Source: Oligoflexia bacterium
GTDB lineage: Bacteria; Bdellovibrionota_G; JALEGL01
Direction of reading: 5' to 3'
DNA: 64,000 bases
Assembly: GCA_035326705.1 (NCBI GenBank)
Contig: DAOLES010000005.1
Span: forward strand, 54,444-118,443
Shown here: in pieces, positions 1 through 64,000 of the stretch
Layout: each line of letters begins with the position of its first letter
Position numbering within the stretch: the first letter of the stretch is position 1
The notes under the pieces: generated by a model
Database searches by the model: none
The model's input: the letters and a program-made list of their open reading frames with translations, nothing else
What the model was told of the DNA's origin: nothing
Made by a program: the position numbers and the translations under genes

Positions 1-1
1 A

Positions 2-481
2 GGTGATATTATTATTTTGCACCACCCACGTTCCATTCTCAGTTTAGATGCTTTTAAACAATTAGAATCTCTCAAATCTGATACGTGGGGCGGATTTACC
101 CACTGTTTTGATCACAGTGGGTTATTGTACAGTTTTACCTCTTGGTACTCTAATCATATTCGTTTACGATATAAGCAAATTGTTTACTTGGATCATTGCA
201 TCTTTTTACACAAACAATTTTTAACCTATCAACCCTTGTTTGAAGACGTTAAAATTTTTGAAGACACCTTATTGTCCAATAAACTAAAACAATACGCTAA
301 ACCTATTTTATTGCCCGCAATTAGCACAACATCATCCATACGTTTTAAAAAAAATGGTCTATTCAAACAAGCCTTACTAAACCAAATAGCTAAAATATTA
401 TTTATTGTTGGGATTCACCCTAACAGTATTGATAAACTTTATGAAAAAAACTTATCCTTAAACTCTCGCTATCAAAAATAA
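2..481 (+). CDS. Glycosyltransferase family 2-like protein, C-terminal part (5' end outside the window)
   Basis: The frame is open from nt 2 (GDIIILHHPRS...), so the ORF-track start at 17 is not a true start. The tail SSIRFKKNGLFKQALLNQ resembles the C-terminus of TIGR04283-type GT2 transferases. Motif recall only. Confidence 0.4.
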   Translation, partial: GDIIILHHPRSILSLDAFKQLESLKSDTWGGFTHCFDHSGLLYSFTSWYSNHIRLRYKQIVYLDHCIFLHKQFLTYQPLFEDVKIFEDTLLSNKLKQYAKPILLPAISTTSSIRFKKNGLFKQALLNQIAKILFIVGIHPNSIDKLYEKNLSLNSRYQK

Positions 482-503
482 ACTTAAAAAGGATTCAGAA
501 AAA

Positions 504-1319
504 TTAAGGCAATACTTTAGTTAAGTATTGATAGGCATCTTCTACCGTATCTGTAAAGTGAATCAAGTCTATGTCTTTATCACTGATGGTGCCCCAATCA
601 GCCATGGCATTCATATTCATCACATCATTCCAATATTCTGTACCATAAATAACCACAGGAATTTTTCGTTTAATCTTTTGAGTTTGCATTAAGGTCATTA
701 ATTCTGCTAACTCATCCAAGGTACCAAAACCACCTGGAAAAATCACCAAGGCTTTGGATTGATAGGCAAACCAATATTTACGCATAAAAAAGTAATGAAA
801 CTCAAAATTCAACTCCGGACTGATATAAGGATTGCTATTGGGTTCAAAAGGCAAAGAAATATTTAAACCAATGGATCTTCCTTTAGCTTGCTTTGCTCCC
901 TTATTGGCGGCCTCCATCATGCCGGGACCACCTCCAGAACAAATATAATATTTTTGTTTTTTGCCGTGAGTTTTTTGTGTCCATTGCGTTAAACGTTTGG
1001 CTAAATCCACTGCGTCTTCATAATATTGGGCAAGCTTCACTTTTTTTTCTAGGCGATGAACTTTTTGTGCTTGTAGGGATGTAGGATTTTTTTTGTCCAA
1101 TTTATTTAAAAACTCTTTTTGCTCTTTTTTTGCTTCTTTAAGTGGAATAGAACGCGCGGAACCAAAAAAAACAATGGTATCTTCTACGCCTTCTTTGGCC
1201 AAAGCTTCTTCAGGCCCTAAGTATTCTGCTAAAATTCTAAGAGGACGTGCTTCCCGTGAATGAATAAAATATTGGCTTTCATAAAACTTGTCCAATTGAC
1301 GCTTTGATATTTTTTTCAT
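504..1319 (-). CDS. LOG family / TIGR00730 Rossmann-fold nucleotide-binding protein
   Basis: GGGPGMMEAANKGA and PGGFGTLDELAE are the two hallmark LOG (lysine-decarboxylase-like) motifs. The ORF is intact at 271 aa. Confidence 0.85.
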   Translation of the reverse strand: MKKISKRQLDKFYESQYFIHSREARPLRILAEYLGPEEALAKEGVEDTIVFFGSARSIPLKEAKKEQKEFLNKLDKKNPTSLQAQKVHRLEKKVKLAQYYEDAVDLAKRLTQWTQKTHGKKQKYYICSGGGPGMMEAANKGAKQAKGRSIGLNISLPFEPNSNPYISPELNFEFHYFFMRKYWFAYQSKALVIFPGGFGTLDELAELMTLMQTQKIKRKIPVVIYGTEYWNDVMNMNAMADWGTISDKDIDLIHFTDTVEDAYQYLTKVLP

Positions 1320-1392
1320 CGTGACAAAGTAACAGATACAATTTTAAGCGTATAGTTTTATTCAAGTTTATGGCCAGATAAAAATTGAACTT

Positions 1393-2691
1393 TTATTTTA
1401 AAACTTCTTCTGTGCGTTTACCTAAAACATAAAGACAGATTAAGCCCGGTATTGCCATTAACATACCACTGACAAAAAACTGCGCATAACCGGCATGTTG
1501 AACCGTAAGTAAAGTATGGGCTTGCATGTATTCAATTAATTGGCCGGCAAATCCTGAAAAAAATGTGCGCCCAAAAGAAGCCAAACTGGCAAATAAAGCA
1601 TATTGGCTGGCTGTAAAACTTTTATTGGTTAATTTTCCCATCAAAGCCACCAACGCAGCTGTACCGATGCCACTGGACATATCTTCAAAAAACACTATAC
1701 CTGCAAAAACCATTTTGGTTGTTACGTAAGCCAAGATTGCATAGGCCCCTGTTGATAATGCTTGCAAAATACCACCAACCCATAGACCTGCTTTATACCC
1801 AAAACGATAAATCACACCGCCACCAATAAAAAGTCCGGCCATGGTAGAGAAAAACCCAACTGTAGAACTGATAGCACCAATATCTTTATTGCTATAACCC
1901 AAATCTGCATAAAATGGCGAGGTCATTGATCCACAAATGGCATCACCAAACTTGTACAATAAAATAAACAATAAAATTAAAATCGCTGATTCTCTTTTAA
2001 AAAAATCAAGAAAGGGATGAACAACAGCCTGTGTTAAGGATGATACTTTTTTGCTGTAGTTTTCTGGCTCATCTGCCCAAAAAGTTACCAATAAACCCAA
2101 GAGGGCAAAGAAGGATAATAAACGAAACATTTGATTGAATGTCCAATTCCAGGTGTCAGCATCAACAATCCAGATACAAAAACCACTGGCCACCCACATG
2201 GCAACACGATAGCCATAAACACCAAACGAGGCCCCAACACCAAGTTCGCTTTCATCTAAAATTTCATTACGATACGCATCAACCGCAACATCATGCGTGG
2301 CACTAAAAAAACACAGTAAAAAGCCGGCAATTGCAATCAAGGTCAACGATTGTTGGGGTTGAGCAAAACTCAAAGCTAAAAAGCTTAAAGCTAAAGCAAT
2401 TTGAGTGATGGCTAGCCAACCTCTTCTGCGGCCAAATGATTTAAAGAAGGTATACCTATCCAATAAAAATGCCCAAACAAAATTCCAAGAATACGGTACC
2501 GCTAAAAACGACATAAAACCTATGGTTGATAGATCGATGCCTTCCCTACGCAACCATAACTTTAAAGTTTTATAAATCACCATGATGGGTAAACCGCTTG
2601 AGAACCCCAAGAGTAAAACAACCAACATTCGCTTTTGTAACAATAAGACCAATAACTCTTTAAACGAATGCTTTTGTTTTTCCATAATCAA
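1393..2691 (-). CDS. ampG: AmpG family muropeptide MFS transporter
   Basis: 432 aa multi-TM protein. The N-terminal LLGFSSGLP motif and overall MFS layout are typical of AmpG permeases. Confidence 0.75.
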   Translation of the reverse strand: MIMEKQKHSFKELLVLLLQKRMLVVLLLGFSSGLPIMVIYKTLKLWLRREGIDLSTIGFMSFLAVPYSWNFVWAFLLDRYTFFKSFGRRRGWLAITQIALALSFLALSFAQPQQSLTLIAIAGFLLCFFSATHDVAVDAYRNEILDESELGVGASFGVYGYRVAMWVASGFCIWIVDADTWNWTFNQMFRLLSFFALLGLLVTFWADEPENYSKKVSSLTQAVVHPFLDFFKRESAILILLFILLYKFGDAICGSMTSPFYADLGYSNKDIGAISSTVGFFSTMAGLFIGGGVIYRFGYKAGLWVGGILQALSTGAYAILAYVTTKMVFAGIVFFEDMSSGIGTAALVALMGKLTNKSFTASQYALFASLASFGRTFFSGFAGQLIEYMQAHTLLTVQHAGYAQFFVSGMLMAIPGLICLYVLGKRTEEVLK

Positions 2692-2711
2692 TGACCTCTT
2701 TATTATATTGT

Positions 2712-3551
2712 TTAAGCTTCTTTTTTTACATGAACGTCCATTTGTGGGAACGGAATTTCAATTTTTGCTTTATCCAAAGCTGTTTTAACTTGATACACCA
2801 TATCTTCATGTACTGACCAGTAATCTTTTACATCACACCAAAGACGCACCTGCCAATTAACTGCGGAATCCCCCAAACTTTGTAGCATAACTTGCGATGC
2901 CGGCTCACTTAAGCCCAGTTTTGTATTGGCCACCGCTTGTTCTAAGGCTTTTCGAGTAGCATCCATATCTGCGCTGTAAGAAACGCCTACAGAAACATCA
3001 ACTCTTCTGGTTGGAAAACCAGCATAATTTTTTATAGTTGAACTGAAAATATTGCTGTTAGGAACAGTAATCTTAATATTACTGATACTTTTAAGAACTG
3101 TACTGAAAATTTGAATTTCTTCTACGGTTCCAGACTCACTACCGGCTTCAATAAAATCACCTACTTTAAACGGTCTAAACAACAAAAGCATAAAACCTGC
3201 TGCCAAGTTAGATAAGGTTCCTTGTAGCGCCAAACCTATAGCTAAACCAGCCGCCCCCAACATGGCCGCAATACTGGTGGTTTTGATACCAAAAACATTT
3301 AAACACGATAATAAGACCAAACCCAAAACCAAGTAACGAAACATGTTAGCAACAAACTTGGTGATGGTTAGATCAACCGCTGTACGCCCAAGAACTTTTT
3401 TAATTGCATTTCTAGCCCATAGCGATAGCATCCAGCCAATAAAAAGCAACCCAATGGCTAAAAGTATTTTTACACCATACTTTATGCTTAACTCAAGCAT
3501 CCATTCTTTATTGGCTTCTACACTGTCTAACGATAGTTTTGAAAAATCCAT
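2712..3551 (-). CDS. mscS: Small-conductance mechanosensitive channel (MscS family)
   Basis: Three N-terminal TM helices are followed by FRPFKVGDFIE...GTVEEIQIFSTVLKS, the conserved MscS pore and beta-domain signature. Confidence 0.85.
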   Translation of the reverse strand: MDFSKLSLDSVEANKEWMLELSIKYGVKILLAIGLLFIGWMLSLWARNAIKKVLGRTAVDLTITKFVANMFRYLVLGLVLLSCLNVFGIKTTSIAAMLGAAGLAIGLALQGTLSNLAAGFMLLLFRPFKVGDFIEAGSESGTVEEIQIFSTVLKSISNIKITVPNSNIFSSTIKNYAGFPTRRVDVSVGVSYSADMDATRKALEQAVANTKLGLSEPASQVMLQSLGDSAVNWQVRLWCDVKDYWSVHEDMVYQVKTALDKAKIEIPFPQMDVHVKKEA

Positions 3552-3602
3552 GTTATACTGACTAACATTTGCTCAATCTGCTGGCAAGTTTATGACCGTC
3601 AG

Positions 3603-4790
3603 TTAATCTTTGACAGCTTTAATAAATTTCTGCATAAAAAAGCCGTCCGTTCCTTCTGTATCTGGTCTGAAATAAATAGGCTCTCCTTGCATAATAAAAT
3701 GCGAATGTTTTAATAAAAAATCACTGCATACTTTTTCATTTTCATTTTTATTCAACGAGCACGTAATGTAATATAAACTGCCCTTATCTTTTACATATTG
3801 ACTGTACCTGCTTAAAATTTTTTTTTGTAATTTAGGAAAAGATTCAACCCATGTTGGGGTCATAGTCCATTTGGCCATAGGGTTGCGCCGTAAAGTCCCT
3901 AAGCCAGAACATGGTGAGTCTACAAGCACGTGATCAAACATTTTTTGCCCAACAATGGGTCTGGGATCATCTTGCCCAACCCACTGAGTTTGAATGTTCT
4001 TAACGCCCAAACGCCTGGCTCTTTGCTTAAGCTTTTCTAAAACACGACTGTCACTATCTGTGGCTAAGATTTCTCCACTATTTTCTAATAATGCCGCCAT
4101 AGCAAAACTTTTTCCGCCTGTACGGGCACAAGCATCCAATACTTTAGCATGCTCTGGTAAATCCATTTTTAATACACACAACTGACTGGCTTCATCTTGT
4201 GGTTCTAACCAACCATTTTTGTAAGCCCTGTGATGTTTGATATTGGTTCTTTGTTCTAGTTCAATTGCCCATGGTGAGTATGCACTGGGCTTAGCGCTAA
4301 TGTTTTCAGCTTTTAAAAACTCTAAGACTGAATCTCTATCTGTCTTTAAGGTATTCACTCTAAACACTGCTTTGGCTGGCTCATTCATGGCTAAAGCCAA
4401 ATCTATACTGGGTTCAAAACCAAATTGTGACACCCAAAGCTGCAAAAGCCATGTTGGAAAAGATACTTCAATAGCAACTTTATCTAATGGTTGCTTAGAC
4501 CAATGCACATAATCAAATGTGCTTTTCATATTATTGATCTCCGTGAGTTTTTTTTGTATCTGTTCCCAGTCCATTTTACTAGGCGCAATATCGCCCCAAA
4601 GTTTCCGACGCCAGCGTATACAATTAAAAAATAAATTACTAAGATATCGGCGCTCACCCGAATGAAGCTGGCGTGAGGAGAGAATATTTTTCTTTGCCAA
4701 AGAAAAACTGAGCCCAGGATTAGAAAAAGACTGTACCACTGCCTGTTTAAGCAGGCTCCATCCTTGTTCCGAAACCTTTTGCATACCCAT
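3603..4790 (-). CDS. RsmB/NOP2-family SAM-dependent RNA cytosine-C5 methyltransferase
   Basis: VLDACARTGGKS (SAM motif I), VLVDSPCSGLGTLRRNP (motif IV with catalytic Cys) and YITCSL (motif VI Cys). Confidence 0.75.
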   Translation of the reverse strand: MGMQKVSEQGWSLLKQAVVQSFSNPGLSFSLAKKNILSSRQLHSGERRYLSNLFFNCIRWRRKLWGDIAPSKMDWEQIQKKLTEINNMKSTFDYVHWSKQPLDKVAIEVSFPTWLLQLWVSQFGFEPSIDLALAMNEPAKAVFRVNTLKTDRDSVLEFLKAENISAKPSAYSPWAIELEQRTNIKHHRAYKNGWLEPQDEASQLCVLKMDLPEHAKVLDACARTGGKSFAMAALLENSGEILATDSDSRVLEKLKQRARRLGVKNIQTQWVGQDDPRPIVGQKMFDHVLVDSPCSGLGTLRRNPMAKWTMTPTWVESFPKLQKKILSRYSQYVKDKGSLYYITCSLNKNENEKVCSDFLLKHSHFIMQGEPIYFRPDTEGTDGFFMQKFIKAVKD

Positions 4791-4797
4791 ACGTCGT

Positions 4798-6774
4798 CTA
4801 CGCTCTGGGTTCTATCCATTTATCATGGGCTTTAATCAGCGCAATCAATTCTTCATCGGCTTTTGCACTGGGAATACTTCTTTTTACGCACTCTTTACCC
4901 ACGTATAAATTGATGTGCCCTGGACCTGAGCCTACGTAACCAAAATCAGCATCCGCCATTTCTCCTGGTCCATTAACAATACAGCCCATAATAGCAATTT
5001 TTAAACCTTTGAGATGCCCTGTTTTACTGCGTATTCTTGCCGTGGTTTCTTGCAAATCAAACAAGGTTCTTCCACACGATGGACAGGCAATATAATCGGT
5101 TTTGGTCATCCGCAAACGTGAAGCCTGTAAAACCAAATAACATAAGTCCCTATTAAACTGTGCGCCAAAGACGCTTTCTACTTCAACCGAATCTCCTAAC
5201 CCTTCACACAATAAGGCGCCCAATTCTACAGCTGCTTTAAGCTGGGTTGCTTCCTTGTTGAGTTTTTCTTCTCCAACATAGACCAAGTGTAGGGGTAACT
5301 GCACGCTGTGCTTGTCCATCCATACTTTTAATTTTCTAACAATGGCAATTAAACTGTGACCTCTTACTTCAAAACCAACCTTGTGCTTTGCAAAAAACTC
5401 AAGATCGATACTGGCCAGTTGATCAACATCACTGAGCCACTCAAATCGCAACCACAATAATTTATTATCCATCATTGGCATTAATTTATCTGCATACTGT
5501 TTTTCTGCCCAGACAGGACTAACCATCACACTTAGTTCATCATAGTCTTCTGGCTGGATACCCAGCTTTTGCATTTGTAAACTTTGAATGCGTACACACC
5601 TAGAAACCTTTGCCTCCAGACAACTATGCATTATTTTATGCTGATTATTTTTATCGTTGGTGGTCTCCAGTTTAAACACAACTTTTTCAATAGGGTAATC
5701 TTCATCTTTCAATAGTTCTACGTCACTTGCTTGCAGTTGACCTACAGCTGTTCGCACCAATTGTTTGTGCCCATAGCTGATCTTATCTAAATCATAATTT
5801 TCGCTGGCATGACGATGGTATTGATACATATCCCAGCTGGGAATGATATTATCCATCTTATCTGCTTCTCTTTCTTGCATGGCTGTTGCAACGGGACGCT
5901 CATACAATGCCAATAAAGCTTTAGCAACTGGGATTTCATGCTCTGGATCTTCCGTCAATGATACCCTAATGGTATCGCCTAAACCATCAGCCAATAAACT
6001 GCCAATACCCATGGCGGACTTGATTCGGCCATCCTCTCCATCTCCAGCTTCAGTCACACCCAAATGTAAAGGATAATGCATGTCATGTTGCTGCATGTGA
6101 CTAACCAAAAGTCTATACGCCTGAATCATCACCATTGGATTAGACGCTTTCATGGATAGCACAATGTTATGAAAGTTTTCACTCTTGGCAATACGTAAAA
6201 ATTCCATGGCAGACTCCACCATGCCTAAAGGTGTGTCTCCATAACGACTCATGATTCTATCGGACAAAGAACCATGGTTGGTGCCAATGCGCAAAGCCAC
6301 ACCATTTTCTTTGGCTTTATTCAATAAGGGTAAAAAGGTATCATAAATTCTATCCAACTCTTCTTGATAGGCAGCATCAGTATATTCAACCATATTAAAA
6401 GCTTTTTTATCAGCAAAATTACCTGGGTTGATTCTCACTTTTTCATAAAGTTCACAGGCTCTTAAGGCTACTTTGGGTTGAAAATGAACATCCGCCACCA
6501 AAGGCACATGCAAATTGCGTTTTTGCATTTCTTTACGAATTTCAACTGTATTTTCTAACTCGGTTAAGTTGGGGGTTGTAATGCGGACAATTTGACAGCC
6601 CACATCGATCAGACGAGCAATTTGATCCACCGTGGCTTGCGTATCTTTGGTGGGAGTAGTGGTCATAGATTGAACAACAATTTTATGTTGTCCACCAATT
6701 CTAATATCCCCTACGGATACTTCATGGGTTTTACGACGATAAGCATGTAAAAAATTGTTGGTGTATGCTAGCAT
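4798..6774 (-). CDS. ispG: 4-hydroxy-3-methylbut-2-en-1-yl diphosphate synthase, long form with inserted domain
   Basis: N-terminal TIM-barrel motifs (QSMTTT, RITTPN, PLVADVHF, RINPGN) and a C-terminal 4Fe-4S domain (ACPSCGRT...MGCIVNGPGE) are separated by an insert of about 270 aa. At 658 aa it matches the long GcpE class. Confidence 0.9.
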   Translation of the reverse strand: MLAYTNNFLHAYRRKTHEVSVGDIRIGGQHKIVVQSMTTTPTKDTQATVDQIARLIDVGCQIVRITTPNLTELENTVEIRKEMQKRNLHVPLVADVHFQPKVALRACELYEKVRINPGNFADKKAFNMVEYTDAAYQEELDRIYDTFLPLLNKAKENGVALRIGTNHGSLSDRIMSRYGDTPLGMVESAMEFLRIAKSENFHNIVLSMKASNPMVMIQAYRLLVSHMQQHDMHYPLHLGVTEAGDGEDGRIKSAMGIGSLLADGLGDTIRVSLTEDPEHEIPVAKALLALYERPVATAMQEREADKMDNIIPSWDMYQYHRHASENYDLDKISYGHKQLVRTAVGQLQASDVELLKDEDYPIEKVVFKLETTNDKNNQHKIMHSCLEAKVSRCVRIQSLQMQKLGIQPEDYDELSVMVSPVWAEKQYADKLMPMMDNKLLWLRFEWLSDVDQLASIDLEFFAKHKVGFEVRGHSLIAIVRKLKVWMDKHSVQLPLHLVYVGEEKLNKEATQLKAAVELGALLCEGLGDSVEVESVFGAQFNRDLCYLVLQASRLRMTKTDYIACPSCGRTLFDLQETTARIRSKTGHLKGLKIAIMGCIVNGPGEMADADFGYVGSGPGHINLYVGKECVKRSIPSAKADEELIALIKAHDKWIEPRA

Positions 6775-6921
6775 GCTACACTTATCTATAAATTTATGCC
6801 TTTCGTCAAGGCCACAAAATAATAAATCTAAAGGTCATTGGATATACAATAAAGTAAGAAAAATAAAGAAGATGTTTGGGTTCTCCCTGTCGTAAAACAG
6901 GGAGCATACCCAAAAATAAGA

Positions 6922-7572
6922 TTAATAATTTAAAACTAAATTGATTGTTTCCACTGAAGAAGGGCCTGATTGTTGTCTAGGTAAATTACCAATCACAGGC
7001 TCATCGGTGATCACATCCCAAAAATTTTCTGTTACTTTAATGTCAACGTTAAGTTGATAATAAAGCTCATCCACTGCACCACTTGCTCTACTTAAGGCTC
7101 TGTAATCACTGAACAACAAGGTATATTGAATTGTTTGACTGCATTGATCATAGTTACCACAGCTGTCTTGATCCAATCGCTTATAAACTTGTTTAGAGAA
7201 TTTTCTTTTGGTTACCAATTCTCGTTGTTCTTGTTCAGGAATTACTTCATTGTTCCAACCTGAAACAGGGACAGAAGCAAGTTCACCTGAAATACCTTCA
7301 CAGTTAGAGAAAACCAAAGAATAATACGGCTTGTTGTTTTTTTCAGCTGTAATTGTACAACCACCATCAACATCAGCAACTGGGCTATAAAAATATGGCA
7401 TTAACTGGTTATCCACCGTACCAATTTCACTAACAATTGTTTGCTCTTCAGTCAATGCTGGTCCTGGCTTTGGATAAGGGATATCATCTCCATAGATGCC
7501 TTGAGCCATAATTTGACTGCTGATTAATAATACTACTACTGTCGTTGTTTTTTTAAGTGTTTCCATCATCAT
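6922..7572 (-). CDS. Hypothetical secreted protein
   Basis: 216 aa ORF with an N-terminal signal peptide (TTTVVVLLISSQIMAQG). I recognise no family. Confidence 0.45.
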   Translation of the reverse strand: MMMETLKKTTTVVVLLISSQIMAQGIYGDDIPYPKPGPALTEEQTIVSEIGTVDNQLMPYFYSPVADVDGGCTITAEKNNKPYYSLVFSNCEGISGELASVPVSGWNNEVIPEQEQRELVTKRKFSKQVYKRLDQDSCGNYDQCSQTIQYTLLFSDYRALSRASGAVDELYYQLNVDIKVTENFWDVITDEPVIGNLPRQQSGPSSVETINLVLNY

Positions 7573-7617
7573 GCATCATGAACTATGCAATAAAATGCAT
7601 TGTGTCAAATACTTTTT

Positions 7618-9165
7618 TCACTCTATCTTTGGCCAATGCTGATAGCTGTAAGCCTCATAAACATGCTTAAGCTCTACTGTCTTACTTTGTTCATAATCAG
7701 CAATACTCCGGGCTACTCTTAGCATTTTTTCTACCCTTCTAAAGGACAGGAGGTTTTTCTGAGTCCAGTTTTCTATTTGCTGATCTACCACCAAAGAAAC
7801 CGGATTTTTTTGCCAAAACAGTTTGCTGTTAACTCTGGCGTTGCTTTGTTTTTGACTGCTTAAATAACGTTTTGCTTGTTGTTTTCTGGCTTGAAGTATC
7901 TTGTTACACACAGATTGATCGTCTTCAAACTGCTTTTGGTCCTGTTTAACACTACTCCAGGAAATCTTTGGGATATAGATGACCATGTCAATGCGTTCAC
8001 GTATGGGTTTAGATAGTTTATCCATGTATTTTTGAATCTCTCTATAGCTGCATTGGCAATAGTTTTTGTTTTCTCCTCGTCCACCACAAGGGCATAAATT
8101 ACTGGTTCCTACCAACATAAACTCTGAAGGTAAGGTAAAGTGCCCTTCACTTCTAACCACAGAAATTTCATGGTTTTCCAAGGCTTCACGCAAACTCTCT
8201 AAAATATCTCTGCGAAACTCGGTAATTTCATCCAAACAAAGTATGCCTTTGTGAGCACGCGTAAACTCTCCCATACTAAAAGGCCGCCCTCCACCAACCA
8301 TACCTGCTAAAGACGAGGTATGATGTGGCATCTGAAAAGGTCTACTGGCATCGTATTGTTGCGCATATTGTTTTGAAAGACTTTTAATTTTAACAATCTC
8401 TTTTTGCTCTTGTGTATTGGGAGCTGGATAAATTGCATTGAGTCTTTTGGCCATAAAACTTTTTCCCACTCCAGGCGGCCCCAACAACAAAACATTGTGC
8501 TCACCAGCCACAGCAATTTGCAAGGCTCTTTTTACTTTATATTGTCCTTTGATGTCATGCCAAGAATAAGTTTTACTTGTTTTGAGCGCAACGGTTTTTA
8601 AGCTTTGTCCTTGTTTATTCCCAGCCATAACTTCTATCAATTCTTGTAAGGACTGGATACCAACTATAGACAAATCATCTTTAAAATAGGATAAAGGTGT
8701 TTGATTTTCAGACGCTAAAAACAATTTTTTGTAGCCTTGTTCCGCCGCAAACAAACTCGCAGCCATTGCTCCTTGAACAGGCAAAATCTCCCCCTTCAGT
8801 GACAATTCACCCAGAAATAGACTGTTTTCTATCTCTTCTTTATTTATTTTTCCTAAAGCAGATAAAATGGCCACAGCTATAGCCAAGTCTAACAGTGTGC
8901 CTTCTTTTTTAATGGCCGCCGGCATTAAGTTTACAATAATACTGTAATCAGAACAGTTGATGCCCAGCTGAGCCAAAGCTGCACTAACCCTACTTTTACC
9001 TTCCAAAACAGCATTTTGTGCTAAACCAATGATATTAAACTTAGGCATGCCGCGTTTAACTTCTACTTCTATAGACACCGTAAATGCTTGCAAAGCTTGA
9101 AATCCCAGAGAAAAAACACGTTCTTTCGTGTTATCCCCCGTTAAATCTATGGTTTTTTTAGTCAT
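7618..9165 (-). CDS. comM: YifB/ComM family Mg-chelatase-like AAA+ ATPase
   Basis: Lon-protease-like N-domain, Walker A LLLGPPGVGKSF, Walker B ILCLDEITEF and a Cys-rich insert LCPCGG...CQC typical of YifB/ComM. Confidence 0.9.
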   Translation of the reverse strand: MTKKTIDLTGDNTKERVFSLGFQALQAFTVSIEVEVKRGMPKFNIIGLAQNAVLEGKSRVSAALAQLGINCSDYSIIVNLMPAAIKKEGTLLDLAIAVAILSALGKINKEEIENSLFLGELSLKGEILPVQGAMAASLFAAEQGYKKLFLASENQTPLSYFKDDLSIVGIQSLQELIEVMAGNKQGQSLKTVALKTSKTYSWHDIKGQYKVKRALQIAVAGEHNVLLLGPPGVGKSFMAKRLNAIYPAPNTQEQKEIVKIKSLSKQYAQQYDASRPFQMPHHTSSLAGMVGGGRPFSMGEFTRAHKGILCLDEITEFRRDILESLREALENHEISVVRSEGHFTLPSEFMLVGTSNLCPCGGRGENKNYCQCSYREIQKYMDKLSKPIRERIDMVIYIPKISWSSVKQDQKQFEDDQSVCNKILQARKQQAKRYLSSQKQSNARVNSKLFWQKNPVSLVVDQQIENWTQKNLLSFRRVEKMLRVARSIADYEQSKTVELKHVYEAYSYQHWPKIE

Positions 9166-9326
9166 AGAGAAAAGCTAAGCATGTTTTAGGCCAACCTGTA
9201 CCAATTGGTTTTTATTAGAAGTAACTTGTTTGATTTAATCTTAGAATCATAAATAAAATGACTATTCATGGGTAGAATAAAAAAGATTTTACAATTTTCC
9301 TGATAGGACGTACATTATTTGCAGTT

Positions 9327-9770
9327 ATGAAAAGTATTGGGCGTTTATTACAATTATTGTTGGTGTTTGCAGTTGTTACTGTTTTTTTCTTTTTCTTTTG
9401 GGAAAATTCGCAAGCCATTCAAATTCAGTTTTTGCATTGGATGTCTCCTGAACACCCCTTGGCAACTTCTTTGCTTTTGGCATTTTGTGCAGGTTTTGCT
9501 TTGGCCAGTATTTACTTTATTGTTGAAGTCTTCCGTAGCAAAACCAAACTGAGACAAAAACAAAAAGAAATCCAGCGTTTACAAAAAGAAGTGGATGCTT
9601 TACGCAACAACCCTTTGCAAAAAAAATTAAATAACTCTACTGAAATATCCAGATCTTGGGTCAATGACTTAGAACAGTCTTCTGCATCTATTCAAACAGA
9701 ATCGCCAAAAAAAAATGACTCTCAAGACTTAGAGCAAACCCATATTGACTCTAAGCCAACAACTTTATAA
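9327..9770 (+). CDS. LapA-like (DUF1049) inner-membrane protein
   Basis: Two TM helices and a coiled-coil KQKEIQRLQKEVDALR tail. The stop overlaps the start of a TPR protein (ATAATGA junction), the lapA-lapB arrangement. Confidence 0.5.
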   Translation: MKSIGRLLQLLLVFAVVTVFFFFFWENSQAIQIQFLHWMSPEHPLATSLLLAFCAGFALASIYFIVEVFRSKTKLRQKQKEIQRLQKEVDALRNNPLQKKLNNSTEISRSWVNDLEQSSASIQTESPKKNDSQDLEQTHIDSKPTTL

Positions 9771-10702
9771 TGATGTTAGAAACCTTACGTTCTGTTGCCC
9801 AGTCTATATTTTCAAGAAATCCATTAGGCCAAGATCATCACTATTTTTATGATGATATGATAGAATATTTTGATGCAAAAATTAAAGCAAACAGAAATGA
9901 TATTAAAGCTTATTTAATTTTAGGAAAATTGTTCCGCTTGAAAGGTCAGGCTGAAAGAGCTTTTAAACTACACGCTAATTTACTATCGCACCCTCAGTTA
10001 AACAAACGTGATTTACCTCAACTTTATCTTGAAATTGGTTTTGATGCGCTTCATGCTAAACTAGATGACTATGGTGTTGAACATTTTGAAAAAGCCTTAC
10101 TCAATAGACAAACAGCTCCACTTGCACATTATGGTTTGTTTAAAGCTTACGCTCTACAAGACAATAAAGAAAAAACAAGAAAGCACCTTGAAACTTTAGT
10201 CAACCAAAACCACGCCCCAAAAAATATCCTGGTTAACCTTTATCAAAAACATTTAGATGATCTTAAAGACAAGTCCGCAGCCAATAGTTATTTAAACCTA
10301 AGTGAAAAAGCTTTAGCTCTTGACCCACAAAATAACGCCATACAATTACATTATGCTCAAGCATTACATAAAAATAAATATGACAATGAAGCTTTAGATT
10401 ATATTAACACGGTTATTGCAGAATCTTCTTATATCAGTGATTTTCTCAAGCTGACTGAAGATATTTTTTATGCACAAAACAAATACAGTGAGCTTGAATA
10501 TCAGCTTGCAAATTGGCTTAAAAAGTCTGACCATCCAGAAATTCATATTTTAATGGCAAAGTTACTACAAAAAAAACACAAGTTAGAACAAGCCAAACAT
10601 CATTTACAAGCTGCATTTAAGCTTAACCCTAAAAATCCAAATATTTTTCTAACTGCTTTAAGCTGTAACTTTAATGCGCAAGATTTTAAAGATCTATCTT
10701 AA
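9770..10702 (+). CDS. Tetratricopeptide-repeat protein, LapB/YciM-like but without a C-terminal zinc-finger
   Basis: TPR-like helical repeats throughout and translationally coupled to the LapA-like gene. No CxxC pairs at the C-terminus. Confidence 0.45.
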   Translation: MMLETLRSVAQSIFSRNPLGQDHHYFYDDMIEYFDAKIKANRNDIKAYLILGKLFRLKGQAERAFKLHANLLSHPQLNKRDLPQLYLEIGFDALHAKLDDYGVEHFEKALLNRQTAPLAHYGLFKAYALQDNKEKTRKHLETLVNQNHAPKNILVNLYQKHLDDLKDKSAANSYLNLSEKALALDPQNNAIQLHYAQALHKNKYDNEALDYINTVIAESSYISDFLKLTEDIFYAQNKYSELEYQLANWLKKSDHPEIHILMAKLLQKKHKLEQAKHHLQAAFKLNPKNPNIFLTALSCNFNAQDFKDLS

Positions 10703-10724
10703 AAATAAGTCTTAACAGAAGAAA

Positions 10725-11279
10725 TTATTTTTTTTGTATAAAACACAAATTAACAAAATTAATTAAAAAATGAACCCCAATGGGTATAAAAATGTTTTCA
10801 AAGCTAATGTACAAGCTACCCAAAACAAAACCCATGACTGTTGCAAAAACAGTCCAAGGCAAAAACCTTTTACTGGGCCCAGAATGTAACAAGCCAAACA
10901 TCAATGATGCAGGTAACAAGCCAAGATAATATTGAATTAAGCCTCTAAAAAAATACTCCTCACACACCGCAGAAAAAGCCGCTATAAAAAAAATATCCTG
11001 CAAAGACAATTTTCCTAAAATTTCTTGAAACAGTTGTTCAAGATTGTAAAACAGTTTAGAAAACTTACTCAAAATTTGTGATGCTACAATAACCATGCTT
11101 GCAAGCAAAACACAAAAGACAACATCACTACTCCAATGTAAAATTACGTCTTCATGATAGTTTTGATAAGAAATAATTTTGTATTTTTGATCAACAAACC
11201 AAACAATTAAAAAAAGAACAAAATAAATAACCCCCATGGGTAATAACTGTATTCCTTCTTTATGTTCTCTGTCTTCCAT
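10725..11279 (-). CDS. CPBP family intramembrane glutamic endopeptidase (CAAX protease-like)
   Basis: EEYFFRG motif 1, FGLLH motif 2 and HFLINF motif 3 within a polytopic membrane protein. Confidence 0.75.
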   Translation of the reverse strand: MEDREHKEGIQLLPMGVIYFVLFLIVWFVDQKYKIISYQNYHEDVILHWSSDVVFCVLLASMVIVASQILSKFSKLFYNLEQLFQEILGKLSLQDIFFIAAFSAVCEEYFFRGLIQYYLGLLPASLMFGLLHSGPSKRFLPWTVFATVMGFVLGSLYISFENIFIPIGVHFLINFVNLCFIQKK

Positions 11280-11326
11280 ATATATTACACCAAACTATTT
11301 ATGAACATATCCTAATACTAAGTTGT

Positions 11327-12307
11327 TTAGCTTCTTGTTAAGTTTTTTATTTCTTTGATTTTAATAGACATATACCAACTTCCCCATAAACCTGACAAGA
11401 TAATATAACAGCCATTGATAAGGTATAAACTACTTGCATAGGCAATGGCATGATTGACATCAATTAAAAAAATAGCCAAACTGATTTGAATAAAAAAGTG
11501 AAACGTTCCTATAAAACCTGGTGGGCCCGGAATCATCAAACCTAAACTCAATAAACCCAGAACACTCATGGCAGCAAAAAACCCTAATGGGAATTGATAG
11601 GCTTTAAACATTAACCAATACCCTCCTACAGCTGAAACCCAAATTAAAACTGAATAAAAAAATACAATCAAACTTTTTTTTGATGACAAAACAATTGCTA
11701 ATGCTTTTAAAATATGTTGTCCGTAGCGATTCCAAAAAAAATATTTAGTTAATTTATGTTGTTTTTTTTGTATAACCCAAGTTGCCAACAATAAAAACAT
11801 ACTTAAACCCAAAAATAATAATAAACCATTATTAAGATAAAAAGCTATTTTTGCTGATTGCTCAGAACTTAAGATTAAGCCCTGCTTTAAACTCATTTCA
11901 ACGCCAAGAAAAAATAGACCACAAACAACAATTCCATCCCATATTCTTTCAATAAAAACATAGGTTACTGTTTTAGAAATGGGTGTTGCGTATTTTTTTT
12001 TTAGTAAGCCTGGACGAACCAATTCACCTAAACGAAAGGGGAGAATAAAAATTCCTAAAAATCCTATGCTATGAATTGCATAAACATCTAATACGGGCAC
12101 ATCATTTAAATCTTCTTGCAAGTATTTCCAACGTAATGTTCTCAATATGTGCGTCAGAAAAAAACACAAAAAAACGGCAACTTGCAACCCTAAAGAAGTA
12201 TTTTGATAGGCTTTTAAGCTTTGCTCATAATCAACATTTTTAAAGGCCAAATAAAACGCAATCAGTCCAATAAAAACTACAAAAAAAGTTTTAAAAAAAA
12301 TTTTCAC
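11327..12307 (-). CDS. Flippase-like / UPF0104 (lysyl-PG synthase TM-region family) membrane protein
   Basis: 326 aa with about 8 TM helices. The early LRTLRWKYL motif is typical of the TIGR00374/UPF0104 family. Confidence 0.45.
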   Translation of the reverse strand: MKIFFKTFFVVFIGLIAFYLAFKNVDYEQSLKAYQNTSLGLQVAVFLCFFLTHILRTLRWKYLQEDLNDVPVLDVYAIHSIGFLGIFILPFRLGELVRPGLLKKKYATPISKTVTYVFIERIWDGIVVCGLFFLGVEMSLKQGLILSSEQSAKIAFYLNNGLLLFLGLSMFLLLATWVIQKKQHKLTKYFFWNRYGQHILKALAIVLSSKKSLIVFFYSVLIWVSAVGGYWLMFKAYQFPLGFFAAMSVLGLLSLGLMIPGPPGFIGTFHFFIQISLAIFLIDVNHAIAYASSLYLINGCYIILSGLWGSWYMSIKIKEIKNLTRS

Positions 12308-12328
12308 TCGTACAAAAGAAAGAAAACA

Positions 12329-12511
12329 TTATGACTTGGGCTCATCTGAGTTTTTAAGCCGTTCTTGATCATCGTTATCTTCTTCCTTCATGCTTTTTTT
12401 AAAACTCTGAATCCCCTTACCTAAACCTTCAAAAAGCTCTGGAATTTTGCGCCCACCAAAAAGCAACAAAACTACGCCCAACACTACGAGTAACTCTGTC
12501 ATTCCAAACAT
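12329..12511 (-). CDS. tatA: Twin-arginine translocase subunit TatA/E
   Basis: [43 protein letters not shown] is a near-canonical TatA TM helix plus amphipathic helix. Confidence 0.9.
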
Positions 12512-12690
12512 GGGCGCATTCTAGCATGCTTTATCAGAAAGTAAACAAGTATAGAGCAATACCAAGGATAAATTTACCAAGGGAAATTCTGATGTCTTTT
12601 GCATAATAATGACTTTGTTTAGCCTTCTTTCTATACGTAACTTGAGTTATCTAGGTATTTTAGATACTATTTCAGTTCATAATTTTTACT

Positions 12691-13803
12691 ATGGCCATTC
12701 AATTAAAAATATCACACCCCCTTAAAAACATTAAAGTTCTTAAAATTGCTATTAAAATTAACTCAAAAGGATTGATGGTCGCTGCATCCCCTCAATTTTC
12801 TTTAGGTGATGAACTAATTTTAAACTTTGAACAAGGTTTAAAGTTAAGTGGAAAAATTTTTAAATTTAGTCAAAACCCTCAAGGTCAAAAAGGTATGATT
12901 ATTCAGTTCATTGAACTTTCGGCACAAAATAAAAAAGATATCCAAGAACTTCTTGCTCAAGAAAAAAAGTTGGCATCTTCTGACCACAAATCCATGACGC
13001 AAAATTCGGAAGAGCAAGAGACTCAGGCCATGCTTGGCGAAAAAACTATTATTACTGATTTAAATTCATTAGATCATCTTGCTCTACAAAGTCCTGATCA
13101 AAATCCTAACTTTGTTGCCTCTACTTTTGATGAAGAAAATTTTAAAAGCTCATCCTCCAATGATTTAGCCCAAAAAACCCGGATAGAAATGCATTTGCCA
13201 AAAATAGCTCAGGATAGAAAAAAAACCCGTAGAAAAAAATACTTGGGAATCATTGCTATACTTTTAGCAGCAACAACACTCAAACTCGGAGTTGATAAAA
13301 AGTTTAAGCAGTTATGGGAAAAAAGTAAAAGCTTACAAGACAAAATACCAGAAGTTATCAGTGTTCAAGACGTTAAAAAGAAACAAAACACAGCTCCAAA
13401 AAAAAATATTCCCAATAAACCTCGTCAAAAAAGAAGAAGCTCTAAAACACAAGCGCCCACTTCATCCAAAAATTCAACTTCGGCAAGACGCTTAACCCAA
13501 CTTAATTATATTAAAACAGCTGCATTTTATAAAATTTCAATTTCTGCAACTGAAAAACTTAACAATCCCAATGTTGTTCGTTTATCCAACCCAAGTCGTA
13601 TACGCATTGATTTTGTTAATACCCAAAAAGGTAAAACTCGTTCATTGATTAAAGTTAGCGATAACGTCATCAACACCATTGACACTCAACAGGTTAACAC
13701 AACCACCCGTATAGTTATTAACCTTAATCAAAGCCGCTATCCACGCTATGATATCAAAACTTATGATCGTTTTGCTGACATTTTTATCTATACTGTCAAT
13801 TAA
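12691..13803 (+). CDS. PilZ-like N-domain / single TM / C-terminal AMIN-like domain protein
   Basis: The N-terminus resembles PilZ-type beta-barrels. A low-complexity K/Q/S linker follows, then one TM (YLGIIAILLAATTL). The C-terminal YKISISATEKL...VRLSNPSRIRIDFVNT resembles the AMIN domain. Confidence 0.35.
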   Translation: MAIQLKISHPLKNIKVLKIAIKINSKGLMVAASPQFSLGDELILNFEQGLKLSGKIFKFSQNPQGQKGMIIQFIELSAQNKKDIQELLAQEKKLASSDHKSMTQNSEEQETQAMLGEKTIITDLNSLDHLALQSPDQNPNFVASTFDEENFKSSSSNDLAQKTRIEMHLPKIAQDRKKTRRKKYLGIIAILLAATTLKLGVDKKFKQLWEKSKSLQDKIPEVISVQDVKKKQNTAPKKNIPNKPRQKRRSSKTQAPTSSKNSTSARRLTQLNYIKTAAFYKISISATEKLNNPNVVRLSNPSRIRIDFVNTQKGKTRSLIKVSDNVINTIDTQQVNTTTRIVINLNQSRYPRYDIKTYDRFADIFIYTVN

Positions 13804-13821
13804 TGATTAATGATGAGTTTT

Positions 13822-14790
13822 TTAAGCCAATTTTTTTCTATACCACTCAATGGTCCTATTAAGCCCTGTTTCCAGATCAAACTTTGGCTGGAACTGTAAA
13901 AGTTCTTTAGCCTTATTGATATCAGGAATACGCAGTTCAACATCTTGCTGATCCCATGTTTTAAACTTTATATCTGAATCTGATTCAGATAAGCGTATAA
14001 TTTCTTTGGCTAAACCATAAATGGTTAAAGTATTCTGCGGGTTGCCTATATTAAATGCTTCGCCCACCGCTTTGTCTACTGTTAAACAGAGCAAGATTCC
14101 ATCAATAATATCATCAATGTAACACCAAGACCTGATCTGATCACCATCATTATGAATTTCTAGATCTTGCTTATGTAAAGCACGCGTTATAAAACGATGA
14201 ATAGCCCCTTCTCCAACTTGATTGGGTCCAAAAATATTAAACGGCCGGACTGAACAAGTTGGAAGTCCATACTGGCGCCAATAATTGTGCGCTAGGTGTT
14301 CCGTAGCCAACTTACTTACAGCATAGGTCCACCGGGCTTCACCAACAGCACCTAAGCTTGTAGCATTGCCTTCTGTTACTTTATAGGCATAAGTTCCAAA
14401 AACTTCACTGGTAGAAAAATCTATAACTCTCTCTATTGAGTTTTGCTTTTTGCTGGCTTCCAAAATATTGTAAGTGCCTAATAAGGCAATGGTCATGGTT
14501 TCAACTGGTTTTTTTAAAACCGTATCAACACCGGCAATTGAAGCTAAATGAATCACATGCGTTTTATCTTTACATGCAGCTTCAACATCACTTTGCACGC
14601 AAACATCACCTTTAATAATACTTACATTTGGGTGTTCAGCTAACTGTGTATTTTTTAGTGCATCACGAGAAAAATTATCTAAGATAGTCACATGATTATT
14701 TTCACATAATAATTGAACCAAATGTGAGCCTATGAACCCTGCTCCACCCGTAATTAAAATTTTTTTATTTTCCAAGTGCTTGCTGCTCAT
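13822..14790 (-). CDS. NAD-dependent epimerase/dehydratase (extended SDR)
   Basis: ILITGGAGFIGSHL Rossmann motif and the YAVSK catalytic YxxxK. I moved the start to the second Met (14790) because it forms an ATGA overlap with the upstream MaoC stop. Confidence 0.8.
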   Translation of the reverse strand: MSSKHLENKKILITGGAGFIGSHLVQLLCENNHVTILDNFSRDALKNTQLAEHPNVSIIKGDVCVQSDVEAACKDKTHVIHLASIAGVDTVLKKPVETMTIALLGTYNILEASKKQNSIERVIDFSTSEVFGTYAYKVTEGNATSLGAVGEARWTYAVSKLATEHLAHNYWRQYGLPTCSVRPFNIFGPNQVGEGAIHRFITRALHKQDLEIHNDGDQIRSWCYIDDIIDGILLCLTVDKAVGEAFNIGNPQNTLTIYGLAKEIIRLSESDSDIKFKTWDQQDVELRIPDINKAKELLQFQPKFDLETGLNRTIEWYRKKLA

Positions 14791-15257
14791 TCTGGTTTTT
14801 TCCCTACCATTAAGGTCCAAATGCCTTGTTGGGTAACTTTTTCATCTTGATTGACCAGCTTACGCTCTATCTTAACGATTCCAGCACCTCTGCGTCCAAG
14901 ATCTTTAAGTTTAATAATTTTACTTTCACTATGTACGGTGTCTCCAATAAATATAGGTTTAGCAAATTTCCATTCTAAATTTGCAAAGGCCACTATGGCC
15001 CACGGGGCTTCTGTTGTTTGTAAACCAGATGAAATAGACAATCCTAATAAACCATGGGCTATTCTTTGGCCAAATTCTGTTGATTTGGCAAATTCTGCAT
15101 CTGTATGAATTCTATTAAAATCACCACTCAAACCAGCAAAATTAACAATATCGGCTTCTGTAATTGTTCTATTGGCGGATCGCCACTGATAGCCAAGTTC
15201 TAAAGCATCAAAATAAGTGTATTCTTCTCCACGCATTGTACGTCCTTTTTTAATCAA
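14787..15257 (-). CDS. MaoC-family (R)-specific enoyl-CoA hydratase / hot-dog fold dehydratase
   Basis: FAGLSGDFNRIHTDAEFA and IAHGLL are hallmark MaoC dehydratase motifs. Confidence 0.8.
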   Translation of the reverse strand: MIKKGRTMRGEEYTYFDALELGYQWRSANRTITEADIVNFAGLSGDFNRIHTDAEFAKSTEFGQRIAHGLLGLSISSGLQTTEAPWAIVAFANLEWKFAKPIFIGDTVHSESKIIKLKDLGRRGAGIVKIERKLVNQDEKVTQQGIWTLMVGKKPE

Positions 15258-15346
15258 AATTAAATCAGAAACACTAAACTAATAAGATGTTCAAATTTAA
15301 GCAAGTTTTTGCACTCTTTATAAGTTCAAGGTATATCAGCTAACGC

Positions 15347-15943
15347 ATGATCAAATTACTGAATATCAGCTGGATAGGTTGTTTGACTTTATGTGTGCTC
15401 CTTTTACAAGGCTGCGAACATAAAGTTAATATTTTGGGCCAATATTCTAGTGACTACCACAAAAATTTACGTCACCAAACCCGCAGCAAAGGCGCATATA
15501 CTATTGAGAAAGTTCGTTTTGAAACACAAGTCGTATTTTTAAATGAAGCCTTACGACGAGCTTATGTCAATGAGTTTGCCAATAAATATCGTCTCAGTGA
15601 AGAAGAGAAACAACAACTTTTACAAGAACAGCTGGCTGAAAATGAGGAGAACTATACCTTTTTGGTTTTTCATTTTTCAAACAATCATAAATTATCCAAA
15701 ATAGAAAAAAATGCTCATAACTGGAAAGTGCGGATGGTCCAATCTGATGGAAGCTTAGCAACACCCAAACGTATTCAGGATTTGCAAGGCGATGCATTGA
15801 TGCTAAGCTATTTTTATCCACAGATTACACCATGGTCTCGCAACTATCGGGTTCATTTTCCAAAACAAGATGAATCCATGGAACAACTAACACTAAACTT
15901 GGATAGTGTTGAAGCCAACCTATCGTTTCACTGGAAAAATTAA
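15347..15943 (+). CDS. Hypothetical lipoprotein
   Basis: Signal peptide with lipobox LLLQGC. It ends 3 nt before asnS. No recognised family. Confidence 0.45.
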   Translation: MIKLLNISWIGCLTLCVLLLQGCEHKVNILGQYSSDYHKNLRHQTRSKGAYTIEKVRFETQVVFLNEALRRAYVNEFANKYRLSEEEKQQLLQEQLAENEENYTFLVFHFSNNHKLSKIEKNAHNWKVRMVQSDGSLATPKRIQDLQGDALMLSYFYPQITPWSRNYRVHFPKQDESMEQLTLNLDSVEANLSFHWKN

Positions 15944-15946
15944 ATC

Positions 15947-17248
15947 ATGAGTACAATTGCCTCCCCTAGAATAGCTGATATTGGCCAATGTGTTAATCAA
16001 ACTGTATGTTTAAAAGGTTGGCTGTACAATAGACGCAGCAGTAAAAATGTTCACTTCTTAGAATTGCGTGATGGCAGTGCTATCATCCAATGTGTGATTG
16101 GTAAAAATGATGTCTCGCCTGAGTTATTTGAAGCTGCTGCTAACTTAAGCCAAGAAACATCTTTAATGATTACTGGGACAGTCCGTGAAGATTCACGTTC
16201 AGATCTAGGTTATGAAATTGGTGTTACTGATTACACGGTTGTTGGTGAAGCCACCGACTACCCCATTACACCTAAAGAACATGGTGTGGCTTTTTTAATG
16301 GAAAACCGACATTTATGGCTACGCTCCAAACGACAAAATGCCATTTTAAAAATAAGACATGAGTTGGTTAATGCCATCCGTGATTTTTTCAATCAAGAAG
16401 ATTTTACTTTAATTGATGCGCCAATTTTTACCCCTTCAGCCTGTGAAGGAACCACCAATCTTTTTGAAACCACTTATTTTGATAGGCAAGCTTATTTGAC
16501 CCAAAGTGGCCAGCTTTATATGGAAGCTGGTGCCATGGCTTTTGGTAAGGTGTATTGCTTTGGTCCTACCTTTAGAGCAGAAAAATCCAAGACACGTAGA
16601 CACTTGACTGAGTTTTGGATGGTAGAGCCAGAAGTGGCTTACAATACACTTTACGACAATATGGATTTGGCAGAAAAATTTTTAAAATACATTGTGGGTC
16701 GAGTTTTAGAAAACCGTAAACTAGAACTTAAAGTCTTAGAAAGAGACATCAGCGCCTTAGAAAAAATTCAAAAACCCTTTCCACGCATCCACTACAATGA
16801 CGCCATTAAAAAGCTACAAGAATTAGGCAGTGACATTGTTTGGGGAGATGACTTTGGTGCAGATGATGAAACCATGCTGACCAAAGAATTTGATACACCC
16901 ATCATGGTTCATCATTACCCGGCAGAGATCAAAGCCTTTTATATGAAAAAAGATCCAGAAAACAGTAAACTATCTTTATCTGTAGATGTCCTTGCGCCTG
17001 AAGGTTATGGTGAAATCATTGGCGGTGGTGAACGTGAAGACAATTTAGAGGTTTTAGAAAAAGCCATTGCAGCGCACGATTTACCCAAAGAACATTTTGA
17101 ATGGTTCTTAGACTTACGTCGTTATGGTACCGTTCCGCATGCTGGTTTTGGCCTAGGTTTAGAACGAGCAGTGGCTTGGGTCTGTGGCTTACACCATGTT
17201 AGAGAAACCATCCCATTTCCAAGATTGATGGATCGAATCAAACCTTAA
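15947..17248 (+). CDS. asnS: Asparagine--tRNA ligase
   Basis: Class IIb aaRS with an OB anticodon-binding N-domain, motif 2 [21 protein letters not shown] (AsnRS-type) and motif 3 [10 protein letters not shown]. Confidence 0.9.
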
Positions 17249-18495
17249 ATGGGGTCACTCTTGTCTAAAGCCTGTTGAATATCTTTTTGAATATCTCTCC
17301 AATCTTCAATACCTACGGATATTCTAACCAAACCTTGATCAATATCATTTTCTTTTAAAACCTCTTCACTCATTTCACTGTGCGTTGTACTGGCTGGGTG
17401 ACAAGCCAAAGATTCCATGCCGCCCAAGCTGACAGCATTTTTGATAATCTTTAGATGTCTTAAGAAATTAAAGGCTTGGCTTTTACCGCCTTTTAGAACC
17501 AATGAAAACAAGGCACCCGGCTGTCCACACTGATCTTCCCATAAGGTTTCTTGTTTGGAATCCGTAAAATAACCCGGATAATACACCTGCTTTATTGCTG
17601 GATGTTGATGAATGGCTTTAACAATGCGCTGTGCATTTTTACTTTGTTTTTCCATTCGCAGTTGCACTGTGGGCAAGCGACTATCCAAAATCCAACACTC
17701 ATCCGCTTGCATGATATTGCCTAATAAAGCTCTATACCCGCGCAAGGCATTTAAATGTTCAATACTTTTTCCTAAAATAACTCCCCCTAACATGTCACTA
17801 AAACCAGCCAAGTATTTGGTGGCTGAGTAAACCACCAAGTCTGCGCCCAATTTAATGGGATGCTGATACGTAGGCCCCATTAGAGTATTATCAACAACCA
17901 GCAAAGGTTGCTTTGGATGTTCTTTACAGGCTTGTGCTATTTGCTTTAAATCTAACAAACATAAGTTAGGATTAGATGGGGTTTCTACAAAAACCATAGC
18001 AATGGTTTTATTGTTTTTAATTGTGGTCAATACTTGGTTTAGACTTTTTGCCGGAGCCTCTATACCTTGAATATTTAGAGGCTGTAACACTTCTTTAATA
18101 AGATGGTAGGTTCCGCCATAAAGTGGCGTGGTATAAACAAATGCTTCTCCGGGTTTATTGAGAGCCAGCAGCAATGTTGAAATGGCTGCCATACCTGAGT
18201 TAAAAACCACAGCATCTTTGGATTTCGGTTCTAATGGCGTTAAATGCTGTTCTAAAATTTCTGCATTGGGATGCGACAAACGTGAATAGATAAGCTCTGG
18301 TATTTCACCGGCTTCTTTTTCTTTCTTATTCAAGGCTATAGCAAAGGCGTTTTCTGCTGCTTCTGGTGAAGAAAAAACAAAGGTAGAGCTTCTAAATACT
18401 GCCGGTCGGGCTGAACCAACTGATAAAGATGGGTCAAAACCTTCTGTAATCACTGAGGTTTTTGGATATAAGGTTGATTTTCTTTTTTTTGCCAT
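17245..18495 (-). CDS. Cys/Met-metabolism PLP-dependent enzyme (methionine gamma-lyase / cystathionine gamma-synthase family)
   Basis: SGMAAI, VVDNT and [12 protein letters not shown] (PLP-lysine region) are family signatures. Substrate specificity cannot be decided from sequence by eye. Confidence 0.8.
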
Positions 18496-18635
18496 AACAA
18501 TGACACGCTATCACTCTCAAACCCCTCTCATCAACAAAATCATAAAACGCATCAAAAAGAAACCGTATCTTGTTGTTTATAGTTGCTATCCCTTGTGTAT
18601 GTACTCAAAGTTATTGAATAATTTTGATCTATTCC

Positions 18636-18656
18636 AAAAGGTAGCCGGTACCTTTT
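18636..18656. promoter_or_regulatory. Palindrome AAAAGGTA-N5-TACCTTTT in a divergent promoter region
   Basis: Perfect 8 bp arms with a 5 nt spacer (GCCGG). The same arms recur at 54477-54497 inside a longer hairpin. Confidence 0.3.
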
Positions 18657-18752
18657 AGCAGTGTTTTGAATGATATAAAATTTGATCTATTTTTTTTTGC
18701 ACTTTATAGTTTGCAAGTAAACATACAAAACTTTAGCTTAAGGAGGCTACCT

Positions 18753-19127
18753 ATGTCTAAAACTACAAACCCTGTCAACTGGTTTGAAATTCCAGCAACA
18801 AATATTGAACGTGCTAAAACGTTTTATGAGAATGTTTTTGGAACAAACTTAGATATCAGTGAAATGGGCCCATATAAAATGGCATTTTTCCCTTGGGATC
18901 ACCAAGCTGCTGGCTGTCCTGGTGCTTTGGTCATGGGTGAAAATTACACTCCTTCTCATCAAGGCAGTACGGTTTATTTTTCTGTAGATAATATTGATGA
19001 ATGCTTGGCTAAGGTTAAAACTGCCAATGGTAAAGTTTTACAAGAAAAAACCAGCATTGGTGAACATGGTGCTATTGCTCACTTTGAAGATACAGAGGGC
19101 AATCGTGTCTCATTGCACAGCAAATAA
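18753..19127 (+). CDS. VOC (glyoxalase/bleomycin-resistance fold) family protein
   Basis: MSKTTNPVNWFEIPATNIERAKTFYENVFG is typical of small VOC proteins. The start is moved to the ATG at 18753, which is preceded by AAGGAGG 6 nt upstream. Confidence 0.75.
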   Translation: MSKTTNPVNWFEIPATNIERAKTFYENVFGTNLDISEMGPYKMAFFPWDHQAAGCPGALVMGENYTPSHQGSTVYFSVDNIDECLAKVKTANGKVLQEKTSIGEHGAIAHFEDTEGNRVSLHSK

Positions 19128-19181
19128 TTTTAGTTTCCAATAAGTAAAATGTTAAAAAACACTCTTTGCATGCGTCAAACC

Positions 19182-19964
19182 TTAAGCTTTAAAACAGCGT
19201 AATGTTTCTTTAAAGATTAAGGTTTGCAACTCACCCAAACTCTCTTTGTACTTATCAGAAAGATGCAATAAATTTTTTTTGTTTTCAATGGGTAGGTTTA
19301 TTAATGACGGTTGTTGCTTTTGCATGGACCGATGATCTGGTTCATATTCATTGAAGTACGTCGGTTGGTTAGTTTGTATAGGAACAGGAACTGCCACCAC
19401 CCCAATACCTGTAGTATTAAGATAAGCTCTTTCTAAAATCATGGCATTTCTATCATCAAACATCCCATCCGATACAACAATAATAATTTTATGACGTCCT
19501 TCTGAATTTTCAAGCAAAAGCTCCGCTTCATTTAATGCCGGTGTAATAAATGTTTGACTTTGCTCATCTTCTTCATACAAATCGGTAAACCAAGATGAAT
19601 TCCAATTTTCTCTGATTTCAGATGAAGAACTAGAAAAATCATATAAGGTATTAACCGTTTGTCCAAAACCTAAAACCGCCACTCTACTTCCATCAGGTTT
19701 CTGACTAATGCATGTATCCTGAGCAATGGTTTTTGCAATATTAATAGACTTTTGGATGTAGGCAATGCTACCAGAAACATCCACCAATATGACAATATCT
19801 GCTCTTTGCTGGGCTATCGCACCAGAAGCAAGACAAAAGACTAAACCTAAAACTAGTTTTTTAATTTCCCCAAACATGCTTTTTACTAACATGGATAAAA
19901 TATACAAATCAAGAGCAAAATAAACGACTAAAAGTAACCTATAATCCATGGATTTATAATACAA
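19182..19964 (-). CDS. von Willebrand factor A domain secreted protein
   Basis: ADIVILVDVSGSI contains the MIDAS DxSxS motif, and IIIVVSDG appears later. The true start is probably an internal Met before the signal peptide LVFCLASGAIAQQ. Confidence 0.6.
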   Translation of the reverse strand: MYYKSMDYRLLLVVYFALDLYILSMLVKSMFGEIKKLVLGLVFCLASGAIAQQRADIVILVDVSGSIAYIQKSINIAKTIAQDTCISQKPDGSRVAVLGFGQTVNTLYDFSSSSSEIRENWNSSWFTDLYEEDEQSQTFITPALNEAELLLENSEGRHKIIIVVSDGMFDDRNAMILERAYLNTTGIGVVAVPVPIQTNQPTYFNEYEPDHRSMQKQQPSLINLPIENKKNLLHLSDKYKESLGELQTLIFKETLRCFKA

Positions 19965-19984
19965 AACACGTTAAGTAAAAAAAC

Positions 19985-20398
19985 ATGTCCCTTCAGCTAC
20001 CACAAAGCAAAATACTTCTCGTTTTAGTTACATTGTTTAGTGGTGCTTTTTTATTATTGCTTTTATGGTTAAAACAACCCTTTTCACCAAAAATACAAAC
20101 TGTTTCCAAACAAGAGATAAAAAACCTCTTAGCTCAAGAAAAAACAAACAACAGCCCAATCTTGATTGACTTAAGAACAGACTGGGAAATAAAAAAAACC
20201 GGGAAAATTCCCGGTGCAATCCACATCAATTATTTTTCTTTTAACTTTTCTGAAAAACTTAAAGCATTGGATCCAAATAAAAGTTATATTGTTTATTGTT
20301 GGGTTGGGGTTCGTTCAAATAAAGCTGCTCAAAAAATGCATTCTATGGGTTTAGATGTCATTGACTATCATGGTGGTATGAAAGACTGGCTAAAATAA
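19985..20398 (+). CDS. Rhodanese-like domain protein with N-terminal TM/signal anchor
   Basis: ILIDLRTDWE...IPGAIHI...YIVYCWVGVRSNKAAQ fits the rhodanese fold with an active-site Cys loop. Confidence 0.75.
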   Translation: MSLQLPQSKILLVLVTLFSGAFLLLLLWLKQPFSPKIQTVSKQEIKNLLAQEKTNNSPILIDLRTDWEIKKTGKIPGAIHINYFSFNFSEKLKALDPNKSYIVYCWVGVRSNKAAQKMHSMGLDVIDYHGGMKDWLK

Positions 20399-20401
20399 CT
20401 C

Positions 20402-21211
20402 ATGTCTAACATAATTTTTAAACCAGAATATATACGGCTTTTTATTTTTTTACTGGGCTTGATTGTTTTTTCCAGTCTAGAATTTTTCTTTCCTTACCGT
20501 TTAAGAAGCTTAAAACGCCGTGAACGTTGGCCAGCTAATATATTGATGGCACTATCCGCTAATTTTCTTATAAAATTACTTCTTCCAACTGGGCTTATCT
20601 TTTTTTCTTTGTATGCCGCTGAGCATAAAATAGGGTTTTTTAATAATACAAAAATTAACCCAATCGTTCAGCTGTTTTTTTCATTGCTGATTTTGGATTT
20701 TGGAATTTATGTTCAGCATATTGTATTCCATAAAGTTCCTCTATTTTGGCGCTTTCATAAAGTTCACCATGCAGATATAGACTTGGATGCGAGCAGCGCT
20801 TTGCGCTTTCACCCTCTAGAAATTATTGTTTCATTACTTTACAAAGGTATAATTGTTATTGCCTTGGGTATTTCTGTTCAAGCCGTTTTAATCTTTGAAA
20901 TTCTTTTAAATTTTATGGCCATGTTTAATCATGCCAATATTCATATTCCTAAAAAAATAGAGCGTTTGTTACGTTTTTTTATTGTTACTCCACAAATGCA
21001 TATTGTTCATCACTCTATTGATAGAAAACAATCTGATACCAATTATGGTTTTAATTTATCGATTTGGGATAAACTATTTAAAACGTATCAAGCTCAATTT
21101 AAAAATGACACTAGCATCGGACTATCATATTATAGAAAAGCGTCTGAGCACCGATTTATCAAAATTTTATTTCTTCCTTTTAAACACCTTAAACAAGCCT
21201 ATGATGATTAA
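20402..21211 (+). CDS. Fatty acid hydroxylase / sterol desaturase family membrane protein
   Basis: Histidine boxes HIVFH, HKVHH and HIVHH in a polytopic membrane protein. Confidence 0.75.
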   Translation: MSNIIFKPEYIRLFIFLLGLIVFSSLEFFFPYRLRSLKRRERWPANILMALSANFLIKLLLPTGLIFFSLYAAEHKIGFFNNTKINPIVQLFFSLLILDFGIYVQHIVFHKVPLFWRFHKVHHADIDLDASSALRFHPLEIIVSLLYKGIIVIALGISVQAVLIFEILLNFMAMFNHANIHIPKKIERLLRFFIVTPQMHIVHHSIDRKQSDTNYGFNLSIWDKLFKTYQAQFKNDTSIGLSYYRKASEHRFIKILFLPFKHLKQAYDD

Positions 21212-21222
21212 TATTGCAGCCT

Positions 21223-22227
21223 CTAATTTACCTCTAAATCAATATACTTTAAATCTGGAACTTCATGTTGAATTTGTTTTTCTATACGATCAATTTCATC
21301 GCCTAAAGTTTCTATCACATGATCACCATACTCTAATAAAAACTGCCTTAGGTCACCTTCTGTTGCTAAATTCTGAATCAACTTATCAAAATCATGGTGA
21401 CTCATGTACTTTTGGGCAATTTTTTCACCATCAAACTCAACTTCTGCTTTAAACAATAAATCTTGCGCACCAATGATGGCTGTTTTAATGTCATAGATCT
21501 GATCTATCACAGGTTCTGCTTTTAAAATTTCTAAAATTTTTTTTCTACTCACTTCAGGTATAGCCTGACCAATCAACAAGCCTCTTGTTCGGTAGGTGAT
21601 AAATGTTGCTACCCCACCAAGCAAAAGCCCAATCAGAATCGTTGCAACGCTGTCCCAAAAAGGATTGTGCGTATAGTAACTAAACCCAAGACCAAGGGCA
21701 GCAATTAAAACCCCTAAAACTGCGGCACCATCTTCTAAAATTACTGCAACACCCGTTGGATCAGTACCCCCTTTAAAATAAGAAATAAAACTTTGTTGCT
21801 TTTTTTTAGCTTCGTTACTGACTGCTTTAAGCGCTATCAACAAAGTTGCTCCTTCAACAATGAATGCAAAGGCTAAGACAACAAACGCTAAGGTATAATC
21901 TTCAATTTCATGCGGATCAAATAGACCATGAACTCCATGGTACACCGTCACTCCACAACCCAAAAAGAAAATACCTACTGCTGATATAAGGGCCCATATG
22001 TAACGCTCTCTAACATAACCATAAGGATGCCTCACATCTGCCTTGCGTTGTGATTTCTGTATACCCAATGCCAATAAACATTGATTGCTCACATCCGCAA
22101 AAGAGTGAATGCCTTCAGACAACATTGAGCTTGATCCGGTAAAAAAAAAGGCAATAAATTTTGCCACCATTACAATACTATTTCCAATAATTGCGCTGTA
22201 TACAGCGACTTTTGATCCACTGGCCAT
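21223..22227 (-). CDS. Cation diffusion facilitator (CDF) family metal transporter
   Basis: Six TM helices, HSFADVSNQ in TM2 and a C-terminal cytoplasmic domain. The start is moved to the internal Met (MASGSKVAVYSAI) because the upstream 29 codons look non-coding. Confidence 0.75.
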   Translation of the reverse strand: MASGSKVAVYSAIIGNSIVMVAKFIAFFFTGSSSMLSEGIHSFADVSNQCLLALGIQKSQRKADVRHPYGYVRERYIWALISAVGIFFLGCGVTVYHGVHGLFDPHEIEDYTLAFVVLAFAFIVEGATLLIALKAVSNEAKKKQQSFISYFKGGTDPTGVAVILEDGAAVLGVLIAALGLGFSYYTHNPFWDSVATILIGLLLGGVATFITYRTRGLLIGQAIPEVSRKKILEILKAEPVIDQIYDIKTAIIGAQDLLFKAEVEFDGEKIAQKYMSHHDFDKLIQNLATEGDLRQFLLEYGDHVIETLGDEIDRIEKQIQHEVPDLKYIDLEVN

Positions 22228-22460
22228 AAACAAGGAATATATAGTGATTGATGTATAGGTCAAGCAGTGAGAAATAAATACACGACTAATATGTTTTAAG
22301 ATGATCTTAAACAATTGTCAGGTCAAGACTTTAACAAGGTTTTTACTCCTATTTATTCTATTAAGAACTAGGATACTCTCCATTCAAACAGATATGAAAA
22401 AGTCTGTTCCCATCAAGAATATTTGGCAGAATAATACTATTTAATTGTATAGCTAATCTC

Positions 22461-23432
22461 TTAGATTAATTTTTTTCTCAATCTCATACCTTGCTTGTAT
22501 TGAAAAAGAAACAAGATCAATAATACAAGTAAAAAATGGCTATTGCTGGATTGACAACGATTATTTTTAGAACTTTGAGGCATACTACATTCACTGGAGC
22601 CCGGCATTGCAACTGTACCATCAGGGCAATGCTGACAATCCGTAGATCCCAGCATATCGGTAAAAGTATTTTCTGGGCAAAGTTGACATGAATTGGATTG
22701 AGTAAACTCTGTAAATGTTCCTACTGGGCAATCTTCACAGCCAGGAGAGCCCGTATTCTCGGTAAAGGTTCCCACCTGACAGATTGTGCAATCTGTTCTG
22801 CCAATGACAAAACTTGAAGATGTTCCTTCTTGACATTCTGTGCAAGCATTAGCAGCAAAAGCATCAGAAAAGGTCCCGGCAGCACACACTCTACAAAAAC
22901 CATCTCCTGCTTGAGCATAAGTCCCAGGACCACAATTGTCACACCCCATACCAGACTCATATTGTCCATCAAGACAGCTTGAAGAGTTTAATGCATCCAC
23001 ACAAACATTGGCTCCGGCCAAACTTACTTTTCCAGGTTCACATTCAAAACAAACCATAGCTTCTGAATTGGGCTGAAACTCATTTTCTGGACAAATCGTA
23101 CAGGTGATACTCCCTGTTATGGGTGCATAACTTCCCGGAGAACAGCTTTGACATGAAGTTTGTCCATAATCAGGTTGAAATTGACCAATTTCACATTCTA
23201 TACATTCTGCTTGGCCTTCATCTGGATTGAATCTTCCAGGCGGACAAGATGTACAGGCAGTTGATCCTTCTTCTGCAGCAAAACTTCCTGCTGGGCAATT
23301 GGCACAAGGCTCTTGTCCATCAAAGCTATAGGTTCCCGGGGAACAGGGCATAGCAAAAACGCTTGCGCTCAAGCTCATTAAAAAAAATACAAAAATAAAG
23401 ATATGTTTCAGTGTATGCATTAGACACATCAT
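22461..23432 (-). CDS. Cysteine-rich repeat surface protein (ephrin-receptor-like / GCC2_GCC3-type repeats) with C-terminal TM anchor
   Basis: A signal peptide is followed by at least 10 tandem units of the form CxxCPxGxF/Y...G...C (for example CTSCPPGRFNPDEGQAECIECEIGQFQPDYGQTSCQSCSPGSYAP). The C-terminus is hydrophobic (FLLVLLILFLF) and followed by basic residues. Confidence 0.6.
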   Translation of the reverse strand: MMCLMHTLKHIFIFVFFLMSLSASVFAMPCSPGTYSFDGQEPCANCPAGSFAAEEGSTACTSCPPGRFNPDEGQAECIECEIGQFQPDYGQTSCQSCSPGSYAPITGSITCTICPENEFQPNSEAMVCFECEPGKVSLAGANVCVDALNSSSCLDGQYESGMGCDNCGPGTYAQAGDGFCRVCAAGTFSDAFAANACTECQEGTSSSFVIGRTDCTICQVGTFTENTGSPGCEDCPVGTFTEFTQSNSCQLCPENTFTDMLGSTDCQHCPDGTVAMPGSSECSMPQSSKNNRCQSSNSHFLLVLLILFLFQYKQGMRLRKKLI

Positions 23433-23665
23433 AAACCATGATGCTGATCCTTGAAAGAAAACAATTGTACTGATTTTTTTATTTTATCTATCTCAAAAAC
23501 AATAGGTATAATATTTTATTAACAACTCAATCCTGTTCATTTGGTTTAATGAAACCCTATTGCATACAACTTTTAATGTTGTACTTAAGTTAGATGAAAT
23601 TATTCAAAACTATGGTAGTCTTGTTCAGAAAAAATTTAAATTATTTAAATTAAAGGAGATCAATC

Positions 23666-24094
23666 ATGGTTATTCATAAAAATGGTTCTGCCGTTTGGAC
23701 GGGCGGTTTAAAAAATGGCAAAGGAACAGTATCTACACAAAGTGGCGCTTTAAACAATCAACCCTATGGTTTTAATACCCGGTTTGAAGGTGCTGCAGGA
23801 ACCAACCCAGAGGAGCTCATTGGGGCTGCTCACGCAGGGTGTTTTAGCATGGCATTGGCCAAAATCATTGAAGAAGCTGGCTTGAGTGCAGAAAAAATAG
23901 AGACCTCTGCTAAGGTGACTTTAGAAAAATTAGAGGATGGCTTTAACATTACCAAAGTACATTTGAATTTGAATGCTCAAGTTCCAGGTGCAGATGAAAA
24001 TACTGTTAAAGAATTGGCACAAAAAGCAAAAGTAGGTTGCCCAGTTTCCAAGCTGCTTAATGCTGAGATCACACTAGAAACAACTGTTGCTTAA
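23666..24094 (+). CDS. osmC: OsmC family peroxiredoxin
   Basis: GTNPEELIGAAHAGCFSMAL and VGCPVSKLL carry the two conserved OsmC cysteines. The RBS AAAGGAG lies upstream. Confidence 0.9.
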   Translation: MVIHKNGSAVWTGGLKNGKGTVSTQSGALNNQPYGFNTRFEGAAGTNPEELIGAAHAGCFSMALAKIIEEAGLSAEKIETSAKVTLEKLEDGFNITKVHLNLNAQVPGADENTVKELAQKAKVGCPVSKLLNAEITLETTVA

Positions 24095-24108
24095 TACAAA
24101 AAAAACTG

Positions 24109-24142
24109 TGGGGCAGTTAGAAAACTCAAACAAACTGCCCCA
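24109..24142. terminator. Bidirectional hairpin terminator between convergent genes
   Basis: TGGGGCAGTT...AACTGCCCCA forms a 10 bp stem, flanked by an A-run on the left and sitting between two stop codons. Confidence 0.55.
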
Positions 24143-24151
24143 TACTACAAA

Positions 24152-24910
24152 TTACTGGTTTTGATATTTTTTCTTCATTTCTTCTGCCATTTTTTTCATT
24201 TCTTCTATTTTTTTGGCATCCATTCCACCGTTTTTCATGGCATCCATCATTGATTTTTTCATACCTTCCATATCTTGATCTGCAACTGGAACAGTGTTCA
24301 TCTTTTTATAATCTTTGGGTAAAGTAAACATGGATGATTTTATATTTTCTTCTTTGAGTGAAACCACTGTAACTTGGGTTTCAAGCTTGTTACCTTTTTT
24401 AGATTCAAACTCTAATGGGAAGCCTTTTATATCTTTAGGCAATATTGAGCGTTTTTTATTGGTGTAAAACGCCGCCATCATGGGTTTGTATTTTTTGTAC
24501 AAACTATCACTTAAACAAACATTTTCAATCTGAGTTTGGCTTTTCTTTTCATAAACCTGACAGCTATGCCCTGCGATGGTTTTTTTATCTTTTGTGGGTT
24601 TAAAATCATCGCTGTTTTTATGATGGACTGCTTCATTGACTGTATGTTCCATATAAGATTTCTTTTCAGGAAATAACGTATAGTTTACATTATTTTTAGC
24701 ATCACTTAAATGAATCATATTACCCATGGGCATGTTTTTAAAATTCATTTCCACCCTTGTCATTCCATTTTGATAAAAGGCTTGCATGCTACCACTCATA
24801 TTGTGATTTTCTTGGTTAACCTTAAGTTCATAGTTAATCACTACGCCTTTTGCATACACAGAAAACAATAAGCCAGATAATAGTAAAATAAAATACATGG
24901 AACGCATCAT
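24152..24910 (-). CDS. DUF4412-like secreted protein (paralog A)
   Basis: Signal peptide present. It shares KTIAGHSCQVYEK, VCLSDSLYKKYKPMM and KDIKGFPLEFESK blocks with the ORF at 27088-27771. It has a Met/Lys-rich C-terminal tail. Confidence 0.5.
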   Translation of the reverse strand: MMRSMYFILLLSGLLFSVYAKGVVINYELKVNQENHNMSGSMQAFYQNGMTRVEMNFKNMPMGNMIHLSDAKNNVNYTLFPEKKSYMEHTVNEAVHHKNSDDFKPTKDKKTIAGHSCQVYEKKSQTQIENVCLSDSLYKKYKPMMAAFYTNKKRSILPKDIKGFPLEFESKKGNKLETQVTVVSLKEENIKSSMFTLPKDYKKMNTVPVADQDMEGMKKSMMDAMKNGGMDAKKIEEMKKMAEEMKKKYQNQ

Positions 24911-25192
24911 AAAAATCTCCTTTAATATTTAATTAGTGATAACCTTTTAACGGCTTTAAGCCTGAAATTCAACTATATACGCTGACCTATACAATTTATT
25001 GCCCCTGCAAAGCTGTGTTAAAATCACCCATTATCGTTATATACACTTAAACAAACTGCGAAACTTTTTACGCAATTAATTCATAAAATGGGACATTTAA
25101 CACCGTTTTACAATCCTTAAATCTTGTAAAAGCCTTAATATACAAGCTTTTTATAGCTTGTACTTGGCATTATAATTGCTGTTTATGCTCAC

Positions 25193-25897
25193 ATGCAACG
25201 ACACAATGATACACGCGGCCATGCTGCTATAAAAACAATTGGGATCTTGGGGCTGGTCCTTGCAAACTACTTCAATATAATATTTGCTCAATCTAACACA
25301 GACCATTCATTTAATTATATTGGAGCTCAGCATAACATGCTATCCAATCAAGTGAGTTGGAAGCAAGTTCGTGAAAGTACATCAGGACCTTTACTTGACT
25401 TAAAGTATATCTATAAAGATGGTGATGGTCATGAAGAAATACTTGAATTAAGAGACCATCCTGCTTTTAATTACTTTTCTCATCCAGAAAAATTCATTCC
25501 TGAAGCCAGACGCATGATGGATCATATCTATTTATTATTGGATAATGTGTATGCACCAGAAAAACGAGTCTATCATTCAGAAGACAGAACCTTGGTTAGA
25601 AAAAAACTTTACGATCACCTTGGCATGCTCAATCATTTTTTTACATTAAGCTGCAATCAATTAAAAGATGATCCTGAAACTTATTTGGCTAAATTCCGTG
25701 AGAAATACAATGAAGAGAAACCTTCTTTTTTTGGTTATATTGGGGGTGTTGTAGGTTTTAGTGAAGCATGGGAAGACCATGGTTTAAATATAATGGAAGC
25801 CCGCATCAGACAATGCAATGAAGGGTATGGCAATATTGCACAGATATACAGAACACTGAGTGAAATTTTACACTATCAACTGAACAATAATGGTTGA
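25193..25897 (+). CDS. Hypothetical protein (possible signal anchor)
   Basis: 234 aa ORF with a hydrophobic N-terminal segment. No recognised family. Confidence 0.4.
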   Translation: MQRHNDTRGHAAIKTIGILGLVLANYFNIIFAQSNTDHSFNYIGAQHNMLSNQVSWKQVRESTSGPLLDLKYIYKDGDGHEEILELRDHPAFNYFSHPEKFIPEARRMMDHIYLLLDNVYAPEKRVYHSEDRTLVRKKLYDHLGMLNHFFTLSCNQLKDDPETYLAKFREKYNEEKPSFFGYIGGVVGFSEAWEDHGLNIMEARIRQCNEGYGNIAQIYRTLSEILHYQLNNNG

Positions 25898-25969
25898 TAA
25901 ATAGCTGTTTTATACAAACTGTATTTTGTTCTTTGCTTGACTTTAAATCATAAAAGAACTTAACTCTTC

Positions 25970-26473
25970 ATGATGAAATTGGCTTTTTTAATCATTGACA
26001 TGCAAAAAGAGTTTAACACCAGCTCTGAAACTGAATACTTAATGCAAGAAGCTTCTGAGTATATTGTATGGACGCATCGTTTATTTAAACACAACCATTG
26101 GCCAACCATTGTCATTCAAGATGCAGACATGCCAGATGGCAAAAATAATCCAGGCTACGCCATGATTGATGCGCTGTCTTCTATTGAAGCCGATGCTTAT
26201 GTTTCCAAACTTTTACCCAATTCTTTTTGGGAAACTGAACTCAATACAATTTTAAAAGGTTACAATGTGGACTCGGTATTGTTGTCTGGATTCAATGCTG
26301 CTTATTGCGTGACCGCAACCTATTTTGGTGCACTTGAACGTGGATGGCAACCTTCTATTCTTAAAAATGGCATTGCCAGTCATAAAGAGCGTTATGTTCT
26401 TCAAGCTCAAGAACTATTTGATTGTTTAAGTTACAATCAAATAGCAGCTTTTATAAAAAGTAGCTCTCCCTAG
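25970..26473 (+). CDS. Isochorismatase-family cysteine hydrolase
   Basis: AFLIIDMQKEF (catalytic Asp), a mid-protein Lys region and SGFNAAYCVTAT (catalytic Cys). Confidence 0.75.
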   Translation: MMKLAFLIIDMQKEFNTSSETEYLMQEASEYIVWTHRLFKHNHWPTIVIQDADMPDGKNNPGYAMIDALSSIEADAYVSKLLPNSFWETELNTILKGYNVDSVLLSGFNAAYCVTATYFGALERGWQPSILKNGIASHKERYVLQAQELFDCLSYNQIAAFIKSSSP

Positions 26474-26581
26474 TATGCTTTATTGATTATAGACATGCAA
26501 AATTTCTATTTTTCATACTGAACAAGATACTTAAAATACCTTTTATAAGTTCATGTTTTGATGTAAATTATTTAAATAATA

Positions 26582-27058
26582 ATGTACTATTTATCAAAAC
26601 AAAGAAATAAAAATGTTGTATTGGCTTATGAAAAATATATGGGCTATATTGAAAGTCAGCAAGATTTATTCTCAAAAAACATTTTAAAGCTTATTCAATC
26701 TGATTGGTATTATAACCCAAATGAACCAAAGTGTCCGCATGATGCTTGGCTGGAAAACTTATTCATATCTGAAAAATCTTATGGAGACAGAAATGAAAAG
26801 AGTGCGACCTCAATTTCTATAACCCTCCTTAATGCCTATCATAATGCAACAATTACATTCGAATATGAAAATGTGATTTCTTATAATTTGAGTTTTTTAA
26901 AAAATAAACATGCCCGACAAGATTGGTTGTATGATGAATTTAGAGTCTCTGAAAATAAAAAAATCCTACATGAAATTGAGTGGTCTGGATTTAAAACTTT
27001 ATCTACATGGACTATTGAAGCAGAAGACATACATTATAAATTTGATGAAATAAAGTAG
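26582..27058 (+). CDS. Hypothetical protein (weak resemblance to polymorphic-toxin immunity proteins)
   Basis: 158 aa cytoplasmic-looking ORF. The HDAWLENLFISE...ISITLLNAYHNATITFEYENV pattern is reminiscent of Imm-type proteins, but this is memory only. Confidence 0.35.
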   Translation: MYYLSKQRNKNVVLAYEKYMGYIESQQDLFSKNILKLIQSDWYYNPNEPKCPHDAWLENLFISEKSYGDRNEKSATSISITLLNAYHNATITFEYENVISYNLSFLKNKHARQDWLYDEFRVSENKKILHEIEWSGFKTLSTWTIEAEDIHYKFDEIK

Positions 27059-27087
27059 TTCTTAAGTAAAAAAATATCTCTTAAACG

Positions 27088-27771
27088 CTAAGATAAATTA
27101 ATTTTTTTAGTGTTGTTGTCCGATATCTTCTTTTTTATACTCTCAACTTTTTTGTATGTTTTGGGTAAATCAAACATCTTAGGTTGAATATTTTTTTCCT
27201 TTAAATCTTGAAGCTTTAGCTTTGACAGAGTTTTTCCATCAACTGTTGCTTGATATTCAAGTGGAAAGCCTTCAATGTCTTTTAAATAATAAGACTGTTT
27301 TTGCCCAAGCTGTTTAAAACTATCCATAAACTTTTGATACTTCTTATACAGCTCTTCACTGACACACACGGTTTCAACATAATCTTTTTTTATTTTACCA
27401 AACACCTCACATGAAAATCCGGCAATGGTTTTGGTTTCATTGCTAGGCTTGTATTTTTTTTCATGAGATTTTGTTTTTAGTTTTGGGTATTTAAATTGTA
27501 CATAGGTTTTGCTGTTTTCAAATAACATGTAACTTTTTTTATTTTTAGCATCAACAATATGAACAATTTTTTCTAAATCCTCTTGACCATTATTTAAAGC
27601 AATCTCCATTCTCATTTTTTCATCATCATAAAAAGTAGTAATTTCACCAAAAAGAGTGCTTGTTTCATCTACTGCCAGCAAAGCATAGCTTGCGTAAACT
27701 CCTTTTGCATAAACTAATTTTGCACTTACCATAAATGTAAACAATACTAATGAAGATAAAAATTTTAACAT
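27088..27771 (-). CDS. DUF4412-like secreted protein (paralog B)
   Basis: Signal peptide present, with conserved blocks KTIAGFSCEVFGK, VCVSEELYKKYQKFM and KDIEGFPLEYQAT shared with 24152-24910. Confidence 0.5.
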   Translation of the reverse strand: MLKFLSSLVLFTFMVSAKLVYAKGVYASYALLAVDETSTLFGEITTFYDDEKMRMEIALNNGQEDLEKIVHIVDAKNKKSYMLFENSKTYVQFKYPKLKTKSHEKKYKPSNETKTIAGFSCEVFGKIKKDYVETVCVSEELYKKYQKFMDSFKQLGQKQSYYLKDIEGFPLEYQATVDGKTLSKLKLQDLKEKNIQPKMFDLPKTYKKVESIKKKISDNNTKKINLS

Positions 27772-27826
27772 ACCGTTTCTCCGTTATTCTAATAACCTAA
27801 AGGATTAGATAATTAATGTTAACAAC

Positions 27827-28003
27827 TTATGAAATTATTTTTTTTGTTGCTTTGTAAGCCAACACTGAAAATGTAATAAATAAGATGAGAAAAACAAAGA
27901 AAAGAAACTTGGCAATTCCTGCTGATGCAGCAGCAATACCGGTAAAACCAAATAATGCTGCAATCAAAGATACAATAAAGAAAAAAATAGCCAATTTCAA
28001 CAT
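27827..28003 (-). CDS. DUF1328 / UPF0391 small membrane protein (58 aa, missed by the ORF track)
   Basis: Manual translation gives [70 protein letters not shown] is the YtjA-family signature, and AAGGAG lies 7 nt upstream of the ATG. Confidence 0.75.
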
Positions 28004-28325
28004 AAGTCACTCCTTGTTATTTTTTTTAAAATTAGCTTTAAAAGTAAAGTTTGCCTACTAACTTTAGTAAGCAATCTATTTGTATTTTTACGTTGTTTTT
28101 AACAATAGGCTGTTTTAATACTTAATAGTAAAGTACTTACCCATGAAAAAAATACATAAAAACCCACTTAAAAAATAGAAGATGCAGTAGATACAACGAT
28201 TTACCAAAATTAAAAAAACTTTTAAAAAAATCAATATTAGAATTTAAAAACCCCATAATACATGTGAATTTATTCTTTCTTTTTCCTTTGCCTCAGGATT
28301 AAATTTTGGATAGGTGTTGAAATAT

Positions 28326-30242
28326 ATGAATAAAGATTTTAAACCCCATATACCCGCGCAACAAAATCCACCTGAATTTACAGTTAAAGCTGTTTTGGTT
28401 GGTTGTGTAGCCGGGTGTCTTTTTGGTGCTGCCAATGCTTACCTCGGTCTGCGTGTTGGCTTAACCATCAGCACCTCTATCCCTATTGCCGTTATTGCCG
28501 TCTTGGCTTTTTTTGCCTTACCTCCTTTTGGTAAGCTGGCTTCCATTTTAGAAACCAACATTGCCCAAACTGTTGGTTCAGCCTCATCGTCTCTGGCTTC
28601 TGGTCTTATTTTTACCGTACCAGCTTTATTTCTTTGGCAACAAAATCCAACGCTTGGGCAAATTGTCTTGGTGTCTGTCAGTGGGGGAATCTTAGGTATT
28701 TTATTTATGATTCCATTGCGTCGGACGCTGATTCGTGATGAGCATGAAACCTTACCTTATCCAGAAGGCACTGCCTGTGCTAAAGTAATGATAGCCGCTG
28801 AAAAAGGGGGCAATCATGCGATGCCTGTTTTTAAGGGTATTTTAATTGGTGGCTTTTTAAAATTTGTTTTATCTTGGGCTAAGGTCATTAAGGATGATTT
28901 TCATATCAACTTACCGTTTATCCCCAAAGCTCAGTTTGGTTTGGAGTTTAGCCCCGCACTTTTGGGTGTGGGTTTTATTTTAGGTTTGCGCATTGCCACT
29001 GTCATGGTTGCAGGATCTGCCTTGGCTTGGTTTGTAATTATCCCAGCAATTGCCATTTGGGGGCAAAATCAAACCGCTCCTCTTTATCCTGAAACAATAG
29101 CACTGATTACAGATATGTCCCCTGGTCAGATTTGGACCCGCTATGTACGCTACATTGGTGCTGGCGCCGTGGCTTTTGGTGGCTTACTCTCTCTGTTAAA
29201 AACCTTACCCACTATTTTTTCAAGTTTTCGCCAGGGCATTGCTGACTTTAAAAACCGAGTTCCAAAACCAGATGAAACCCAGATTTCTAGACATGAAAGA
29301 GACCTAAGCCTAAAAACTTCCCTCATTATTATGGCTATAATTATTGCTTTGCTGATCATTGCCCCCACCGGATTGACTTATTTACCTGGTTTTGGCGCAA
29401 AAATAGTCAGTGTAATTTTGGCTGTGGTTTTTGCGTTCTTTTTTGTCACTGTATCCAGTAGAATTGTGGGTATGGTAGGCGTTTCATCTAACCCAACCTC
29501 AGGCATGACCATAGCCACCCTAATTGCAACCTGTGGTATATTTTACATGCTCAATTGGATGGGCAGTTTGGCCATGGCCCAAGCTTTAATTATTGGCACC
29601 TTGGTGGCAACCGCAGCTTCCATTGCTGGAGATACTTCACAAGATTTAAAAAGTGGTTTTTTGCTAGGATCAACGCCCAAGTTTCAACAAATAGGTGAAA
29701 TTTTAGGTGTGGTCACCTCAGTGACCTTTGTCTGTTTTTCTTTGTACGCCCTGGCCAAAACCTATGGTTTTGGTACACAAGAACTCCCTGCACCCCAAGC
29801 CATGCTCATGAAAGTGGTAATTGAAGGGATTTTATCAACTGAACACTCTTTGCCATGGTCACTGGTAGCTATAGGTGCTGGGATTGCTGCCATTGCAGCT
29901 TTGTTTAGATTACCCGTCTTAGCGTTTGCAGTGGGAGTTTACTTGCCATTGTCTTCCATGTTTCCTATTTTTATGGGCGGATTGATTCGCTACTGGGTTG
30001 AAAAGCGTAAATCCAGTGAAAATGGTATTTTACTTTGCTCAGGTTTTGTCGGCGGCGAAGGTTTATTTGGTGTAGGTATTGCTTTTTATGCGCTACTGAC
30101 CAGCTCCAAACCACAAGGCTGGGGCAGTCAATGGGCAGGAGCTTTAGAATCATGGCTCCCACTCATCTGTATGCTTGCATTAAGCTTTTTTGTTGGGTAT
30201 TTTTCTGTTAAAGGCAAACAAAACAACAATTCAAACGCATAG
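28326..30242 (+). CDS. OPT superfamily oligopeptide transporter
   Basis: About 16 TM helices. EFTVKAVLVGCVAGCLFGAANAYLGLRVGLT and PYPEGTACA are typical OPT motifs. The start is taken at the ATG of MNKDFKP. Confidence 0.85.
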   Translation: MNKDFKPHIPAQQNPPEFTVKAVLVGCVAGCLFGAANAYLGLRVGLTISTSIPIAVIAVLAFFALPPFGKLASILETNIAQTVGSASSSLASGLIFTVPALFLWQQNPTLGQIVLVSVSGGILGILFMIPLRRTLIRDEHETLPYPEGTACAKVMIAAEKGGNHAMPVFKGILIGGFLKFVLSWAKVIKDDFHINLPFIPKAQFGLEFSPALLGVGFILGLRIATVMVAGSALAWFVIIPAIAIWGQNQTAPLYPETIALITDMSPGQIWTRYVRYIGAGAVAFGGLLSLLKTLPTIFSSFRQGIADFKNRVPKPDETQISRHERDLSLKTSLIIMAIIIALLIIAPTGLTYLPGFGAKIVSVILAVVFAFFFVTVSSRIVGMVGVSSNPTSGMTIATLIATCGIFYMLNWMGSLAMAQALIIGTLVATAASIAGDTSQDLKSGFLLGSTPKFQQIGEILGVVTSVTFVCFSLYALAKTYGFGTQELPAPQAMLMKVVIEGILSTEHSLPWSLVAIGAGIAAIAALFRLPVLAFAVGVYLPLSSMFPIFMGGLIRYWVEKRKSSENGILLCSGFVGGEGLFGVGIAFYALLTSSKPQGWGSQWAGALESWLPLICMLALSFFVGYFSVKGKQNNNSNA

Positions 30243-30433
30243 ATAGTATGAAACGTCTGTTTCTTCTTAATTGATTTAATAATTTTTTATTATTAGGAGC
30301 CTACCGTGTGTTTAAAAAACACACGATGTAGTGTTCCGTATTTTTATTACCAATAGTGTTTGTGTATCACTACAAAACCGACTTTTTTTTCAAATAGCTT
30401 GCCATTTTAAAATATTTACTCAAAAATAAAGCC

Positions 30434-31045
30434 ATGAAAAAATATATACTTTACCTAAACACATTAATCATAACCCTATTTTTAAGCGCTTGCGGTAATT
30501 CTAAATCAGAATTTCCCTCAACCACCAGCTTAAACTCTGATCAACAGGATGCCATTGCACAATTATTAATTGTAGCCAGTGTCTTCCCTACAGAAAACTA
30601 CCTTCCTATTGGTTTACAAGAACCTGTTGACGAAACAATTGATTGTGACGTGAGTGGTACTTTTTCTGCCAAAGGTAACGTTGATTTTGAAGAAGATGAA
30701 CAGAATCAAGAGTTTAATGGAACATTTACTTTAAATGAAGTTGTCTTCACTGATTGTGTTACCACTACTGCAAACGATGAAGAAATAACCATTAATGGTA
30801 GCCTTGAAGTGGTAACAGACCTTGTATTGGACAATTTCAATGATGGAGAGGACGGCATTTTAACTGGAAGCTTTGACTCTACTTATGAAGGTTCTCTTGA
30901 AGTCAGTGGTGATGAACTAGAAGATGGAACTTGTGGTATTAATATGGAAGGAAAATCACTTTTAGCAGAGTTTTTCATTGTTGGTGAATTATCTGGCAAT
31001 TTATGCGGCAGCAATTACGATAAAGTTGTTCCTTTGATTTTTTAA
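30434..31045 (+). CDS. Acidic lipoprotein, unknown function
   Basis: Lipobox LFLSAC followed by a D/E/T-rich mature region. Confidence 0.45.
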   Translation: MKKYILYLNTLIITLFLSACGNSKSEFPSTTSLNSDQQDAIAQLLIVASVFPTENYLPIGLQEPVDETIDCDVSGTFSAKGNVDFEEDEQNQEFNGTFTLNEVVFTDCVTTTANDEEITINGSLEVVTDLVLDNFNDGEDGILTGSFDSTYEGSLEVSGDELEDGTCGINMEGKSLLAEFFIVGELSGNLCGSNYDKVVPLIF

Positions 31046-31432
31046 TTAAAAACACTATTTTATAATCTTGGGAGATGCACACGATATATTTTGACAGGTA
31101 ATTTTGTAACAAAACATTGTGTGTCCCACAACAATATATTTTATTGATTGAACTAGATTTTCTCAATAGCAAGTTTTAGATAAAAATAACAAGTATATTA
31201 CTCAAGGGGCGTTTGTTCCGTGTGATGAAAACTCTAATCCCCTTGTTATTGATCTTACCATTATGATCCCTTTACAAAAAAATAATCCAGCTAAAGTTGA
31301 TATAAAATTGGGGAGATTAATAGAAATTAATGGTGAAGAACATGGTATAAAAGCTGATCCTATTATTTTGAGCTCTAAAGATATGATCGCTTTTTAAATC
31401 TTAGCAAACTAACCAAGAACGTTGTATTTTAT

Positions 31433-32092
31433 CTATTGATTTGCCCATTGTGCTTGCTCACAATAGTAGTCTGGATTTTGTTTTAAAAAAAATTCTAACC
31501 TCTCTTTTAAATCTTTTGGTGTTGAAAAAAGTTCTTCCTCTAGTGAAATGTTTAGCTCTTCTTGTAAAAACTCTAAAACACTGTGTGTACAGTTATGACT
31601 AAAACCATTGAATTTTTCTGACTTGTTCTTAAAGTCTACTACACATAAATTGTATGCAGATTCTTTTAATGTAAAAGACGTAACCGCAACTTCTTGTTCA
31701 ACATAATAGTTCATGTTGTGTTCATAACTGGTAAATTTACCCTCTTCAGTGATAATTGAACCCCCGCCATATTTTGGAAAAAAGCTGATGTAATCTTGAT
31801 TGCCATTTTCATATTTTAAAAGTAAAGCAGAATGCCCCATGATAGAACGCTCGTAATTGGAACCAGGCGCATGATCAAAATTTCTGTGTGCAGCAACCGT
31901 ATTCACAGAACCTTTTTCACCTTTATAAATCAAGGCTCCTTTGGACCATGTAATTAAGTGTCCACAGGCCTTAGACAAGCCTTTTTGTACGATAAGATCT
32001 TCACGTTTTACATAGTGCGTTTGCGCCAACAACGTACAAGATAATGTCAATACCCCTACAGTAAACCATTTCATGAAGGTAGGATAACACAA
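31433..32092 (-). CDS. Secreted hypothetical protein with possible His/Cys papain-like (PPPDE-type) arrangement
   Basis: Signal peptide present. GHSALLLKYENGNQDYISFFP (His) and FSHNCTHSVLEFL (Cys) are spaced as in the permuted papain fold. This is speculative. Confidence 0.3.
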   Translation of the reverse strand: MCYPTFMKWFTVGVLTLSCTLLAQTHYVKREDLIVQKGLSKACGHLITWSKGALIYKGEKGSVNTVAAHRNFDHAPGSNYERSIMGHSALLLKYENGNQDYISFFPKYGGGSIITEEGKFTSYEHNMNYYVEQEVAVTSFTLKESAYNLCVVDFKNKSEKFNGFSHNCTHSVLEFLQEELNISLEEELFSTPKDLKERLEFFLKQNPDYYCEQAQWANQ

Positions 32093-32406
32093 ACATCGGC
32101 ATCTATAGTTTTTATAATTTTAATTTTTTTATTAAAATTATTTATAGTTTGTTGCTCAATGAACAGGCGTTCAGATGTGGAACTCATGCTATATTCTTAA
32201 TTTAGATGTATCTAATCAAATAGAGAAATACATTGTATAACGCAACTGATCAATCATGTCTGGAATAAACACATAATATTTCTTCAAACTACAATGCAAA
32301 ATAATGTTTTTAATACGGTTACAAACAGTTTAAAAAATACAGTGAGTGAAACTTACTTGGTTATCTAAATCATCTACCGCATCTACCAAAAATAACCCAT
32401 TGATTT

Positions 32407-33069
32407 TTAAATCACTGACTCGCGTTCTAAAGATGAATATGTTGGATGACCTTGTTTGATAAATAATTCAAGCAATTTAAGGCGTGCGTCGTTGTCCCCA
32501 GATGCTAAAAAATCTAACTCTTTGCGTGTTAAGAGTTTTACATTAACAATACTGATCGTCTCATTTGGAAGTTTAAGAGACCTTGGGACTTCTCCCTGCA
32601 AGCCAACAAACACACCCACTCGACCTTCTGAGTTTTTAAACTGTTCAGGAACCTTAACATCGTGCAATTCACTGCTGATATACTCAAAATGTTTAATTTT
32701 GTTTATTAGATTTCCTTCCATAGCGGCCCATTGACTGGCTTGAAAAATCAAATCAAACTGCCAACTTTTTATACTGTCAAACTCATCAGGTGATTCAATA
32801 AAAAACTCTAAACCAAACCCGTTAAAGGCTGAGACTTTTGGATTGGTATCCATATCTTCATAGGGGTCACTGAGCCCGTCACTAGCAAGAATTGTAGTTT
32901 TTTCTCTTTTAATGATTCGCCAACTTTGGCGAAAGCTAGGCCACTGTGGTCCACCTTGAAAACTTGGATTAATAATAGGTGTTAAAAAGTCTTGTTCTAG
33001 CTCACCCACTTTATTCCAAAACTCACCTCTTAGATTGATTGCTTGATTCAAACTCTCTTCATGATTCAT
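32407..33069 (-). CDS. Hypothetical cytoplasmic protein (possible SUFU-like domain)
   Basis: 220 aa. TILASDGLSDPYED...GFGLEFFIES is vaguely similar to bacterial suppressor-of-fused-like proteins. Confidence 0.3.
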   Translation of the reverse strand: MNHEESLNQAINLRGEFWNKVGELEQDFLTPIINPSFQGGPQWPSFRQSWRIIKREKTTILASDGLSDPYEDMDTNPKVSAFNGFGLEFFIESPDEFDSIKSWQFDLIFQASQWAAMEGNLINKIKHFEYISSELHDVKVPEQFKNSEGRVGVFVGLQGEVPRSLKLPNETISIVNVKLLTRKELDFLASGDNDARLKLLELFIKQGHPTYSSLERESVI

Positions 33070-33151
33070 ATCTATAATATAGTATGTTGCGGTTGATTGA
33101 TTTACAAATGTTTTTTAAAGTTAAAATAAAAAATATGTCACAGGAATCCAC

Positions 33152-33775
33152 TTAATTCATATCTGCATTGGGCTGCCATTTGATATCAATATGATTTGCT
33201 TGCGACTGAACCTTACCTATCCAGGCACAAATATTTGCATAAGGCTCTAAATCAAAACCTCCTTGCTCAGCAACATGCGTATAGGCAAATAAAGCAATAT
33301 CAGCAATTGTCAAACGATTGGCTACAAAGTAAGACTGTGTTTCCAAATGCCTATCCATCAGTTTTAATGCTCTTTTACCTTTTTCTTTTAGTTTAGGTAA
33401 TTCTTCATAGCGCTCATGCCCCTGAGGCAAATGCCGCATGATATAACGTGATACAGCAATATAGGGCTCATGTTCATACTGCTCAAAAAATAACCACTCC
33501 ATAATTTTTCCTTGCTCGTATGTATCGTCAGAAAAGTACGTTGTGTTTTGCGCAAGGTAATACAAAATTGCATTGGATTCAGCTAGACGCTTGCCATTAT
33601 CTAACTCTATGACAGGAATTTTACCGTTGGCATTGATCTTAAGATACTCTTTTGATTTTGTTTCGCCACCATCAATGTCAACCCCATACCACTGATAAGG
33701 TTTTTTTAAATGCGATAACAATAGTCTTATTTTATAGCCATTGCCCGAGTCCATGTAGTCATACAATTTGAGCAT
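33152..33775 (-). CDS. Glutathione S-transferase
   Basis: N-terminal thioredoxin-like KLYDYMDSGNGYKIRLLL...GKIPVIELDNGKRLAESNAILYYLA, followed by a helical C-domain. Confidence 0.85.
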   Translation of the reverse strand: MLKLYDYMDSGNGYKIRLLLSHLKKPYQWYGVDIDGGETKSKEYLKINANGKIPVIELDNGKRLAESNAILYYLAQNTTYFSDDTYEQGKIMEWLFFEQYEHEPYIAVSRYIMRHLPQGHERYEELPKLKEKGKRALKLMDRHLETQSYFVANRLTIADIALFAYTHVAEQGGFDLEPYANICAWIGKVQSQANHIDIKWQPNADMN

Positions 33776-33904
33776 CCTTCAAACGCTATGCAAACTAAGA
33801 ACAAAATGCAAGAAAATGTATTAAAAAACAAGGTCTAGCTTTTACTAGATCATAAAACTAAGAGAAATTTGTTGCATCTCTAATAAAAATGTATCAGATA
33901 CTCT

Positions 33905-34888
33905 TTATAGCTTAGGAGCAAGCACCATATACCATAAATCTTCTGGATGATTCATTTCAAAATTTTTATTCAATACCTCATAGTTGCTTAAATTTTTGTT
34001 ATCTTCCATATTAATCACCCACACTGGAACCAAGGTCAAATGCTTTGAAGTATTTAATGTAAGAGCTCTTGATATGTACTCTCTATAAAGATTATTTTGA
34101 ACTGAAAAGTCGTACAGGGAATGCACCTCTTTAAAATTCTTACCTTCTAAAAAGTGAATATGCTCTTTATGTGCATCCGATGTTTTAAATGTTTTTAATT
34201 CTGCATCATTTTTTTTTGATAAAACTAAAATATTTTTAGAAAGTGCGTTGTATTGTTCTGAGGTTGATTCAAGCTGGGTTAACATGTAAACATAAATTGA
34301 TGCTAAAAAGTCATCTATTGTGCTTTTAGGAATAATACTTTCATAAAAACTTTTTTCATAAGACACATCAATTGCATCTGCATGCTCTGCTTCATCAAAT
34401 ACAACTCCTTTTTCAAAATGAATTTGTTGCAGACTGGTATCTGCTTGGTGCAAAAAAAACACAAAACTTTGTTCCACACCAGCTCCAAGTCGAGCTCCAG
34501 GGAGACTCAAAAATCTGCCCGCTACCCTACCACCAGAGCTTTGCATATTAAGTGGAAACTGTACAATAGGATATTTTATATTTTCTAAATTTAAAATATC
34601 ATCTGTTGTATTATCTTCAGCCAGTTTAAGCGTGGAAAGAATGATTCTATCTCCTGCTTTTTCCAAGCATAATTGTGAAGAAGATTGTAAAATATCATCC
34701 TCTAAAGATCTTACAAGATGGTGACACCCCATGGGTATAAGCAACGATTTAACATAAGCTTTTTTAGAATAATTAGGATCTTGAAAACGAAGTTGCTTAG
34801 GCTTGATATGGTTCTGACCAAAACCATAAAATGAAACAGATAAAACCAATGCAGTACATGCACGCTTACAAAAACTTAATTGAACCAT
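33905..34888 (-). CDS. Hypothetical secreted protein
   Basis: 327 aa with an N-terminal signal-like segment (ALVLSVSFYGFGQ). No family recognised. Confidence 0.4.
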   Translation of the reverse strand: MVQLSFCKRACTALVLSVSFYGFGQNHIKPKQLRFQDPNYSKKAYVKSLLIPMGCHHLVRSLEDDILQSSSQLCLEKAGDRIILSTLKLAEDNTTDDILNLENIKYPIVQFPLNMQSSGGRVAGRFLSLPGARLGAGVEQSFVFFLHQADTSLQQIHFEKGVVFDEAEHADAIDVSYEKSFYESIIPKSTIDDFLASIYVYMLTQLESTSEQYNALSKNILVLSKKNDAELKTFKTSDAHKEHIHFLEGKNFKEVHSLYDFSVQNNLYREYISRALTLNTSKHLTLVPVWVINMEDNKNLSNYEVLNKNFEMNHPEDLWYMVLAPKL

Positions 34889-35381
34889 GTAAACACTCCC
34901 TTTCTCTGGAAACTATCTATAAAAATGCTGCAATGCAAGTTAAAATATGAGATCGACTTTGTTTTCTTAATTTAAAAAAATCAAAGGGTGAATTATGTAC
35001 TTTTTATAAAAAGTATTGATTTATATTAGAAATAAACAGTGTACCCTAAAATTTTCCAAGTTTATGGAAAAAACCCACGCAATTAAAATAATACTATTAA
35101 CACAGTGTTTCACTGATTTTTATGAATTTTTAAACACGATCAGATCTAATGTAAATCTCTATAAATTCGCCAATTTTTTGTTCATTATTGTAATCATCTT
35201 TGCGCATACAAATTTGACCCAATTCATTGTTAATTTCAAAGACAGCACAAGTAACTTCTGTCGCATCATCAAAAAACTAAAAAAGAGAAAAGCTGCCTAA
35301 CCCAATAAGTTGCTCCTAAAAATCCTAAAATAACTAATTATTTTTTTTGCCAAATCATGTTTTAATCTGTATCTGAGGCCG

Positions 35382-36491
35382 ATGTATAGGCTAATTATCG
35401 CTGCTATGGCGATCGCTTCACTTATTTTTGCCCAAGATATTTATGTCATTAAACACAATGATTATTTATCCTGCTTATCTGAGTATTATTTTGGTAGGCC
35501 AGTTTACGGTGACAATGGATCATTAAGCAAATTAAAAGCACTTAATCCACAGCTAGAAAATGCTAATACAATTACAGTGGGCCAAATACTCAACGTTCCT
35601 AAAATTAATCCTGATATTACACAAAATACTGTTCAAAGCAGAAATTACAATCAACAGTGTTTGAGTTTTCAACACAATATTAAAAAAAATACAGATCAAA
35701 CACTGGCAAAAAGTTCATCCGAGATAACAAAAGATCAAAATATTGAACAAGATAACCTTGCATTAGAAGAACAAAATGGCTCTCAGAATCAGCAAGCCTT
35801 TGCACAAGAAGTGCCAGAAAATATAACTACAAAAAATGATTTAAATAACCGCTATCAAGTAGTGCAAACAGTCTATCAAAATTTAATTCACTCCATGGAT
35901 CAAAGCAATGCTAGCATTTCTAATAAAGTATCAGAAGAAAATTTTGCTCTTGCAACGCATTATCAACATTTATTTTGGAACACGCTTTGGTCTGGGATAA
36001 ATTTTTCACTGGATTCTCAGCATTATGAGTTGGAATTTGGCAGCAACGGTTTTCAAAATTTTTCTCCCTATTTATGGGGAGTGGCCTGGATTAATGACTA
36101 TCAATTTAAAACTGTATCAATAGGTTTAAATGTTGATTACAAGCAGGAGCCTTTTATTGTTAGAGTCAACAGTTCCGATATAGGTATAGAAAAAGTTCAT
36201 GTGTTTTTATCGGTTTTAGAAGCACAAAAGCGTTGGAATCTTAACAAAGACTGGTTAATTTTATCAACGGGTCAATTAATTTATCCTTTCTACAGTAGGT
36301 CATCCCTTAATCCACAAGGAAAACTGTCTTACTTGGGAGAGCTTGCTGTATTTAGAGAAAAAGCTTTTGGATCTTTAGGTTTAGGTTTAGGTGTTTTTTA
36401 TGAATACAAGGCCTATGATACCGACCTTAACCAACAAAAAGAAAAACAAGCTGGAATTAATTTACATTTTAGAGGTTTACAATGGTTATGA
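35382..36491 (+). CDS. LysM domain protein with C-terminal beta-rich (possibly outer-membrane) region
   Basis: Signal peptide, then YVIKHNDYLSCLSEYYFG...ITVGQILNVP (LysM). The C-terminal half shows an alternating hydrophobic pattern. Confidence 0.55.
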   Translation: MYRLIIAAMAIASLIFAQDIYVIKHNDYLSCLSEYYFGRPVYGDNGSLSKLKALNPQLENANTITVGQILNVPKINPDITQNTVQSRNYNQQCLSFQHNIKKNTDQTLAKSSSEITKDQNIEQDNLALEEQNGSQNQQAFAQEVPENITTKNDLNNRYQVVQTVYQNLIHSMDQSNASISNKVSEENFALATHYQHLFWNTLWSGINFSLDSQHYELEFGSNGFQNFSPYLWGVAWINDYQFKTVSIGLNVDYKQEPFIVRVNSSDIGIEKVHVFLSVLEAQKRWNLNKDWLILSTGQLIYPFYSRSSLNPQGKLSYLGELAVFREKAFGSLGLGLGVFYEYKAYDTDLNQQKEKQAGINLHFRGLQWL

Positions 36492-38098
36492 GAAGTAAAA
36501 TAAGAAAGATACTTTGTGTTCTGCTCATAGCAAGCATGCATTTTAACTGCAATGGCAATGTTTTTACAGATTTAGAATATTCGCAGTCCAATGAAATCTT
36601 CAACGATGGATCTGGTATCAATGACCAAACACCCCCGGGAGTACCAACAAATCTAACGTGGGCTTCTGACGATACAATCATTGAAGATGTCAGTGGGAGT
36701 GGAAGCAGTATTCAACTGCTGTTTACACCCCCAAACGACAATGACTTGCTTAGAATTGAATATGTTGTTTCAGGTCAATCAATCATGGTGGCACCCAGCA
36801 GTGGTTGGACGCCAACAGATTCATTTTCTAATCAAAGTATTACCTATCAAGCAGCGCAAGAGTGCAGTTCTGCTATGGATAGCTATAAAGTTTGGCTTAG
36901 AGCTGTAGACAACAATAATAATATATCTGATGCTGTAGTATCGGATATTTTTTTACAAGACACCCTTGCCCCGCAGGTGGGGACAATAAACTTAGCCATG
37001 AATGCAAAAAAAAATCAAAGCCCAACCGCTATATGGAACTTACCCTACGACGCATGTTCAAATGTTGCTTCGCTTGAATTATCCATTGGTACTGGCACCA
37101 ATCAGTCTCCACCCAACCATAGTCAAAGTGGAGAAGTTGCCGATACAGTAATGTTTACAAATATTGTAAGCTCAAGCACCAGTTATCAAGCGGTTTCTAA
37201 TGTTCCGCCTTTTACAACATTTTCTTTAATGCTTGAAACCAATTACTATGTATCATTGCGCGTGCAAGATGACTTAGGTAATACTGCCATTTACACTAGC
37301 AGTGCCTGGCAACTACCGGGTGGCCCTCTTGCACTGTCACAAGTGACGCCTCAGTTTTGGTTAGATGGCAAAGATCTAGCAACATTAAAGCAAGACACTG
37401 GCTGCAACGTAGATGTGACATCCAATGGGGATGCCATCAATTGTTGGATTAATAAAGGAACGGATGGAAATAATTTTATTAAGGTTTCCGGTGAAGCTGA
37501 ATTCAAAAGTAATGCTCCTCAGGGCGCTATCTTTGATGGTGATATTTTTGTTGCGCAAAATGTTTTTTCTGGAATGCTCGATGACGTTTTAATTGTACTT
37601 GTGCAAACAGAAAATAATTCTACCAGTTCATTTGATATGAACTTAAACTATCCTTTTCAAGGTTCTTCAACGGGCTCACCCACATCTCGTTATAGCATAC
37701 ACGCACCATGGAGTGATAGAAAGATTTATTGGGATACGGGTGGATGCTGTGGATCTTCAGTCAGGCTCAACACTTCTTCTCCTACCGTCAATGTCGGTGA
37801 AACCTATGCCCTAGGGTTTTTAAACTCTTTTGCTCAAAACAGCAAACAAATCGTGGTCAATGGAGATGTCAGTGCAAGCACAACAAATGTTAATGCAGGT
37901 TTTGCGGCAAACTTTGGTTTAGGAAATGGGGTAAAAAACACCTATCACGAAATCATTTTTTACACACCTGCACCATCTTTTTCTGAAAGGCAAGATATAG
38001 AAGGATACATTGCATGTAAATGGGATATTCGCAATCAGCTTCCAGGCAGTCACCCCTATTTTAATAGCAATCCTACAAGTAATGATGGCTGTCCTTAG
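36482..38098 (+). CDS. Large lipoprotein with LamG/concanavalin-like C-terminal region
   Basis: Lipobox-like MHFNCNG. PQFWLDGKDLATL...INCWINKGTDGNNF matches the pattern commonly seen at the start of LamG-jellyroll domains. It overlaps the upstream gene by 10 nt. Confidence 0.45.
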   Translation: MVMRSKIRKILCVLLIASMHFNCNGNVFTDLEYSQSNEIFNDGSGINDQTPPGVPTNLTWASDDTIIEDVSGSGSSIQLLFTPPNDNDLLRIEYVVSGQSIMVAPSSGWTPTDSFSNQSITYQAAQECSSAMDSYKVWLRAVDNNNNISDAVVSDIFLQDTLAPQVGTINLAMNAKKNQSPTAIWNLPYDACSNVASLELSIGTGTNQSPPNHSQSGEVADTVMFTNIVSSSTSYQAVSNVPPFTTFSLMLETNYYVSLRVQDDLGNTAIYTSSAWQLPGGPLALSQVTPQFWLDGKDLATLKQDTGCNVDVTSNGDAINCWINKGTDGNNFIKVSGEAEFKSNAPQGAIFDGDIFVAQNVFSGMLDDVLIVLVQTENNSTSSFDMNLNYPFQGSSTGSPTSRYSIHAPWSDRKIYWDTGGCCGSSVRLNTSSPTVNVGETYALGFLNSFAQNSKQIVVNGDVSASTTNVNAGFAANFGLGNGVKNTYHEIIFYTPAPSFSERQDIEGYIACKWDIRNQLPGSHPYFNSNPTSNDGCP

Positions 38099-38254
38099 TA
38101 AAAAAATCTTCATTCAAAAGCGGGTGGAATATAAAATTTCGACTTACTGTTACTATTAATCCATAAGTCAATATGAATTTTGTCGCTTCTATTTAGTGAA
38201 TGGGTGCGCCGTTAGTTTAAGGGAGTGAGATTTTTTGGAGTTCTCAAAAAACAA

Positions 38255-38296
38255 CTGGGTACTTTTTTACGATTACAGTTCAGTCAACTGTCCCTG
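38255..38296 (+). repeat. Boundary repeat, copy C (GGGTACTTTTTT...CTGTCCCTG)
   Basis: ACTGGGTACTTTTTTACGATTACAGTTCAGTCAACTGTCCCTG aligns with 40531-40577 and, inverted, with 44621-44640. Confidence 0.5.
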
Positions 38297-38356
38297 TTAC
38301 TCTAAACGTGACAAAAAAAGCATGAATTTTTAATCAAAATCGGTTAGACAGCAGGT

Positions 38357-38779
38357 ATGATCAAGTTTCTGCACAGCATGATTCGGGTGTCTAATCTAGA
38401 AGAATCTTTAGCATTTTATGTAGATGGCTTGGGATTAAAAGAAGTTCGTCGGAAAGAAGTACCGCAAGGTAAATTTACCTTAGTGTTCCTTAAAGCCCCT
38501 GACAGTGATGCAGAAATTGAACTCACCTACAATTGGGATAGCAATGAAGACTATGGCAACGCCAGAAATTTTGGCCATTTGGCTTTCTCAGTGGAAAACA
38601 TCTATGAAACCTGTGTATCCCTGCAAGAGAAAGGCATTGATATTTTGAGACCCCCCAGAGATGGTCACATGGCTTTCATCAAGTCACCGGACAATATATC
38701 TATTGAACTGTTACAAAAAGGCGATCCTCTACCACCCCAAGAACCCTGGGCCAGCATGGAAAACGTCGGTACATGGTAA
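38357..38779 (+). CDS. gloA: Lactoylglutathione lyase (glyoxalase I)
   Basis: [17 protein letters not shown]...LGL, ELTYNWD, GHLAFSV and [14 protein letters not shown] form the canonical GloA metal-binding pattern. Confidence 0.9.
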
Positions 38780-38953
38780 GTTTTTTAACGTGTAGCAGCT
38801 AGCTTAATTTAAGGACAGCCTTTTTTTCGGTAACTGCCACGTTTTAAAGAAAGAATCAACCAACAAAAAACAATTCAAATCTCTGAATCCATACTTAAAA
38901 CAATTAAGATCTAGTCGTGTGTCTCTGGAATTCCTGAATATTCATTATTTTAC

Positions 38954-38993
38954 AAAGTACATTATATAGTGTACTTTAATAAATAGTGTACTT
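38954..38993. promoter_or_regulatory. Candidate operator for the AbiEi-like regulator
   Basis: There is an inverted repeat AAAGTACA-N8-TGTACTTT (38954-38977). A direct repeat ATAGTGTACTT occurs at 38966-38976 and 38983-38993, ending right at the ATG. Confidence 0.4.
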
Positions 38994-39662
38994 ATGAATA
39001 TATTTGCAGACAAAGCTAGTTTGGTTCTTAGACATCTTCTCCGATACCCAGAGAAGCCTTGGGTTATTTCTGAGATTGTGGAAAGTCTTGGGTTAAGCCA
39101 GGGTTTGGTTGCCAAAGTGATCCTGGAGCTAAGACAGCAAGGGTTTCTTAAAGGTGAAGCTCGGGGGCCTAAAGCTTCTTCCAAACTTCGTCACGCCGAA
39201 GAACTTCTTGATCAGTGGACCAAACAGTACCAATTTAACAAAAATCATACGATGGCTTTTTATAGTTCTGACAAAAATATTTTAAAAATCCTTAAAAATA
39301 CTTTGAGCCCATCAAAATCTGTTTCTTATGCCCTCACCTTACATACCGGTGCAAACTTCATGACCCACTATGTTCGTGATCAAAATGTGTATGCCTATTT
39401 ACCTGCAGAGAATTTTGATAATCAAGTTGAAGAGCTACGAAAACAGCTTAACCTCCTTGAACTTAAACAAGGCGGGAATGTTTTTTTCATTAAACCTTGG
39501 TATAGAAATTCTATCTTTTACAATGCACAAAAAATTAAAGGTTATTCAGTTGTGTCAAATTTACAGCTTTACTTAGACTTATTTAATTATCCCGACCGAG
39601 GAAATGAACAAGCTTTGCAACTTAAACGCGTCTTAAAAGAAAAAGGAGTGCCACTTGCCTGA
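38994..39662 (+). CDS. AbiEi-like winged-helix antitoxin/transcriptional regulator (type IV TA-like)
   Basis: N-terminal wHTH (ISEIVESLGLSQGLVAKVILELRQQGFL). The C-terminal SVVSNLQLYLDLFNYPDRGNEQA matches the AbiEi C-domain pattern. There is an 8 nt overlap with the downstream NTase gene. Confidence 0.6.
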   Translation: MNIFADKASLVLRHLLRYPEKPWVISEIVESLGLSQGLVAKVILELRQQGFLKGEARGPKASSKLRHAEELLDQWTKQYQFNKNHTMAFYSSDKNILKILKNTLSPSKSVSYALTLHTGANFMTHYVRDQNVYAYLPAENFDNQVEELRKQLNLLELKQGGNVFFIKPWYRNSIFYNAQKIKGYSVVSNLQLYLDLFNYPDRGNEQALQLKRVLKEKGVPLA

Positions 39663-40422
39663 TGCTTCTTTTCTTCTTTTGCTTCAAACCCTGAAAGATT
39701 TAAAACCATTCTTATCTCATTTGGTTTTGGTGGGTGGATGGGTACCCTATATTTATTCCCAATATGTTTGGAAGCTGAGTCATATACCTAGAGGTACAGC
39801 GGACATCGATTTTGGATTAAAAGACATTACCTACAAAGGAAAAAGTACCATTGCTCATAAACTGAAGCAAAAGCAATATGGAGAACATCACATAAATATG
39901 GGTAAACTACGTCCATATATTCCAGTTGCAAAACACGGGGATGAACGAGCCGATGTTGAATTCATTACATCTGCTAATCCCGAAACATTTAAAAGCTTGG
40001 TTGGCAAAGATATCAAAATCAACCAAATCGAAAATTTTGATCTCCTCCTTGAAAAGCCTTTACGAATGCCCATAGAGGGCTTGAATATCCAGATCCCTCG
40101 CCCGTCTATATTTATTTTCCATAAACTGCTTACATTTGTCGAGCGTCAAGGCCAGTTTAAACGAGAGAAAGACCTTTATTATGCTTATTTCATGTTGCTA
40201 TTTCATTCGGACAATGAACAAGTCAGCCAAGAAATTAAACAGCTCATTCTGAAAAAGCCGCAGGGAAAAACGGTAGAGAAGAATATTAAAAACTATTTTG
40301 ATGACGAATTTGACCAAGGGCCTCGTATTATTGGGCAACAAATCAAGGCTACTTCCATTCAAACCTTTGTTAAAGACGTCCAGCAAGATTCTTTTGAGCG
40401 CTTGCGAAAGCTTTTACCTTAA
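39655..40422 (+). CDS. Nucleotidyltransferase-fold protein (AbiEii / GSU2403-like toxin)
   Basis: LVLVGGWVPYIY...GTADIDFGL is the minimal NTase GG...DxD signature. The gene is translationally coupled to the wHTH gene. Confidence 0.6.
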   Translation: MPDASFLLLLQTLKDLKPFLSHLVLVGGWVPYIYSQYVWKLSHIPRGTADIDFGLKDITYKGKSTIAHKLKQKQYGEHHINMGKLRPYIPVAKHGDERADVEFITSANPETFKSLVGKDIKINQIENFDLLLEKPLRMPIEGLNIQIPRPSIFIFHKLLTFVERQGQFKREKDLYYAYFMLLFHSDNEQVSQEIKQLILKKPQGKTVEKNIKNYFDDEFDQGPRIIGQQIKATSIQTFVKDVQQDSFERLRKLLP

Positions 40423-40436
40423 TCTAAAAACTTATC

Positions 40437-40577
40437 TAATCATGGGACACACTGTGTATTCTTAATAAAAACGAGTTACCTAAATTAGTACACAGTGTGT
40501 CCCTGGATTGGCTCAATTCCCTAAAGTAACCGGGTACTTTTTTCCACTAACACAATTTATTCGGTAGCTGTCCCTGG
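40437..40577 (+). repeat. Boundary repeat, copy A (contains 15 bp perfect inverted repeat)
   Basis: TAATCATGGGACACACTGTGTATTCTTA recurs at 41988-42016, and CCCTAAAGTAACCGGGTACTTTTTTCCAC recurs at 42056-42084. The internal arms GGGACACACTGTGTA (40444-40458) and TACACAGTGTGTCCC (40489-40503) are perfectly complementary. Confidence 0.65.
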
Positions 40578-40579
40578 AA

Positions 40580-40630
40580 CTGCCAAGCCAAGAACCCTGG
40601 GCGAGCATGGAAAATTCCGGATCATGGTAA
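40580..40630 (+). pseudogene. Orphan diverged copy of the gloA 3' end
   Basis: The 51 nt ending in TGGTAA match 38729-38779 at 42 of 51 positions by my count. They read [16 protein letters not shown] versus [16 protein letters not shown] in gloA. Confidence 0.7.
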
Positions 40631-40662
40631 ACGTTTGATCATCGTTTTTTACAATGGAATTT

Positions 40663-40715
40663 GGTGCCAGGCGTATTTTTGCAATATACCACATTACAAA
40701 AATACGCCTGGCACC
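40663..40715. terminator. Strong hairpin (19 bp stem), likely bidirectional terminator
   Basis: GGTGCCAGGCGTATTTTTG / CAAAAATACGCCTGGCACC are perfect arms around a 15 nt loop. It sits between the gloA fragment and the stop of the minus-strand gene at 40720. Confidence 0.7.
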
Positions 40716-40719
40716 TAGA

Positions 40720-41859
40720 CTATTTAGAATTATTTGCTAGCCAATTATCGAGTCGCTGGCTTTCACTGGTCTTAAAGGTGTAATCTTCACCTCTCAAAAA
40801 ATCCCGCAAAAAGTCTTCGTCGCAAGCTTCTAAATCTCCGGTTGAAGCTGAAAAAACGTAGGTTTGATCCTTTAACTTAGTTTCACTAATAAGTTTAGCT
40901 AGAGGTTTAGTATGTAATGATCCTGTCCAAATAAGCAAAGATTTGTTTGGGTAGTCTAGAGCCAACTTTTGTATGTTTGAAAAAATAAAATGTTCCCTCA
41001 TCTCGAACTCCACTTTAATTGTCTCGTCGGATTTGCTACTCTTTTCATTGAACAAATTAACTGGATCCAAAAATTCTAACGTTGATGTAAAATTAAGCGC
41101 TTTTAAAGCCGGAATATTGTTACTCTCTAAGTTATACTTAGCCTCAGAAGCATTTTTAATGTGAGTTGTATAAAAAGAAGTTACCACCTTTTCATTCAAT
41201 GTTTTTAGTTCCTCGAAATAAGTAAGTGCATAGGCTTTAAATTCGTTTGCATCTGTGAGTTCATATATTTTTTCAATGAACTCCATATCCTCTGATCGCG
41301 GACTTTGTGGGCTACTTTTTAATCGCTCTATGAGGTCCGAAGAAATAACTCTAAATTCATCTGTTGAGTCATTATTTAAAATTTTTTCTACAATATTGAC
41401 GATTTCGGGATGGTTTGGACTTTTTGTAAGAAATGTTGATGCAAAGTCCCAAATACGAAATAAATCAATTCGGCTATAGAACGGGCTCGAAATTTGTTCT
41501 AAACCTAGATCAAGCTGGATTGACATATGCTTTAAATATAGAAGGTATTCAATTAAAATATGATCTTCGATATGACGAAGTGTTTCTGTTTCAGCCGAAA
41601 GGACTACGCCTTCAAACCCCAAAATAATTTCCGAATCCTTTTCATTCTTTGAGCTTGAGGAGTTATAGAAACTTTTTAGTTTATGATGCAGGTCTGGACA
41701 GCCTGCGGCAGAATGAATGCCCAAGCTTTGGTTTGTATGGCTGGTACCCCAAAGTACTATTTTTCTTTCAATTGTCTGAGCTTTGGTTTGGCTAAAAGGT
41801 TGCTCACATAACACAGCAATAAAAATATTACATAATACTATTAGCTTAAGTTGTTTCAT
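40720..41859 (-). CDS. Secreted protein, possibly Tiki/TraB/ChaN-like superfamily
   Basis: Signal peptide present. Spaced motifs LWGTSHT, EMREHFIFSN and WTGSLHT resemble the GxxH / RExxM / GxxH pattern of that superfamily. Confidence 0.35.
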   Translation of the reverse strand: MKQLKLIVLCNIFIAVLCEQPFSQTKAQTIERKIVLWGTSHTNQSLGIHSAAGCPDLHHKLKSFYNSSSSKNEKDSEIILGFEGVVLSAETETLRHIEDHILIEYLLYLKHMSIQLDLGLEQISSPFYSRIDLFRIWDFASTFLTKSPNHPEIVNIVEKILNNDSTDEFRVISSDLIERLKSSPQSPRSEDMEFIEKIYELTDANEFKAYALTYFEELKTLNEKVVTSFYTTHIKNASEAKYNLESNNIPALKALNFTSTLEFLDPVNLFNEKSSKSDETIKVEFEMREHFIFSNIQKLALDYPNKSLLIWTGSLHTKPLAKLISETKLKDQTYVFSASTGDLEACDEDFLRDFLRGEDYTFKTSESQRLDNWLANNSK

Positions 41860-41987
41860 TTTTCCCTTATTGTGATAATTTTATGCATGGGCTATCATGA
41901 ACACCATGGTGTGTCAACCACCTACTCAGGATATTTTGACGCACTATTAGCACTACTTAAGACTTTAAAACTCCACTCCTATGTTTC

Positions 41988-42084
41988 TTAATCATGGGAC
42001 ACACTATGTATTCTTATAAGAACTATTTACTTAAACCAGGAATACACCCTATACTCCCCAAAATAACCGAGTACTTTTTTCACA
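41988..42084 (+). repeat. Boundary repeat, copy B (degenerate; overlaps the 3' end of the ATPase gene)
   Basis: It matches copy A at both ends (see 40437-40577). Only the left arm of the inverted repeat is preserved. Confidence 0.55.
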
Positions 42085-43487
42085 AGAATTTTTTCATCTT
42101 CAGGAATTTCTTCCTTTTTAAAATCTCCATCAAATAGGAAAATACTATTTCTCACTTTTCCGCTAGACATCATTGCTGCAAAAGAAACCATACTAGATGT
42201 GCCGCCTGGATATATTTCAATAGATATCCTATCTCTCTTACTATCATTTAGTAACTTTTTTTGAACATAAGTTACTATATATTTTGATAAACTATCCTCC
42301 ACATATATGTACAGTTTTTCTTTATCTTGATAAGTGTACCCTAAATGAAAAGAGCTTTCAGACGCAACCGCAGAGTTAATAATTTGAATTTTATTATCTA
42401 AACCTGGGTTAGATATCAACAGCTTAATTGCACAGTCAGGAAGACCTGTTGCAAAATATGGTGAGTGGGTTGATAATATTACCTGTAATTTTTTTTCTGT
42501 AATTTTTTTTAAAATATATTTTTGCAATTTTATTTGTGCACCAATATGTAACGATGTTTCTGGTTCATCTAATAAAATCAAAGCTCTATTTTTTGCATTT
42601 TCGATTGCGTAAATTAACCGAATAACGCTTGCCTCACCACTACCTGCAAATGCCTCTGAATATTTTTCATCATTTAAATCTTTGTTGATATAAATTGAAA
42701 AACCACCCAAATTATAAAAATCATGTTCTATATAAGTTATATCGGAATATTTAATATCGAGGATATCAGAAGCCACCTGCAACTCTTCTATAGAAAAATT
42801 ATAATGTTCAGAAATTTTTTCTTTTCCATAGTAAGTTTTACTTTTAAGCTTCTTATCTAAAGCATTTTTTAATAACTTTGAACGTTTAAACAAATACCTT
42901 CTTTGCTTAGGGCGACTCCCACCTCCTTTTGAATCGAAATAAAATGCTCTGTCAAATGCACTAATTTCGGATCTAAAGTCTAAATATATTACTTTCTTTT
43001 TTATCGCATTCCACCTAGTTTTTGATCTTCCAGGGGGAATCGGATCACCTTCTTTTATTTCTTGTATAGGTTTCATACCGAAGTCAACCAATGGTCTAGT
43101 TGGCTCCCAATAACTGGAATCGATTAATTTATATTTTGGAGATTGTTTTTTTATCCTTGACTTTGCCACTTCCACTTCTTGACCAGCTTCATCACTAATA
43201 TATTTATACCAATATACAGATCTTTGTTTGATTAAATCTACATAAGACTCAAACCAATACTCTCCAGTTGAGTTACCCTCTGGACAACCATATAACGCGT
43301 GAAGAATTGAACTTTTATTTGTTCCATTTTTGCCAATTAATAAAGTTAAAGGAAATTCAAATATTAATTCCGATTCAGGAACTAAGTTTTTATAAGAACA
43401 AAATTTAATAAATGAAATATAGGGATTATACTCTTTGCCTTTTTGGAACCTATTTTTTATTTCTTCAATTTCATCAAAAGAATTCAT
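42027..43487 (-). CDS. ABC-type (AAA_15/21-like) ATPase with short C-terminal TOPRIM/DUF4435-like region (OLD / PARIS-like)
   Basis: Walker A LIGKNGTNKSSIL, signature-like AGSGEASVI, Walker B ALILLDEPETSLH and H-loop STHSP. These are followed by LYIYVEDSLSK and IFLFDGDF, which resemble the TOPRIM Glu and DxD. The last ~20 codons run into repeat copy B. Confidence 0.6.
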   Translation of the reverse strand: MNSFDEIEEIKNRFQKGKEYNPYISFIKFCSYKNLVPESELIFEFPLTLLIGKNGTNKSSILHALYGCPEGNSTGEYWFESYVDLIKQRSVYWYKYISDEAGQEVEVAKSRIKKQSPKYKLIDSSYWEPTRPLVDFGMKPIQEIKEGDPIPPGRSKTRWNAIKKKVIYLDFRSEISAFDRAFYFDSKGGGSRPKQRRYLFKRSKLLKNALDKKLKSKTYYGKEKISEHYNFSIEELQVASDILDIKYSDITYIEHDFYNLGGFSIYINKDLNDEKYSEAFAGSGEASVIRLIYAIENAKNRALILLDEPETSLHIGAQIKLQKYILKKITEKKLQVILSTHSPYFATGLPDCAIKLLISNPGLDNKIQIINSAVASESSFHLGYTYQDKEKLYIYVEDSLSKYIVTYVQKKLLNDSKRDRISIEIYPGGTSSMVSFAAMMSSGKVRNSIFLFDGDFKKEEIPEDEKILVKKVLGYFGEYRVYSWFK

Positions 43488-43496
43488 AAAAACCTA

Positions 43497-44516
43497 TTAA
43501 ATAATAAAACATTCTGAAATTCTTTCCGCCATCCTAGGAGGCACTGCATTTCCAACTTGCCTAGCACACGATGTAATACTTCCAGAAAAAATAAAATTAT
43601 CAGGAAAAGTTTGTAGCCTCGCAGCTTCGCGGACACTAATAGCCCTGTTTTGTTCTGGATGTCCAAATCGTCCATTAGAGTAGCTCGTACACTTAGTTGT
43701 TAAAGTAGCTGCTAATGCATCCCATTTCATTCTTCCATATACATCTGTATGACCAGAGTAATTTTTATGACAACCATTTTTTAAATGCTCTGGCCAATCT
43801 CTTCTATCTCCACCTTCTGGAGTTAATATAATTCTTTGAATATTTTCTTTTGATAATTTAGAAGATACATGATTTGGTATTTGTTCATGTGTTTCTCCCG
43901 CTTCAATTGGAGGCAAATCTTGAATGAACTCGCGTGTAGTATATTGCCTATGTTTATAATGATTCACTATTGTTTGAAGCGATCTGAGCCTATAAGGTTT
44001 TAAACACCCAATAAGAATAAATCTCTTTCTTTTTTGAGGAACACCTAACTCTGATGCATAAATATTACCTATTTCAAATTTATATCCAAGTTCTTCTAAC
44101 TGAAAAGTAAATTTTTTAAATATACCATTTGACCTACTTATATTCTGTATCCCTGGAACGTTTTCAAGAAAAATATACTCCGGCTTCCAAAAAGAAATAA
44201 ATCTCAGGAACTCCAGTAGAAGTGACTTTCTACTATCATTTTTTTGAGTATGTTTTTTTTGATTACTGAAAGGTTGGCAAGGCGCACAACCGCTAAAAAG
44301 CAGTGGCCCCGTTGACCTCTCAATAATAATTTTAAGCTCTTCTTCTTTAAAATTTCTAATATTTTCTTGAATAAATATAGCTTTGGGAAAATTATTTTTA
44401 TATGTTTGAGCTGAATCTCTATCAAAATCAAGAGCACCAATTATTTTAAAGCCGACATTTTCAAAGCCTAAACTTGTTCCCCCGCATCCACTAAAAAAAT
44501 CAACTACGTTCAACAT
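43497..44516 (-). CDS. dcm: DNA (cytosine-5)-methyltransferase
   Basis: Motif I VVDFFSGCGGTSLGF, motif IV GCAPCQPFS, motif VI ENV, motif VIII QKRKRFILIG, then RLQTFPDNF and GNAVPP. The start is placed at MLNVVDFF. The stop lies 9 nt before the ATPase start. Confidence 0.9.
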   Translation of the reverse strand: MLNVVDFFSGCGGTSLGFENVGFKIIGALDFDRDSAQTYKNNFPKAIFIQENIRNFKEEELKIIIERSTGPLLFSGCAPCQPFSNQKKHTQKNDSRKSLLLEFLRFISFWKPEYIFLENVPGIQNISRSNGIFKKFTFQLEELGYKFEIGNIYASELGVPQKRKRFILIGCLKPYRLRSLQTIVNHYKHRQYTTREFIQDLPPIEAGETHEQIPNHVSSKLSKENIQRIILTPEGGDRRDWPEHLKNGCHKNYSGHTDVYGRMKWDALAATLTTKCTSYSNGRFGHPEQNRAISVREAARLQTFPDNFIFSGSITSCARQVGNAVPPRMAERISECFII

Positions 44517-44620
44517 ATATTTAATAAATAATAGCCCATACCACATTTTATGTAAACGTTAGTTTTCCATCAACAGATCCTTTTTTGTTGCCGACCGCAA
44601 AGGGTGAAAAAATAAAAATT

Positions 44621-44640
44621 CTGGGGACAGTCGACTAAAC
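44621..44640 (-). repeat. Boundary repeat, copy D (inverted partial copy)
   Basis: The reverse complement GTTTAGTCGACTGTCCCCAG matches GTTCAGTCAACTGTCCCTGT at 38277-38296 at 16 of 20 positions. Confidence 0.4.
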
Positions 44641-44657
44641 TACTACTGCTGCTATAC

Positions 44658-44689
44658 TTGTTAGCGGGAGCTGGATTTGGCCGATGCCT
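44658..44689 (-). repeat. Degenerate remnant of the tRNA-fMet 3' end (fossil att site)
   Basis: TTGTTAGCGGGAGCTGGATTTGGCCGATGCCT versus TGGTAGCGGGAGCCGGATTTGAACCGACGACCT in the tRNA. Several substitutions and small indels. Confidence 0.5.
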
Positions 44690-45027
44690 TTGGCATCGGC
44701 ATAAGTTACACTAGATCTTTGCTGCGCCTACGGCTTGCTCATCACAAGTGTAGCTTTAAACCAACGAAAGGCTTATTTTAATAACTAAAAACTTTTCTGA
44801 AATTTTGGTTTTGGTAGTTAGTAGTAGCTAAATTTGAACCCAGTCAAAACCGGGTGAATGGTTTGGGCTTGGCCCAAACCCAGCCCGCACATGCACATTC
44901 ATCCAGTTGGAAGCCCATGCATAAAGACCTTCGGCCATGTTGCCGTTAGGCAATATAAAAAAACAGAGAGCCCGAAGGGCGAATAACCGTAATTTGCATG
45001 ATTGATTTTATGGAAAATGATCGGAAT

Positions 45028-45072
45028 TGGTAGCGGGAGCCGGATTTGAACCGACGACCTTCGGGTTATGAG
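45028..45072 (-). repeat. attL-type direct repeat: exact copy of the 3' 45 nt of tRNA-fMet
   Basis: 45028-45072 is identical to 54328-54372 (TGGTAGCGGGAGCCGGATTTGAACCGACGACCTTCGGGTTATGAG). Identity stops in the anticodon loop. Confidence 0.9.
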
Positions 45073-45167
45073 TACGTTTCTCTAATCTTGCCATACTCTA
45101 TGTACTTGAATAGATTATACTTTTCATCTTGTCAAGCTGACCATTCTTGTATAATTTGACTCATGAG

Positions 45168-45186
45168 TGACGCGATAATGACGCAA
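45168..45186 (+). promoter_or_regulatory. Candidate integrase/Xis arm-type site (left)
   Basis: TGACGCGATAATGACGCAA matches TGACGCAATACTGACGCAA at 54241-54259 at 17 of 19 positions. TGACGC is repeated at 11 bp spacing. Confidence 0.4.
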
Positions 45187-45244
45187 AAAATGAACTGAAA
45201 AACATGAAAAGTAAACCCAATTAATAAGACATAAGTTGATAGAG

Positions 45245-48001
45245 ATGAGTATTTTAAGCTGGAACCAAATCAGAGCCAACGCTGCACAATTTTCAGATTC
45301 TTGGAAAGACGCGCACTATGAAAAAGGTGACACACAAACCTTTTATAATGAGTTTTTTGAGGTGTTCGGGCACCGCCGACGCAATGTTGCCTTATATGAA
45401 AAAAAAGTTGATATGGTGGGACGCTCTCATGGTTTCATTGATCTTTTTTGGCCAGGCATGCTGATTGTTGAGCAAAAATCCGCGGGTCGTAATTTAGACT
45501 CCGCTAGCACTCAAGTGGATGACTATATTCTTGCATTAAGTGAACGTGAAAGACCTCGATACCGCCTTATCAGTGATTTCCAAAACTTTGTTTTTACTGA
45601 CCTAGCGACGCGACAAATTTACACTTTCAAATTGGATGAACTTAAAAATAACATTAAACTTTTTGATTTTATTGCAGGTAGAAGGCAGCAAATTTACAAA
45701 GATCAAGATCCAGTAAACATTGATGCCTCTGATAAAATGAGCTCTCTACATAAAGTTTTAGAGGACTCTGGTTATGGTGGCACCGACCTTGAGCGATTGC
45801 TTGTTCGCATCATGTTTTGTTTATTTGCAGACGACACTGGCATATTTGAGCAAGACTCGTTGCTAAACTATATTCGTGACCGTACCCATACTGATGGCAG
45901 TGATCTTGGCAGCAAACTAATTGAACTATTTCAAGTTTTGGATACTCCAAAAGAAAAGCGTCAAAAAATGCTAGATGAAGACTTAGCTAGCTTTCCATAC
46001 GTAAACGGAAAACTATTTAATGGCTCTATCCGTACACCTTCATTTAACAACTCCATGCGAGATGTTCTATTAGACTGCTGTTACTTTAACTGGACAGAGG
46101 TTTCACCGGCATTATTTGGATCTTTATTTCAAACTGTCATCCTACCTGAAAAACAACGCCAAAGCGGCGCACATTATACAAGCGAGAAAAACATACTAAA
46201 AACCATTCAACCTTTATTTATGGAAGAACTGCAAGAGGAATTTAGTAGGTTAAAAAACCTAGGAGGGACACAACGTAGAAGTAAAATAGAACAATTTCAC
46301 ATCTCTTTAAGTAAATTGACGTTTTTAGACCCTGCGTGCGGATGTGGGAATTTTTTGATCTTAGCTTATCGCGAGTTACGTTTATTAGAGCTAGACATAT
46401 TAGACGAGCTATATCCGAGAGACAATAATGGCGATAGGCAAAATTTTTTAGATGTAGATCATTTATCTTTAATTAATGTAGATCAGTTTTATGGCATCGA
46501 AATAAGTGAATTTCCTGTTTATATTGCCCAAACTGCGATGTGGTTAATTGATCACCAAATGAATATGAAACTAGGTGACATGTTTGGGCAAGCCTTTGCC
46601 CGTTTACCACTGCAAAAAACTGCAAACATTTATCACGGCAATGCCCTCACAGTAGATTGGAATGAAGTAATTCCGGCATCAAAATGCTCTTACATTTTTG
46701 GTAATCCACCGTTTATTGGAAAAGCATATCGCAATAATGAACAACAAAGTGAGATGAAAAAAATTTTCAAAAGCACAAAAGGAACATTAGATTTAGATTA
46801 CGTAGTATGTTGGTTTTATATTGCAGCACATTATATTCAAAAAAAAAGTTGTCAAGTTGCTTTTGTTTCTACAAATTCAATTTGTCAAGGTGAGCAAGTA
46901 CCAATCTTTTGGGCTTTAATGATGGAAGAACTCAATATACACATTAATTTTGCTCATCGAACCTTTAAATGGATAATTGATGCTCAAAAAGCAAAAGGTA
47001 TGAATGTTGCTTCTGTTTATGTAGTTATTGTTGGATTTTCAACTATAAATAAAAGTAGAAAGAAAATTTTTGATTATGAAACAATTTCTTCTGACCCCCA
47101 CGAACTAAATGTAAAGAAAATTAACCCCTATTTATTAAATGCTGATACCTTTTTTATAAAAAACAGAAAAAACCATTTCCAAAAAAATTGCGTACCGCAG
47201 TTATCATTTGGGAGTATGCCTAATGATGGAGGTTTTTTAATTTTAAACGATAATGAAGCGCGTAGTTTTATACAAAAAGAACCTAAATCTAAAAACTTCA
47301 TTAAACCTTTTCTTGGTTCTAGAGAGTTTATTAATAATCTTCCCAGGTATTGTTTATGGTTAAAAAACTGTAGCCCATCAAACCTTAAGTCAATGCCTAT
47401 AGTAATTGAGAGAGTTGAGGCAGTACGTAAACAAAGATTAAAAAGCACTCGACCACCAACAAATAAATTAGCTCAATTCCCATGGTTATTTGGCGAGATA
47501 AGACAGCCAAATCAACGTTACATCGCTATTCCAGAAGTCTCATCTCAAAGCAGGGACTATATTCCAATTGGTTTTTTGGATAAAGACACTATAGCAAGTA
47601 ATAAACTTTATACTATCTCTAACGGCAACTTATATCATTTCGGGATAGTCACATCTAAAATGCATATGATTTGGATGAAAACTGTTGGCGGCCGATTAAA
47701 AAACGATTATCAGTATTCTAATGGTATTGTGTACAATAATTTTTCTTGGCCAGAAGCGACCGACATGCAAAAAGAGGCCATTGCTAAAAAAGCTCAAGCT
47801 ATCTTAGATGCTAGAAGCAATCACAAAGAGTCATCACTGGCTGATTTATATAATCCAAATCTCATGCCTGTTGACTTGAGAAAAGCTCACAATGCCTTAG
47901 ATAAAGAAGTGGACAAAACTTATCGCAAAGAACCATTTAACAGTGAACTTGAGCGCATACAGTTTCTATTTGAGCGTTATCAAAAACTGACTCAACTTTA
48001 A
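45245..48001 (+). CDS. MmeI-family Type IIL (IIG) restriction endonuclease / N6-adenine methyltransferase fusion
   Basis: N-terminal LSWNQIR...FYNEFFEVFG...FIDLFWPGMLIVEQKS (PD-ExK nuclease as in MmeI). Methylase motif I LDPACGCGNFL and motif IV GNPPFIG are present. The 918 aa size is close to my recollection of about 919 aa for MmeI. Confidence 0.8.
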   Translation: MSILSWNQIRANAAQFSDSWKDAHYEKGDTQTFYNEFFEVFGHRRRNVALYEKKVDMVGRSHGFIDLFWPGMLIVEQKSAGRNLDSASTQVDDYILALSERERPRYRLISDFQNFVFTDLATRQIYTFKLDELKNNIKLFDFIAGRRQQIYKDQDPVNIDASDKMSSLHKVLEDSGYGGTDLERLLVRIMFCLFADDTGIFEQDSLLNYIRDRTHTDGSDLGSKLIELFQVLDTPKEKRQKMLDEDLASFPYVNGKLFNGSIRTPSFNNSMRDVLLDCCYFNWTEVSPALFGSLFQTVILPEKQRQSGAHYTSEKNILKTIQPLFMEELQEEFSRLKNLGGTQRRSKIEQFHISLSKLTFLDPACGCGNFLILAYRELRLLELDILDELYPRDNNGDRQNFLDVDHLSLINVDQFYGIEISEFPVYIAQTAMWLIDHQMNMKLGDMFGQAFARLPLQKTANIYHGNALTVDWNEVIPASKCSYIFGNPPFIGKAYRNNEQQSEMKKIFKSTKGTLDLDYVVCWFYIAAHYIQKKSCQVAFVSTNSICQGEQVPIFWALMMEELNIHINFAHRTFKWIIDAQKAKGMNVASVYVVIVGFSTINKSRKKIFDYETISSDPHELNVKKINPYLLNADTFFIKNRKNHFQKNCVPQLSFGSMPNDGGFLILNDNEARSFIQKEPKSKNFIKPFLGSREFINNLPRYCLWLKNCSPSNLKSMPIVIERVEAVRKQRLKSTRPPTNKLAQFPWLFGEIRQPNQRYIAIPEVSSQSRDYIPIGFLDKDTIASNKLYTISNGNLYHFGIVTSKMHMIWMKTVGGRLKNDYQYSNGIVYNNFSWPEATDMQKEAIAKKAQAILDARSNHKESSLADLYNPNLMPVDLRKAHNALDKEVDKTYRKEPFNSELERIQFLFERYQKLTQL

Positions 48002-48182
48002 CTATTGAATAACTTAAAGCACATTGTATATTTATAGCCCTACCCTGAAAATAAACTCTAAGAAATTATATAGAGCGTACTTATTGTGAAATAGATAATA
48101 ACTTGATTTTTCAATCACCAAAGAAAAGACACTCTGCATTATAACGCTTGATTAACCTTATTGTGTTTGATAACAGACTATA

Positions 48183-48992
48183 ATGTCATTAAGTAATGAA
48201 AGCACAATAATTCGTAAACTCACCGTTGATTACCATATAGTTTCTAAATACCACGCTTCTTGCCACGGAATTATTGGACCATTAAATACCCATCAAATTA
48301 AACTCATTTCAGAAGCGAGAAAAACACTAACTGATAGGAAAAAGATTATATTCAACGATGATAGTATAAGATCGACGTGCTTTGAAGGTTACAGTGAGCA
48401 AAAGTATCTGTTTTTACTTTGCCCTGGTGTACAGACTTTTGTTGATCGAACAGACCTTAACAGTTATTCAATTTTTAAACTTATAATTCAGTTTTGCTCT
48501 ACAAAAGCAGATTTAAACTTCCGATCTAGAGTAAAACCAAAAACTTTAGACCATTTGGATCGATTTGAAGCCGATCTCAAAGAGTTAGAAGAGTATCATT
48601 ATAACATTAAAAATAAGATGGAGGTGATTAATCAACTAAAAAACACTCTTCATGGCATTAATAATAATTTAAAAACTCGTGGAAGAGGTCCAAATTGGGG
48701 AGAGGAAAAGTGGCTATTTCAAGAACTATCTGCGATACCTCTCCTATATAAAAATAATAAATCTAAACTAAAAACTAAAGAAATTGCTTTGATAATGGTT
48801 GCATATGGTCTTTGGCTTCCTTCAAGTGAAAACTACTCTTTAAAAGACATTATAGAAAGCCAAAAAGACAACATTTATAATGCAACCAAAAGAAGATCAA
48901 AAGCAATAGCTTCAGTAGTCAATGAATCTATCCATCCATACATTTGGGAAGCACATAAAATTTATCGTACTCAAATAACTAAAAACTCTTAG
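48183..48992 (+). CDS. Hypothetical protein (island cargo)
   Basis: 269 aa ORF downstream of the Type IIL gene. No recognisable motif. Confidence 0.4.
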   Translation: MSLSNESTIIRKLTVDYHIVSKYHASCHGIIGPLNTHQIKLISEARKTLTDRKKIIFNDDSIRSTCFEGYSEQKYLFLLCPGVQTFVDRTDLNSYSIFKLIIQFCSTKADLNFRSRVKPKTLDHLDRFEADLKELEEYHYNIKNKMEVINQLKNTLHGINNNLKTRGRGPNWGEEKWLFQELSAIPLLYKNNKSKLKTKEIALIMVAYGLWLPSSENYSLKDIIESQKDNIYNATKRRSKAIASVVNESIHPYIWEAHKIYRTQITKNS

Positions 48993-49037
48993 TTCAAGTC
49001 CATTTTAATCGCACTATAAGATTGATAACACATAATC

Positions 49038-49256
49038 ATGATTGAAAATTCAGATTATGATCATCAAGATAACCAACAAGTTAACTACTTTGATTACGAA
49101 AAACTTAGTCAATTTTTGAGTGTCAAAAAATCAACATTATATGCATGGGTTTCACGTAATGAAATTCCATTCATACGTATAAGCAGTAGATGCGTTAGGT
49201 TTGATTTTAATCAAATTAAAGCATGGCTAAAAAACAAACAAAAGTCCTGTAACTAA
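49038..49256 (+). CDS. Excisionase/AlpA-like helix-turn-helix DNA-binding protein
   Basis: LSQFLSVKKSTLYAWVSRNEIPFIRISSRCVRFDFNQIKAWL matches the MerR-type HTH_17 / Xis pattern. Confidence 0.65.
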   Translation: MIENSDYDHQDNQQVNYFDYEKLSQFLSVKKSTLYAWVSRNEIPFIRISSRCVRFDFNQIKAWLKNKQKSCN

Positions 49257-49268
49257 ATTTTCAATTCT

Positions 49269-49317
49269 GTAAACCTACTTATTTTATCCTTGGGAAAGGT
49301 ATAATGAGTAGGTTTAC
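49269..49317 (+). terminator. Hairpin after the Xis-like gene, with a TATAAT box in its loop
   Basis: GTAAACCTACTTATT / AATGAGTAGGTTTAC forms 15 bp including one G-U. No U-tract follows. A perfect TATAAT sits at 49300-49305. Confidence 0.4.
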
Positions 49318-49809
49318 GGTTCACTTGCCACAAAAGTGACGCTACTTTCCAAGTCATAGCGATAAATGGCTGGACTGATATAATTAACTGCGACTAGGTT
49401 AAAGATTTATCAGTAATTTGGGTTTTCTGCCTGACTTGTGGTGACGGATAAAACTGTATCAATCCCCTATCTACTAAACAAGTTGTTTTTGACCCAAATA
49501 CCCAAAATAGTGTTTCTATGAAGATAATTAGGTAAAAATCTAGGATTAATAGTCCGAGGTGTGCTTTTACAGTTTACTTCAACTTAATCGGCAGTTTAGA
49601 ACGTGGGGTTAGCCGTCCACAGGACTTTTTACTTAATGTTGTTGTAAACACACAGCATTGCTCAATGATGTCTTTTTATTCGAGCATTTGTTTGTTAGTT
49701 TTTTACGCTTTTTTTAGGTTTTGTAACAACTACTGTTAAAAATTTTTAAATAATTAGCCGTAAAGAAAAGGGGGGAGTTGTATCTAAAATTAAATATATA
49801 GAGGAAAAA

Positions 49810-50235
49810 ATGAGAAAAAAATACCCTAATAAAATAAAGTATCATGCCATGCAATTGTGGGCAGATGGCTTTACCTATTCACAAATAACTAAAATTGTTG
49901 GTATTTCCAGTTGGAGAACTGTTGAAAACTGGAAAAAAGCAAAAACCCCATGTTGTTGGGACAAGTATACCGAAGAAGTACGTAAAAAGCGCGTTGATGA
50001 AATTAAAAATGAATCCTTTGATTGTTATAAAAAAACAATAACAAAGCAGCACAAAGTACTTAATAAACTACTCAATCAATCCTACGATGAGCTACTTCAG
50101 CGATTAGAGAACGATGAAATTAATACTGATGATGTAATCAAGCTATTCATTTGGTCTATAAAAGCTCAGAGAAGCCTTTATTTAGACCCTCAGGAAGCTC
50201 TTGAATTATTTAAAAAAGAAATCAAAGTATTATAA
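49810..50235 (+). CDS. HTH-domain protein (terminase-small-subunit-like / regulator)
   Basis: YHAMQLWADGFTYSQITKIVGISSWRTVENW is an N-terminal HTH, followed by a helical tail. An A/G-rich RBS (GAGGAAAAAA) lies upstream. Confidence 0.4.
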   Translation: MRKKYPNKIKYHAMQLWADGFTYSQITKIVGISSWRTVENWKKAKTPCCWDKYTEEVRKKRVDEIKNESFDCYKKTITKQHKVLNKLLNQSYDELLQRLENDEINTDDVIKLFIWSIKAQRSLYLDPQEALELFKKEIKVL

Positions 50236-51192
50236 TCAGCTGTTTTTTTTTGGTGTTTGAAACTGCTCTAATAGTGCCAAAGTGTAGTCAATAAAACCAC
50301 AAATATGAAGCGCTTGCCTATCAGAAACTTGCAACAAATTATGATGGCTATCATTTCTAATCATAGCAAACAAACCAGATAGCAAATCACGAATACCCTC
50401 GTTTTGCTCGTCTTTTTTTATTGGTATTAATTTTGGTTTTTGGTTTGAAAAAACATTGTTTATTAGCTTTATACCGCTTAGATTAGAATTGCTTGGAAGC
50501 TTAGCCTTCTCCTTAATTCTATTTTCTAAAACGGTAGCGGATTCTCTTATTACAGTATCAAATAGATCTTCTCCATGAGTGTTTTTTTCTTCGATTCTGA
50601 GTTTAAAGATCCCCTCGCATCTTTTCTTTAACTCCTGATCGGTAATCTCCATCAGTCCCATGTATGGGGCAAAAGTTTGGTTTAAATCTTCAGTTATATT
50701 TTGCTTTTCAAGCGTAAATTTTTTCTGTGCTACGTCACTTGCTTTTGTTAAATCAATCAAATAGCTGGGAACTTTAAGACTATTTAAAAGCCCACTTTCT
50801 GCTAAATCACGTTTTGTTTGAATAACTTGATCAATCTTTTCTACAGTTGCTTTTAATAATTCAGGATTAGCTTGAATAAGCTCAATTTTTTTCCTTTCTA
50901 ACTCTCTTATTTGTGCATAAGCACCTGCTTTTATAATTCTCAATGACCAAAAGCTAATACCACGTGCAAAATCATCTTCATCTTGTTTTTTTTTATAATA
51001 CTCAATTATTCTTTCAACATGTTCATGTAACTCTGATTTATTTTCTATTTCAAAAGACTTTAATACCTCTTGATCATTATCCAGTCTTTGTTTAATTAAC
51101 TCCAGGCCCGGCAGAAATAAATCGATAATACTTTTTCTTAAAATAACGTGTGGAACTGTTTCATCATCATGAGGTTGTTTTTTATCTTTCAT
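50236..51192 (-). CDS. TIGR02391 (Hypoth_ymh) domain protein with unknown N-terminal helical domain
   Basis: The C-terminal DLFDTVIRESATVLENRIKEKA...GIKLINNVF...GLFAMIRNDSHHN...ALHICGFIDYTLALLE fits the TIGR02391 consensus (RNxxaH). Confidence 0.55.
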   Translation of the reverse strand: MKDKKQPHDDETVPHVILRKSIIDLFLPGLELIKQRLDNDQEVLKSFEIENKSELHEHVERIIEYYKKKQDEDDFARGISFWSLRIIKAGAYAQIRELERKKIELIQANPELLKATVEKIDQVIQTKRDLAESGLLNSLKVPSYLIDLTKASDVAQKKFTLEKQNITEDLNQTFAPYMGLMEITDQELKKRCEGIFKLRIEEKNTHGEDLFDTVIRESATVLENRIKEKAKLPSNSNLSGIKLINNVFSNQKPKLIPIKKDEQNEGIRDLLSGLFAMIRNDSHHNLLQVSDRQALHICGFIDYTLALLEQFQTPKKNS

Positions 51193-51212
51193 GCTATTTA
51201 AAGTACTATGAA

Positions 51213-51875
51213 TTAAAAACTTTTACCAAGATACTTAATTTTATTGTCTGCTCCAAGCTTATTTGCCTCATTTAAAGCTTTGTTTTTATCATTTTCATTT
51301 GGTGAAATAAACCAGCACCATCCCCCATAGACTATTCCAGTTATATAGCATGCAATTTTATCGCTTTTTGCAATCGGTGTTGTAAACTCAATGATTTCTG
51401 TCAAATCTTGTGAGTAGTAAATAGCATAGGCTTTATTTTCTGACGATTTAAAAGCTATTCTATACTTTACTAACTCTTTAGGGTTAACAAGCTTAGAAGT
51501 AATCAACTCATCATCTGAGTAAAAAGAAACCTCTGCTACTGTGTTCGGTGCTATGGGTTGATCTGGAGACTGCATTGCAGAATGAATTTTTTTAGTTGTA
51601 CCTGATACCAATCTATAAGATTGCCCTTCAAACTCTGCTACTGAGTCACTAAATGAAACATAAACTACATCACTTGATCTATTTTTAATCCAAAAATGAT
51701 TTAGCCTTGTTATATCTTGTGAGATTTCAATTGACTCAGGGATTATATTTTTTGGTCTAATGTCATTTTCTGGCCTATGGATTACTCCTTTCCATCTGTA
51801 AGTGCTACAACTTGTTGTAGTTAAAACTAATAAAACTATAACTAACTGGTTTTTTAAAATTTGTAATTTTTGCAT
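51213..51875 (-). CDS. Hypothetical lipoprotein (island cargo)
   Basis: Lipobox LTTTSC. It lies 20 nt upstream of the TIGR02391 gene on the same strand. Confidence 0.45.
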   Translation of the reverse strand: MQKLQILKNQLVIVLLVLTTTSCSTYRWKGVIHRPENDIRPKNIIPESIEISQDITRLNHFWIKNRSSDVVYVSFSDSVAEFEGQSYRLVSGTTKKIHSAMQSPDQPIAPNTVAEVSFYSDDELITSKLVNPKELVKYRIAFKSSENKAYAIYYSQDLTEIIEFTTPIAKSDKIACYITGIVYGGWCWFISPNENDKNKALNEANKLGADNKIKYLGKSF

Positions 51876-51967
51876 AAAAGAGCTCCTAAACTAATAAACG
51901 ACCCTTCTTTAATTATACCTTCTTATAGGAAGAGAATCAAAACATCTTATCCCTATTATTGAAAATA

Positions 51968-52198
51968 ATGAAAAAGGCAGAATTTTTAAAAAAACTGGGA
52001 AAGCACATAGCAAAAATAAGAAAATCAAAAGGTTACAGTCAGGATAGGTTATACTTAGAAGCTGGGTTTTCACGAGGAACTGTCTCAAAAATTGAAAATG
52101 GACTAGTAAACCCTCAGATTTTTACATTGTATAAAATTGCAAAGACTATTAACGTTTCTGTTTCAACTTTGATAAGTTTCTCTGAAAAAGACTTATAG
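51968..52198 (+). CDS. XRE-family helix-turn-helix transcriptional regulator
   Basis: IRKSKGYSQDRLYLEAGFSRGTVSKIENGLVNPQIFTLYKIAKTINVSVSTL is a canonical HTH_3. It is divergent from the lipoprotein/TIGR02391 operon. Confidence 0.8.
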   Translation: MKKAEFLKKLGKHIAKIRKSKGYSQDRLYLEAGFSRGTVSKIENGLVNPQIFTLYKIAKTINVSVSTLISFSEKDL

Positions 52199-52208
52199 TA
52201 GCTAATAA

Positions 52209-52622
52209 CTATTTTTCATTATTTGTTTTACTAATCCATTGCGTATGCTCTCTCGAAACAAGCATTTCAACTCTCTCAGCAAGTTGTTTTTGTGTATCAC
52301 TATCTCCGTACGGACCAGCTTTTGCTAAAAATAGATACTTTTCTTTTCTAAGAGCTTCACAAGTGGCACGATACATTATCCAATTATGTTGATCTTGATT
52401 GAGGGATGTCCAAGCTTCCAAGAAAGAAATTAAAACTCCTAATACTCCAATAACTAAAAGATCAGCTTTTATACCAGCTAACAATGGAATTAAACTCGAA
52501 AAAATTATGATAAAAACTTTAGACAGCTTAAATCGTTTTTGATGAGCTTGGCTTTTTTTATCATACCATTCAATTTGCTCCTCTAACCTGCACAGTGTTA
52601 CATTTTCTGAATGATCTTTCAT
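52209..52622 (-). CDS. DUF4231 / SLATT-family two-TM protein
   Basis: LEEQIEWYDKKSQAHQKRFK, then two TM helices (VFIIIFSSLIPLLAGI and LVIGVLGVLISFLEAW), then WIMYRATCEALRKEKYLF...VSREHTQW. This is the DUF4231 layout. Confidence 0.7.
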   Translation of the reverse strand: MKDHSENVTLCRLEEQIEWYDKKSQAHQKRFKLSKVFIIIFSSLIPLLAGIKADLLVIGVLGVLISFLEAWTSLNQDQHNWIMYRATCEALRKEKYLFLAKAGPYGDSDTQKQLAERVEMLVSREHTQWISKTNNEK

Positions 52623-52625
52623 TTT

Positions 52626-53036
52626 TTAACCTATTAACTTTTCTATACTCCATGGGTCCCAAGAATAAAACTTACTATTCTTAGGAAACTTAGTAGGAAG
52701 TTTAGCAGATTCTACTCCTTTTAGCGCCATTCCAATTACCTTCTTTTCTAATTCAATAGCTTTTTCAATCTCCCAGTTTACCCACTGACTCTTGTACGTA
52801 TCATTACCTATTAGTACAATAACAGCAGAAGACCTTTTAATTTTATCTATGATTTTTATTTTTAAGTATATTGAGTCCGTACTATTAATTGGTTTTTTTA
52901 TAGATTCATCATAAAACTCTAAGGGAAATTTCGGACTTTTTGCAAGTAACCTTAAACCATTTACTTGACTTTCATCTTCATACATAAAACTCAAAAAAAC
53001 CCTTTTTTTCATTGCTAACCTAATTTTATCAAACAA
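52626..53036 (-). CDS. TIR-like domain protein (DUF1863 / ThsB-like)
   Basis: KRVFLSFMYEDESQ...SAVIVLIGNDTYKSQWVNWEIEKAIELEKKVIGMAL matches the MTH538/ThsB-type TIR-like pattern. It lies 28 nt after the integrase stop and 3 nt before the SLATT start. Confidence 0.7.
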   Translation of the reverse strand: MFDKIRLAMKKRVFLSFMYEDESQVNGLRLLAKSPKFPLEFYDESIKKPINSTDSIYLKIKIIDKIKRSSAVIVLIGNDTYKSQWVNWEIEKAIELEKKVIGMALKGVESAKLPTKFPKNSKFYSWDPWSIEKLIG

Positions 53037-53064
53037 AAGTACTTATAGCCCGTTAAAATTATGT

Positions 53065-54156
53065 TTATTTCTTATTTAAACTTATAACGGGATTTTTACT
53101 CTTATGTATACTTTTTCCAAACCTATCGTAATCTCCATCAAATGCTTTTACATCCAAATGAGCGTATCTTTCCGTCATTTTAACAGTCGAATGACCTAAA
53201 AGATCCTTTAATTTGTATATGTCACCCCCCTTCATCATCCAATGACTTGCGAAAGTATGTCTTAAATCATGAAATCTAATTCTTTCTAAACCAGCTCTTC
53301 TTATGCAACGTTGAAAAGTTTCTTGAAAAATACGTGATGACTCAATTAACATGTTTCCATAGGCGTTTGGGAATACTAAAGGAAGAGGATTTTGTAGTTT
53401 CCACTCTTTTAAAATGGACTGTAAGCAGTTCAAAATAAGTACATGTCTTGTTTTACCTGATTTAGTTGTTGTACTATAACTCTTTGATATATGGATTTTT
53501 GGATTTATCCCTATTAATTCAACATCTTGCCACTTTAATGCAGCAAGCTCACCTGCTCTCATTCCCGTATATACAGCTGTTGCATAAAGAACATATGGTA
53601 CAGGAGTATTTTCTTGCTTAGCAGATCGTAAGAGCCTATCAATTTCGTTTTGTGTTTTTAAATACAAGAATGACTTCTGAGCTATTTTAAGTTTCTTAAT
53701 TTTAGGCTTGTCATCAATCCACTTTAAGTCAATGGCCATGTTCAGCATTGCAATCAGAAGTGTTAAATGGTTGTTTACTGTTTTTGCGCTTGCCTTATTT
53801 AAAGTAATGCTTGTAAACCTATCTACTATGGTTAACGTTATTTGAGAAAGTGTTAATGTTCCAAAAAAAGGCATAAGATGTGCATTAAGGATACTTTGGT
53901 CATCTTTTGGATTTTTCTTTTTAGACGCTCTATGCATCATCCAATAATCGGCCAATTCCACAAAAGTACGTTCCATTTTTGGTCGAACATACAAGCCAGC
54001 TTTGATTTGGTCCACTTCAAGCTGATTCTTAAGTAATGCTTTGCGTGCGGTATCATAATTTTTAAAGGATTGCCCTCGCCTTTTACCATTTTCATCCACC
54101 CAGCGGATGTGCCACTTATTATTTCGTTTAATTGGTTTTGCCATGTCTTGCCTCAC
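53065..54156 (-). CDS. int: Tyrosine-type site-specific integrase
   Basis: N-terminal SAM-like arm/core binding region. The catalytic region has TGMRAGEL (Arg) and RFHDLRHTFASHWMMKGGDIYKLKDLLGHSTVKMTERYAHL (HxxR...Y). Confidence 0.9.
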   Translation of the reverse strand: MRQDMAKPIKRNNKWHIRWVDENGKRRGQSFKNYDTARKALLKNQLEVDQIKAGLYVRPKMERTFVELADYWMMHRASKKKNPKDDQSILNAHLMPFFGTLTLSQITLTIVDRFTSITLNKASAKTVNNHLTLLIAMLNMAIDLKWIDDKPKIKKLKIAQKSFLYLKTQNEIDRLLRSAKQENTPVPYVLYATAVYTGMRAGELAALKWQDVELIGINPKIHISKSYSTTTKSGKTRHVLILNCLQSILKEWKLQNPLPLVFPNAYGNMLIESSRIFQETFQRCIRRAGLERIRFHDLRHTFASHWMMKGGDIYKLKDLLGHSTVKMTERYAHLDVKAFDGDYDRFGKSIHKSKNPVISLNKK

Positions 54157-54240
54157 TAGTTACAACTTATTTGGCAAGATAAGAATGGACGTAAATGACC
54201 TATTTTAATACTATTATGTCCATGTTCCAGATACTACGAA

Positions 54241-54259
54241 TGACGCAATACTGACGCAA
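54241..54259 (+). promoter_or_regulatory. Candidate integrase/Xis arm-type site (right)
   Basis: TGACGCAATACTGACGCAA lies 69 bp inside the right att core. See the partner at 45168-45186. Confidence 0.4.
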
Positions 54260-54327
54260 GCATTTATAGTGCTATGAACGCCGAAAGGTATTTTTGCTAC
54301 AACTGTTTGAATTAATTATTAGAAATT

Positions 54328-54404
<77 letters not shown>

Positions 54405-54471
54405 TCATTGAATGAGTAAGGCTTATACCATGCTTTTTTGTCCTGTCAACTTATGCCCAAACTTATTTTAT

Positions 54472-54502
54472 GTATCAAAAGGTAGGCCGTACCTTTTGAT
54501 AC
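54472..54502. promoter_or_regulatory. 13 bp perfect hairpin containing the AAAAGGTA-N5-TACCTTTT palindrome
   Basis: GTATCAAAAGGTA ggccg TACCTTTTGATAC, followed on the plus strand by ATATTTATTTTTT. It lies between the divergent tRNA and murJ. Confidence 0.4.
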
Positions 54503-54555
54503 ATATTTATTTTTTATAGCCAGTTATCTGCATCTATGGCACACTTTGGCCTTCT

Positions 54556-56112
54556 ATGAGCATGCAAAAAAACGCCAGTAAAATCAGTGCGGCTACGTTT
54601 TTAAGCCGTATTTTGGGCCTGGTGCGTGAGCAAATTTTTGCGGCTGTCTTGGGAGCGGGCTATTTTGCTGATGCCTTTATTTTTGCTTTTAGAATCCCTA
54701 ATTTATTTAGAGATCTGTTTGCTGAAGGGGCTTTATCACAAGCCTTTGTGCCCACCATTGCCAAATTTAAGGAAAAACAAAGCCAGCCAGCAACGCTTGC
54801 TTTTTTTCAAAGCATGCTGGCCATGCTTATTTTGATTGTGGGTTTTTTGGTGGTTTTGGGCATGTTCTTGGCGCCAGTATTTGTAGACTATATTGCTCCC
54901 GGCTTTGCCGACATCCCTGGTAAAAGGGATTTGACCATTCATTTGACCAGAATTTTATTCCCTTTTCTTTTATTTGTCTCGTGTTCCGCTTTGTTCATGA
55001 GTGTGCTTAATGTGTATCAGGAATTTTTACGCCCAGCTTTGGCGCCCGCCGTGTTTAATCTGTGCTCTATTGGTGTGGGTGTGTGGGTGTATTTTGCTGA
55101 TTTCTCTAATCAAACTGCCGTCTATGCCTGGGCTATAGCCACCACCTTGGCTGGTCTTGCGCAAGCCAGCATTCAAGTGCCCAAACTCTGGCGTTATGGT
55201 TATAGATTAATCCCTAAATTTAAAGGGGTATTTGCCCATCCTGGGGTAAAAACCGTGCTATGGTTGATGCTGCCGGCCATCATTGCCAATGCCGGTACCC
55301 AGGTCAATGTTTTGGTCAATACGTCCTTGGCTTCACTCTTAGAAGAAGGCAGTATTTCTTGGTTGAACTATGCTTTTAGATTGATGCAGTTACCTATTGG
55401 TGTCTTTGGCGTGGCCATCTCTGTGGTGACCTTGAGTCAAGTGTCCACGTTGATTGCACAGAATAAAGTAGAGGATTATAAAAAAAATGTCAGTACAGCT
55501 TTGAGCTTTACCTTACTGCTGACTCTACCCAGTACCATTGGCTTGCTGTTTTTGGGGCAACCCATCATTGCCATGATTTACCAGCGCGGTTTGTTTACAC
55601 TCTATGACACACAAAACACCTTTACCGCTTTGTATTTTTACAGTTTTGGATTGCCCTTTTATGCTGGCGTCAAAGTCTTGGCCCCTATCTTTTTTGCTTT
55701 TGATAAATCTAAAATTCCCACCTATGCCAGCTTGACTGGAATTGGTGTAAATATTGTCTTTAACCTAATGTATTATAAAACTTTGGGGCATGGCGGTTTA
55801 GCTTTGGGCACCTCCTTGGCCATGTTGGTTAATTTTTTAATTTTGTTGATTACTTTACATATTCAAGAGGGCATTTTTGTTTGGTCATCCATTGTTAAAT
55901 CTTCTACTAAAATCTTTACGGCCAGTGCTGTTTTAGCAACTTTGTGCATGTATGTTTGGCCCTGGTTGAATGCTTATGCTGTAATTCCCAGTTTTATCCG
56001 CTTATTACTGTTTATTGCTTGCGCTGGCAGTATTTATTTTGTTTTTTTAATGGTTCTTAAAACAGAAGAGGTTTATGCTCTTCAACAAAAACTCAAAAAG
56101 CTTTTGCCTTAA
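54556..56112 (+). CDS. murJ: Lipid II flippase MurJ
   Basis: SAATFLSRILGLVREQIFAAVLGAG...DAFIFAFRIPNLFRDLFAEGALSQAFVP is the canonical MurJ/MviN N-terminus, and there are about 14 TM helices. Confidence 0.9.
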   Translation: MSMQKNASKISAATFLSRILGLVREQIFAAVLGAGYFADAFIFAFRIPNLFRDLFAEGALSQAFVPTIAKFKEKQSQPATLAFFQSMLAMLILIVGFLVVLGMFLAPVFVDYIAPGFADIPGKRDLTIHLTRILFPFLLFVSCSALFMSVLNVYQEFLRPALAPAVFNLCSIGVGVWVYFADFSNQTAVYAWAIATTLAGLAQASIQVPKLWRYGYRLIPKFKGVFAHPGVKTVLWLMLPAIIANAGTQVNVLVNTSLASLLEEGSISWLNYAFRLMQLPIGVFGVAISVVTLSQVSTLIAQNKVEDYKKNVSTALSFTLLLTLPSTIGLLFLGQPIIAMIYQRGLFTLYDTQNTFTALYFYSFGLPFYAGVKVLAPIFFAFDKSKIPTYASLTGIGVNIVFNLMYYKTLGHGGLALGTSLAMLVNFLILLITLHIQEGIFVWSSIVKSSTKIFTASAVLATLCMYVWPWLNAYAVIPSFIRLLLFIACAGSIYFVFLMVLKTEEVYALQQKLKKLLP

Positions 56113-56157
56113 TTTTTGTATGGTAATCATTCACCGTATCTTTTATAATAAAAGAAC

Positions 56158-56967
56158 ATGCCCTATTTTTTTAATTCTAAGCTTAGAGCATTTACCTTGC
56201 TTGAACTGATGATCTCTATTGTTATTGTCGGTAGCCTTGCTGCTGCAGCTGTTCCAAGTTTTCAAAAATATTTGCACCGTTCTAAAATGGCTGAAGGCTA
56301 TTTATTTATAAGAAAAATGCATGATACCGCCGTGGTTGATGGATCTATCGCCTATGAAACTGCTGTTAGTACTGACAGTGGCCAAGCCGTTACTTGCCTA
56401 AAACAGTACCCCTTTGGTCAACTGCGTTCTTATATGTTGGGACAATATGGTTGGATTGCTGCTCCACCGTCTGGGAAAAAAGAAAAAATATATTTCCGTC
56501 AAAATGGTTATTATAATCCTGTTACTTACTACGCTCTTTCAGCAGATAACATTGTTTGTGTTATCAATAATACTGCCTACCCTAAACCTGAACGCTACGG
56601 TTTTGCCGTTGAAAATGTTGACCCAAGTGCACAGTATACCCAAACCGTTAACCCAACCTACTTTGCTGTTTCTATTTATCCTGATTATTCCCTGGCACAA
56701 AATTTAATTGCTGAAGGAAAAAATGCAGCTTACTATGATGTACCCACTCAACGACACATGAGCACGGCCATTTTGGTTTATGCTGACCTAGATGGAGATT
56801 ATGAGGCTGAATACGATGAAGATGAAGAAGAATATTCCTCTGCTCTCTTGGGTAGCTCAGGAGGGTCAGATAAAGTGTCTTATCTGATGCGGGGGATTTA
56901 TTATGATACTGTGACCGGAGAGATTGTTTCTACTGAAGGAATTTACAGTCTTAATTTTGGTGAGTAA
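56158..56967 (+). CDS. Prepilin-type N-terminal methylation domain protein (type IV pilin/pseudopilin-like)
   Basis: RAFTLLELMISIVIVGSLAAAAVPSF is a class III signal/pilin N-helix, with Ala rather than Gly at -1. The C-terminal part has an acidic DLDGDYEAEYDEDEEEY stretch. Confidence 0.65.
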   Translation: MPYFFNSKLRAFTLLELMISIVIVGSLAAAAVPSFQKYLHRSKMAEGYLFIRKMHDTAVVDGSIAYETAVSTDSGQAVTCLKQYPFGQLRSYMLGQYGWIAAPPSGKKEKIYFRQNGYYNPVTYYALSADNIVCVINNTAYPKPERYGFAVENVDPSAQYTQTVNPTYFAVSIYPDYSLAQNLIAEGKNAAYYDVPTQRHMSTAILVYADLDGDYEAEYDEDEEEYSSALLGSSGGSDKVSYLMRGIYYDTVTGEIVSTEGIYSLNFGE

Positions 56968-56971
56968 ATCC

Positions 56972-57412
56972 CTATTTTTTTTGAACCATCTGACCAATAC
57001 TTGTAAGAATTTCTTCTAAACTCCTATTAGAATTAATTTTTTTCTTTTTTTGCGGTGAACTTTGTTCCGCAGGCTTATGAAAAGGCTCAGATACAAAGCG
57101 GATATCTTCATAATGCAAGCCTAGTTTATCAGCAATGGCTTGCAATAAAACCGGTTTCATCATGTTAAATTGCTGGCCCCAGGCTTGATTTTCAACCGCA
57201 ATAATCAGACATGTTTTTTTAATGCGAACCGGTAAACTGCGTTTGGCCATCATTTCTCCCACCAAACTGGGCCATTTTTTTTGCAGTTTGTAGACACTGA
57301 GCATAGGACGCTTAGAAAACAAGGGGTGTTTGGCAAATATGTCCTGCACAGGCTCTAAAACCGATGTTTTGCGTTCTTGTAAAGATTGTTGCTTTTTAAA
57401 GTGTTTTTTCAT
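56972..57412 (-). CDS. DUF721 (DciA-like) protein
   Basis: KKWPSLVGEMMAKRSLPVRIKKTCLIIAVENQAWGQQFNMMKPVLLQAI fits the DUF721 domain found in DciA helicase-loading factors. Confidence 0.55.
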   Translation of the reverse strand: MKKHFKKQQSLQERKTSVLEPVQDIFAKHPLFSKRPMLSVYKLQKKWPSLVGEMMAKRSLPVRIKKTCLIIAVENQAWGQQFNMMKPVLLQAIADKLGLHYEDIRFVSEPFHKPAEQSSPQKKKKINSNRSLEEILTSIGQMVQKK

Positions 57413-57498
57413 TGTATATTTTACTGTATATCGATACTATTATACATAGGACTGACGTTTTTTTAACCCCCAAAAAAGTACTTGCATAAACTAAATAC

Positions 57499-58575
57499 AT
57501 GAAAACTTGCCCTTTTTGTAGTCATAGCATCGACGAATCCAATCAATTGGTTCAGTACTATCTTAGCCACGAACAGTTGTTAGAGTCCATTAATCTAAAA
57601 CATCCACAGTGGAATTCCTCTGATGGAGCTTGTTTATCCTGTTTAGAACGCTTTTATCAAGAGTTTTCCGCACAAAAAAACTTGGCGGCTGGCCCTGAGG
57701 AGCCCACCATTGTTGCTACATCTATTAGTATGGTGGATAAGCAAAACTCTAAGTTTCAGGAAGCTTGCCTGATCATGATTCATGGGCCCAATTTTGGTAA
57801 ACAATACCATATTCATGAAGAAGGTTTGACCATTGGCCGCAGTGAAAAAGTTCAGGTTCAGGTCTTTGGTGAAAATGTCTCGCGCAAACATGCCAGAATC
57901 GTCAAAGAAAAGGATAGTTTTATTATTGAAGACTTAAACTCCACCAACGGCACCTTTATCAACACCCGTAAAGTGACCCGTCAAGCACTTGAAGATGGTG
58001 ATTTGATTTTGGTGGGTAATAATATTTTAAAATTCATTTATGGGAGCAATACCGAAACCCAATATTATGAAGAAATGTACCGTTTGGCCACCAAAGATGG
58101 TTTAACCCAAGCCTACAACAAAGTGTTTTTTTTGGAAAAACTCAATGAAGAGTTTAGACGTTCGCAGCGTTACAAACGTGATTTATCCTTAATTATGTTT
58201 GATTTAGACCATTTTAGCATCATCAATAACCAACACGGTCATGTTACCGGTGACTCTGTATTAAAAATTATTGCTAAAAATATCTTGGCCAATATTAGAA
58301 AAGAAGACATTTTTGGCCGCTATGGTGGTGAAGAATTTGCCTTACTTTTGCCAGAAATTGATTGCGCCGGGGCTTTGACCCTTGCAGAAAAAATACGGCG
58401 CATGATTGAGAGCATTCCTTTTAAAATCAAAGACACTCATATCAATATTACCTTAAGTGCAGGCATTGCCAGTGTAGATATGGATATGAAAACCAGCAAA
58501 GACCTCATTGAAAAAGCCGATAAAGCCCTTTACGATGCCAAACACCATGGCCGCAATACGGTTAAAGTGGCTTAA
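57499..58575 (+). CDS. Zn-ribbon-like / FHA / GGDEF diguanylate cyclase
   Basis: N-terminal CPFC...CLSC pairs. The FHA core is LTIGRSEKVQV...VSRKHARI...LNSTNGTFIN. The GGDEF domain has the active-site RYGGEEFALL. Confidence 0.85.
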   Translation: MKTCPFCSHSIDESNQLVQYYLSHEQLLESINLKHPQWNSSDGACLSCLERFYQEFSAQKNLAAGPEEPTIVATSISMVDKQNSKFQEACLIMIHGPNFGKQYHIHEEGLTIGRSEKVQVQVFGENVSRKHARIVKEKDSFIIEDLNSTNGTFINTRKVTRQALEDGDLILVGNNILKFIYGSNTETQYYEEMYRLATKDGLTQAYNKVFFLEKLNEEFRRSQRYKRDLSLIMFDLDHFSIINNQHGHVTGDSVLKIIAKNILANIRKEDIFGRYGGEEFALLLPEIDCAGALTLAEKIRRMIESIPFKIKDTHINITLSAGIASVDMDMKTSKDLIEKADKALYDAKHHGRNTVKVA

Positions 58576-58726
58576 TTGACCATTTAATTGTTTTAAATGG
58601 CTTATTCTTGCTCCAAGTCCAAGATAAATCATTACCCTCTCTTAAAAATGCAATGTATTGCGTTTTATATTCCCTGTTAATCAGCTAAGGCCAGTTGACA
58701 AAAATTGCCGGCCCCGATAACAAACC

Positions 58727-60550
58727 TTGGTGCCTAAAACTATTCAAATATTACCCAATCATGTTGTCCAACAAATTGCTGCTGGTGAAGTGGTTGAGCG
58801 TCCAGCCTCAATTATCAAAGAACTTTTAGAAAACTCCATTGATGCTGGAGCCACTGCCATTGATATTGTAATCCGCCAGGGAGGCATAGACGGCATTGAA
58901 ATAACAGACAATGGCCATGGCATTGACAAAGATCAACTCCAATTGGCCTTAACTGCTCATGCCACTTCTAAGTTAAGTGAAGAAAGTGACTTACACCATA
59001 TCCAAACCCGAGGTTTTAGAGGTGAAGCCTTGGCCAGTATTGCGGCTATTTCTCACTTAAATTTACACAGTAAACCTCAAGAGCAAGAGCATGGTTTTAT
59101 GATTGCTTCAAAAGGTGGAGAACTTAGCCAAATACAACCCAGTGCTCTTCCCAATGGTACAAAAATCAATATTGCTCACCTCTTTTACAATACCCCTGCC
59201 AGAAAAAAGTTTTTAAAAAGTCCAAACAGTGAAAAAAACCATATCATTGCTCAAATTAAAAAAATTGCCTTGGTTGAATATGGCATAAGCTTTAAAATTT
59301 TTATTGCTGATCAAGGTCAACAAAAGCTGCTTTATCATTGGCCTGCCCAGGACAATTGGTTACAACGTATTGAAACCATTTTCCCTGGTGATGTTAAAGA
59401 TAAACTTTTACCCGTGCATAACCATCAGCATCAACATCTTTCAATTCAAGGTTATATTTCTAACCGGCACCTAAGTTTTTCACGCAGCAGTGAAATTTAT
59501 TTTTATGTTAACCATAGACCGGTGAGTGACAAAACTTTACAAGCGGCCTTAATGGAAGGTTATCGTACGGCAATGATGGAAAAGCGCTATCCCATGGCCA
59601 TTGTCAAAATAGACATTGACCCACAATGGGTGGATGTGAACATTCATCCCCGTAAGAATGAAGTTCGTTTTTCTAATCCCCAACAAATCTTTCAAGAGCT
59701 GGCCTTTGTTATCAAACAAAGTTTGAATCAACAAAAAACTTCTGATGCTCAATTAACCGCAACATCTTTCTTTAACAATACAGTCTCTCAACAAAACTTT
59801 GTTCCAGCGTATGCAAGCCAACAAAAATCAGTTCCTGGCTCAACCAGCTCTTATGGTTTATCTTCTCCAGTGGGTGCAAATTTTTCACAACCCTTTATTT
59901 CTTCATTTGCAGAACCAAGTTTACCTTATACCGCCGATGTTTTAGAAAATCCCAATGCTTATTTTTCTCAATTTAATTTTATTGGTCATATTGACCATAC
60001 TTATTTATTATGTAGCAATCATCAGAAACTCATTATTGTTGATCAGCATGCTGCGCATGAACGTATTTTATTTGATCAATATAAACAGCAGTTTTCAAAA
60101 GCTTCACATTTACAAAAAGGTCAGCAGTTGTTAAACCCGATCAACCTCAACTTTTCTCCCGAAAAAACAGAAGTTTTAACTGAAAACTTGGAAACTTTTT
60201 GCCAATTGGGCTTTGATTTAGAAGCTTTTGGTCCACAGAGTTTTATTTTAAGAAGTACCCCTTCTTTTTTAATCAAACAAGATGCAAAAGTTTACATTGA
60301 AAACGTATGCAATGATTTATTAAGCAACCATCAAACAACCCAAGGTTTGGAAGATCCAATTGACCATATTTGCAGTTCTATGGCTTGTCATAGTGCGGTT
60401 AGAGCACATGATATTTTAAGCCCTAAAGAAGTAGATTATTTATTAAGAAGTATGGATGGTGTTGACTTGGCTTCATATTGTCCACATGGTCGTCCCACTT
60501 ACATAGAGTATCAGGTTTCTGATTTTGAAAAACTATTTAAACGGGTATGA
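58727..60550 (+). CDS. mutL: DNA mismatch repair protein MutL
   Basis: IQILPNHVVQQIAAGEVVERPASIIKELLENSIDAGA, GFRGEAL and the C-terminal endonuclease motif DQHAAHERILF. Non-ATG start (TTG/GTG). Confidence 0.9.
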   Translation: MVPKTIQILPNHVVQQIAAGEVVERPASIIKELLENSIDAGATAIDIVIRQGGIDGIEITDNGHGIDKDQLQLALTAHATSKLSEESDLHHIQTRGFRGEALASIAAISHLNLHSKPQEQEHGFMIASKGGELSQIQPSALPNGTKINIAHLFYNTPARKKFLKSPNSEKNHIIAQIKKIALVEYGISFKIFIADQGQQKLLYHWPAQDNWLQRIETIFPGDVKDKLLPVHNHQHQHLSIQGYISNRHLSFSRSSEIYFYVNHRPVSDKTLQAALMEGYRTAMMEKRYPMAIVKIDIDPQWVDVNIHPRKNEVRFSNPQQIFQELAFVIKQSLNQQKTSDAQLTATSFFNNTVSQQNFVPAYASQQKSVPGSTSSYGLSSPVGANFSQPFISSFAEPSLPYTADVLENPNAYFSQFNFIGHIDHTYLLCSNHQKLIIVDQHAAHERILFDQYKQQFSKASHLQKGQQLLNPINLNFSPEKTEVLTENLETFCQLGFDLEAFGPQSFILRSTPSFLIKQDAKVYIENVCNDLLSNHQTTQGLEDPIDHICSSMACHSAVRAHDILSPKEVDYLLRSMDGVDLASYCPHGRPTYIEYQVSDFEKLFKRV

Positions 60551-61449
60551 CTACAGCGCAAAAACCTATTTTAGCTTTGGTTGGACCAACAGCTTCAGGT
60601 AAATCTGATATTGCTTTTGGCTTGGCTCAAAAGTATCCTTTGGAGTTGGTCAACATAGACAGCTTACAAATTTACAAACATATGGATATTGGCACTGCCA
60701 AACCCACCCAAACTGAACTTGCTTCTTGTAAACATCATTTGTTTAATATTTTAAACCCGGACCAAAACATCACCGCCCTAGGTTATGCACAGCAAGCCAA
60801 AACAATTATTACTGATATTCATCAGCGCCAATTCATTCCCCTTTTGGTTGGTGGTTCTGGTTTTTATTTACAGGCTTTAAGCAATAACAAAACCTTTAAG
60901 CCCGGAACCCTTGAAGACGATAGTATTGAAAATTTATATGCTTTTATCCAAGCCAAAGCCCCACATATTGCCCAAGAAATTCATGTTAATGATAGCTATC
61001 GTGTTAGAAGGTTAGCCTTTTTACTTAAGCACGACCCTGATTTTTCTTGGGAATCCTATACATCTGTTCACTATCAGCACAATATTCATTCTTTTGTTGT
61101 CCAATGGCCAAGAGAACAGCTTTATAAGCGTATCAATGCGCGAGTAATAAAAATGTTTGAACAAGGACTTTTAATTGAAACTCAAAACCTATTGAAAAAC
61201 TTCCCTCAATGTCAGCCTAAATTGGCCAAAACCATTGGCTATGCTCAGTGTTTAAAACATCTCAATGGCGACTATAGTTATGAAGAAGCCATAGTCCAAA
61301 CCCAGCAAAAAACCCGAAATTATGCCAAAAGACAAAGCACTTGGTTTAAAAATAGAGGACAAAGCCAGTGGTTTGCATATCATGAAATCTTTGATAAGCT
61401 AGAGCTTCTCATTAAAGGGATATGCTCAGAGCATAATATAAAAGGGTAA
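60547..61449 (+). CDS. miaA: tRNA dimethylallyltransferase
   Basis: ILALVGPTASGKSDIA P-loop, DSLQIYKHMDIGTAKP and LLVGGSGFYL. 4 nt overlap with mutL. Confidence 0.9.
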   Translation: MTTAQKPILALVGPTASGKSDIAFGLAQKYPLELVNIDSLQIYKHMDIGTAKPTQTELASCKHHLFNILNPDQNITALGYAQQAKTIITDIHQRQFIPLLVGGSGFYLQALSNNKTFKPGTLEDDSIENLYAFIQAKAPHIAQEIHVNDSYRVRRLAFLLKHDPDFSWESYTSVHYQHNIHSFVVQWPREQLYKRINARVIKMFEQGLLIETQNLLKNFPQCQPKLAKTIGYAQCLKHLNGDYSYEEAIVQTQQKTRNYAKRQSTWFKNRGQSQWFAYHEIFDKLELLIKGICSEHNIKG

Positions 61450-61501
61450 ATTAGTATTTAAACATTGATAGATAATAAAGAAAGCCTCTCATCAAAAAAT
61501 T

Positions 61502-62458
61502 ATGAATATGCACTTGGACTTTGAAAAACCTATTGTTGAATTAGAACAAAAAATCTCTGAGCTAAAAGATTTAAAGTTAGCTGGAAAAGTTAATATTGAT
61601 CATGAGCTTAAAAAGCTTGAGCAAAAATTATCTCATTTGATTATCACAACTTTTTCTAAGCTAGACCCTTGGCAAAAAACCCAATTGTCTCGTCATCCAA
61701 ACCGTCCATATTTTTTAGATTATGTGAATGAAATTTTTGAAAACTTTACTGAACTACACGGAGACCGCAACTTCTCTGATGATAAGTCTATTATTGGTGG
61801 ATTGGCTCAATTTGCCAATCAACCTGTTATGCTGATTGGCCACCAAAAAGGTCGCAGCACCAAAGAAAAAATGCAACGCAACTTTGGTATGCCGCAACCA
61901 GAAGGATACCGTAAAGCTTTGCGTTTAATGGGTTTAGCAGAACGCTTTTTTATTCCCATCATTACTTTTATTGATACCCCAGGCGCTTATCCCGGTATAG
62001 AAGCTGAAGAACGTGGGCAAGCAGAAGCCATTGCTAAAAACATTATGGTGATGTCGCATTTAAAAGTACCCATTATTTCTGTTGTTATTGGAGAAGGTGG
62101 TTCTGGTGGTGCTTTGGCCATTGGTGTGGCCAACAAAATTTTAATGCTTGAGTACACCACTTATTCAGTTATATCTCCAGAGTCCTGCGCAGCAATCTTA
62201 TGGCGGGATGCTACCAAAGGCGAAATTGCTTCTAAGAGTTTAAAACTAACCGCTGAAGAAATTTATAAACTTGGAATAGCAGATGAGATCATTCCTGAAC
62301 CTGATGGGGGTGCACATAGAAACTTTAAAAAAGCTGCTCTTAATTTAAAAACTTCCATAGGGAAAACACTAACAGCCTTGAATAAATTAAGCCCAATAGC
62401 TTTGGTTAAAGATCGTGATGCAAAATTTAGGAAAATTGGGGTGTTTTCAGATGAATAA
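61502..62458 (+). CDS. accA: Acetyl-CoA carboxylase carboxyltransferase subunit alpha
   Basis: LDFEKPIVELEQKI, RHPNRPY, FIDTPGAYPGIEAEERGQAEAIA and GEGGSGGALA are canonical AccA blocks. Confidence 0.9.
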   Translation: MNMHLDFEKPIVELEQKISELKDLKLAGKVNIDHELKKLEQKLSHLIITTFSKLDPWQKTQLSRHPNRPYFLDYVNEIFENFTELHGDRNFSDDKSIIGGLAQFANQPVMLIGHQKGRSTKEKMQRNFGMPQPEGYRKALRLMGLAERFFIPIITFIDTPGAYPGIEAEERGQAEAIAKNIMVMSHLKVPIISVVIGEGGSGGALAIGVANKILMLEYTTYSVISPESCAAILWRDATKGEIASKSLKLTAEEIYKLGIADEIIPEPDGGAHRNFKKAALNLKTSIGKTLTALNKLSPIALVKDRDAKFRKIGVFSDE

Positions 62459-62475
62459 AATATATTTGATTGTAT

Positions 62476-64000
62476 ATGCTTAAAAACTTTTATGAAACTA
62501 CTGTGAATAAGCTTTTTTCTAATTCTATTAAACGTCGCTTCATTTTAGCTTATGTTCTTTTTATTGTTTTTGCACTAACCATTCTTTTGTTTAACTATGT
62601 TCAATACCAAAAAAATATTAAAAATCTAAATAGCCTACAACAAACATTTTTACCACTCAACAAACAAATCAATACCTACAGCCATTATTTACACTTACAT
62701 GAAAGTTTTTCATTGGATACGATTATTAATAATTATGATAGAAAAAACTTTTTACATTCTTTAACTGCAATTAATCCAAAACTTTTCGCAGATAAAATGC
62801 AAGAAAGTTTTGATAATGCTGAAAGTTTTCTCAATCAAAAAAATAAAAACCCAAGTCTACATTGGTTGAGAATTCAAAAAATGTTTAAGCTGTTGCAAAA
62901 AAAACATGAAGTTTATCAAAGCTATATCTATAAACTCGCCAACCATATTCAAATACCACAAGAATCTGATACAGAAGAGATGTTAAAAAGCCTTAATCAA
63001 GAGCATGAAAAAGTCCGTCGTGAATTAGATAGTAAAAAAACAGAGATTATTAATCGCATCAACGCCTTATCAAAAATCATTCATAAACAAATAGAAACCA
63101 CCATTACAGAAAACATTAGCAACGAAAATTATCTTTTCACCATCACTTCAAGTGTAGCTTTATTAATGATTTTATTATCCGTTCTTGCCTTACAAATTGG
63201 CCTGCAAGCTTTAAGACCCTTTGCTCAAATTAAGCAAGCCAGTGAAAAAATTAAAACAGGTCAATATGATTTACGTTTAGATACCTCAGGTCCAATTGAA
63301 TTTCAAAGTGTGGCTCACTCTTTTAATGCCATGGCGCAATCTCTACAGGAACGCAATGAAAAAATTGATCAACAACACTTACAAATCTTGCATACACAAA
63401 AACTTGCAACCATTGGAGAAATGGCCACAAAAATCAATCATGAAATAAGAAACCCGTTAAATGCAATTCAACTTAATCTAGAACTACTATTAGATGATGA
63501 CATTCCTGACAATGCAAAACAAAATATCACTTCTATCTCTTCACAAATTGATAGACTTTTCACTATAACTGAAACTTATTTACAAACAGCAAAAAAAGAT
63601 ACTTATAAAAATCAAGCTATAGTCATTGATGATTTTCTAGAAGACTTGCAACAGTTTTTTAGACCCAGTTTTGCCAGTAAACATATTAAATTTGTATTAA
63701 ACAACAATACCAAACTCAAAACATTAGTATTTGATGAGTCCTTGCTTTTTCAAGCACTATTGAATGTCATAAGAAATGCTTTAGATGCCTGTCAAAATAA
63801 TGATACCATTGGTCTTATCTTAGAAAAAAATGAAACTCATATTCTATTTAAACTATGGAATACAGGAGCAATGATTGATCCAGACCATCAATATAAAATT
63901 TTTGATGCTTTTTATACCAGTAAAAAATCTGGTTCAGGCTTAGGTTTATCGATCACTAAAGATCTACTCAGCACACAAGATGCAGATATTTTTTTAGAAT
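62476..64000 (+). CDS. Sensor histidine kinase (TM - HAMP - HisKA - HATPase_c), 3' end outside the window
   Basis: Not in the ORF track because it is open-ended. Manual translation from the ATG at 62476 gives two TM segments, a HAMP-like region (RPFAQIKQASEKIKTGQYDLRL), the H-box EMATKINHEIRNPLNAI, the N-box RNALDA and the G-box SGSGLGLSI. Confidence 0.8.
   Translation, partial: MLKNFYETTVNKLFSNSIKRRFILAYVLFIVFALTILLFNYVQYQKNIKNLNSLQQTFLPLNKQINTYSHYLHLHESFSLDTIINNYDRKNFLHSLTAINPKLFADKMQESFDNAESFLNQKNKNPSLHWLRIQKMFKLLQKKHEVYQSYIYKLANHIQIPQESDTEEMLKSLNQEHEKVRRELDSKKTEIINRINALSKIIHKQIETTITENISNENYLFTITSSVALLMILLSVLALQIGLQALRPFAQIKQASEKIKTGQYDLRLDTSGPIEFQSVAHSFNAMAQSLQERNEKIDQQHLQILHTQKLATIGEMATKINHEIRNPLNAIQLNLELLLDDDIPDNAKQNITSISSQIDRLFTITETYLQTAKKDTYKNQAIVIDDFLEDLQQFFRPSFASKHIKFVLNNNTKLKTLVFDESLLFQALLNVIRNALDACQNNDTIGLILEKNETHILFKLWNTGAMIDPDHQYKIFDAFYTSKKSGSGLGLSITKDLLSTQDADIFLE

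Follow-up and report, generated by a model that had tools for sequence, protein, structure and literature searches.

We conclude, with a probability of about 0.6, that a pair of genes in a 64-kb stretch of DNA (the window) is a decayed, horizontally acquired copy of a conserved two-gene module that resembles restriction-modification (R-M) systems, located beside a tRNA-Met integration hot spot. When intact, this module would consist of a C5-cytosine methyltransferase and an OLD-type protein of ~600 amino acids (aa) that carries, in order, an ABC ATPase, a Toprim nuclease domain and a helical bundle. In the window, a rearrangement with its junction at the end of a repeat (repeat R) has removed everything after codon 469 of the second gene, sparing the ATPase half together with the Toprim residues of metal A.

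The gene pair and its truncation

Both genes are on the minus strand, and the open reading frame (ORF) listing places 9 nt between the stop codon of the Dcm gene and the start of the ATPase gene (Table 1). A preliminary description of this DNA had reported a complete Dcm gene with all motifs, ending 9 nt before a 486-aa ATPase gene; the ORFs and the match to PF00145 (2.6e-68, model positions 2-320 of 324) bear this out. Dcm also matched TIGR00675 (1.8e-51), and its translation includes FSGCGG, PCQ, ENV, QxRxR, RExARLQxFPD and GNAVPP; judging by sequence, it appears to have every conserved motif of the C5 methyltransferase of a Type II R-M system. The true start is likely to be M11, at 44516, which gives the 339-aa form held by NCBI. 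In clusters built at 90% identity, what look like 'second' entries for Dcm and the glyoxalase are these genes again, read from an alternative start. A scan for promoters and terminators gave signal no better than that of shuffled sequence.

The 486-aa protein matched the Pfam families AAA_15 (1.1e-19) and AAA_21 (1.1e-14), and the ABC/AAA_15-type Walker A, signature, Walker B and H-loop motifs, which had been noticed earlier, occupy invariant columns. Hence, the protein has the predicted N-terminal ABC ATPase that is characteristic of the OLD family. Its best sequence match among solved structures was the ATPase of Thermus scotoductus OLD (TsOLD, PDB 6p74; 2.4e-14), and a profile built from the family alignment matched the solved structures of OLD, AriA and PtuA in their ATPase portions and nowhere else.

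Table 1. Positions, in window coordinates, of the features discussed in the text
Feature	Position	Strand	Details
Dcm-type C5-cytosine DNA methyltransferase	43497..44546	-	Appears intact; 349 aa from first ATG
OLD-like ABC ATPase-Toprim gene, 3'-truncated	42027..43487	-	486 aa
ABC ATPase core motifs, all intact	42462..43334	-	Invariant in alignments A1, A2 and 77/77 relatives
Walker A	43308-43334	-	G52-S60
Signature GSGE	42633-42647	-	G282-E285
Walker B and D-loop	42546-42581	-	D307-H314
H-loop	42462-42473	-	H341-S342
Toprim domain remnant, aa ~370-468	42082..42380	-	Mapped onto P0011 AF2 models via alignments A1, A2 and A4
Foreign tail K470-K486 and stop, from repeat R2	42027..42081	-	Truncation junction 42081/42082
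Repeat R, copy 1 (R1)	40435..40544	+	15-nt inverted arms GGGACACACTGTGTA and TACACAGTGTGTCCC
Repeat R, copy 2 (R2)	41987..42081	+	blastn-short and MAFFT against 40435-40544
Distal att copy (3' part of tRNA-Met) of 9.3-kb integrase island	45027..45072	.	Perfect 46-nt direct repeat with 54327-54372
tRNA-Met	54328-54404		

The ATPase gene is short for its family. Among the 120 best cluster representatives, 116 encode proteins of 588-636 aa (about 595 aa), against 486 aa here, and only two are C-terminally short; besides the window copy, P0094 (463 aa) has a short C-terminus. In alignments with homologues, the family homology of the window protein ends at L468/V469, and the end of repeat R, which is ~100 nt long, coincides with this junction. 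The last 17 codons and the stop codon of the gene are inside R2, consistent with the original placement of the last ~20 codons within a repeat element. A 14-nt core of repeat R occurs three times in the window, compared to 0.16 expected, and an exact-pattern scan of JGI metagenome contigs for the repeat gave 0 matches. A tblastn search of the whole 64-kb window with the last 150 residues of homologues brought up nothing that corresponds to the ~125 residues missing from the gene product. Since the C-terminal coding sequence is nowhere in these 64 kb, the event was a deletion rather than a simple insertion. An identical 486-aa product is encoded on five contigs, each from a different assembly, which contradicts an assembly or sequencing artefact as the reason for the short gene. 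Thus, the alignments show a gene cut at codon 469, rather than a complete gene of shorter length.

To describe what was lost, we use the numbering of P0011, the full-length homologue from which AlphaFold2 (AF2) models were built. The window protein stops seven residues into Toprim helix 3, and hence lacks most of helix 3, strand 4, the C-terminal helices, and an invariant Glu and Lys (E516 and K536), which are present in 77/77 full-length relatives. OLD-family enzymes have a complete four-strand Toprim domain with one or more later acidic residues and a Lys/Arg that two-metal cleavage requires; the window protein does not, but its full-length relatives do have strand 4, E516 and K536. In OLD proteins, residues after strand 4 (the metal-B Glu and the Lys/Arg) are needed for cleavage and for the toxicity of P2 Old (PMC7049728). 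Because the second half of the Toprim domain and the invariant Glu and Lys are gone, the predicted nuclease is most likely dead and the methyltransferase most likely an orphan. The earlier caveat that the gene might be 3'-truncated and the methylase orphaned is therefore the correct reading at this locus, given the full-length alignments, whereas the suggestion of a working ATPase-Toprim effector is not: full-length homologues indicate that this copy is an inactive truncation.

The G+C content of the pair is 28-36%, versus 36-41% in the flanks. The pair lies outside a 9.3-kb integrase island, directly on its flank and beside tRNA-Met att remnants. Based on its G+C content and these remnants, we consider the pair to be of foreign origin, acquired horizontally at a tRNA-Met hot spot. 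The neighbours of the ATPase gene are the Dcm gene and a gene for a 379-aa secreted-looking protein. The earlier statement that no classical restriction gene is adjacent is correct as far as direct neighbours go; however, 690 nt upstream, in a separate integrated island, is the gene for an MmeI-type IIG enzyme that is self-contained. We considered Dcm as the partner of this MmeI-type enzyme and rejected the pairing, because the enzyme has its own N6 methylase domain and is inside a separate att-bounded island.

Linkage of the ATPase family to Dcm

The ATPase proteins make up a separate, small family of 448 clusters at 50% identity, and its Dcm-linked members are found in at least a dozen bacterial phyla and in many prophages. 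We examined gene linkage in 76 species-level genome loci that have a complete ATPase homologue. A Dcm gene is directly adjacent to the ATPase gene in 58 of these loci, on the same strand in 57 of the 58, and lies within 8 kb in 73 of the 76. Stop and start codons of adjacent pairs often overlap, and the order of the genes, methylase first (M-R) or nuclease first (R-M), is mostly consistent inside clades. An independent set of viral and prophage contigs gave a similar picture, with Dcm adjacent in 58/70. Dcm genes that adjoin ATPase homologues in other genomes encode proteins with 34-62% full-length identity to the window Dcm, and pairwise identities of ATPase and Dcm proteins are correlated (r = 0.66, a value reached in 0/2000 permutations). 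Other companions are less frequent: Vsr was found at 11 loci and a GHKL ATPase partner at 10. In one case only (locus L066) did we see an intact ATPase gene that lacks Dcm across about 4 kb to each side. The plasmid record collection gave one distant match, with no listed methylase, and the phage record collection gave none.

We conclude that the ATPase family is almost always encoded beside a C5 methyltransferase. The preliminary description had proposed a neighbourhood survey for pairs of Dcm with AAA_15/OLD proteins, and had noted that its idea would fail if homologues were never adjacent to methyltransferases; the pairing instead recurs, as the adjacency in 58/76 loci and proximity in 73/76 demonstrate. 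The central proposal, that the ATPase-Toprim protein is the nuclease partner of the methylase, is thus favoured at the level of the family and undercut at this locus, where the copy is truncated. Put in terms of a cognate endonuclease, the linkage is very strong across the family, with a nuclease that is predicted and unconventional, and in the window that nuclease is truncated. We found no account of an OLD/Toprim-Dcm pairing in the searchable literature, and the pair is apparently a widespread, unnamed R-M-like module.

The target-recognition region of Dcm is conserved across phyla as strongly as the catalytic core. Specificities normally diversify within Type II R-M families, so a conserved recognition region is unusual and speaks against the R-M reading. 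The DNA site methylated by the Dcm proteins of this family seems to be conserved across the family.

Relationship to known ATPase-Toprim systems

The C-terminal region had been described as resembling a Toprim domain, with YVED and FDGD as its Glu and DxD. Both motifs are present in the protein and invariant in 77/77 relatives. The remnant retains strand 1 with E397 and D398 of YVED (42294-42299), strand 2 with G428 and G429, and strand 3 with D453, G454 and D455 of FDGD (42123-42131). An AF2 model of full-length P0011 (pLDDT 91.9) had TsOLD 6p74 (8.8e-15) and GajA as its best PDB matches. For a model of the C-terminal domain of a full-length relative (pLDDT 91.6), the top eight PDB matches were all C-terminal regions of OLD-family proteins, the best being XccOLD 6njx (4e-4, probability 0.99), with low TM-scores of 0.28-0.39 against the OLD regions. 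The anticipated match to the Toprim_OLD or DUF4435 models did not materialize: neither aa 370-486 of the window protein nor aa 365-594 of a full-length relative matched Toprim, OLD-like_TOPRIM or DUF4435 in Pfam at E <= 10, and no OLD family in NCBIfam matched the window protein. The Toprim assignment therefore rests on the fold search and on PADLOC profiles, including partial matches to HEC-04 and to the type I-B retron effector, which together point to an OLD-like domain. These models support an OLD-like Toprim domain, with low TM-scores, at the C-terminus of full-length family members; the strand-1 Glu and the DxD that bind metal A in the OLD family are in their predicted places within it, although the same low scores apply to this fold assignment.

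Class 1 OLD proteins (P2 Old and TsOLD) give the best PDB matches in both sequence and fold. In OLD proteins the strand-1 Glu and the DxD are 54-55 residues apart, compared to 56 in the window protein and 56 in HEC-04 (E319, D375), and a later Glu and Lys/Arg complete the Class 1 active site. Equated by their order in the chain and their invariance, E516 and K536 would be the metal-B Glu and the catalytic Lys. Unlike the Class 1 genes, which stand alone, the family described here is tied to a C5 methyltransferase; its C-terminal region is too divergent for any Toprim or OLD model in Pfam or NCBIfam, its ATPase bears a distinct, highly conserved Trp-rich insert, and the window copy is without the second half of the Toprim domain.

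Among PADLOC profiles, HEC-04 was the best match to the window protein (8.9e-35; up to 3.4e-38 for relatives), followed by AriA (3e-19) and ATPase-Toprim_I-B (2.9e-16). HEC-04 is an ABC ATPase-TOPRIM protein whose gene by itself defends against phage (Payne et al. 2024 preprint, bioRxiv 10.1101/2024.01.29.577857), and its defence requires the E and DxD residues and the Walker A motif (bioRxiv 10.1101/2024.01.29.577857). ATPase and Toprim are fused in HEC-04/IbfA, as they are here. The profile match is significant but partial: of 494 positions, the window protein covers 156-387 and full-length relatives cover 148-406, such that the N-terminal 150 and C-terminal ~100 positions of the profile are unmatched by the family. 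Furthermore, HEC-04 and IbfA are ~500-520 aa long and act alone, without a methylase (PMC12111858), whereas members of the Dcm-linked family are ~600 aa long and do not stand alone, with Dcm linked in 73/76 loci.

GajA, a Class 2 OLD protein, likewise has an ABC ATPase and a Toprim domain, and its C-terminal helical domain supplies part of the active site. GajA has been described as a sequence-specific, nucleotide-regulated DNA nicking enzyme (PMC8136825), a precedent for site preference in an OLD-type enzyme. No UvrD-like GajB partner is encoded in the window, and none recurs among 80 loci; the partner of the ATPase-Toprim protein is a methyltransferase rather than a helicase, so that the system is not Gabija, as had been stated on first inspection. 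Nor is it two-gene PARIS, as was also stated: the ATPase is of the same broad clade as AriA, but separate AriA and AriB genes are not found at the window locus, where the Toprim domain is fused to the ATPase, no DUF4435 protein is evident, and Dcm is linked instead. A full-length relative matched positions 21-402 of 443 of the ATPase-Toprim profile of retron Eco8 (type I-B), a match that takes in nearly the whole of that protein; no reverse transcriptase gene is among the ORFs to either side of the window pair, a difference from retrons at the level of gene content. As in Type II R-M systems with a C5 methyltransferase, the methylase and nuclease genes of the family are tightly linked, often overlapping and in either order, and the module shows horizontal and prophage spread, an occasional Vsr companion, and decay to an orphan methylase. 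It differs from Type II R-M in its nuclease, which is predicted to be an ATP-binding OLD-type Toprim enzyme rather than PD-(D/E)xK, HNH, GIY-YIG or PLD, and in the family-wide conservation of its methylase recognition region.

Proposed mechanism and alternative explanations

We infer an R-M mechanism for the family on the grounds of how its genes are linked and which families they resemble. The host would mark its own DNA with the methyltransferase, and the ATPase-Toprim protein would engage DNA through ATP binding or hydrolysis. Unmarked DNA would then be cut at a two-metal Toprim site made up of the strand-1 Glu, the DxD, the later invariant Glu and the invariant Lys. Once the nuclease had been lost, the methyltransferase would persist as an orphan. 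R-M systems usually decay nuclease first, since loss of the nuclease is harmless and earlier loss of the methylase would not be.

Self-methylation can be doubted because the closest characterised relatives act without a methylase: HEC-04/IbfA, P2 Old, PARIS and retron Eco8 are methylase-free, infection-triggered systems of the abortive type. The ATPase-Toprim protein might accordingly be a suicide effector that is triggered by infection and cuts DNA or tRNA, in the manner of P2 Old, PARIS, HEC-04/IbfA or PrrC, with Dcm not as a plain protective modification but as a monitored component or an unrelated hitch-hiker; in a guard version, the trigger could be, for example, a phage anti-methylase or a DNA mimic that blocks Dcm. 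The window copy would be an inactivated remnant in this case too. We regard this explanation as unlikely, though a real competitor. Single-gene or Abi-type systems supply the best profile matches (HEC-04 at 8.9e-35, AriA, and the retron I-B effector). Neither HEC-04 nor IbfA has a methylase at its side when it defends the cell, and the IbfA phenotype is abortive. Some Toprim effectors of the HEC-04/P2 Old/PARIS group cut tRNA rather than DNA, P2 Old being called a tRNase in a 2026 preprint and PARIS AriB acting on tRNA. The conserved recognition region of Dcm would also suit a fixed protein-protein partnership better than a diversifying DNA specificity. However, PrrC and other known guards monitor R-M enzymes that are complete, and a lone methylase provides no defence to guard. 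Near-obligate linkage (73/76), translational coupling and a gene order that can be either way round are what is classically seen when a toxin-like nuclease is paired with a protective methylase, and an intact ATPase gene was found without Dcm only once (L066), as expected of a nuclease that is harmful without methylation. At the window locus, decay has struck the nuclease and spared the methylase.

It is also conceivable, but improbable, that the truncated protein is functional: with its ATPase alone it might bind DNA or regulate, or it might be a dominant-negative or immunity factor that counters full-length copies entering the cell. The pair would then be an active short form and not a relic. 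Its ATPase half retains every invariant residue, the frame is open for 486 codons, the allele is identical in five assemblies, and P0094 (463 aa) is a precedent for a short C-terminus. With only 2/120 of the best relatives being short in this way, this is not a conserved isoform; what remains after a cut inside a Toprim helix, three strands followed by 17 foreign residues, would be likely to misfold, and the coincidence of the junction with the end of a repeat is the mark of an accident. Finally, the adjacency of Dcm and ATPase genes might be fortuitous, or the short gene an artefact of assembly or sequencing. Apart from how often orphan Dcm genes generally occur in defence islands, nothing speaks for coincidence, and we give these explanations almost no weight: the genes are adjacent in 58/76 genome loci and 58/70 viral contigs across many phyla, the two proteins co-vary (r = 0.66), and five independent contigs carry the same 486-aa product.

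For the source genome, our reading of the locus as a decayed R-M-like module means that the proper annotation for Dcm is an orphan methylase within a graveyard of defence-island genes, and not part of a working defence system. More tentatively, and at somewhat less than even odds, the Dcm-linked family of ~600-aa ATPase-Toprim proteins may represent a distinct, unnamed class of ATP-dependent R-M system, in which restriction would fall to an OLD-type Toprim nuclease that is held in check by C5 methylation at a target conserved across the family, with the window copy as a relic. OLD-family nucleases are known from Gabija, retrons, PARIS and P2, and how they discriminate self from non-self is still debated. 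If the family is indeed such a class, epigenetic self-marking would be a simple and testable answer for its Dcm-coupled branch, and an ATP-dependent Toprim enzyme would join the short list of restriction nuclease folds.

Linkage of the ATPase gene to a cytosine methylase

The window encodes a complete C5-cytosine methyltransferase (Dcm) and, co-directionally on the minus strand, a 486-codon ABC ATPase whose gene starts 9 nt past the Dcm stop codon. In profile searches, Dcm covered the whole of PF00145 (2.6e-68) and matched TIGR00675 (1.8e-51), and all conserved C5-methyltransferase motifs are legible in its translation. The ATPase contains Walker A, ABC signature, Walker B with D-loop, and H-loop motifs, together with YVED (E397 D398) and FDGD (D453-G-D455). 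These ORF calls and profile matches agree with the preliminary description of the pair. Among solved structures, Dcm (43497-44516) was closest in sequence to eukaryotic DNMT1 catalytic domains (1.5e-34), with M.HaeIII and M.HhaI ranking lower.

ATPase relatives at 33-52% identity were encoded at 80 loci in a pattern scan that took a single genome from each GTDB species; the hosts represent at least a dozen phyla that include Pseudomonadota, Actinomycetota, Bacteroidota, Spirochaetota, Planctomycetota, Fibrobacterota, Acidobacteriota, Bacillota, Myxococcota, Bdellovibrionota and Patescibacteria. We called ORFs, clustered the neighbouring genes and ran tblastn with the window Dcm, counting over the 76 loci whose ATPase gene is complete. 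A Dcm homologue was directly adjacent on the same strand in 57 of these (22 upstream, 32 downstream and 3 overlapping), with gaps of -25 nt to ~130 nt, and adjacent on the opposite strand in one; a single gene intervened in 11, Dcm lay 2.5-6.3 kb away in four, and three had no Dcm, two of them at contig ends. Direct adjacency was thus found in 58 of 76 genome loci, and in 58 of 70 contigs of an independent IMG/VR viral set, many of which are prophage calls from isolate genomes. We conclude that the pairing of Dcm with an ATPase-Toprim gene, proposed in the preliminary description, is real and conserved.

Pairwise identities among the ATPases correlated with those among their Dcm partners (r = 0.66, reached by 0 of 2000 permutations), and gene order was mostly uniform inside each ATPase clade. 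Together with the conserved adjacency, these patterns show that the genes travel and evolve as one unit. When 63 partner Dcm genes from many phyla were compared, conservation of the target-recognition region equalled that of the catalytic core, suggesting that they share one target motif.

Some loci carry additional genes. Vsr mismatch endonuclease, a known companion of cytosine methylases in R-M contexts, is present in 11 loci, and a GHKL ATPase fused to a Hypoth_Ymh domain is the intervening or following gene in 10. In loci L014, L029, L040, L047, L059, L070, L077, L078 and L081, the gene for a ~550-aa protein of this kind (HATPase_c_3) separates the Dcm and ATPase-Toprim genes or follows them, and a Vsr gene often comes next. 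GHKL ATPases (the GHKL/MORC theme) also accompany cytosine methylases in R-M contexts (PMC2292703), and the GHKL-bearing loci may represent the module in a three- or four-component form.

Relationship to OLD-type proteins

The best PADLOC match of the window ATPase was HEC-04 (8.9e-35), over only positions 156-387 of the 494-position profile, followed by AriA and the retron type I-B ATPase-Toprim effector; a full-length relative, P0026, matched positions 21-402 of 443 of the retron profile. Phage defence by HEC-04 needs its Walker A lysine and an E319/D375/D377 metal site (bioRxiv 10.1101/2024.01.29.577857), and the plasmid gene ibfA is a HEC-04 homologue (PMC12111858). An AlphaFold2 model of another full-length relative, P0011 (594 aa, 62-sequence alignment; mean pLDDT 91.9), had as its best PDB matches the full-length Thermus scotoductus OLD nuclease (6p74, 8.8e-15) and Gabija GajA. 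When the C-terminal 229 residues of a full-length relative were modelled separately (pLDDT 91.6), the top eight PDB matches were all OLD-family C-terminal regions, among them XccOLD (6njx, 4e-4, probability 0.99), BpOLD (6nk8), TsOLD, GajA and retron Eco8, with low TM-scores of 0.28-0.39. The resemblance to Toprim_OLD or DUF4435 suggested in the preliminary description did not extend to Pfam, where a scan of the C-terminal region gave no Toprim or DUF4435 match even at E <= 10. A profile of this region, searched against 1.84 billion representatives, found just 448 clusters at 50% identity (E <= 1e-10), and in the full-length proteins found it always ends a ~600-aa protein. Given the OLD-like fold and profile matches, the silence of Pfam and the small C-terminal family, the Dcm-linked proteins form a compact, divergent branch of OLD-type ATPase-Toprim proteins. 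Strictly, they belong to neither HEC-04, Gabija nor PARIS, the last two as had been anticipated.

Truncation and surroundings of the window copy

Of the 120 cluster representatives that matched best, 116 have lengths of 588-636 aa and two are short at the N-terminus; C-terminal shortening is confined to the window protein and one other. In alignment with full-length homologues, family homology stops at L468/V469, and from the third base of codon 469 (42081) the sequence is that of R2, the second copy of a ~100-nt repeat, which makes the final 17 codons, together with the stop codon, foreign. The caveat of the preliminary description, that the gene might be 3'-truncated with its last ~20 codons in a repeat, was well founded. 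No remnant of the missing ~125 residues was found anywhere in the 64-kb window. Five contigs, each from a different assembly, encode an identical 486-aa product; hence, the short gene reflects a fixed deletion rather than an artefact.

Mapped on the models, the window protein keeps Toprim strands 1 (E397 D398), 2 (GG) and 3 (DxD) and breaks off after the first seven residues of helix 3. Strand 4 and every C-terminal helix are missing, as are E516 and K536 (P0011 numbering), which are invariant in 77 of 77 full-length relatives. In solved OLD enzymes, the stretch beyond strand 4 provides the metal-B ligands (Ts S478/E480, Bp T506/E508, P2 D541/E543) and a catalytic Lys/Arg (Bp K562, Ts R487, P2 K550); mutation of these residues severely impairs cleavage and deprives P2 Old of its toxicity (PMC7049728). 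From order and invariance, we infer that E516 and K536 correspond to these positions. Since a core Toprim strand is lost, a working nuclease from the window gene is very unlikely; the ATPase half is untouched by the deletion. The window copy is a degenerate member of the Dcm-linked family, very probably with an inactive nuclease and an orphaned methylase.

Features around the Dcm-ATPase pair (window positions)
Feature	Position	Strand or orientation	Remarks
AbiEi_2 antitoxin-like gene	38994-39662		
NTP_transf_8 nucleotidyltransferase gene	39655-40422		overlaps AbiEi_2 gene
Repeat R, copy 1 (R1)	40435-40544	direct	15-nt inverted arms GGGACACACTGTGTA and TACACAGTGTGTCCC
379-aa gene	40720-41859	minus	signal-peptide-like start; weak DUF5694 match
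Repeat R, copy 2 (R2)	41987-42081	direct	one hairpin arm lost
ABC-ATPase gene, 486 codons	42027-43487	minus	AAA_15, AAA_21 matches
Dcm	43497-44546 (likely start 44516)	minus	complete; PF00145, TIGR00675
MmeI-type IIG restriction-modification enzyme	45236-48001		complete; all five MmeI Pfam domains
269-aa unknown protein	48183-48992		tRNA-Met island
HTH_17 excisionase-like gene	49038-49256		tRNA-Met island
Hypoth_Ymh protein	50236-51192	minus	tRNA-Met island
SLATT gene	52209-52622	minus	adjoins TIR gene
ThsB-like TIR gene	52626-53036	minus	adjoins SLATT gene
Tyrosine integrase	53065-54156	minus	tRNA-Met island

The stretch around the pair is a patchwork of defence cassettes and scars. R1 and R2 are ~80% identical, with a 14-nt indel removing one arm of the 15-nt hairpin from R2, and enclose a glyoxalase 3'-end remnant and the 379-aa gene. 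The repeat, which had no exact match in JGI metagenome contigs, is a candidate MITE, element end or recombination site. The AbiEi/nucleotidyltransferase pair is flanked by 51-nt direct repeats (38729-38779 and 40580-40630, 82% identical) that are the duplicated 3' end of the glyoxalase gene (38357-38779), and looks like a small toxin-antitoxin-type cassette inserted at the end of that gene, with no integrase left. Elsewhere, a pair of 51-nt direct repeats 2.8 kb apart (24671-24721 and 27520-27570, 73% identity), picked up by the repeat finder, may be due to chance.

The G+C content of the Dcm-ATPase pair is 28-36%, against 36-41% in the flanks. Directly upstream of Dcm, 45027-45072 repeats 46 nt from the 3' part of tRNA-Met without a mismatch, matching 54327-54372 in the tRNA-Met gene (54328-54404, minus strand); the two copies bound a 9.3-kb integrase island (45027-54404), whose genes include the MmeI-type IIG enzyme and the SLATT/TIR pair. 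Between Dcm and the perfect att copy, 17 of the 18 nucleotides at 44662-44679 agree with the 3' part of tRNA-Met (E = 0.016); though weak evidence alone, this stretch may be a decayed att site of an earlier integration at the same hot spot. The perfect copy and this third att-like remnant place the pair on the old flank of the hot spot, and it may be the leftover of an earlier island with an eroded distal end.

Possible function and place among OLD classes

For the family, we favour, at a probability of about 0.5-0.6, an R-M-like system in which the methylase would mark host DNA, and DNA lacking the mark would be engaged by the OLD-type enzyme with the help of ATP and cut at a two-metal Toprim site. 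This reading is favoured because the linkage is near-obligate and translationally coupled in either gene order, because Dcm and ATPase co-vary, because there was a single case of an intact ATPase gene with Dcm absent from the ~4 kb to each side, and because in the window it is the nuclease that has decayed and the methylase that remains intact. A precedent for a site-preferring OLD enzyme is GajA (PMC8136825). The main rival, which we regard as less likely, is a mechanism of the abortive or guard type, as in HEC-04, P2 Old, PARIS and PrrC: the HEC-04, P2 Old and PARIS relatives function without methylases, and the evenly conserved Dcm recognition region fits a fixed partnership better than diversifying specificities.

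Four OLD classes have been published, with single genes as class 1, Gabija as class 2, retrons as class 3 and PARIS as class 4, and a review of the field names no methylase-linked class (PMC10568477). Full-text literature searches found no description of an OLD/Toprim-Dcm pairing, and REBASE may already list such pairs as putative. The Dcm-linked ATPase-Toprim family differs from these four classes in its linkage to a methylase.

Follow-up and report, generated by a model that had tools for sequence, protein, structure and literature searches.

At one edge of an integrative island in the window, by which we mean the whole 64,000-nucleotide stretch of DNA analysed here, two short genes lie directly downstream of a tyrosine integrase gene. 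They encode a TIR protein and a SLATT protein, and a preliminary description had proposed them as an undescribed defence system. The locus thus raises the question of whether the pair represents a new system, a member of a known one, or something other than phage defence. We concluded that the pair is a divergent example of a known system, not an undescribed one. It is probably a type VII Thoeris system (thsB + thsH), and a 9.3 kb island at tRNA-Met carries it as cargo together with a type IIG restriction-modification (R-M) enzyme.

The integrative island and its genes

The following features of the locus are given in coordinates of the window.

45027-45072, strand not applicable: distal copy of the att repeat, marking where the island ends away from tRNA-Met (perfect 46-nt direct repeat D4)
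45236-48001, plus strand: type IIG restriction-modification enzyme, given as context; it is a further defence gene carried by the island (PADLOC REase_MTase_IIG, E = 0, 1180 bits)
52209-52622, minus strand: probable thsH, a SLATT_1/DUF4231 two-TM putative effector of 137 aa (DUF4231 PF14015, SLATT_1 PF18181)
52626-53012, minus strand: probable thsB, a ThsB-type TIR protein of 128 aa, predicted signal synthase (Pfam ThsB_TIR PF08937, E 4.5e-22)
53065-54156, minus strand: tyrosine integrase of the island, given as context and outside the defence system (Phage_integrase, 6.4e-26)
54327-54372, strand not applicable: copy of the att repeat that overlaps the tRNA-Met gene in its 3' part (perfect 46-nt direct repeat D4)
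54328-54404, minus strand: tRNA-Met (CAT), the integration target (ARAGORN)

The island comprises the 9.3 kb between the two perfect 46-nt repeats. ARAGORN called no tRNA at the distal copy. In the ORF listing of the window, the SLATT, TIR and integrase ORFs were all carried by the minus strand. The ORFs, the tRNA-Met gene and the repeats agree with the earlier placement of this trio at the edge of a tRNA-integrated island.

The start of the TIR gene was revised. Its longest ORF (52626-53036) begins with a TTG at 53036 and encodes 136 aa. Because gene callers and all homologues begin at MKKRVF, encoded from the ATG at 53012, and because an AGG lies about 7 nt upstream of this ATG, the most likely product is 128 aa long and the gap after the integrase stop is 52 nt. 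The preliminary figures of 136 aa and 28 nt hold for the longest ORF, but not for the likely gene. The SLATT gene starts with an ATG only 3 nt past the TAA of the TIR gene on the same strand, and both its spacing and its length of 137 aa were as first described. Around the two genes, a simple scan detected no convincing terminator and no convincing sigma-70-like promoter. Transcription of thsB and thsH may occur by read-through from the integrase gene.

Domains and structure models of the two proteins

The HMM search that had been proposed for the TIR gene was run, and the match to ThsB_TIR listed above confirmed its assignment as TIR-like (DUF1863/ThsB-type). Comparison of the TIR family profile with the PDB gave 8fz9 at 5.9e-22 and 6lhy (ThsB) at 2.5e-14. 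The AF2 model of the TIR protein (pLDDT 89) was closest in fold to BcTir 8fz9 in a Foldseek search (TM 0.77), followed by the ThsB structures 9b7d, 6lhy and 8wcf. The preliminary description had pointed to a conserved Glu in WVNWEIE. This residue, E81 in the 128-aa numbering (WVNWE, codon 52772-52770), did not vary among 35 homologues. In the alignment it falls on the Glu of the WVRYE motif of B. cereus ThsB (PDB 6lhy), known as the catalytic E85 of that protein. The window TIR is a minimal single domain without sensor fusion, and its closest homologues in the database reach no more than 63% identity.

The DUF4231/SLATT assignment was likewise borne out by HMM searches, with E-values of 2.7e-21 for DUF4231 and 4e-13 for SLATT_1 in Pfam and 4.6e-35 for SLATT_1 in NCBIfam. 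The protein consists of an N-terminal cytoplasmic helix, a two-TM hairpin and a C-terminal helical region. By hydropathy, the two helices of the hairpin span approximately residues 36-51 and 55-71, joined by a loop of 3 residues. The conserved charged and aromatic positions lie mostly in the C-terminal region; R12, W19, Y20, K35, W81, R85, K95 and R117 are conserved on the cytoplasmic side. The AF2 model was all-helical with a pLDDT of 93.9. Searches of the PDB with the SLATT protein returned nothing significant, neither by sequence profile nor by fold (best E 0.6 for the fold search). Its best database homologues are at most 57% identical.

PADLOC 2.0.0 matched the window TIR to PDC-M50B (7e-18, the best) and to ThsB (9e-18). 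PDC-M50B could not be tied to a model for the SLATT partner, since neither the window SLATT nor any of the 35 family members scanned was matched by PADLOC 2.0.0.

Published TIR-SLATT systems and conservation of the pair

The preliminary description held that a TIR/DUF4231 pair had no experimental characterisation. This was superseded by two reports. Operons of TIR and SLATT genes were validated as the anti-phage system "Shaseng" in December 2024 (bioRxiv 10.1101/2024.12.27.630466). Shaseng consists of a SLATT protein and two TIR proteins, SasA and SasB, and its anti-phage activity needs the TIR active site; it is repressed by a CRISPR-Cas crlRNA, and de-repression led to autoimmunity (bioRxiv 10.1101/2024.12.27.630466). 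In December 2025, Yirmiya et al. reported "type VII Thoeris", consisting of ThsB and ThsH, as experimentally anti-phage (bioRxiv 10.64898/2025.12.03.692087). In that study, three of six type VII candidates protected a heterologous host and the other three gave no protection; the signal was canonical cADPR induced by phage, cADPR supplied from outside was toxic to cells with the system, and three TIRs of type VII as well as two of type VIII were reported to produce cADPR (bioRxiv 10.64898/2025.12.03.692087). When the fetched scaffold identifiers were compared with the supplementary tables of this preprint, the rows listed there gave two prefix matches, which concerned a CBASS gene and a type VIII gene instead.

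The conservation of the gene neighbourhood, which had been suggested as a check, was then analysed. A SLATT gene lay directly downstream of the TIR relative in 15 of 19 reference-genome loci; in the other four, the contig ended (one locus), the TIR gene was fragmented (two) or a second TIR gene took the place of SLATT (one). On viral contigs, the pair was present in 22 of 23 loci in either gene order, with SLATT before TIR in 18. The linkage spans phyla. It was not symmetrical: TIR nearly always has a SLATT partner, whereas a TIR neighbour was detectable for only about a fifth of the SLATT homologues, and the SLATT family was rejected as an obligate partner of the TIR family. SLATT homologues were also found beside TIR-FGE-sulfatase, TIR-TonB_C, TIR-beta-helix, TIR-WD40 and nSTAND proteins, and some were apparently alone beside housekeeping genes.

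Candidates for further parts of the system (the integrase, an XRE-HTH protein, a 220-aa protein and a Hypoth_Ymh protein) were rejected, as none was co-conserved with the pair. The link to the integrase, by which the cassette had originally been characterised, is therefore incidental. Inspection of neighbours placed the pair among defence genes. In the window this is the type IIG R-M enzyme of the same island, and homologous pairs in other genomes were found beside type I R-M, Hma and DISARM/BREX-type helicases (DrmD/BrxH-like).

These neighbourhoods bear on whether the pair is mainly a toxin-antitoxin-like module for addiction to, or stabilisation of, the island, with phage defence secondary or absent. 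SLATT proteins sit in the membrane and may be toxic, de-repressed Shaseng TIR-SLATT caused autoimmunity, and the pair adjoins the integrase at the island edge, all of which would fit such a role. However, the integrase and the other island genes do not travel with the pair, and homologous pairs are found in many non-island settings beside R-M and other defence genes. An antitoxin-like logic was not evident, and the validated relatives are phage defence systems. We consider this reading very improbable.

The linkage also bears on whether the TIR protein signals at all. By depleting NAD+, many TIR domains of bacteria serve as effectors (in CBASS, Pycsar, SPARTA and AVAST), and the window TIR could itself be such an NADase, with SLATT independent or accessory and no signal passing between them. 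Tight linkage across phyla in both gene orders, however, argues for functional coupling of the two proteins. Added cADPR is by itself toxic in the type VII systems that have been validated, and the window TIR has no fused sensor. An effector role for the TIR protein is highly unlikely.

Relation to Thoeris types and the probable signal

To place the window TIR among TIRs of known type, it was compared by BLASTP with a set of 28, consisting of the published or tested TIRs of Table S1 of the type VII preprint, one further type VIII row and PDB 8fz9. All of its five best matches were of type VII or VIII. The single best match among the tested TIRs was a type VIII TIR (47% identity over 78 aa). 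The validated type VII ThsB of B. licheniformis SCCB 37 was 37% identical (E 1e-17), and E-values against this protein and its 98%-identical copy, P0156, ranged from 1e-17 to 6e-19. P0156 adjoins a SLATT_1/DUF4231 gene of 150 aa, whose product was 42% identical to the window SLATT over 129 residues (E 2e-34). This ThsH comparator comes from a near-identical proxy contig, carrying the 98% copy of ThsB, and not from the published clone.

As in type VII Thoeris, the pair is arranged as an operon of two genes, one for a short TIR protein and one for a two-TM SLATT_1/DUF4231 protein of roughly 140-150 aa. Both window proteins are homologous to those of the B. licheniformis system with the catalytic Glu kept, and the setting is a defence island or mobile element in both cases. 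A TIR fold with its Glu, a SLATT protein with TM helices, adjacency, homology (for ThsH to the proxy) and co-conservation were all found, as in type VII. The window pair differs from the Bacillus system in gene order, which is TIR then SLATT in the window and SLATT then TIR in Bacillus, in its divergent sequences and in its location on a tRNA-Met integrative island.

Other known systems were less similar. Shaseng also combines TIR with a SLATT transmembrane effector, but has two TIR genes and crlRNA control. The window contains a single TIR gene, and the scan of island ORFs showed no association with CRISPR. Members of the window's family with two TIR genes were found elsewhere (loci L005, L024 and L104). 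The TIRs of type VIII Thoeris and BcTir-BcTpr are the closest to the window TIR in sequence and structure (8fz9), and type VIII also signals with cADPR (bioRxiv 10.64898/2025.12.03.692087). Its effector is, however, a soluble CMP-hydrolase/TPR protein instead of a SLATT membrane protein, and Pfam and PADLOC scans found no gene for such an effector in the island. In type II Thoeris (ThsB and a Macro-TM effector, with a His-ADPR signal), a TIR signal likewise activates a membrane-spanning effector, but this effector senses the signal via its Macro domain. In this comparison, type VII was unaffected by the Tad sponges tested (bioRxiv 10.64898/2025.12.03.692087). The window SLATT matches only DUF4231/SLATT models and has no Macro domain, and no SIR2/SLOG match, which would mark the type I effector ThsA, was found among the island proteins scanned, so the first reading was right that SIR2-SLOG and Macro effector domains are absent. 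The SLATT effectors of CBASS and of RT/retron-type systems, as defined by Burroughs and Aravind, belong to the same two-TM SLATT superfamily and are predicted to form membrane-breaching oligomers, but the partner in the window is a TIR protein. Pfam and PADLOC scans of the island ORFs found no CD-NTase (SMODS), pyrimidine or other cyclase, or reverse transcriptase gene.

Since identity to the type VII proteins is only 37% for the TIR and 42% for the SLATT, the specificity of the signal could differ. With the same architecture, a divergent ThsB clade could make 2'cADPR, 3'cADPR, His-ADPR or another NAD derivative, with ThsH tuned to match. The spread of TIRs classed as type VII over at least four sequence clusters of Table S1 (bioRxiv 10.64898/2025.12.03.692087) and the variety of TIR architectures paired with SLATT-family homologues are in line with this. 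On the other hand, the five closest TIRs all belong to the two types for which cADPR has been reported, and the window SLATT is clearly homologous to the proxy ThsH beside the 98% copy of the ThsB of a cADPR-responding system. A non-canonical signal is thus unlikely, and canonical N1-cADPR, as in the validated type VII and VIII systems, is the most likely product.

That the pair is a two-gene abortive-infection module of TIR signalling and a SLATT membrane effector is well supported by the protein sequences and structure models. The early guess of a small membrane effector gated by a TIR signal was supported by domains, homology, structure models and neighbourhood alike. For a type VII Thoeris system, the 128-aa ThsB would sense phage infection and, using E81, turn NAD+ into a cyclic ADP-ribose signal, as suggested by homology. 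The signal would bind the cytoplasmic helical part of ThsH, probably in pockets between protomers. The preliminary description had noted that the SLATT protein leaves no room for a sensor domain. This is answered by the AF3 oligomer model of the preprint, in which positively charged pockets lie between SLATT protomers (bioRxiv 10.64898/2025.12.03.692087). ThsH would then oligomerise via its two-TM hairpin and breach the inner membrane, so that the infected cell would be killed or arrested before release of progeny phage, and the pair may protect its native host in this way.

It is also conceivable, although improbable, that DUF4231/SLATT_1 is a general receptor-effector whose inter-protomer pocket has often been retuned, and that the ThsB clade of the window signals with a non-canonical molecule. 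If this were true, the SLATT homologues beside varied TIR or nSTAND proteins, or alone, would represent uncharted TIR-to-SLATT circuits, of which some might act in trans.

The logic of the defence system could be recovered by reading the sequence alone, and the system proved to be one already named and experimentally supported. Its SLATT partner was missed by annotation resources of 2023 vintage (PADLOC 2.0.0). No solved structure resembles the SLATT fold, in which a protein of 137 residues would both sense cADPR and breach a membrane. The locus adds a divergent and compact example (128 + 137 aa) to type VII Thoeris, and its tRNA-Met island with a type IIG R-M enzyme illustrates the mobility of the pair as cargo of islands or prophages.

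Gene pair and protein domains

Three minus-strand open reading frames (ORFs) were found where the preliminary description had placed them:

52209-52622, minus strand, SLATT gene (thsH), ORF of 137 aa
52626-53036, minus strand, TIR gene (thsB), longest ORF with TTG start, 136 aa
53065-54156, minus strand, tyrosine integrase gene (ORF)

The TIR gene had been described as encoding 136 aa and starting 28 nt after the integrase stop. In gene-caller output and in all 35 aligned homologues the protein begins with MKKRVF, corresponding to an ATG at 53012 with an AGG about 7 nt 5' of it. Because gene callers and homologues share this N-terminus, the TIR gene most likely encodes 128 aa and begins 52 nt past the integrase stop, and we corrected both values. 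The 3-nt gap between the TIR stop (TAA) and the SLATT ATG was confirmed.

The TIR-like and DUF4231 assignments were both supported by HMM searches. The TIR protein matched Pfam ThsB_TIR (PF08937, 4.5e-22) and TIR_2 (4.9e-5), as well as PADLOC ThsB models (E down to 9e-18). A profile of the TIR family matched B. cereus BcTir in the PDB (8fz9, 5.9e-22) and the ThsB structures 6lhy and 9b7d (about 1e-14), and the AF2 model (pLDDT 89) superposed best on 8fz9 (TM 0.77), followed by ThsB structures. E81, the Glu of WVNWE, was invariant across the family, and its aligned counterpart in B. cereus ThsB is the WVRYE Glu.

The SLATT protein matched DUF4231 (2.7e-21) and SLATT_1 (4e-13) in Pfam and SLATT_1 in NCBIfam (4.6e-35). 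Its structure model was confident (pLDDT 93.9) and all-helical. Hydropathy showed a tight two-TM hairpin (residues 36-51 and 55-71), and the near-invariant charged and aromatic residues were mostly in the cytoplasmic N- and C-terminal helices. No solved structure resembled it by sequence or by fold (best E 0.6). In the PADLOC check the TIR protein was matched by ThsB models, but PADLOC 2.0.0 holds no model for this SLATT family and would therefore miss the locus.

Relationship to type VII Thoeris

The pair had been proposed as an undescribed, uncharacterised system, a claim overtaken by preprints of 2024 and 2025. Shaseng, composed of a SLATT protein and two TIR proteins, guards E. coli against T4 and T6 and requires the SasA TIR active site (bioRxiv 10.1101/2024.12.27.630466). 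Type VII Thoeris, reported by Yirmiya et al., is composed of ThsB and the SLATT effector ThsH; three anti-phage systems came from an Alteromonadales scaffold, Pseudohongiella nitratireducens and Bacillus licheniformis SCCB 37, and about 2% of the genomes analysed carry type VII or VIII (bioRxiv 10.64898/2025.12.03.692087). In the same study, the TIRs of these three systems made canonical cADPR only upon infection, addition of cADPR, not of 2' or 3' cADPR, arrested growth of type VII-bearing cells, and AF3 predicted ThsH oligomers with positively charged inter-protomer pockets.

Using Table S1 of Yirmiya et al., which lists TIR-domain sequences for every system tested, we compared the window TIR by BLASTP with 28 TIRs, namely published or tested TIRs from this table, PDB 8fz9 and one extra type VIII row. 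The five best matches were all type VII or VIII, and identity to the validated B. licheniformis ThsB was 37% (E 1e-17). A protein-database search with the latter sequence retrieved P0156, a protein 98% identical to it, on whose contig a gene for a 150-aa SLATT_1/DUF4231 protein overlaps the TIR start. The window TIR was 37% identical to P0156 (E 6e-19), and the window SLATT was 42% identical over 129 residues (E 2e-34) to the SLATT beside P0156, taken as proxy ThsH.

All sequence-testable features of type VII Thoeris were present in the window pair. Neither SIR2-SLOG, defining type I Thoeris, nor Macro, defining type II, was found in Pfam and PADLOC scans of the island proteins, and the preliminary description had likewise noted neither domain in the pair; the cyclase defining CBASS and Pycsar was also absent from these proteins. 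Shaseng has two TIRs, whereas the window pair is a one-TIR form. Relatives with two TIR genes and one SLATT gene, ordered TIR-SLATT-TIR or TIR-TIR-SLATT, were seen at loci L005, L024, L058, L060 and L104 and resemble the Shaseng layout.

Linkage of the pair and other SLATT partners

The TIR-family search gave 19 loci in species-representative genomes; these belong to Acidobacteriota, Planctomycetota, Nitrospirota, Actinomycetota, Alpha- and Gammaproteobacteria (among them a Legionellaceae MAG) and further groups. SLATT was directly downstream of TIR on the same strand at 15; of the other four, two had a fragmented TIR gene, one lay at a contig end and one had a second TIR in place of the SLATT. 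On IMG/VR viral contigs the pair was present at 22 of 23 loci, ordered TIR-then-SLATT as in the window (4) or SLATT-then-TIR (18). The pair was co-conserved in both sets, and the viral and prophage contigs suggest that type VII Thoeris is commonly carried by phages and prophages. In other genomes the pair has type I R-M, Hma and DrmD/BrxH-type helicases among its neighbours. With this linkage to a membrane protein, it is unlikely that the TIR itself is the effector, acting as an NADase.

In the reverse direction, among 64 metagenomic loci picked by SLATT homology with room upstream, a window-family TIR was adjacent in only about 10, a looser linkage than from TIR to SLATT. Pfam searches of 94 ORFs neighbouring SLATT found TIR_2 (15), ThsB_TIR (7) and TIR (6), sets that may overlap. 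At L021-L101 (metagenome and Colwellia contigs), where SLATT_1/DUF4231 proteins were about 50% identical to the window SLATT, partners included TIR-FGE-sulfatase, TIR-TonB_C, TIR-beta-helix, nSTAND1-WD40 and 1,244-aa TIR-WD40 proteins. Some SLATT genes adjoin an aconitase, gyrB or AMP-binding enzyme gene, without a visible partner. The SLATT effector is far more promiscuous than the window TIR family.

Island context and proposed mechanism

The placement of pair and integrase at the edge of a tRNA-integrated island was borne out by a perfect 46-nt direct repeat, which delimits 9.3 kb:

54328-54404, minus strand, tRNA-Met (CAT), tRNA gene call
45027-45072 and 54327-54372, 46-nt repeat, second copy being the 3' part of tRNA-Met
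45236-48001, type IIG restriction-modification enzyme, cargo (PADLOC E = 0)
within 50236-51875, 318-aa protein, cargo, C-terminal Hypoth_Ymh domain (Pfam 7.5e-14)
within 50236-51875, 220-aa protein, cargo
51959-52198, XRE-family HTH gene, converging with the SLATT gene (HTH_3 1.8e-14)

Domain scans also found an AlpA-like HTH protein in the island. The Hypoth_Ymh protein weakly matched PD-Lambda-3_B in PADLOC (1.3e-3). The 220-aa protein had no family match in Pfam, NCBIfam or PADLOC; by eye, its N-terminus resembles a lipoprotein signal. The stop codons of the XRE HTH and SLATT genes are only 10 nt apart. With only one homologue (L031) in the related loci fetched, the HTH gene probably regulates the island rather than being a Thoeris component. 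No other island gene, including the integrase, Hypoth_Ymh and 220-aa protein genes, travelled with the pair at related loci, and a role of the pair in island addiction is unlikely.

The island flanks are ordinary chromosome (MurJ, MutL, AsnS, IspG, AmpG). A second defence-like cluster (38994-44546) lies immediately beyond the distal att copy:

38994-39662, AbiEi_2 antitoxin-like gene (Pfam 6e-10)
39655-40422, overlapping 255-aa ORF, possible AbiEii
42027-43487, AAA_15/AAA_21 ATPase
43497-44546, Dcm C5-methyltransferase (TIGR00675, 1.8e-51)

Imperfect direct repeats in this stretch are at 38729/40580 (51 nt, 82%) and 40437/41989 (28 nt, 96%). A defence hotspot may exist around tRNA-Met.

The preliminary description had read the pair as a TIR signal gating a small membrane effector, and this reading is well supported by the domains, the conserved catalytic Glu, the membrane topology, the linkage of the two genes and their homology to a validated system. 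In the best-supported account, ThsB would sense infection and, via E81, turn NAD+ into a signal of the cADPR type, with canonical cADPR the most likely; a different signal is unlikely. The cytoplasmic helices of ThsH would bind the signal, and ThsH would then oligomerise via its two-TM hairpin, breach the membrane and abort infection.

From its sequence, we regard the locus as a divergent example of type VII Thoeris, a system type already known, on a small tRNA-Met island; identity to database homologues reaches no more than 63% for the TIR and 57% for the SLATT.
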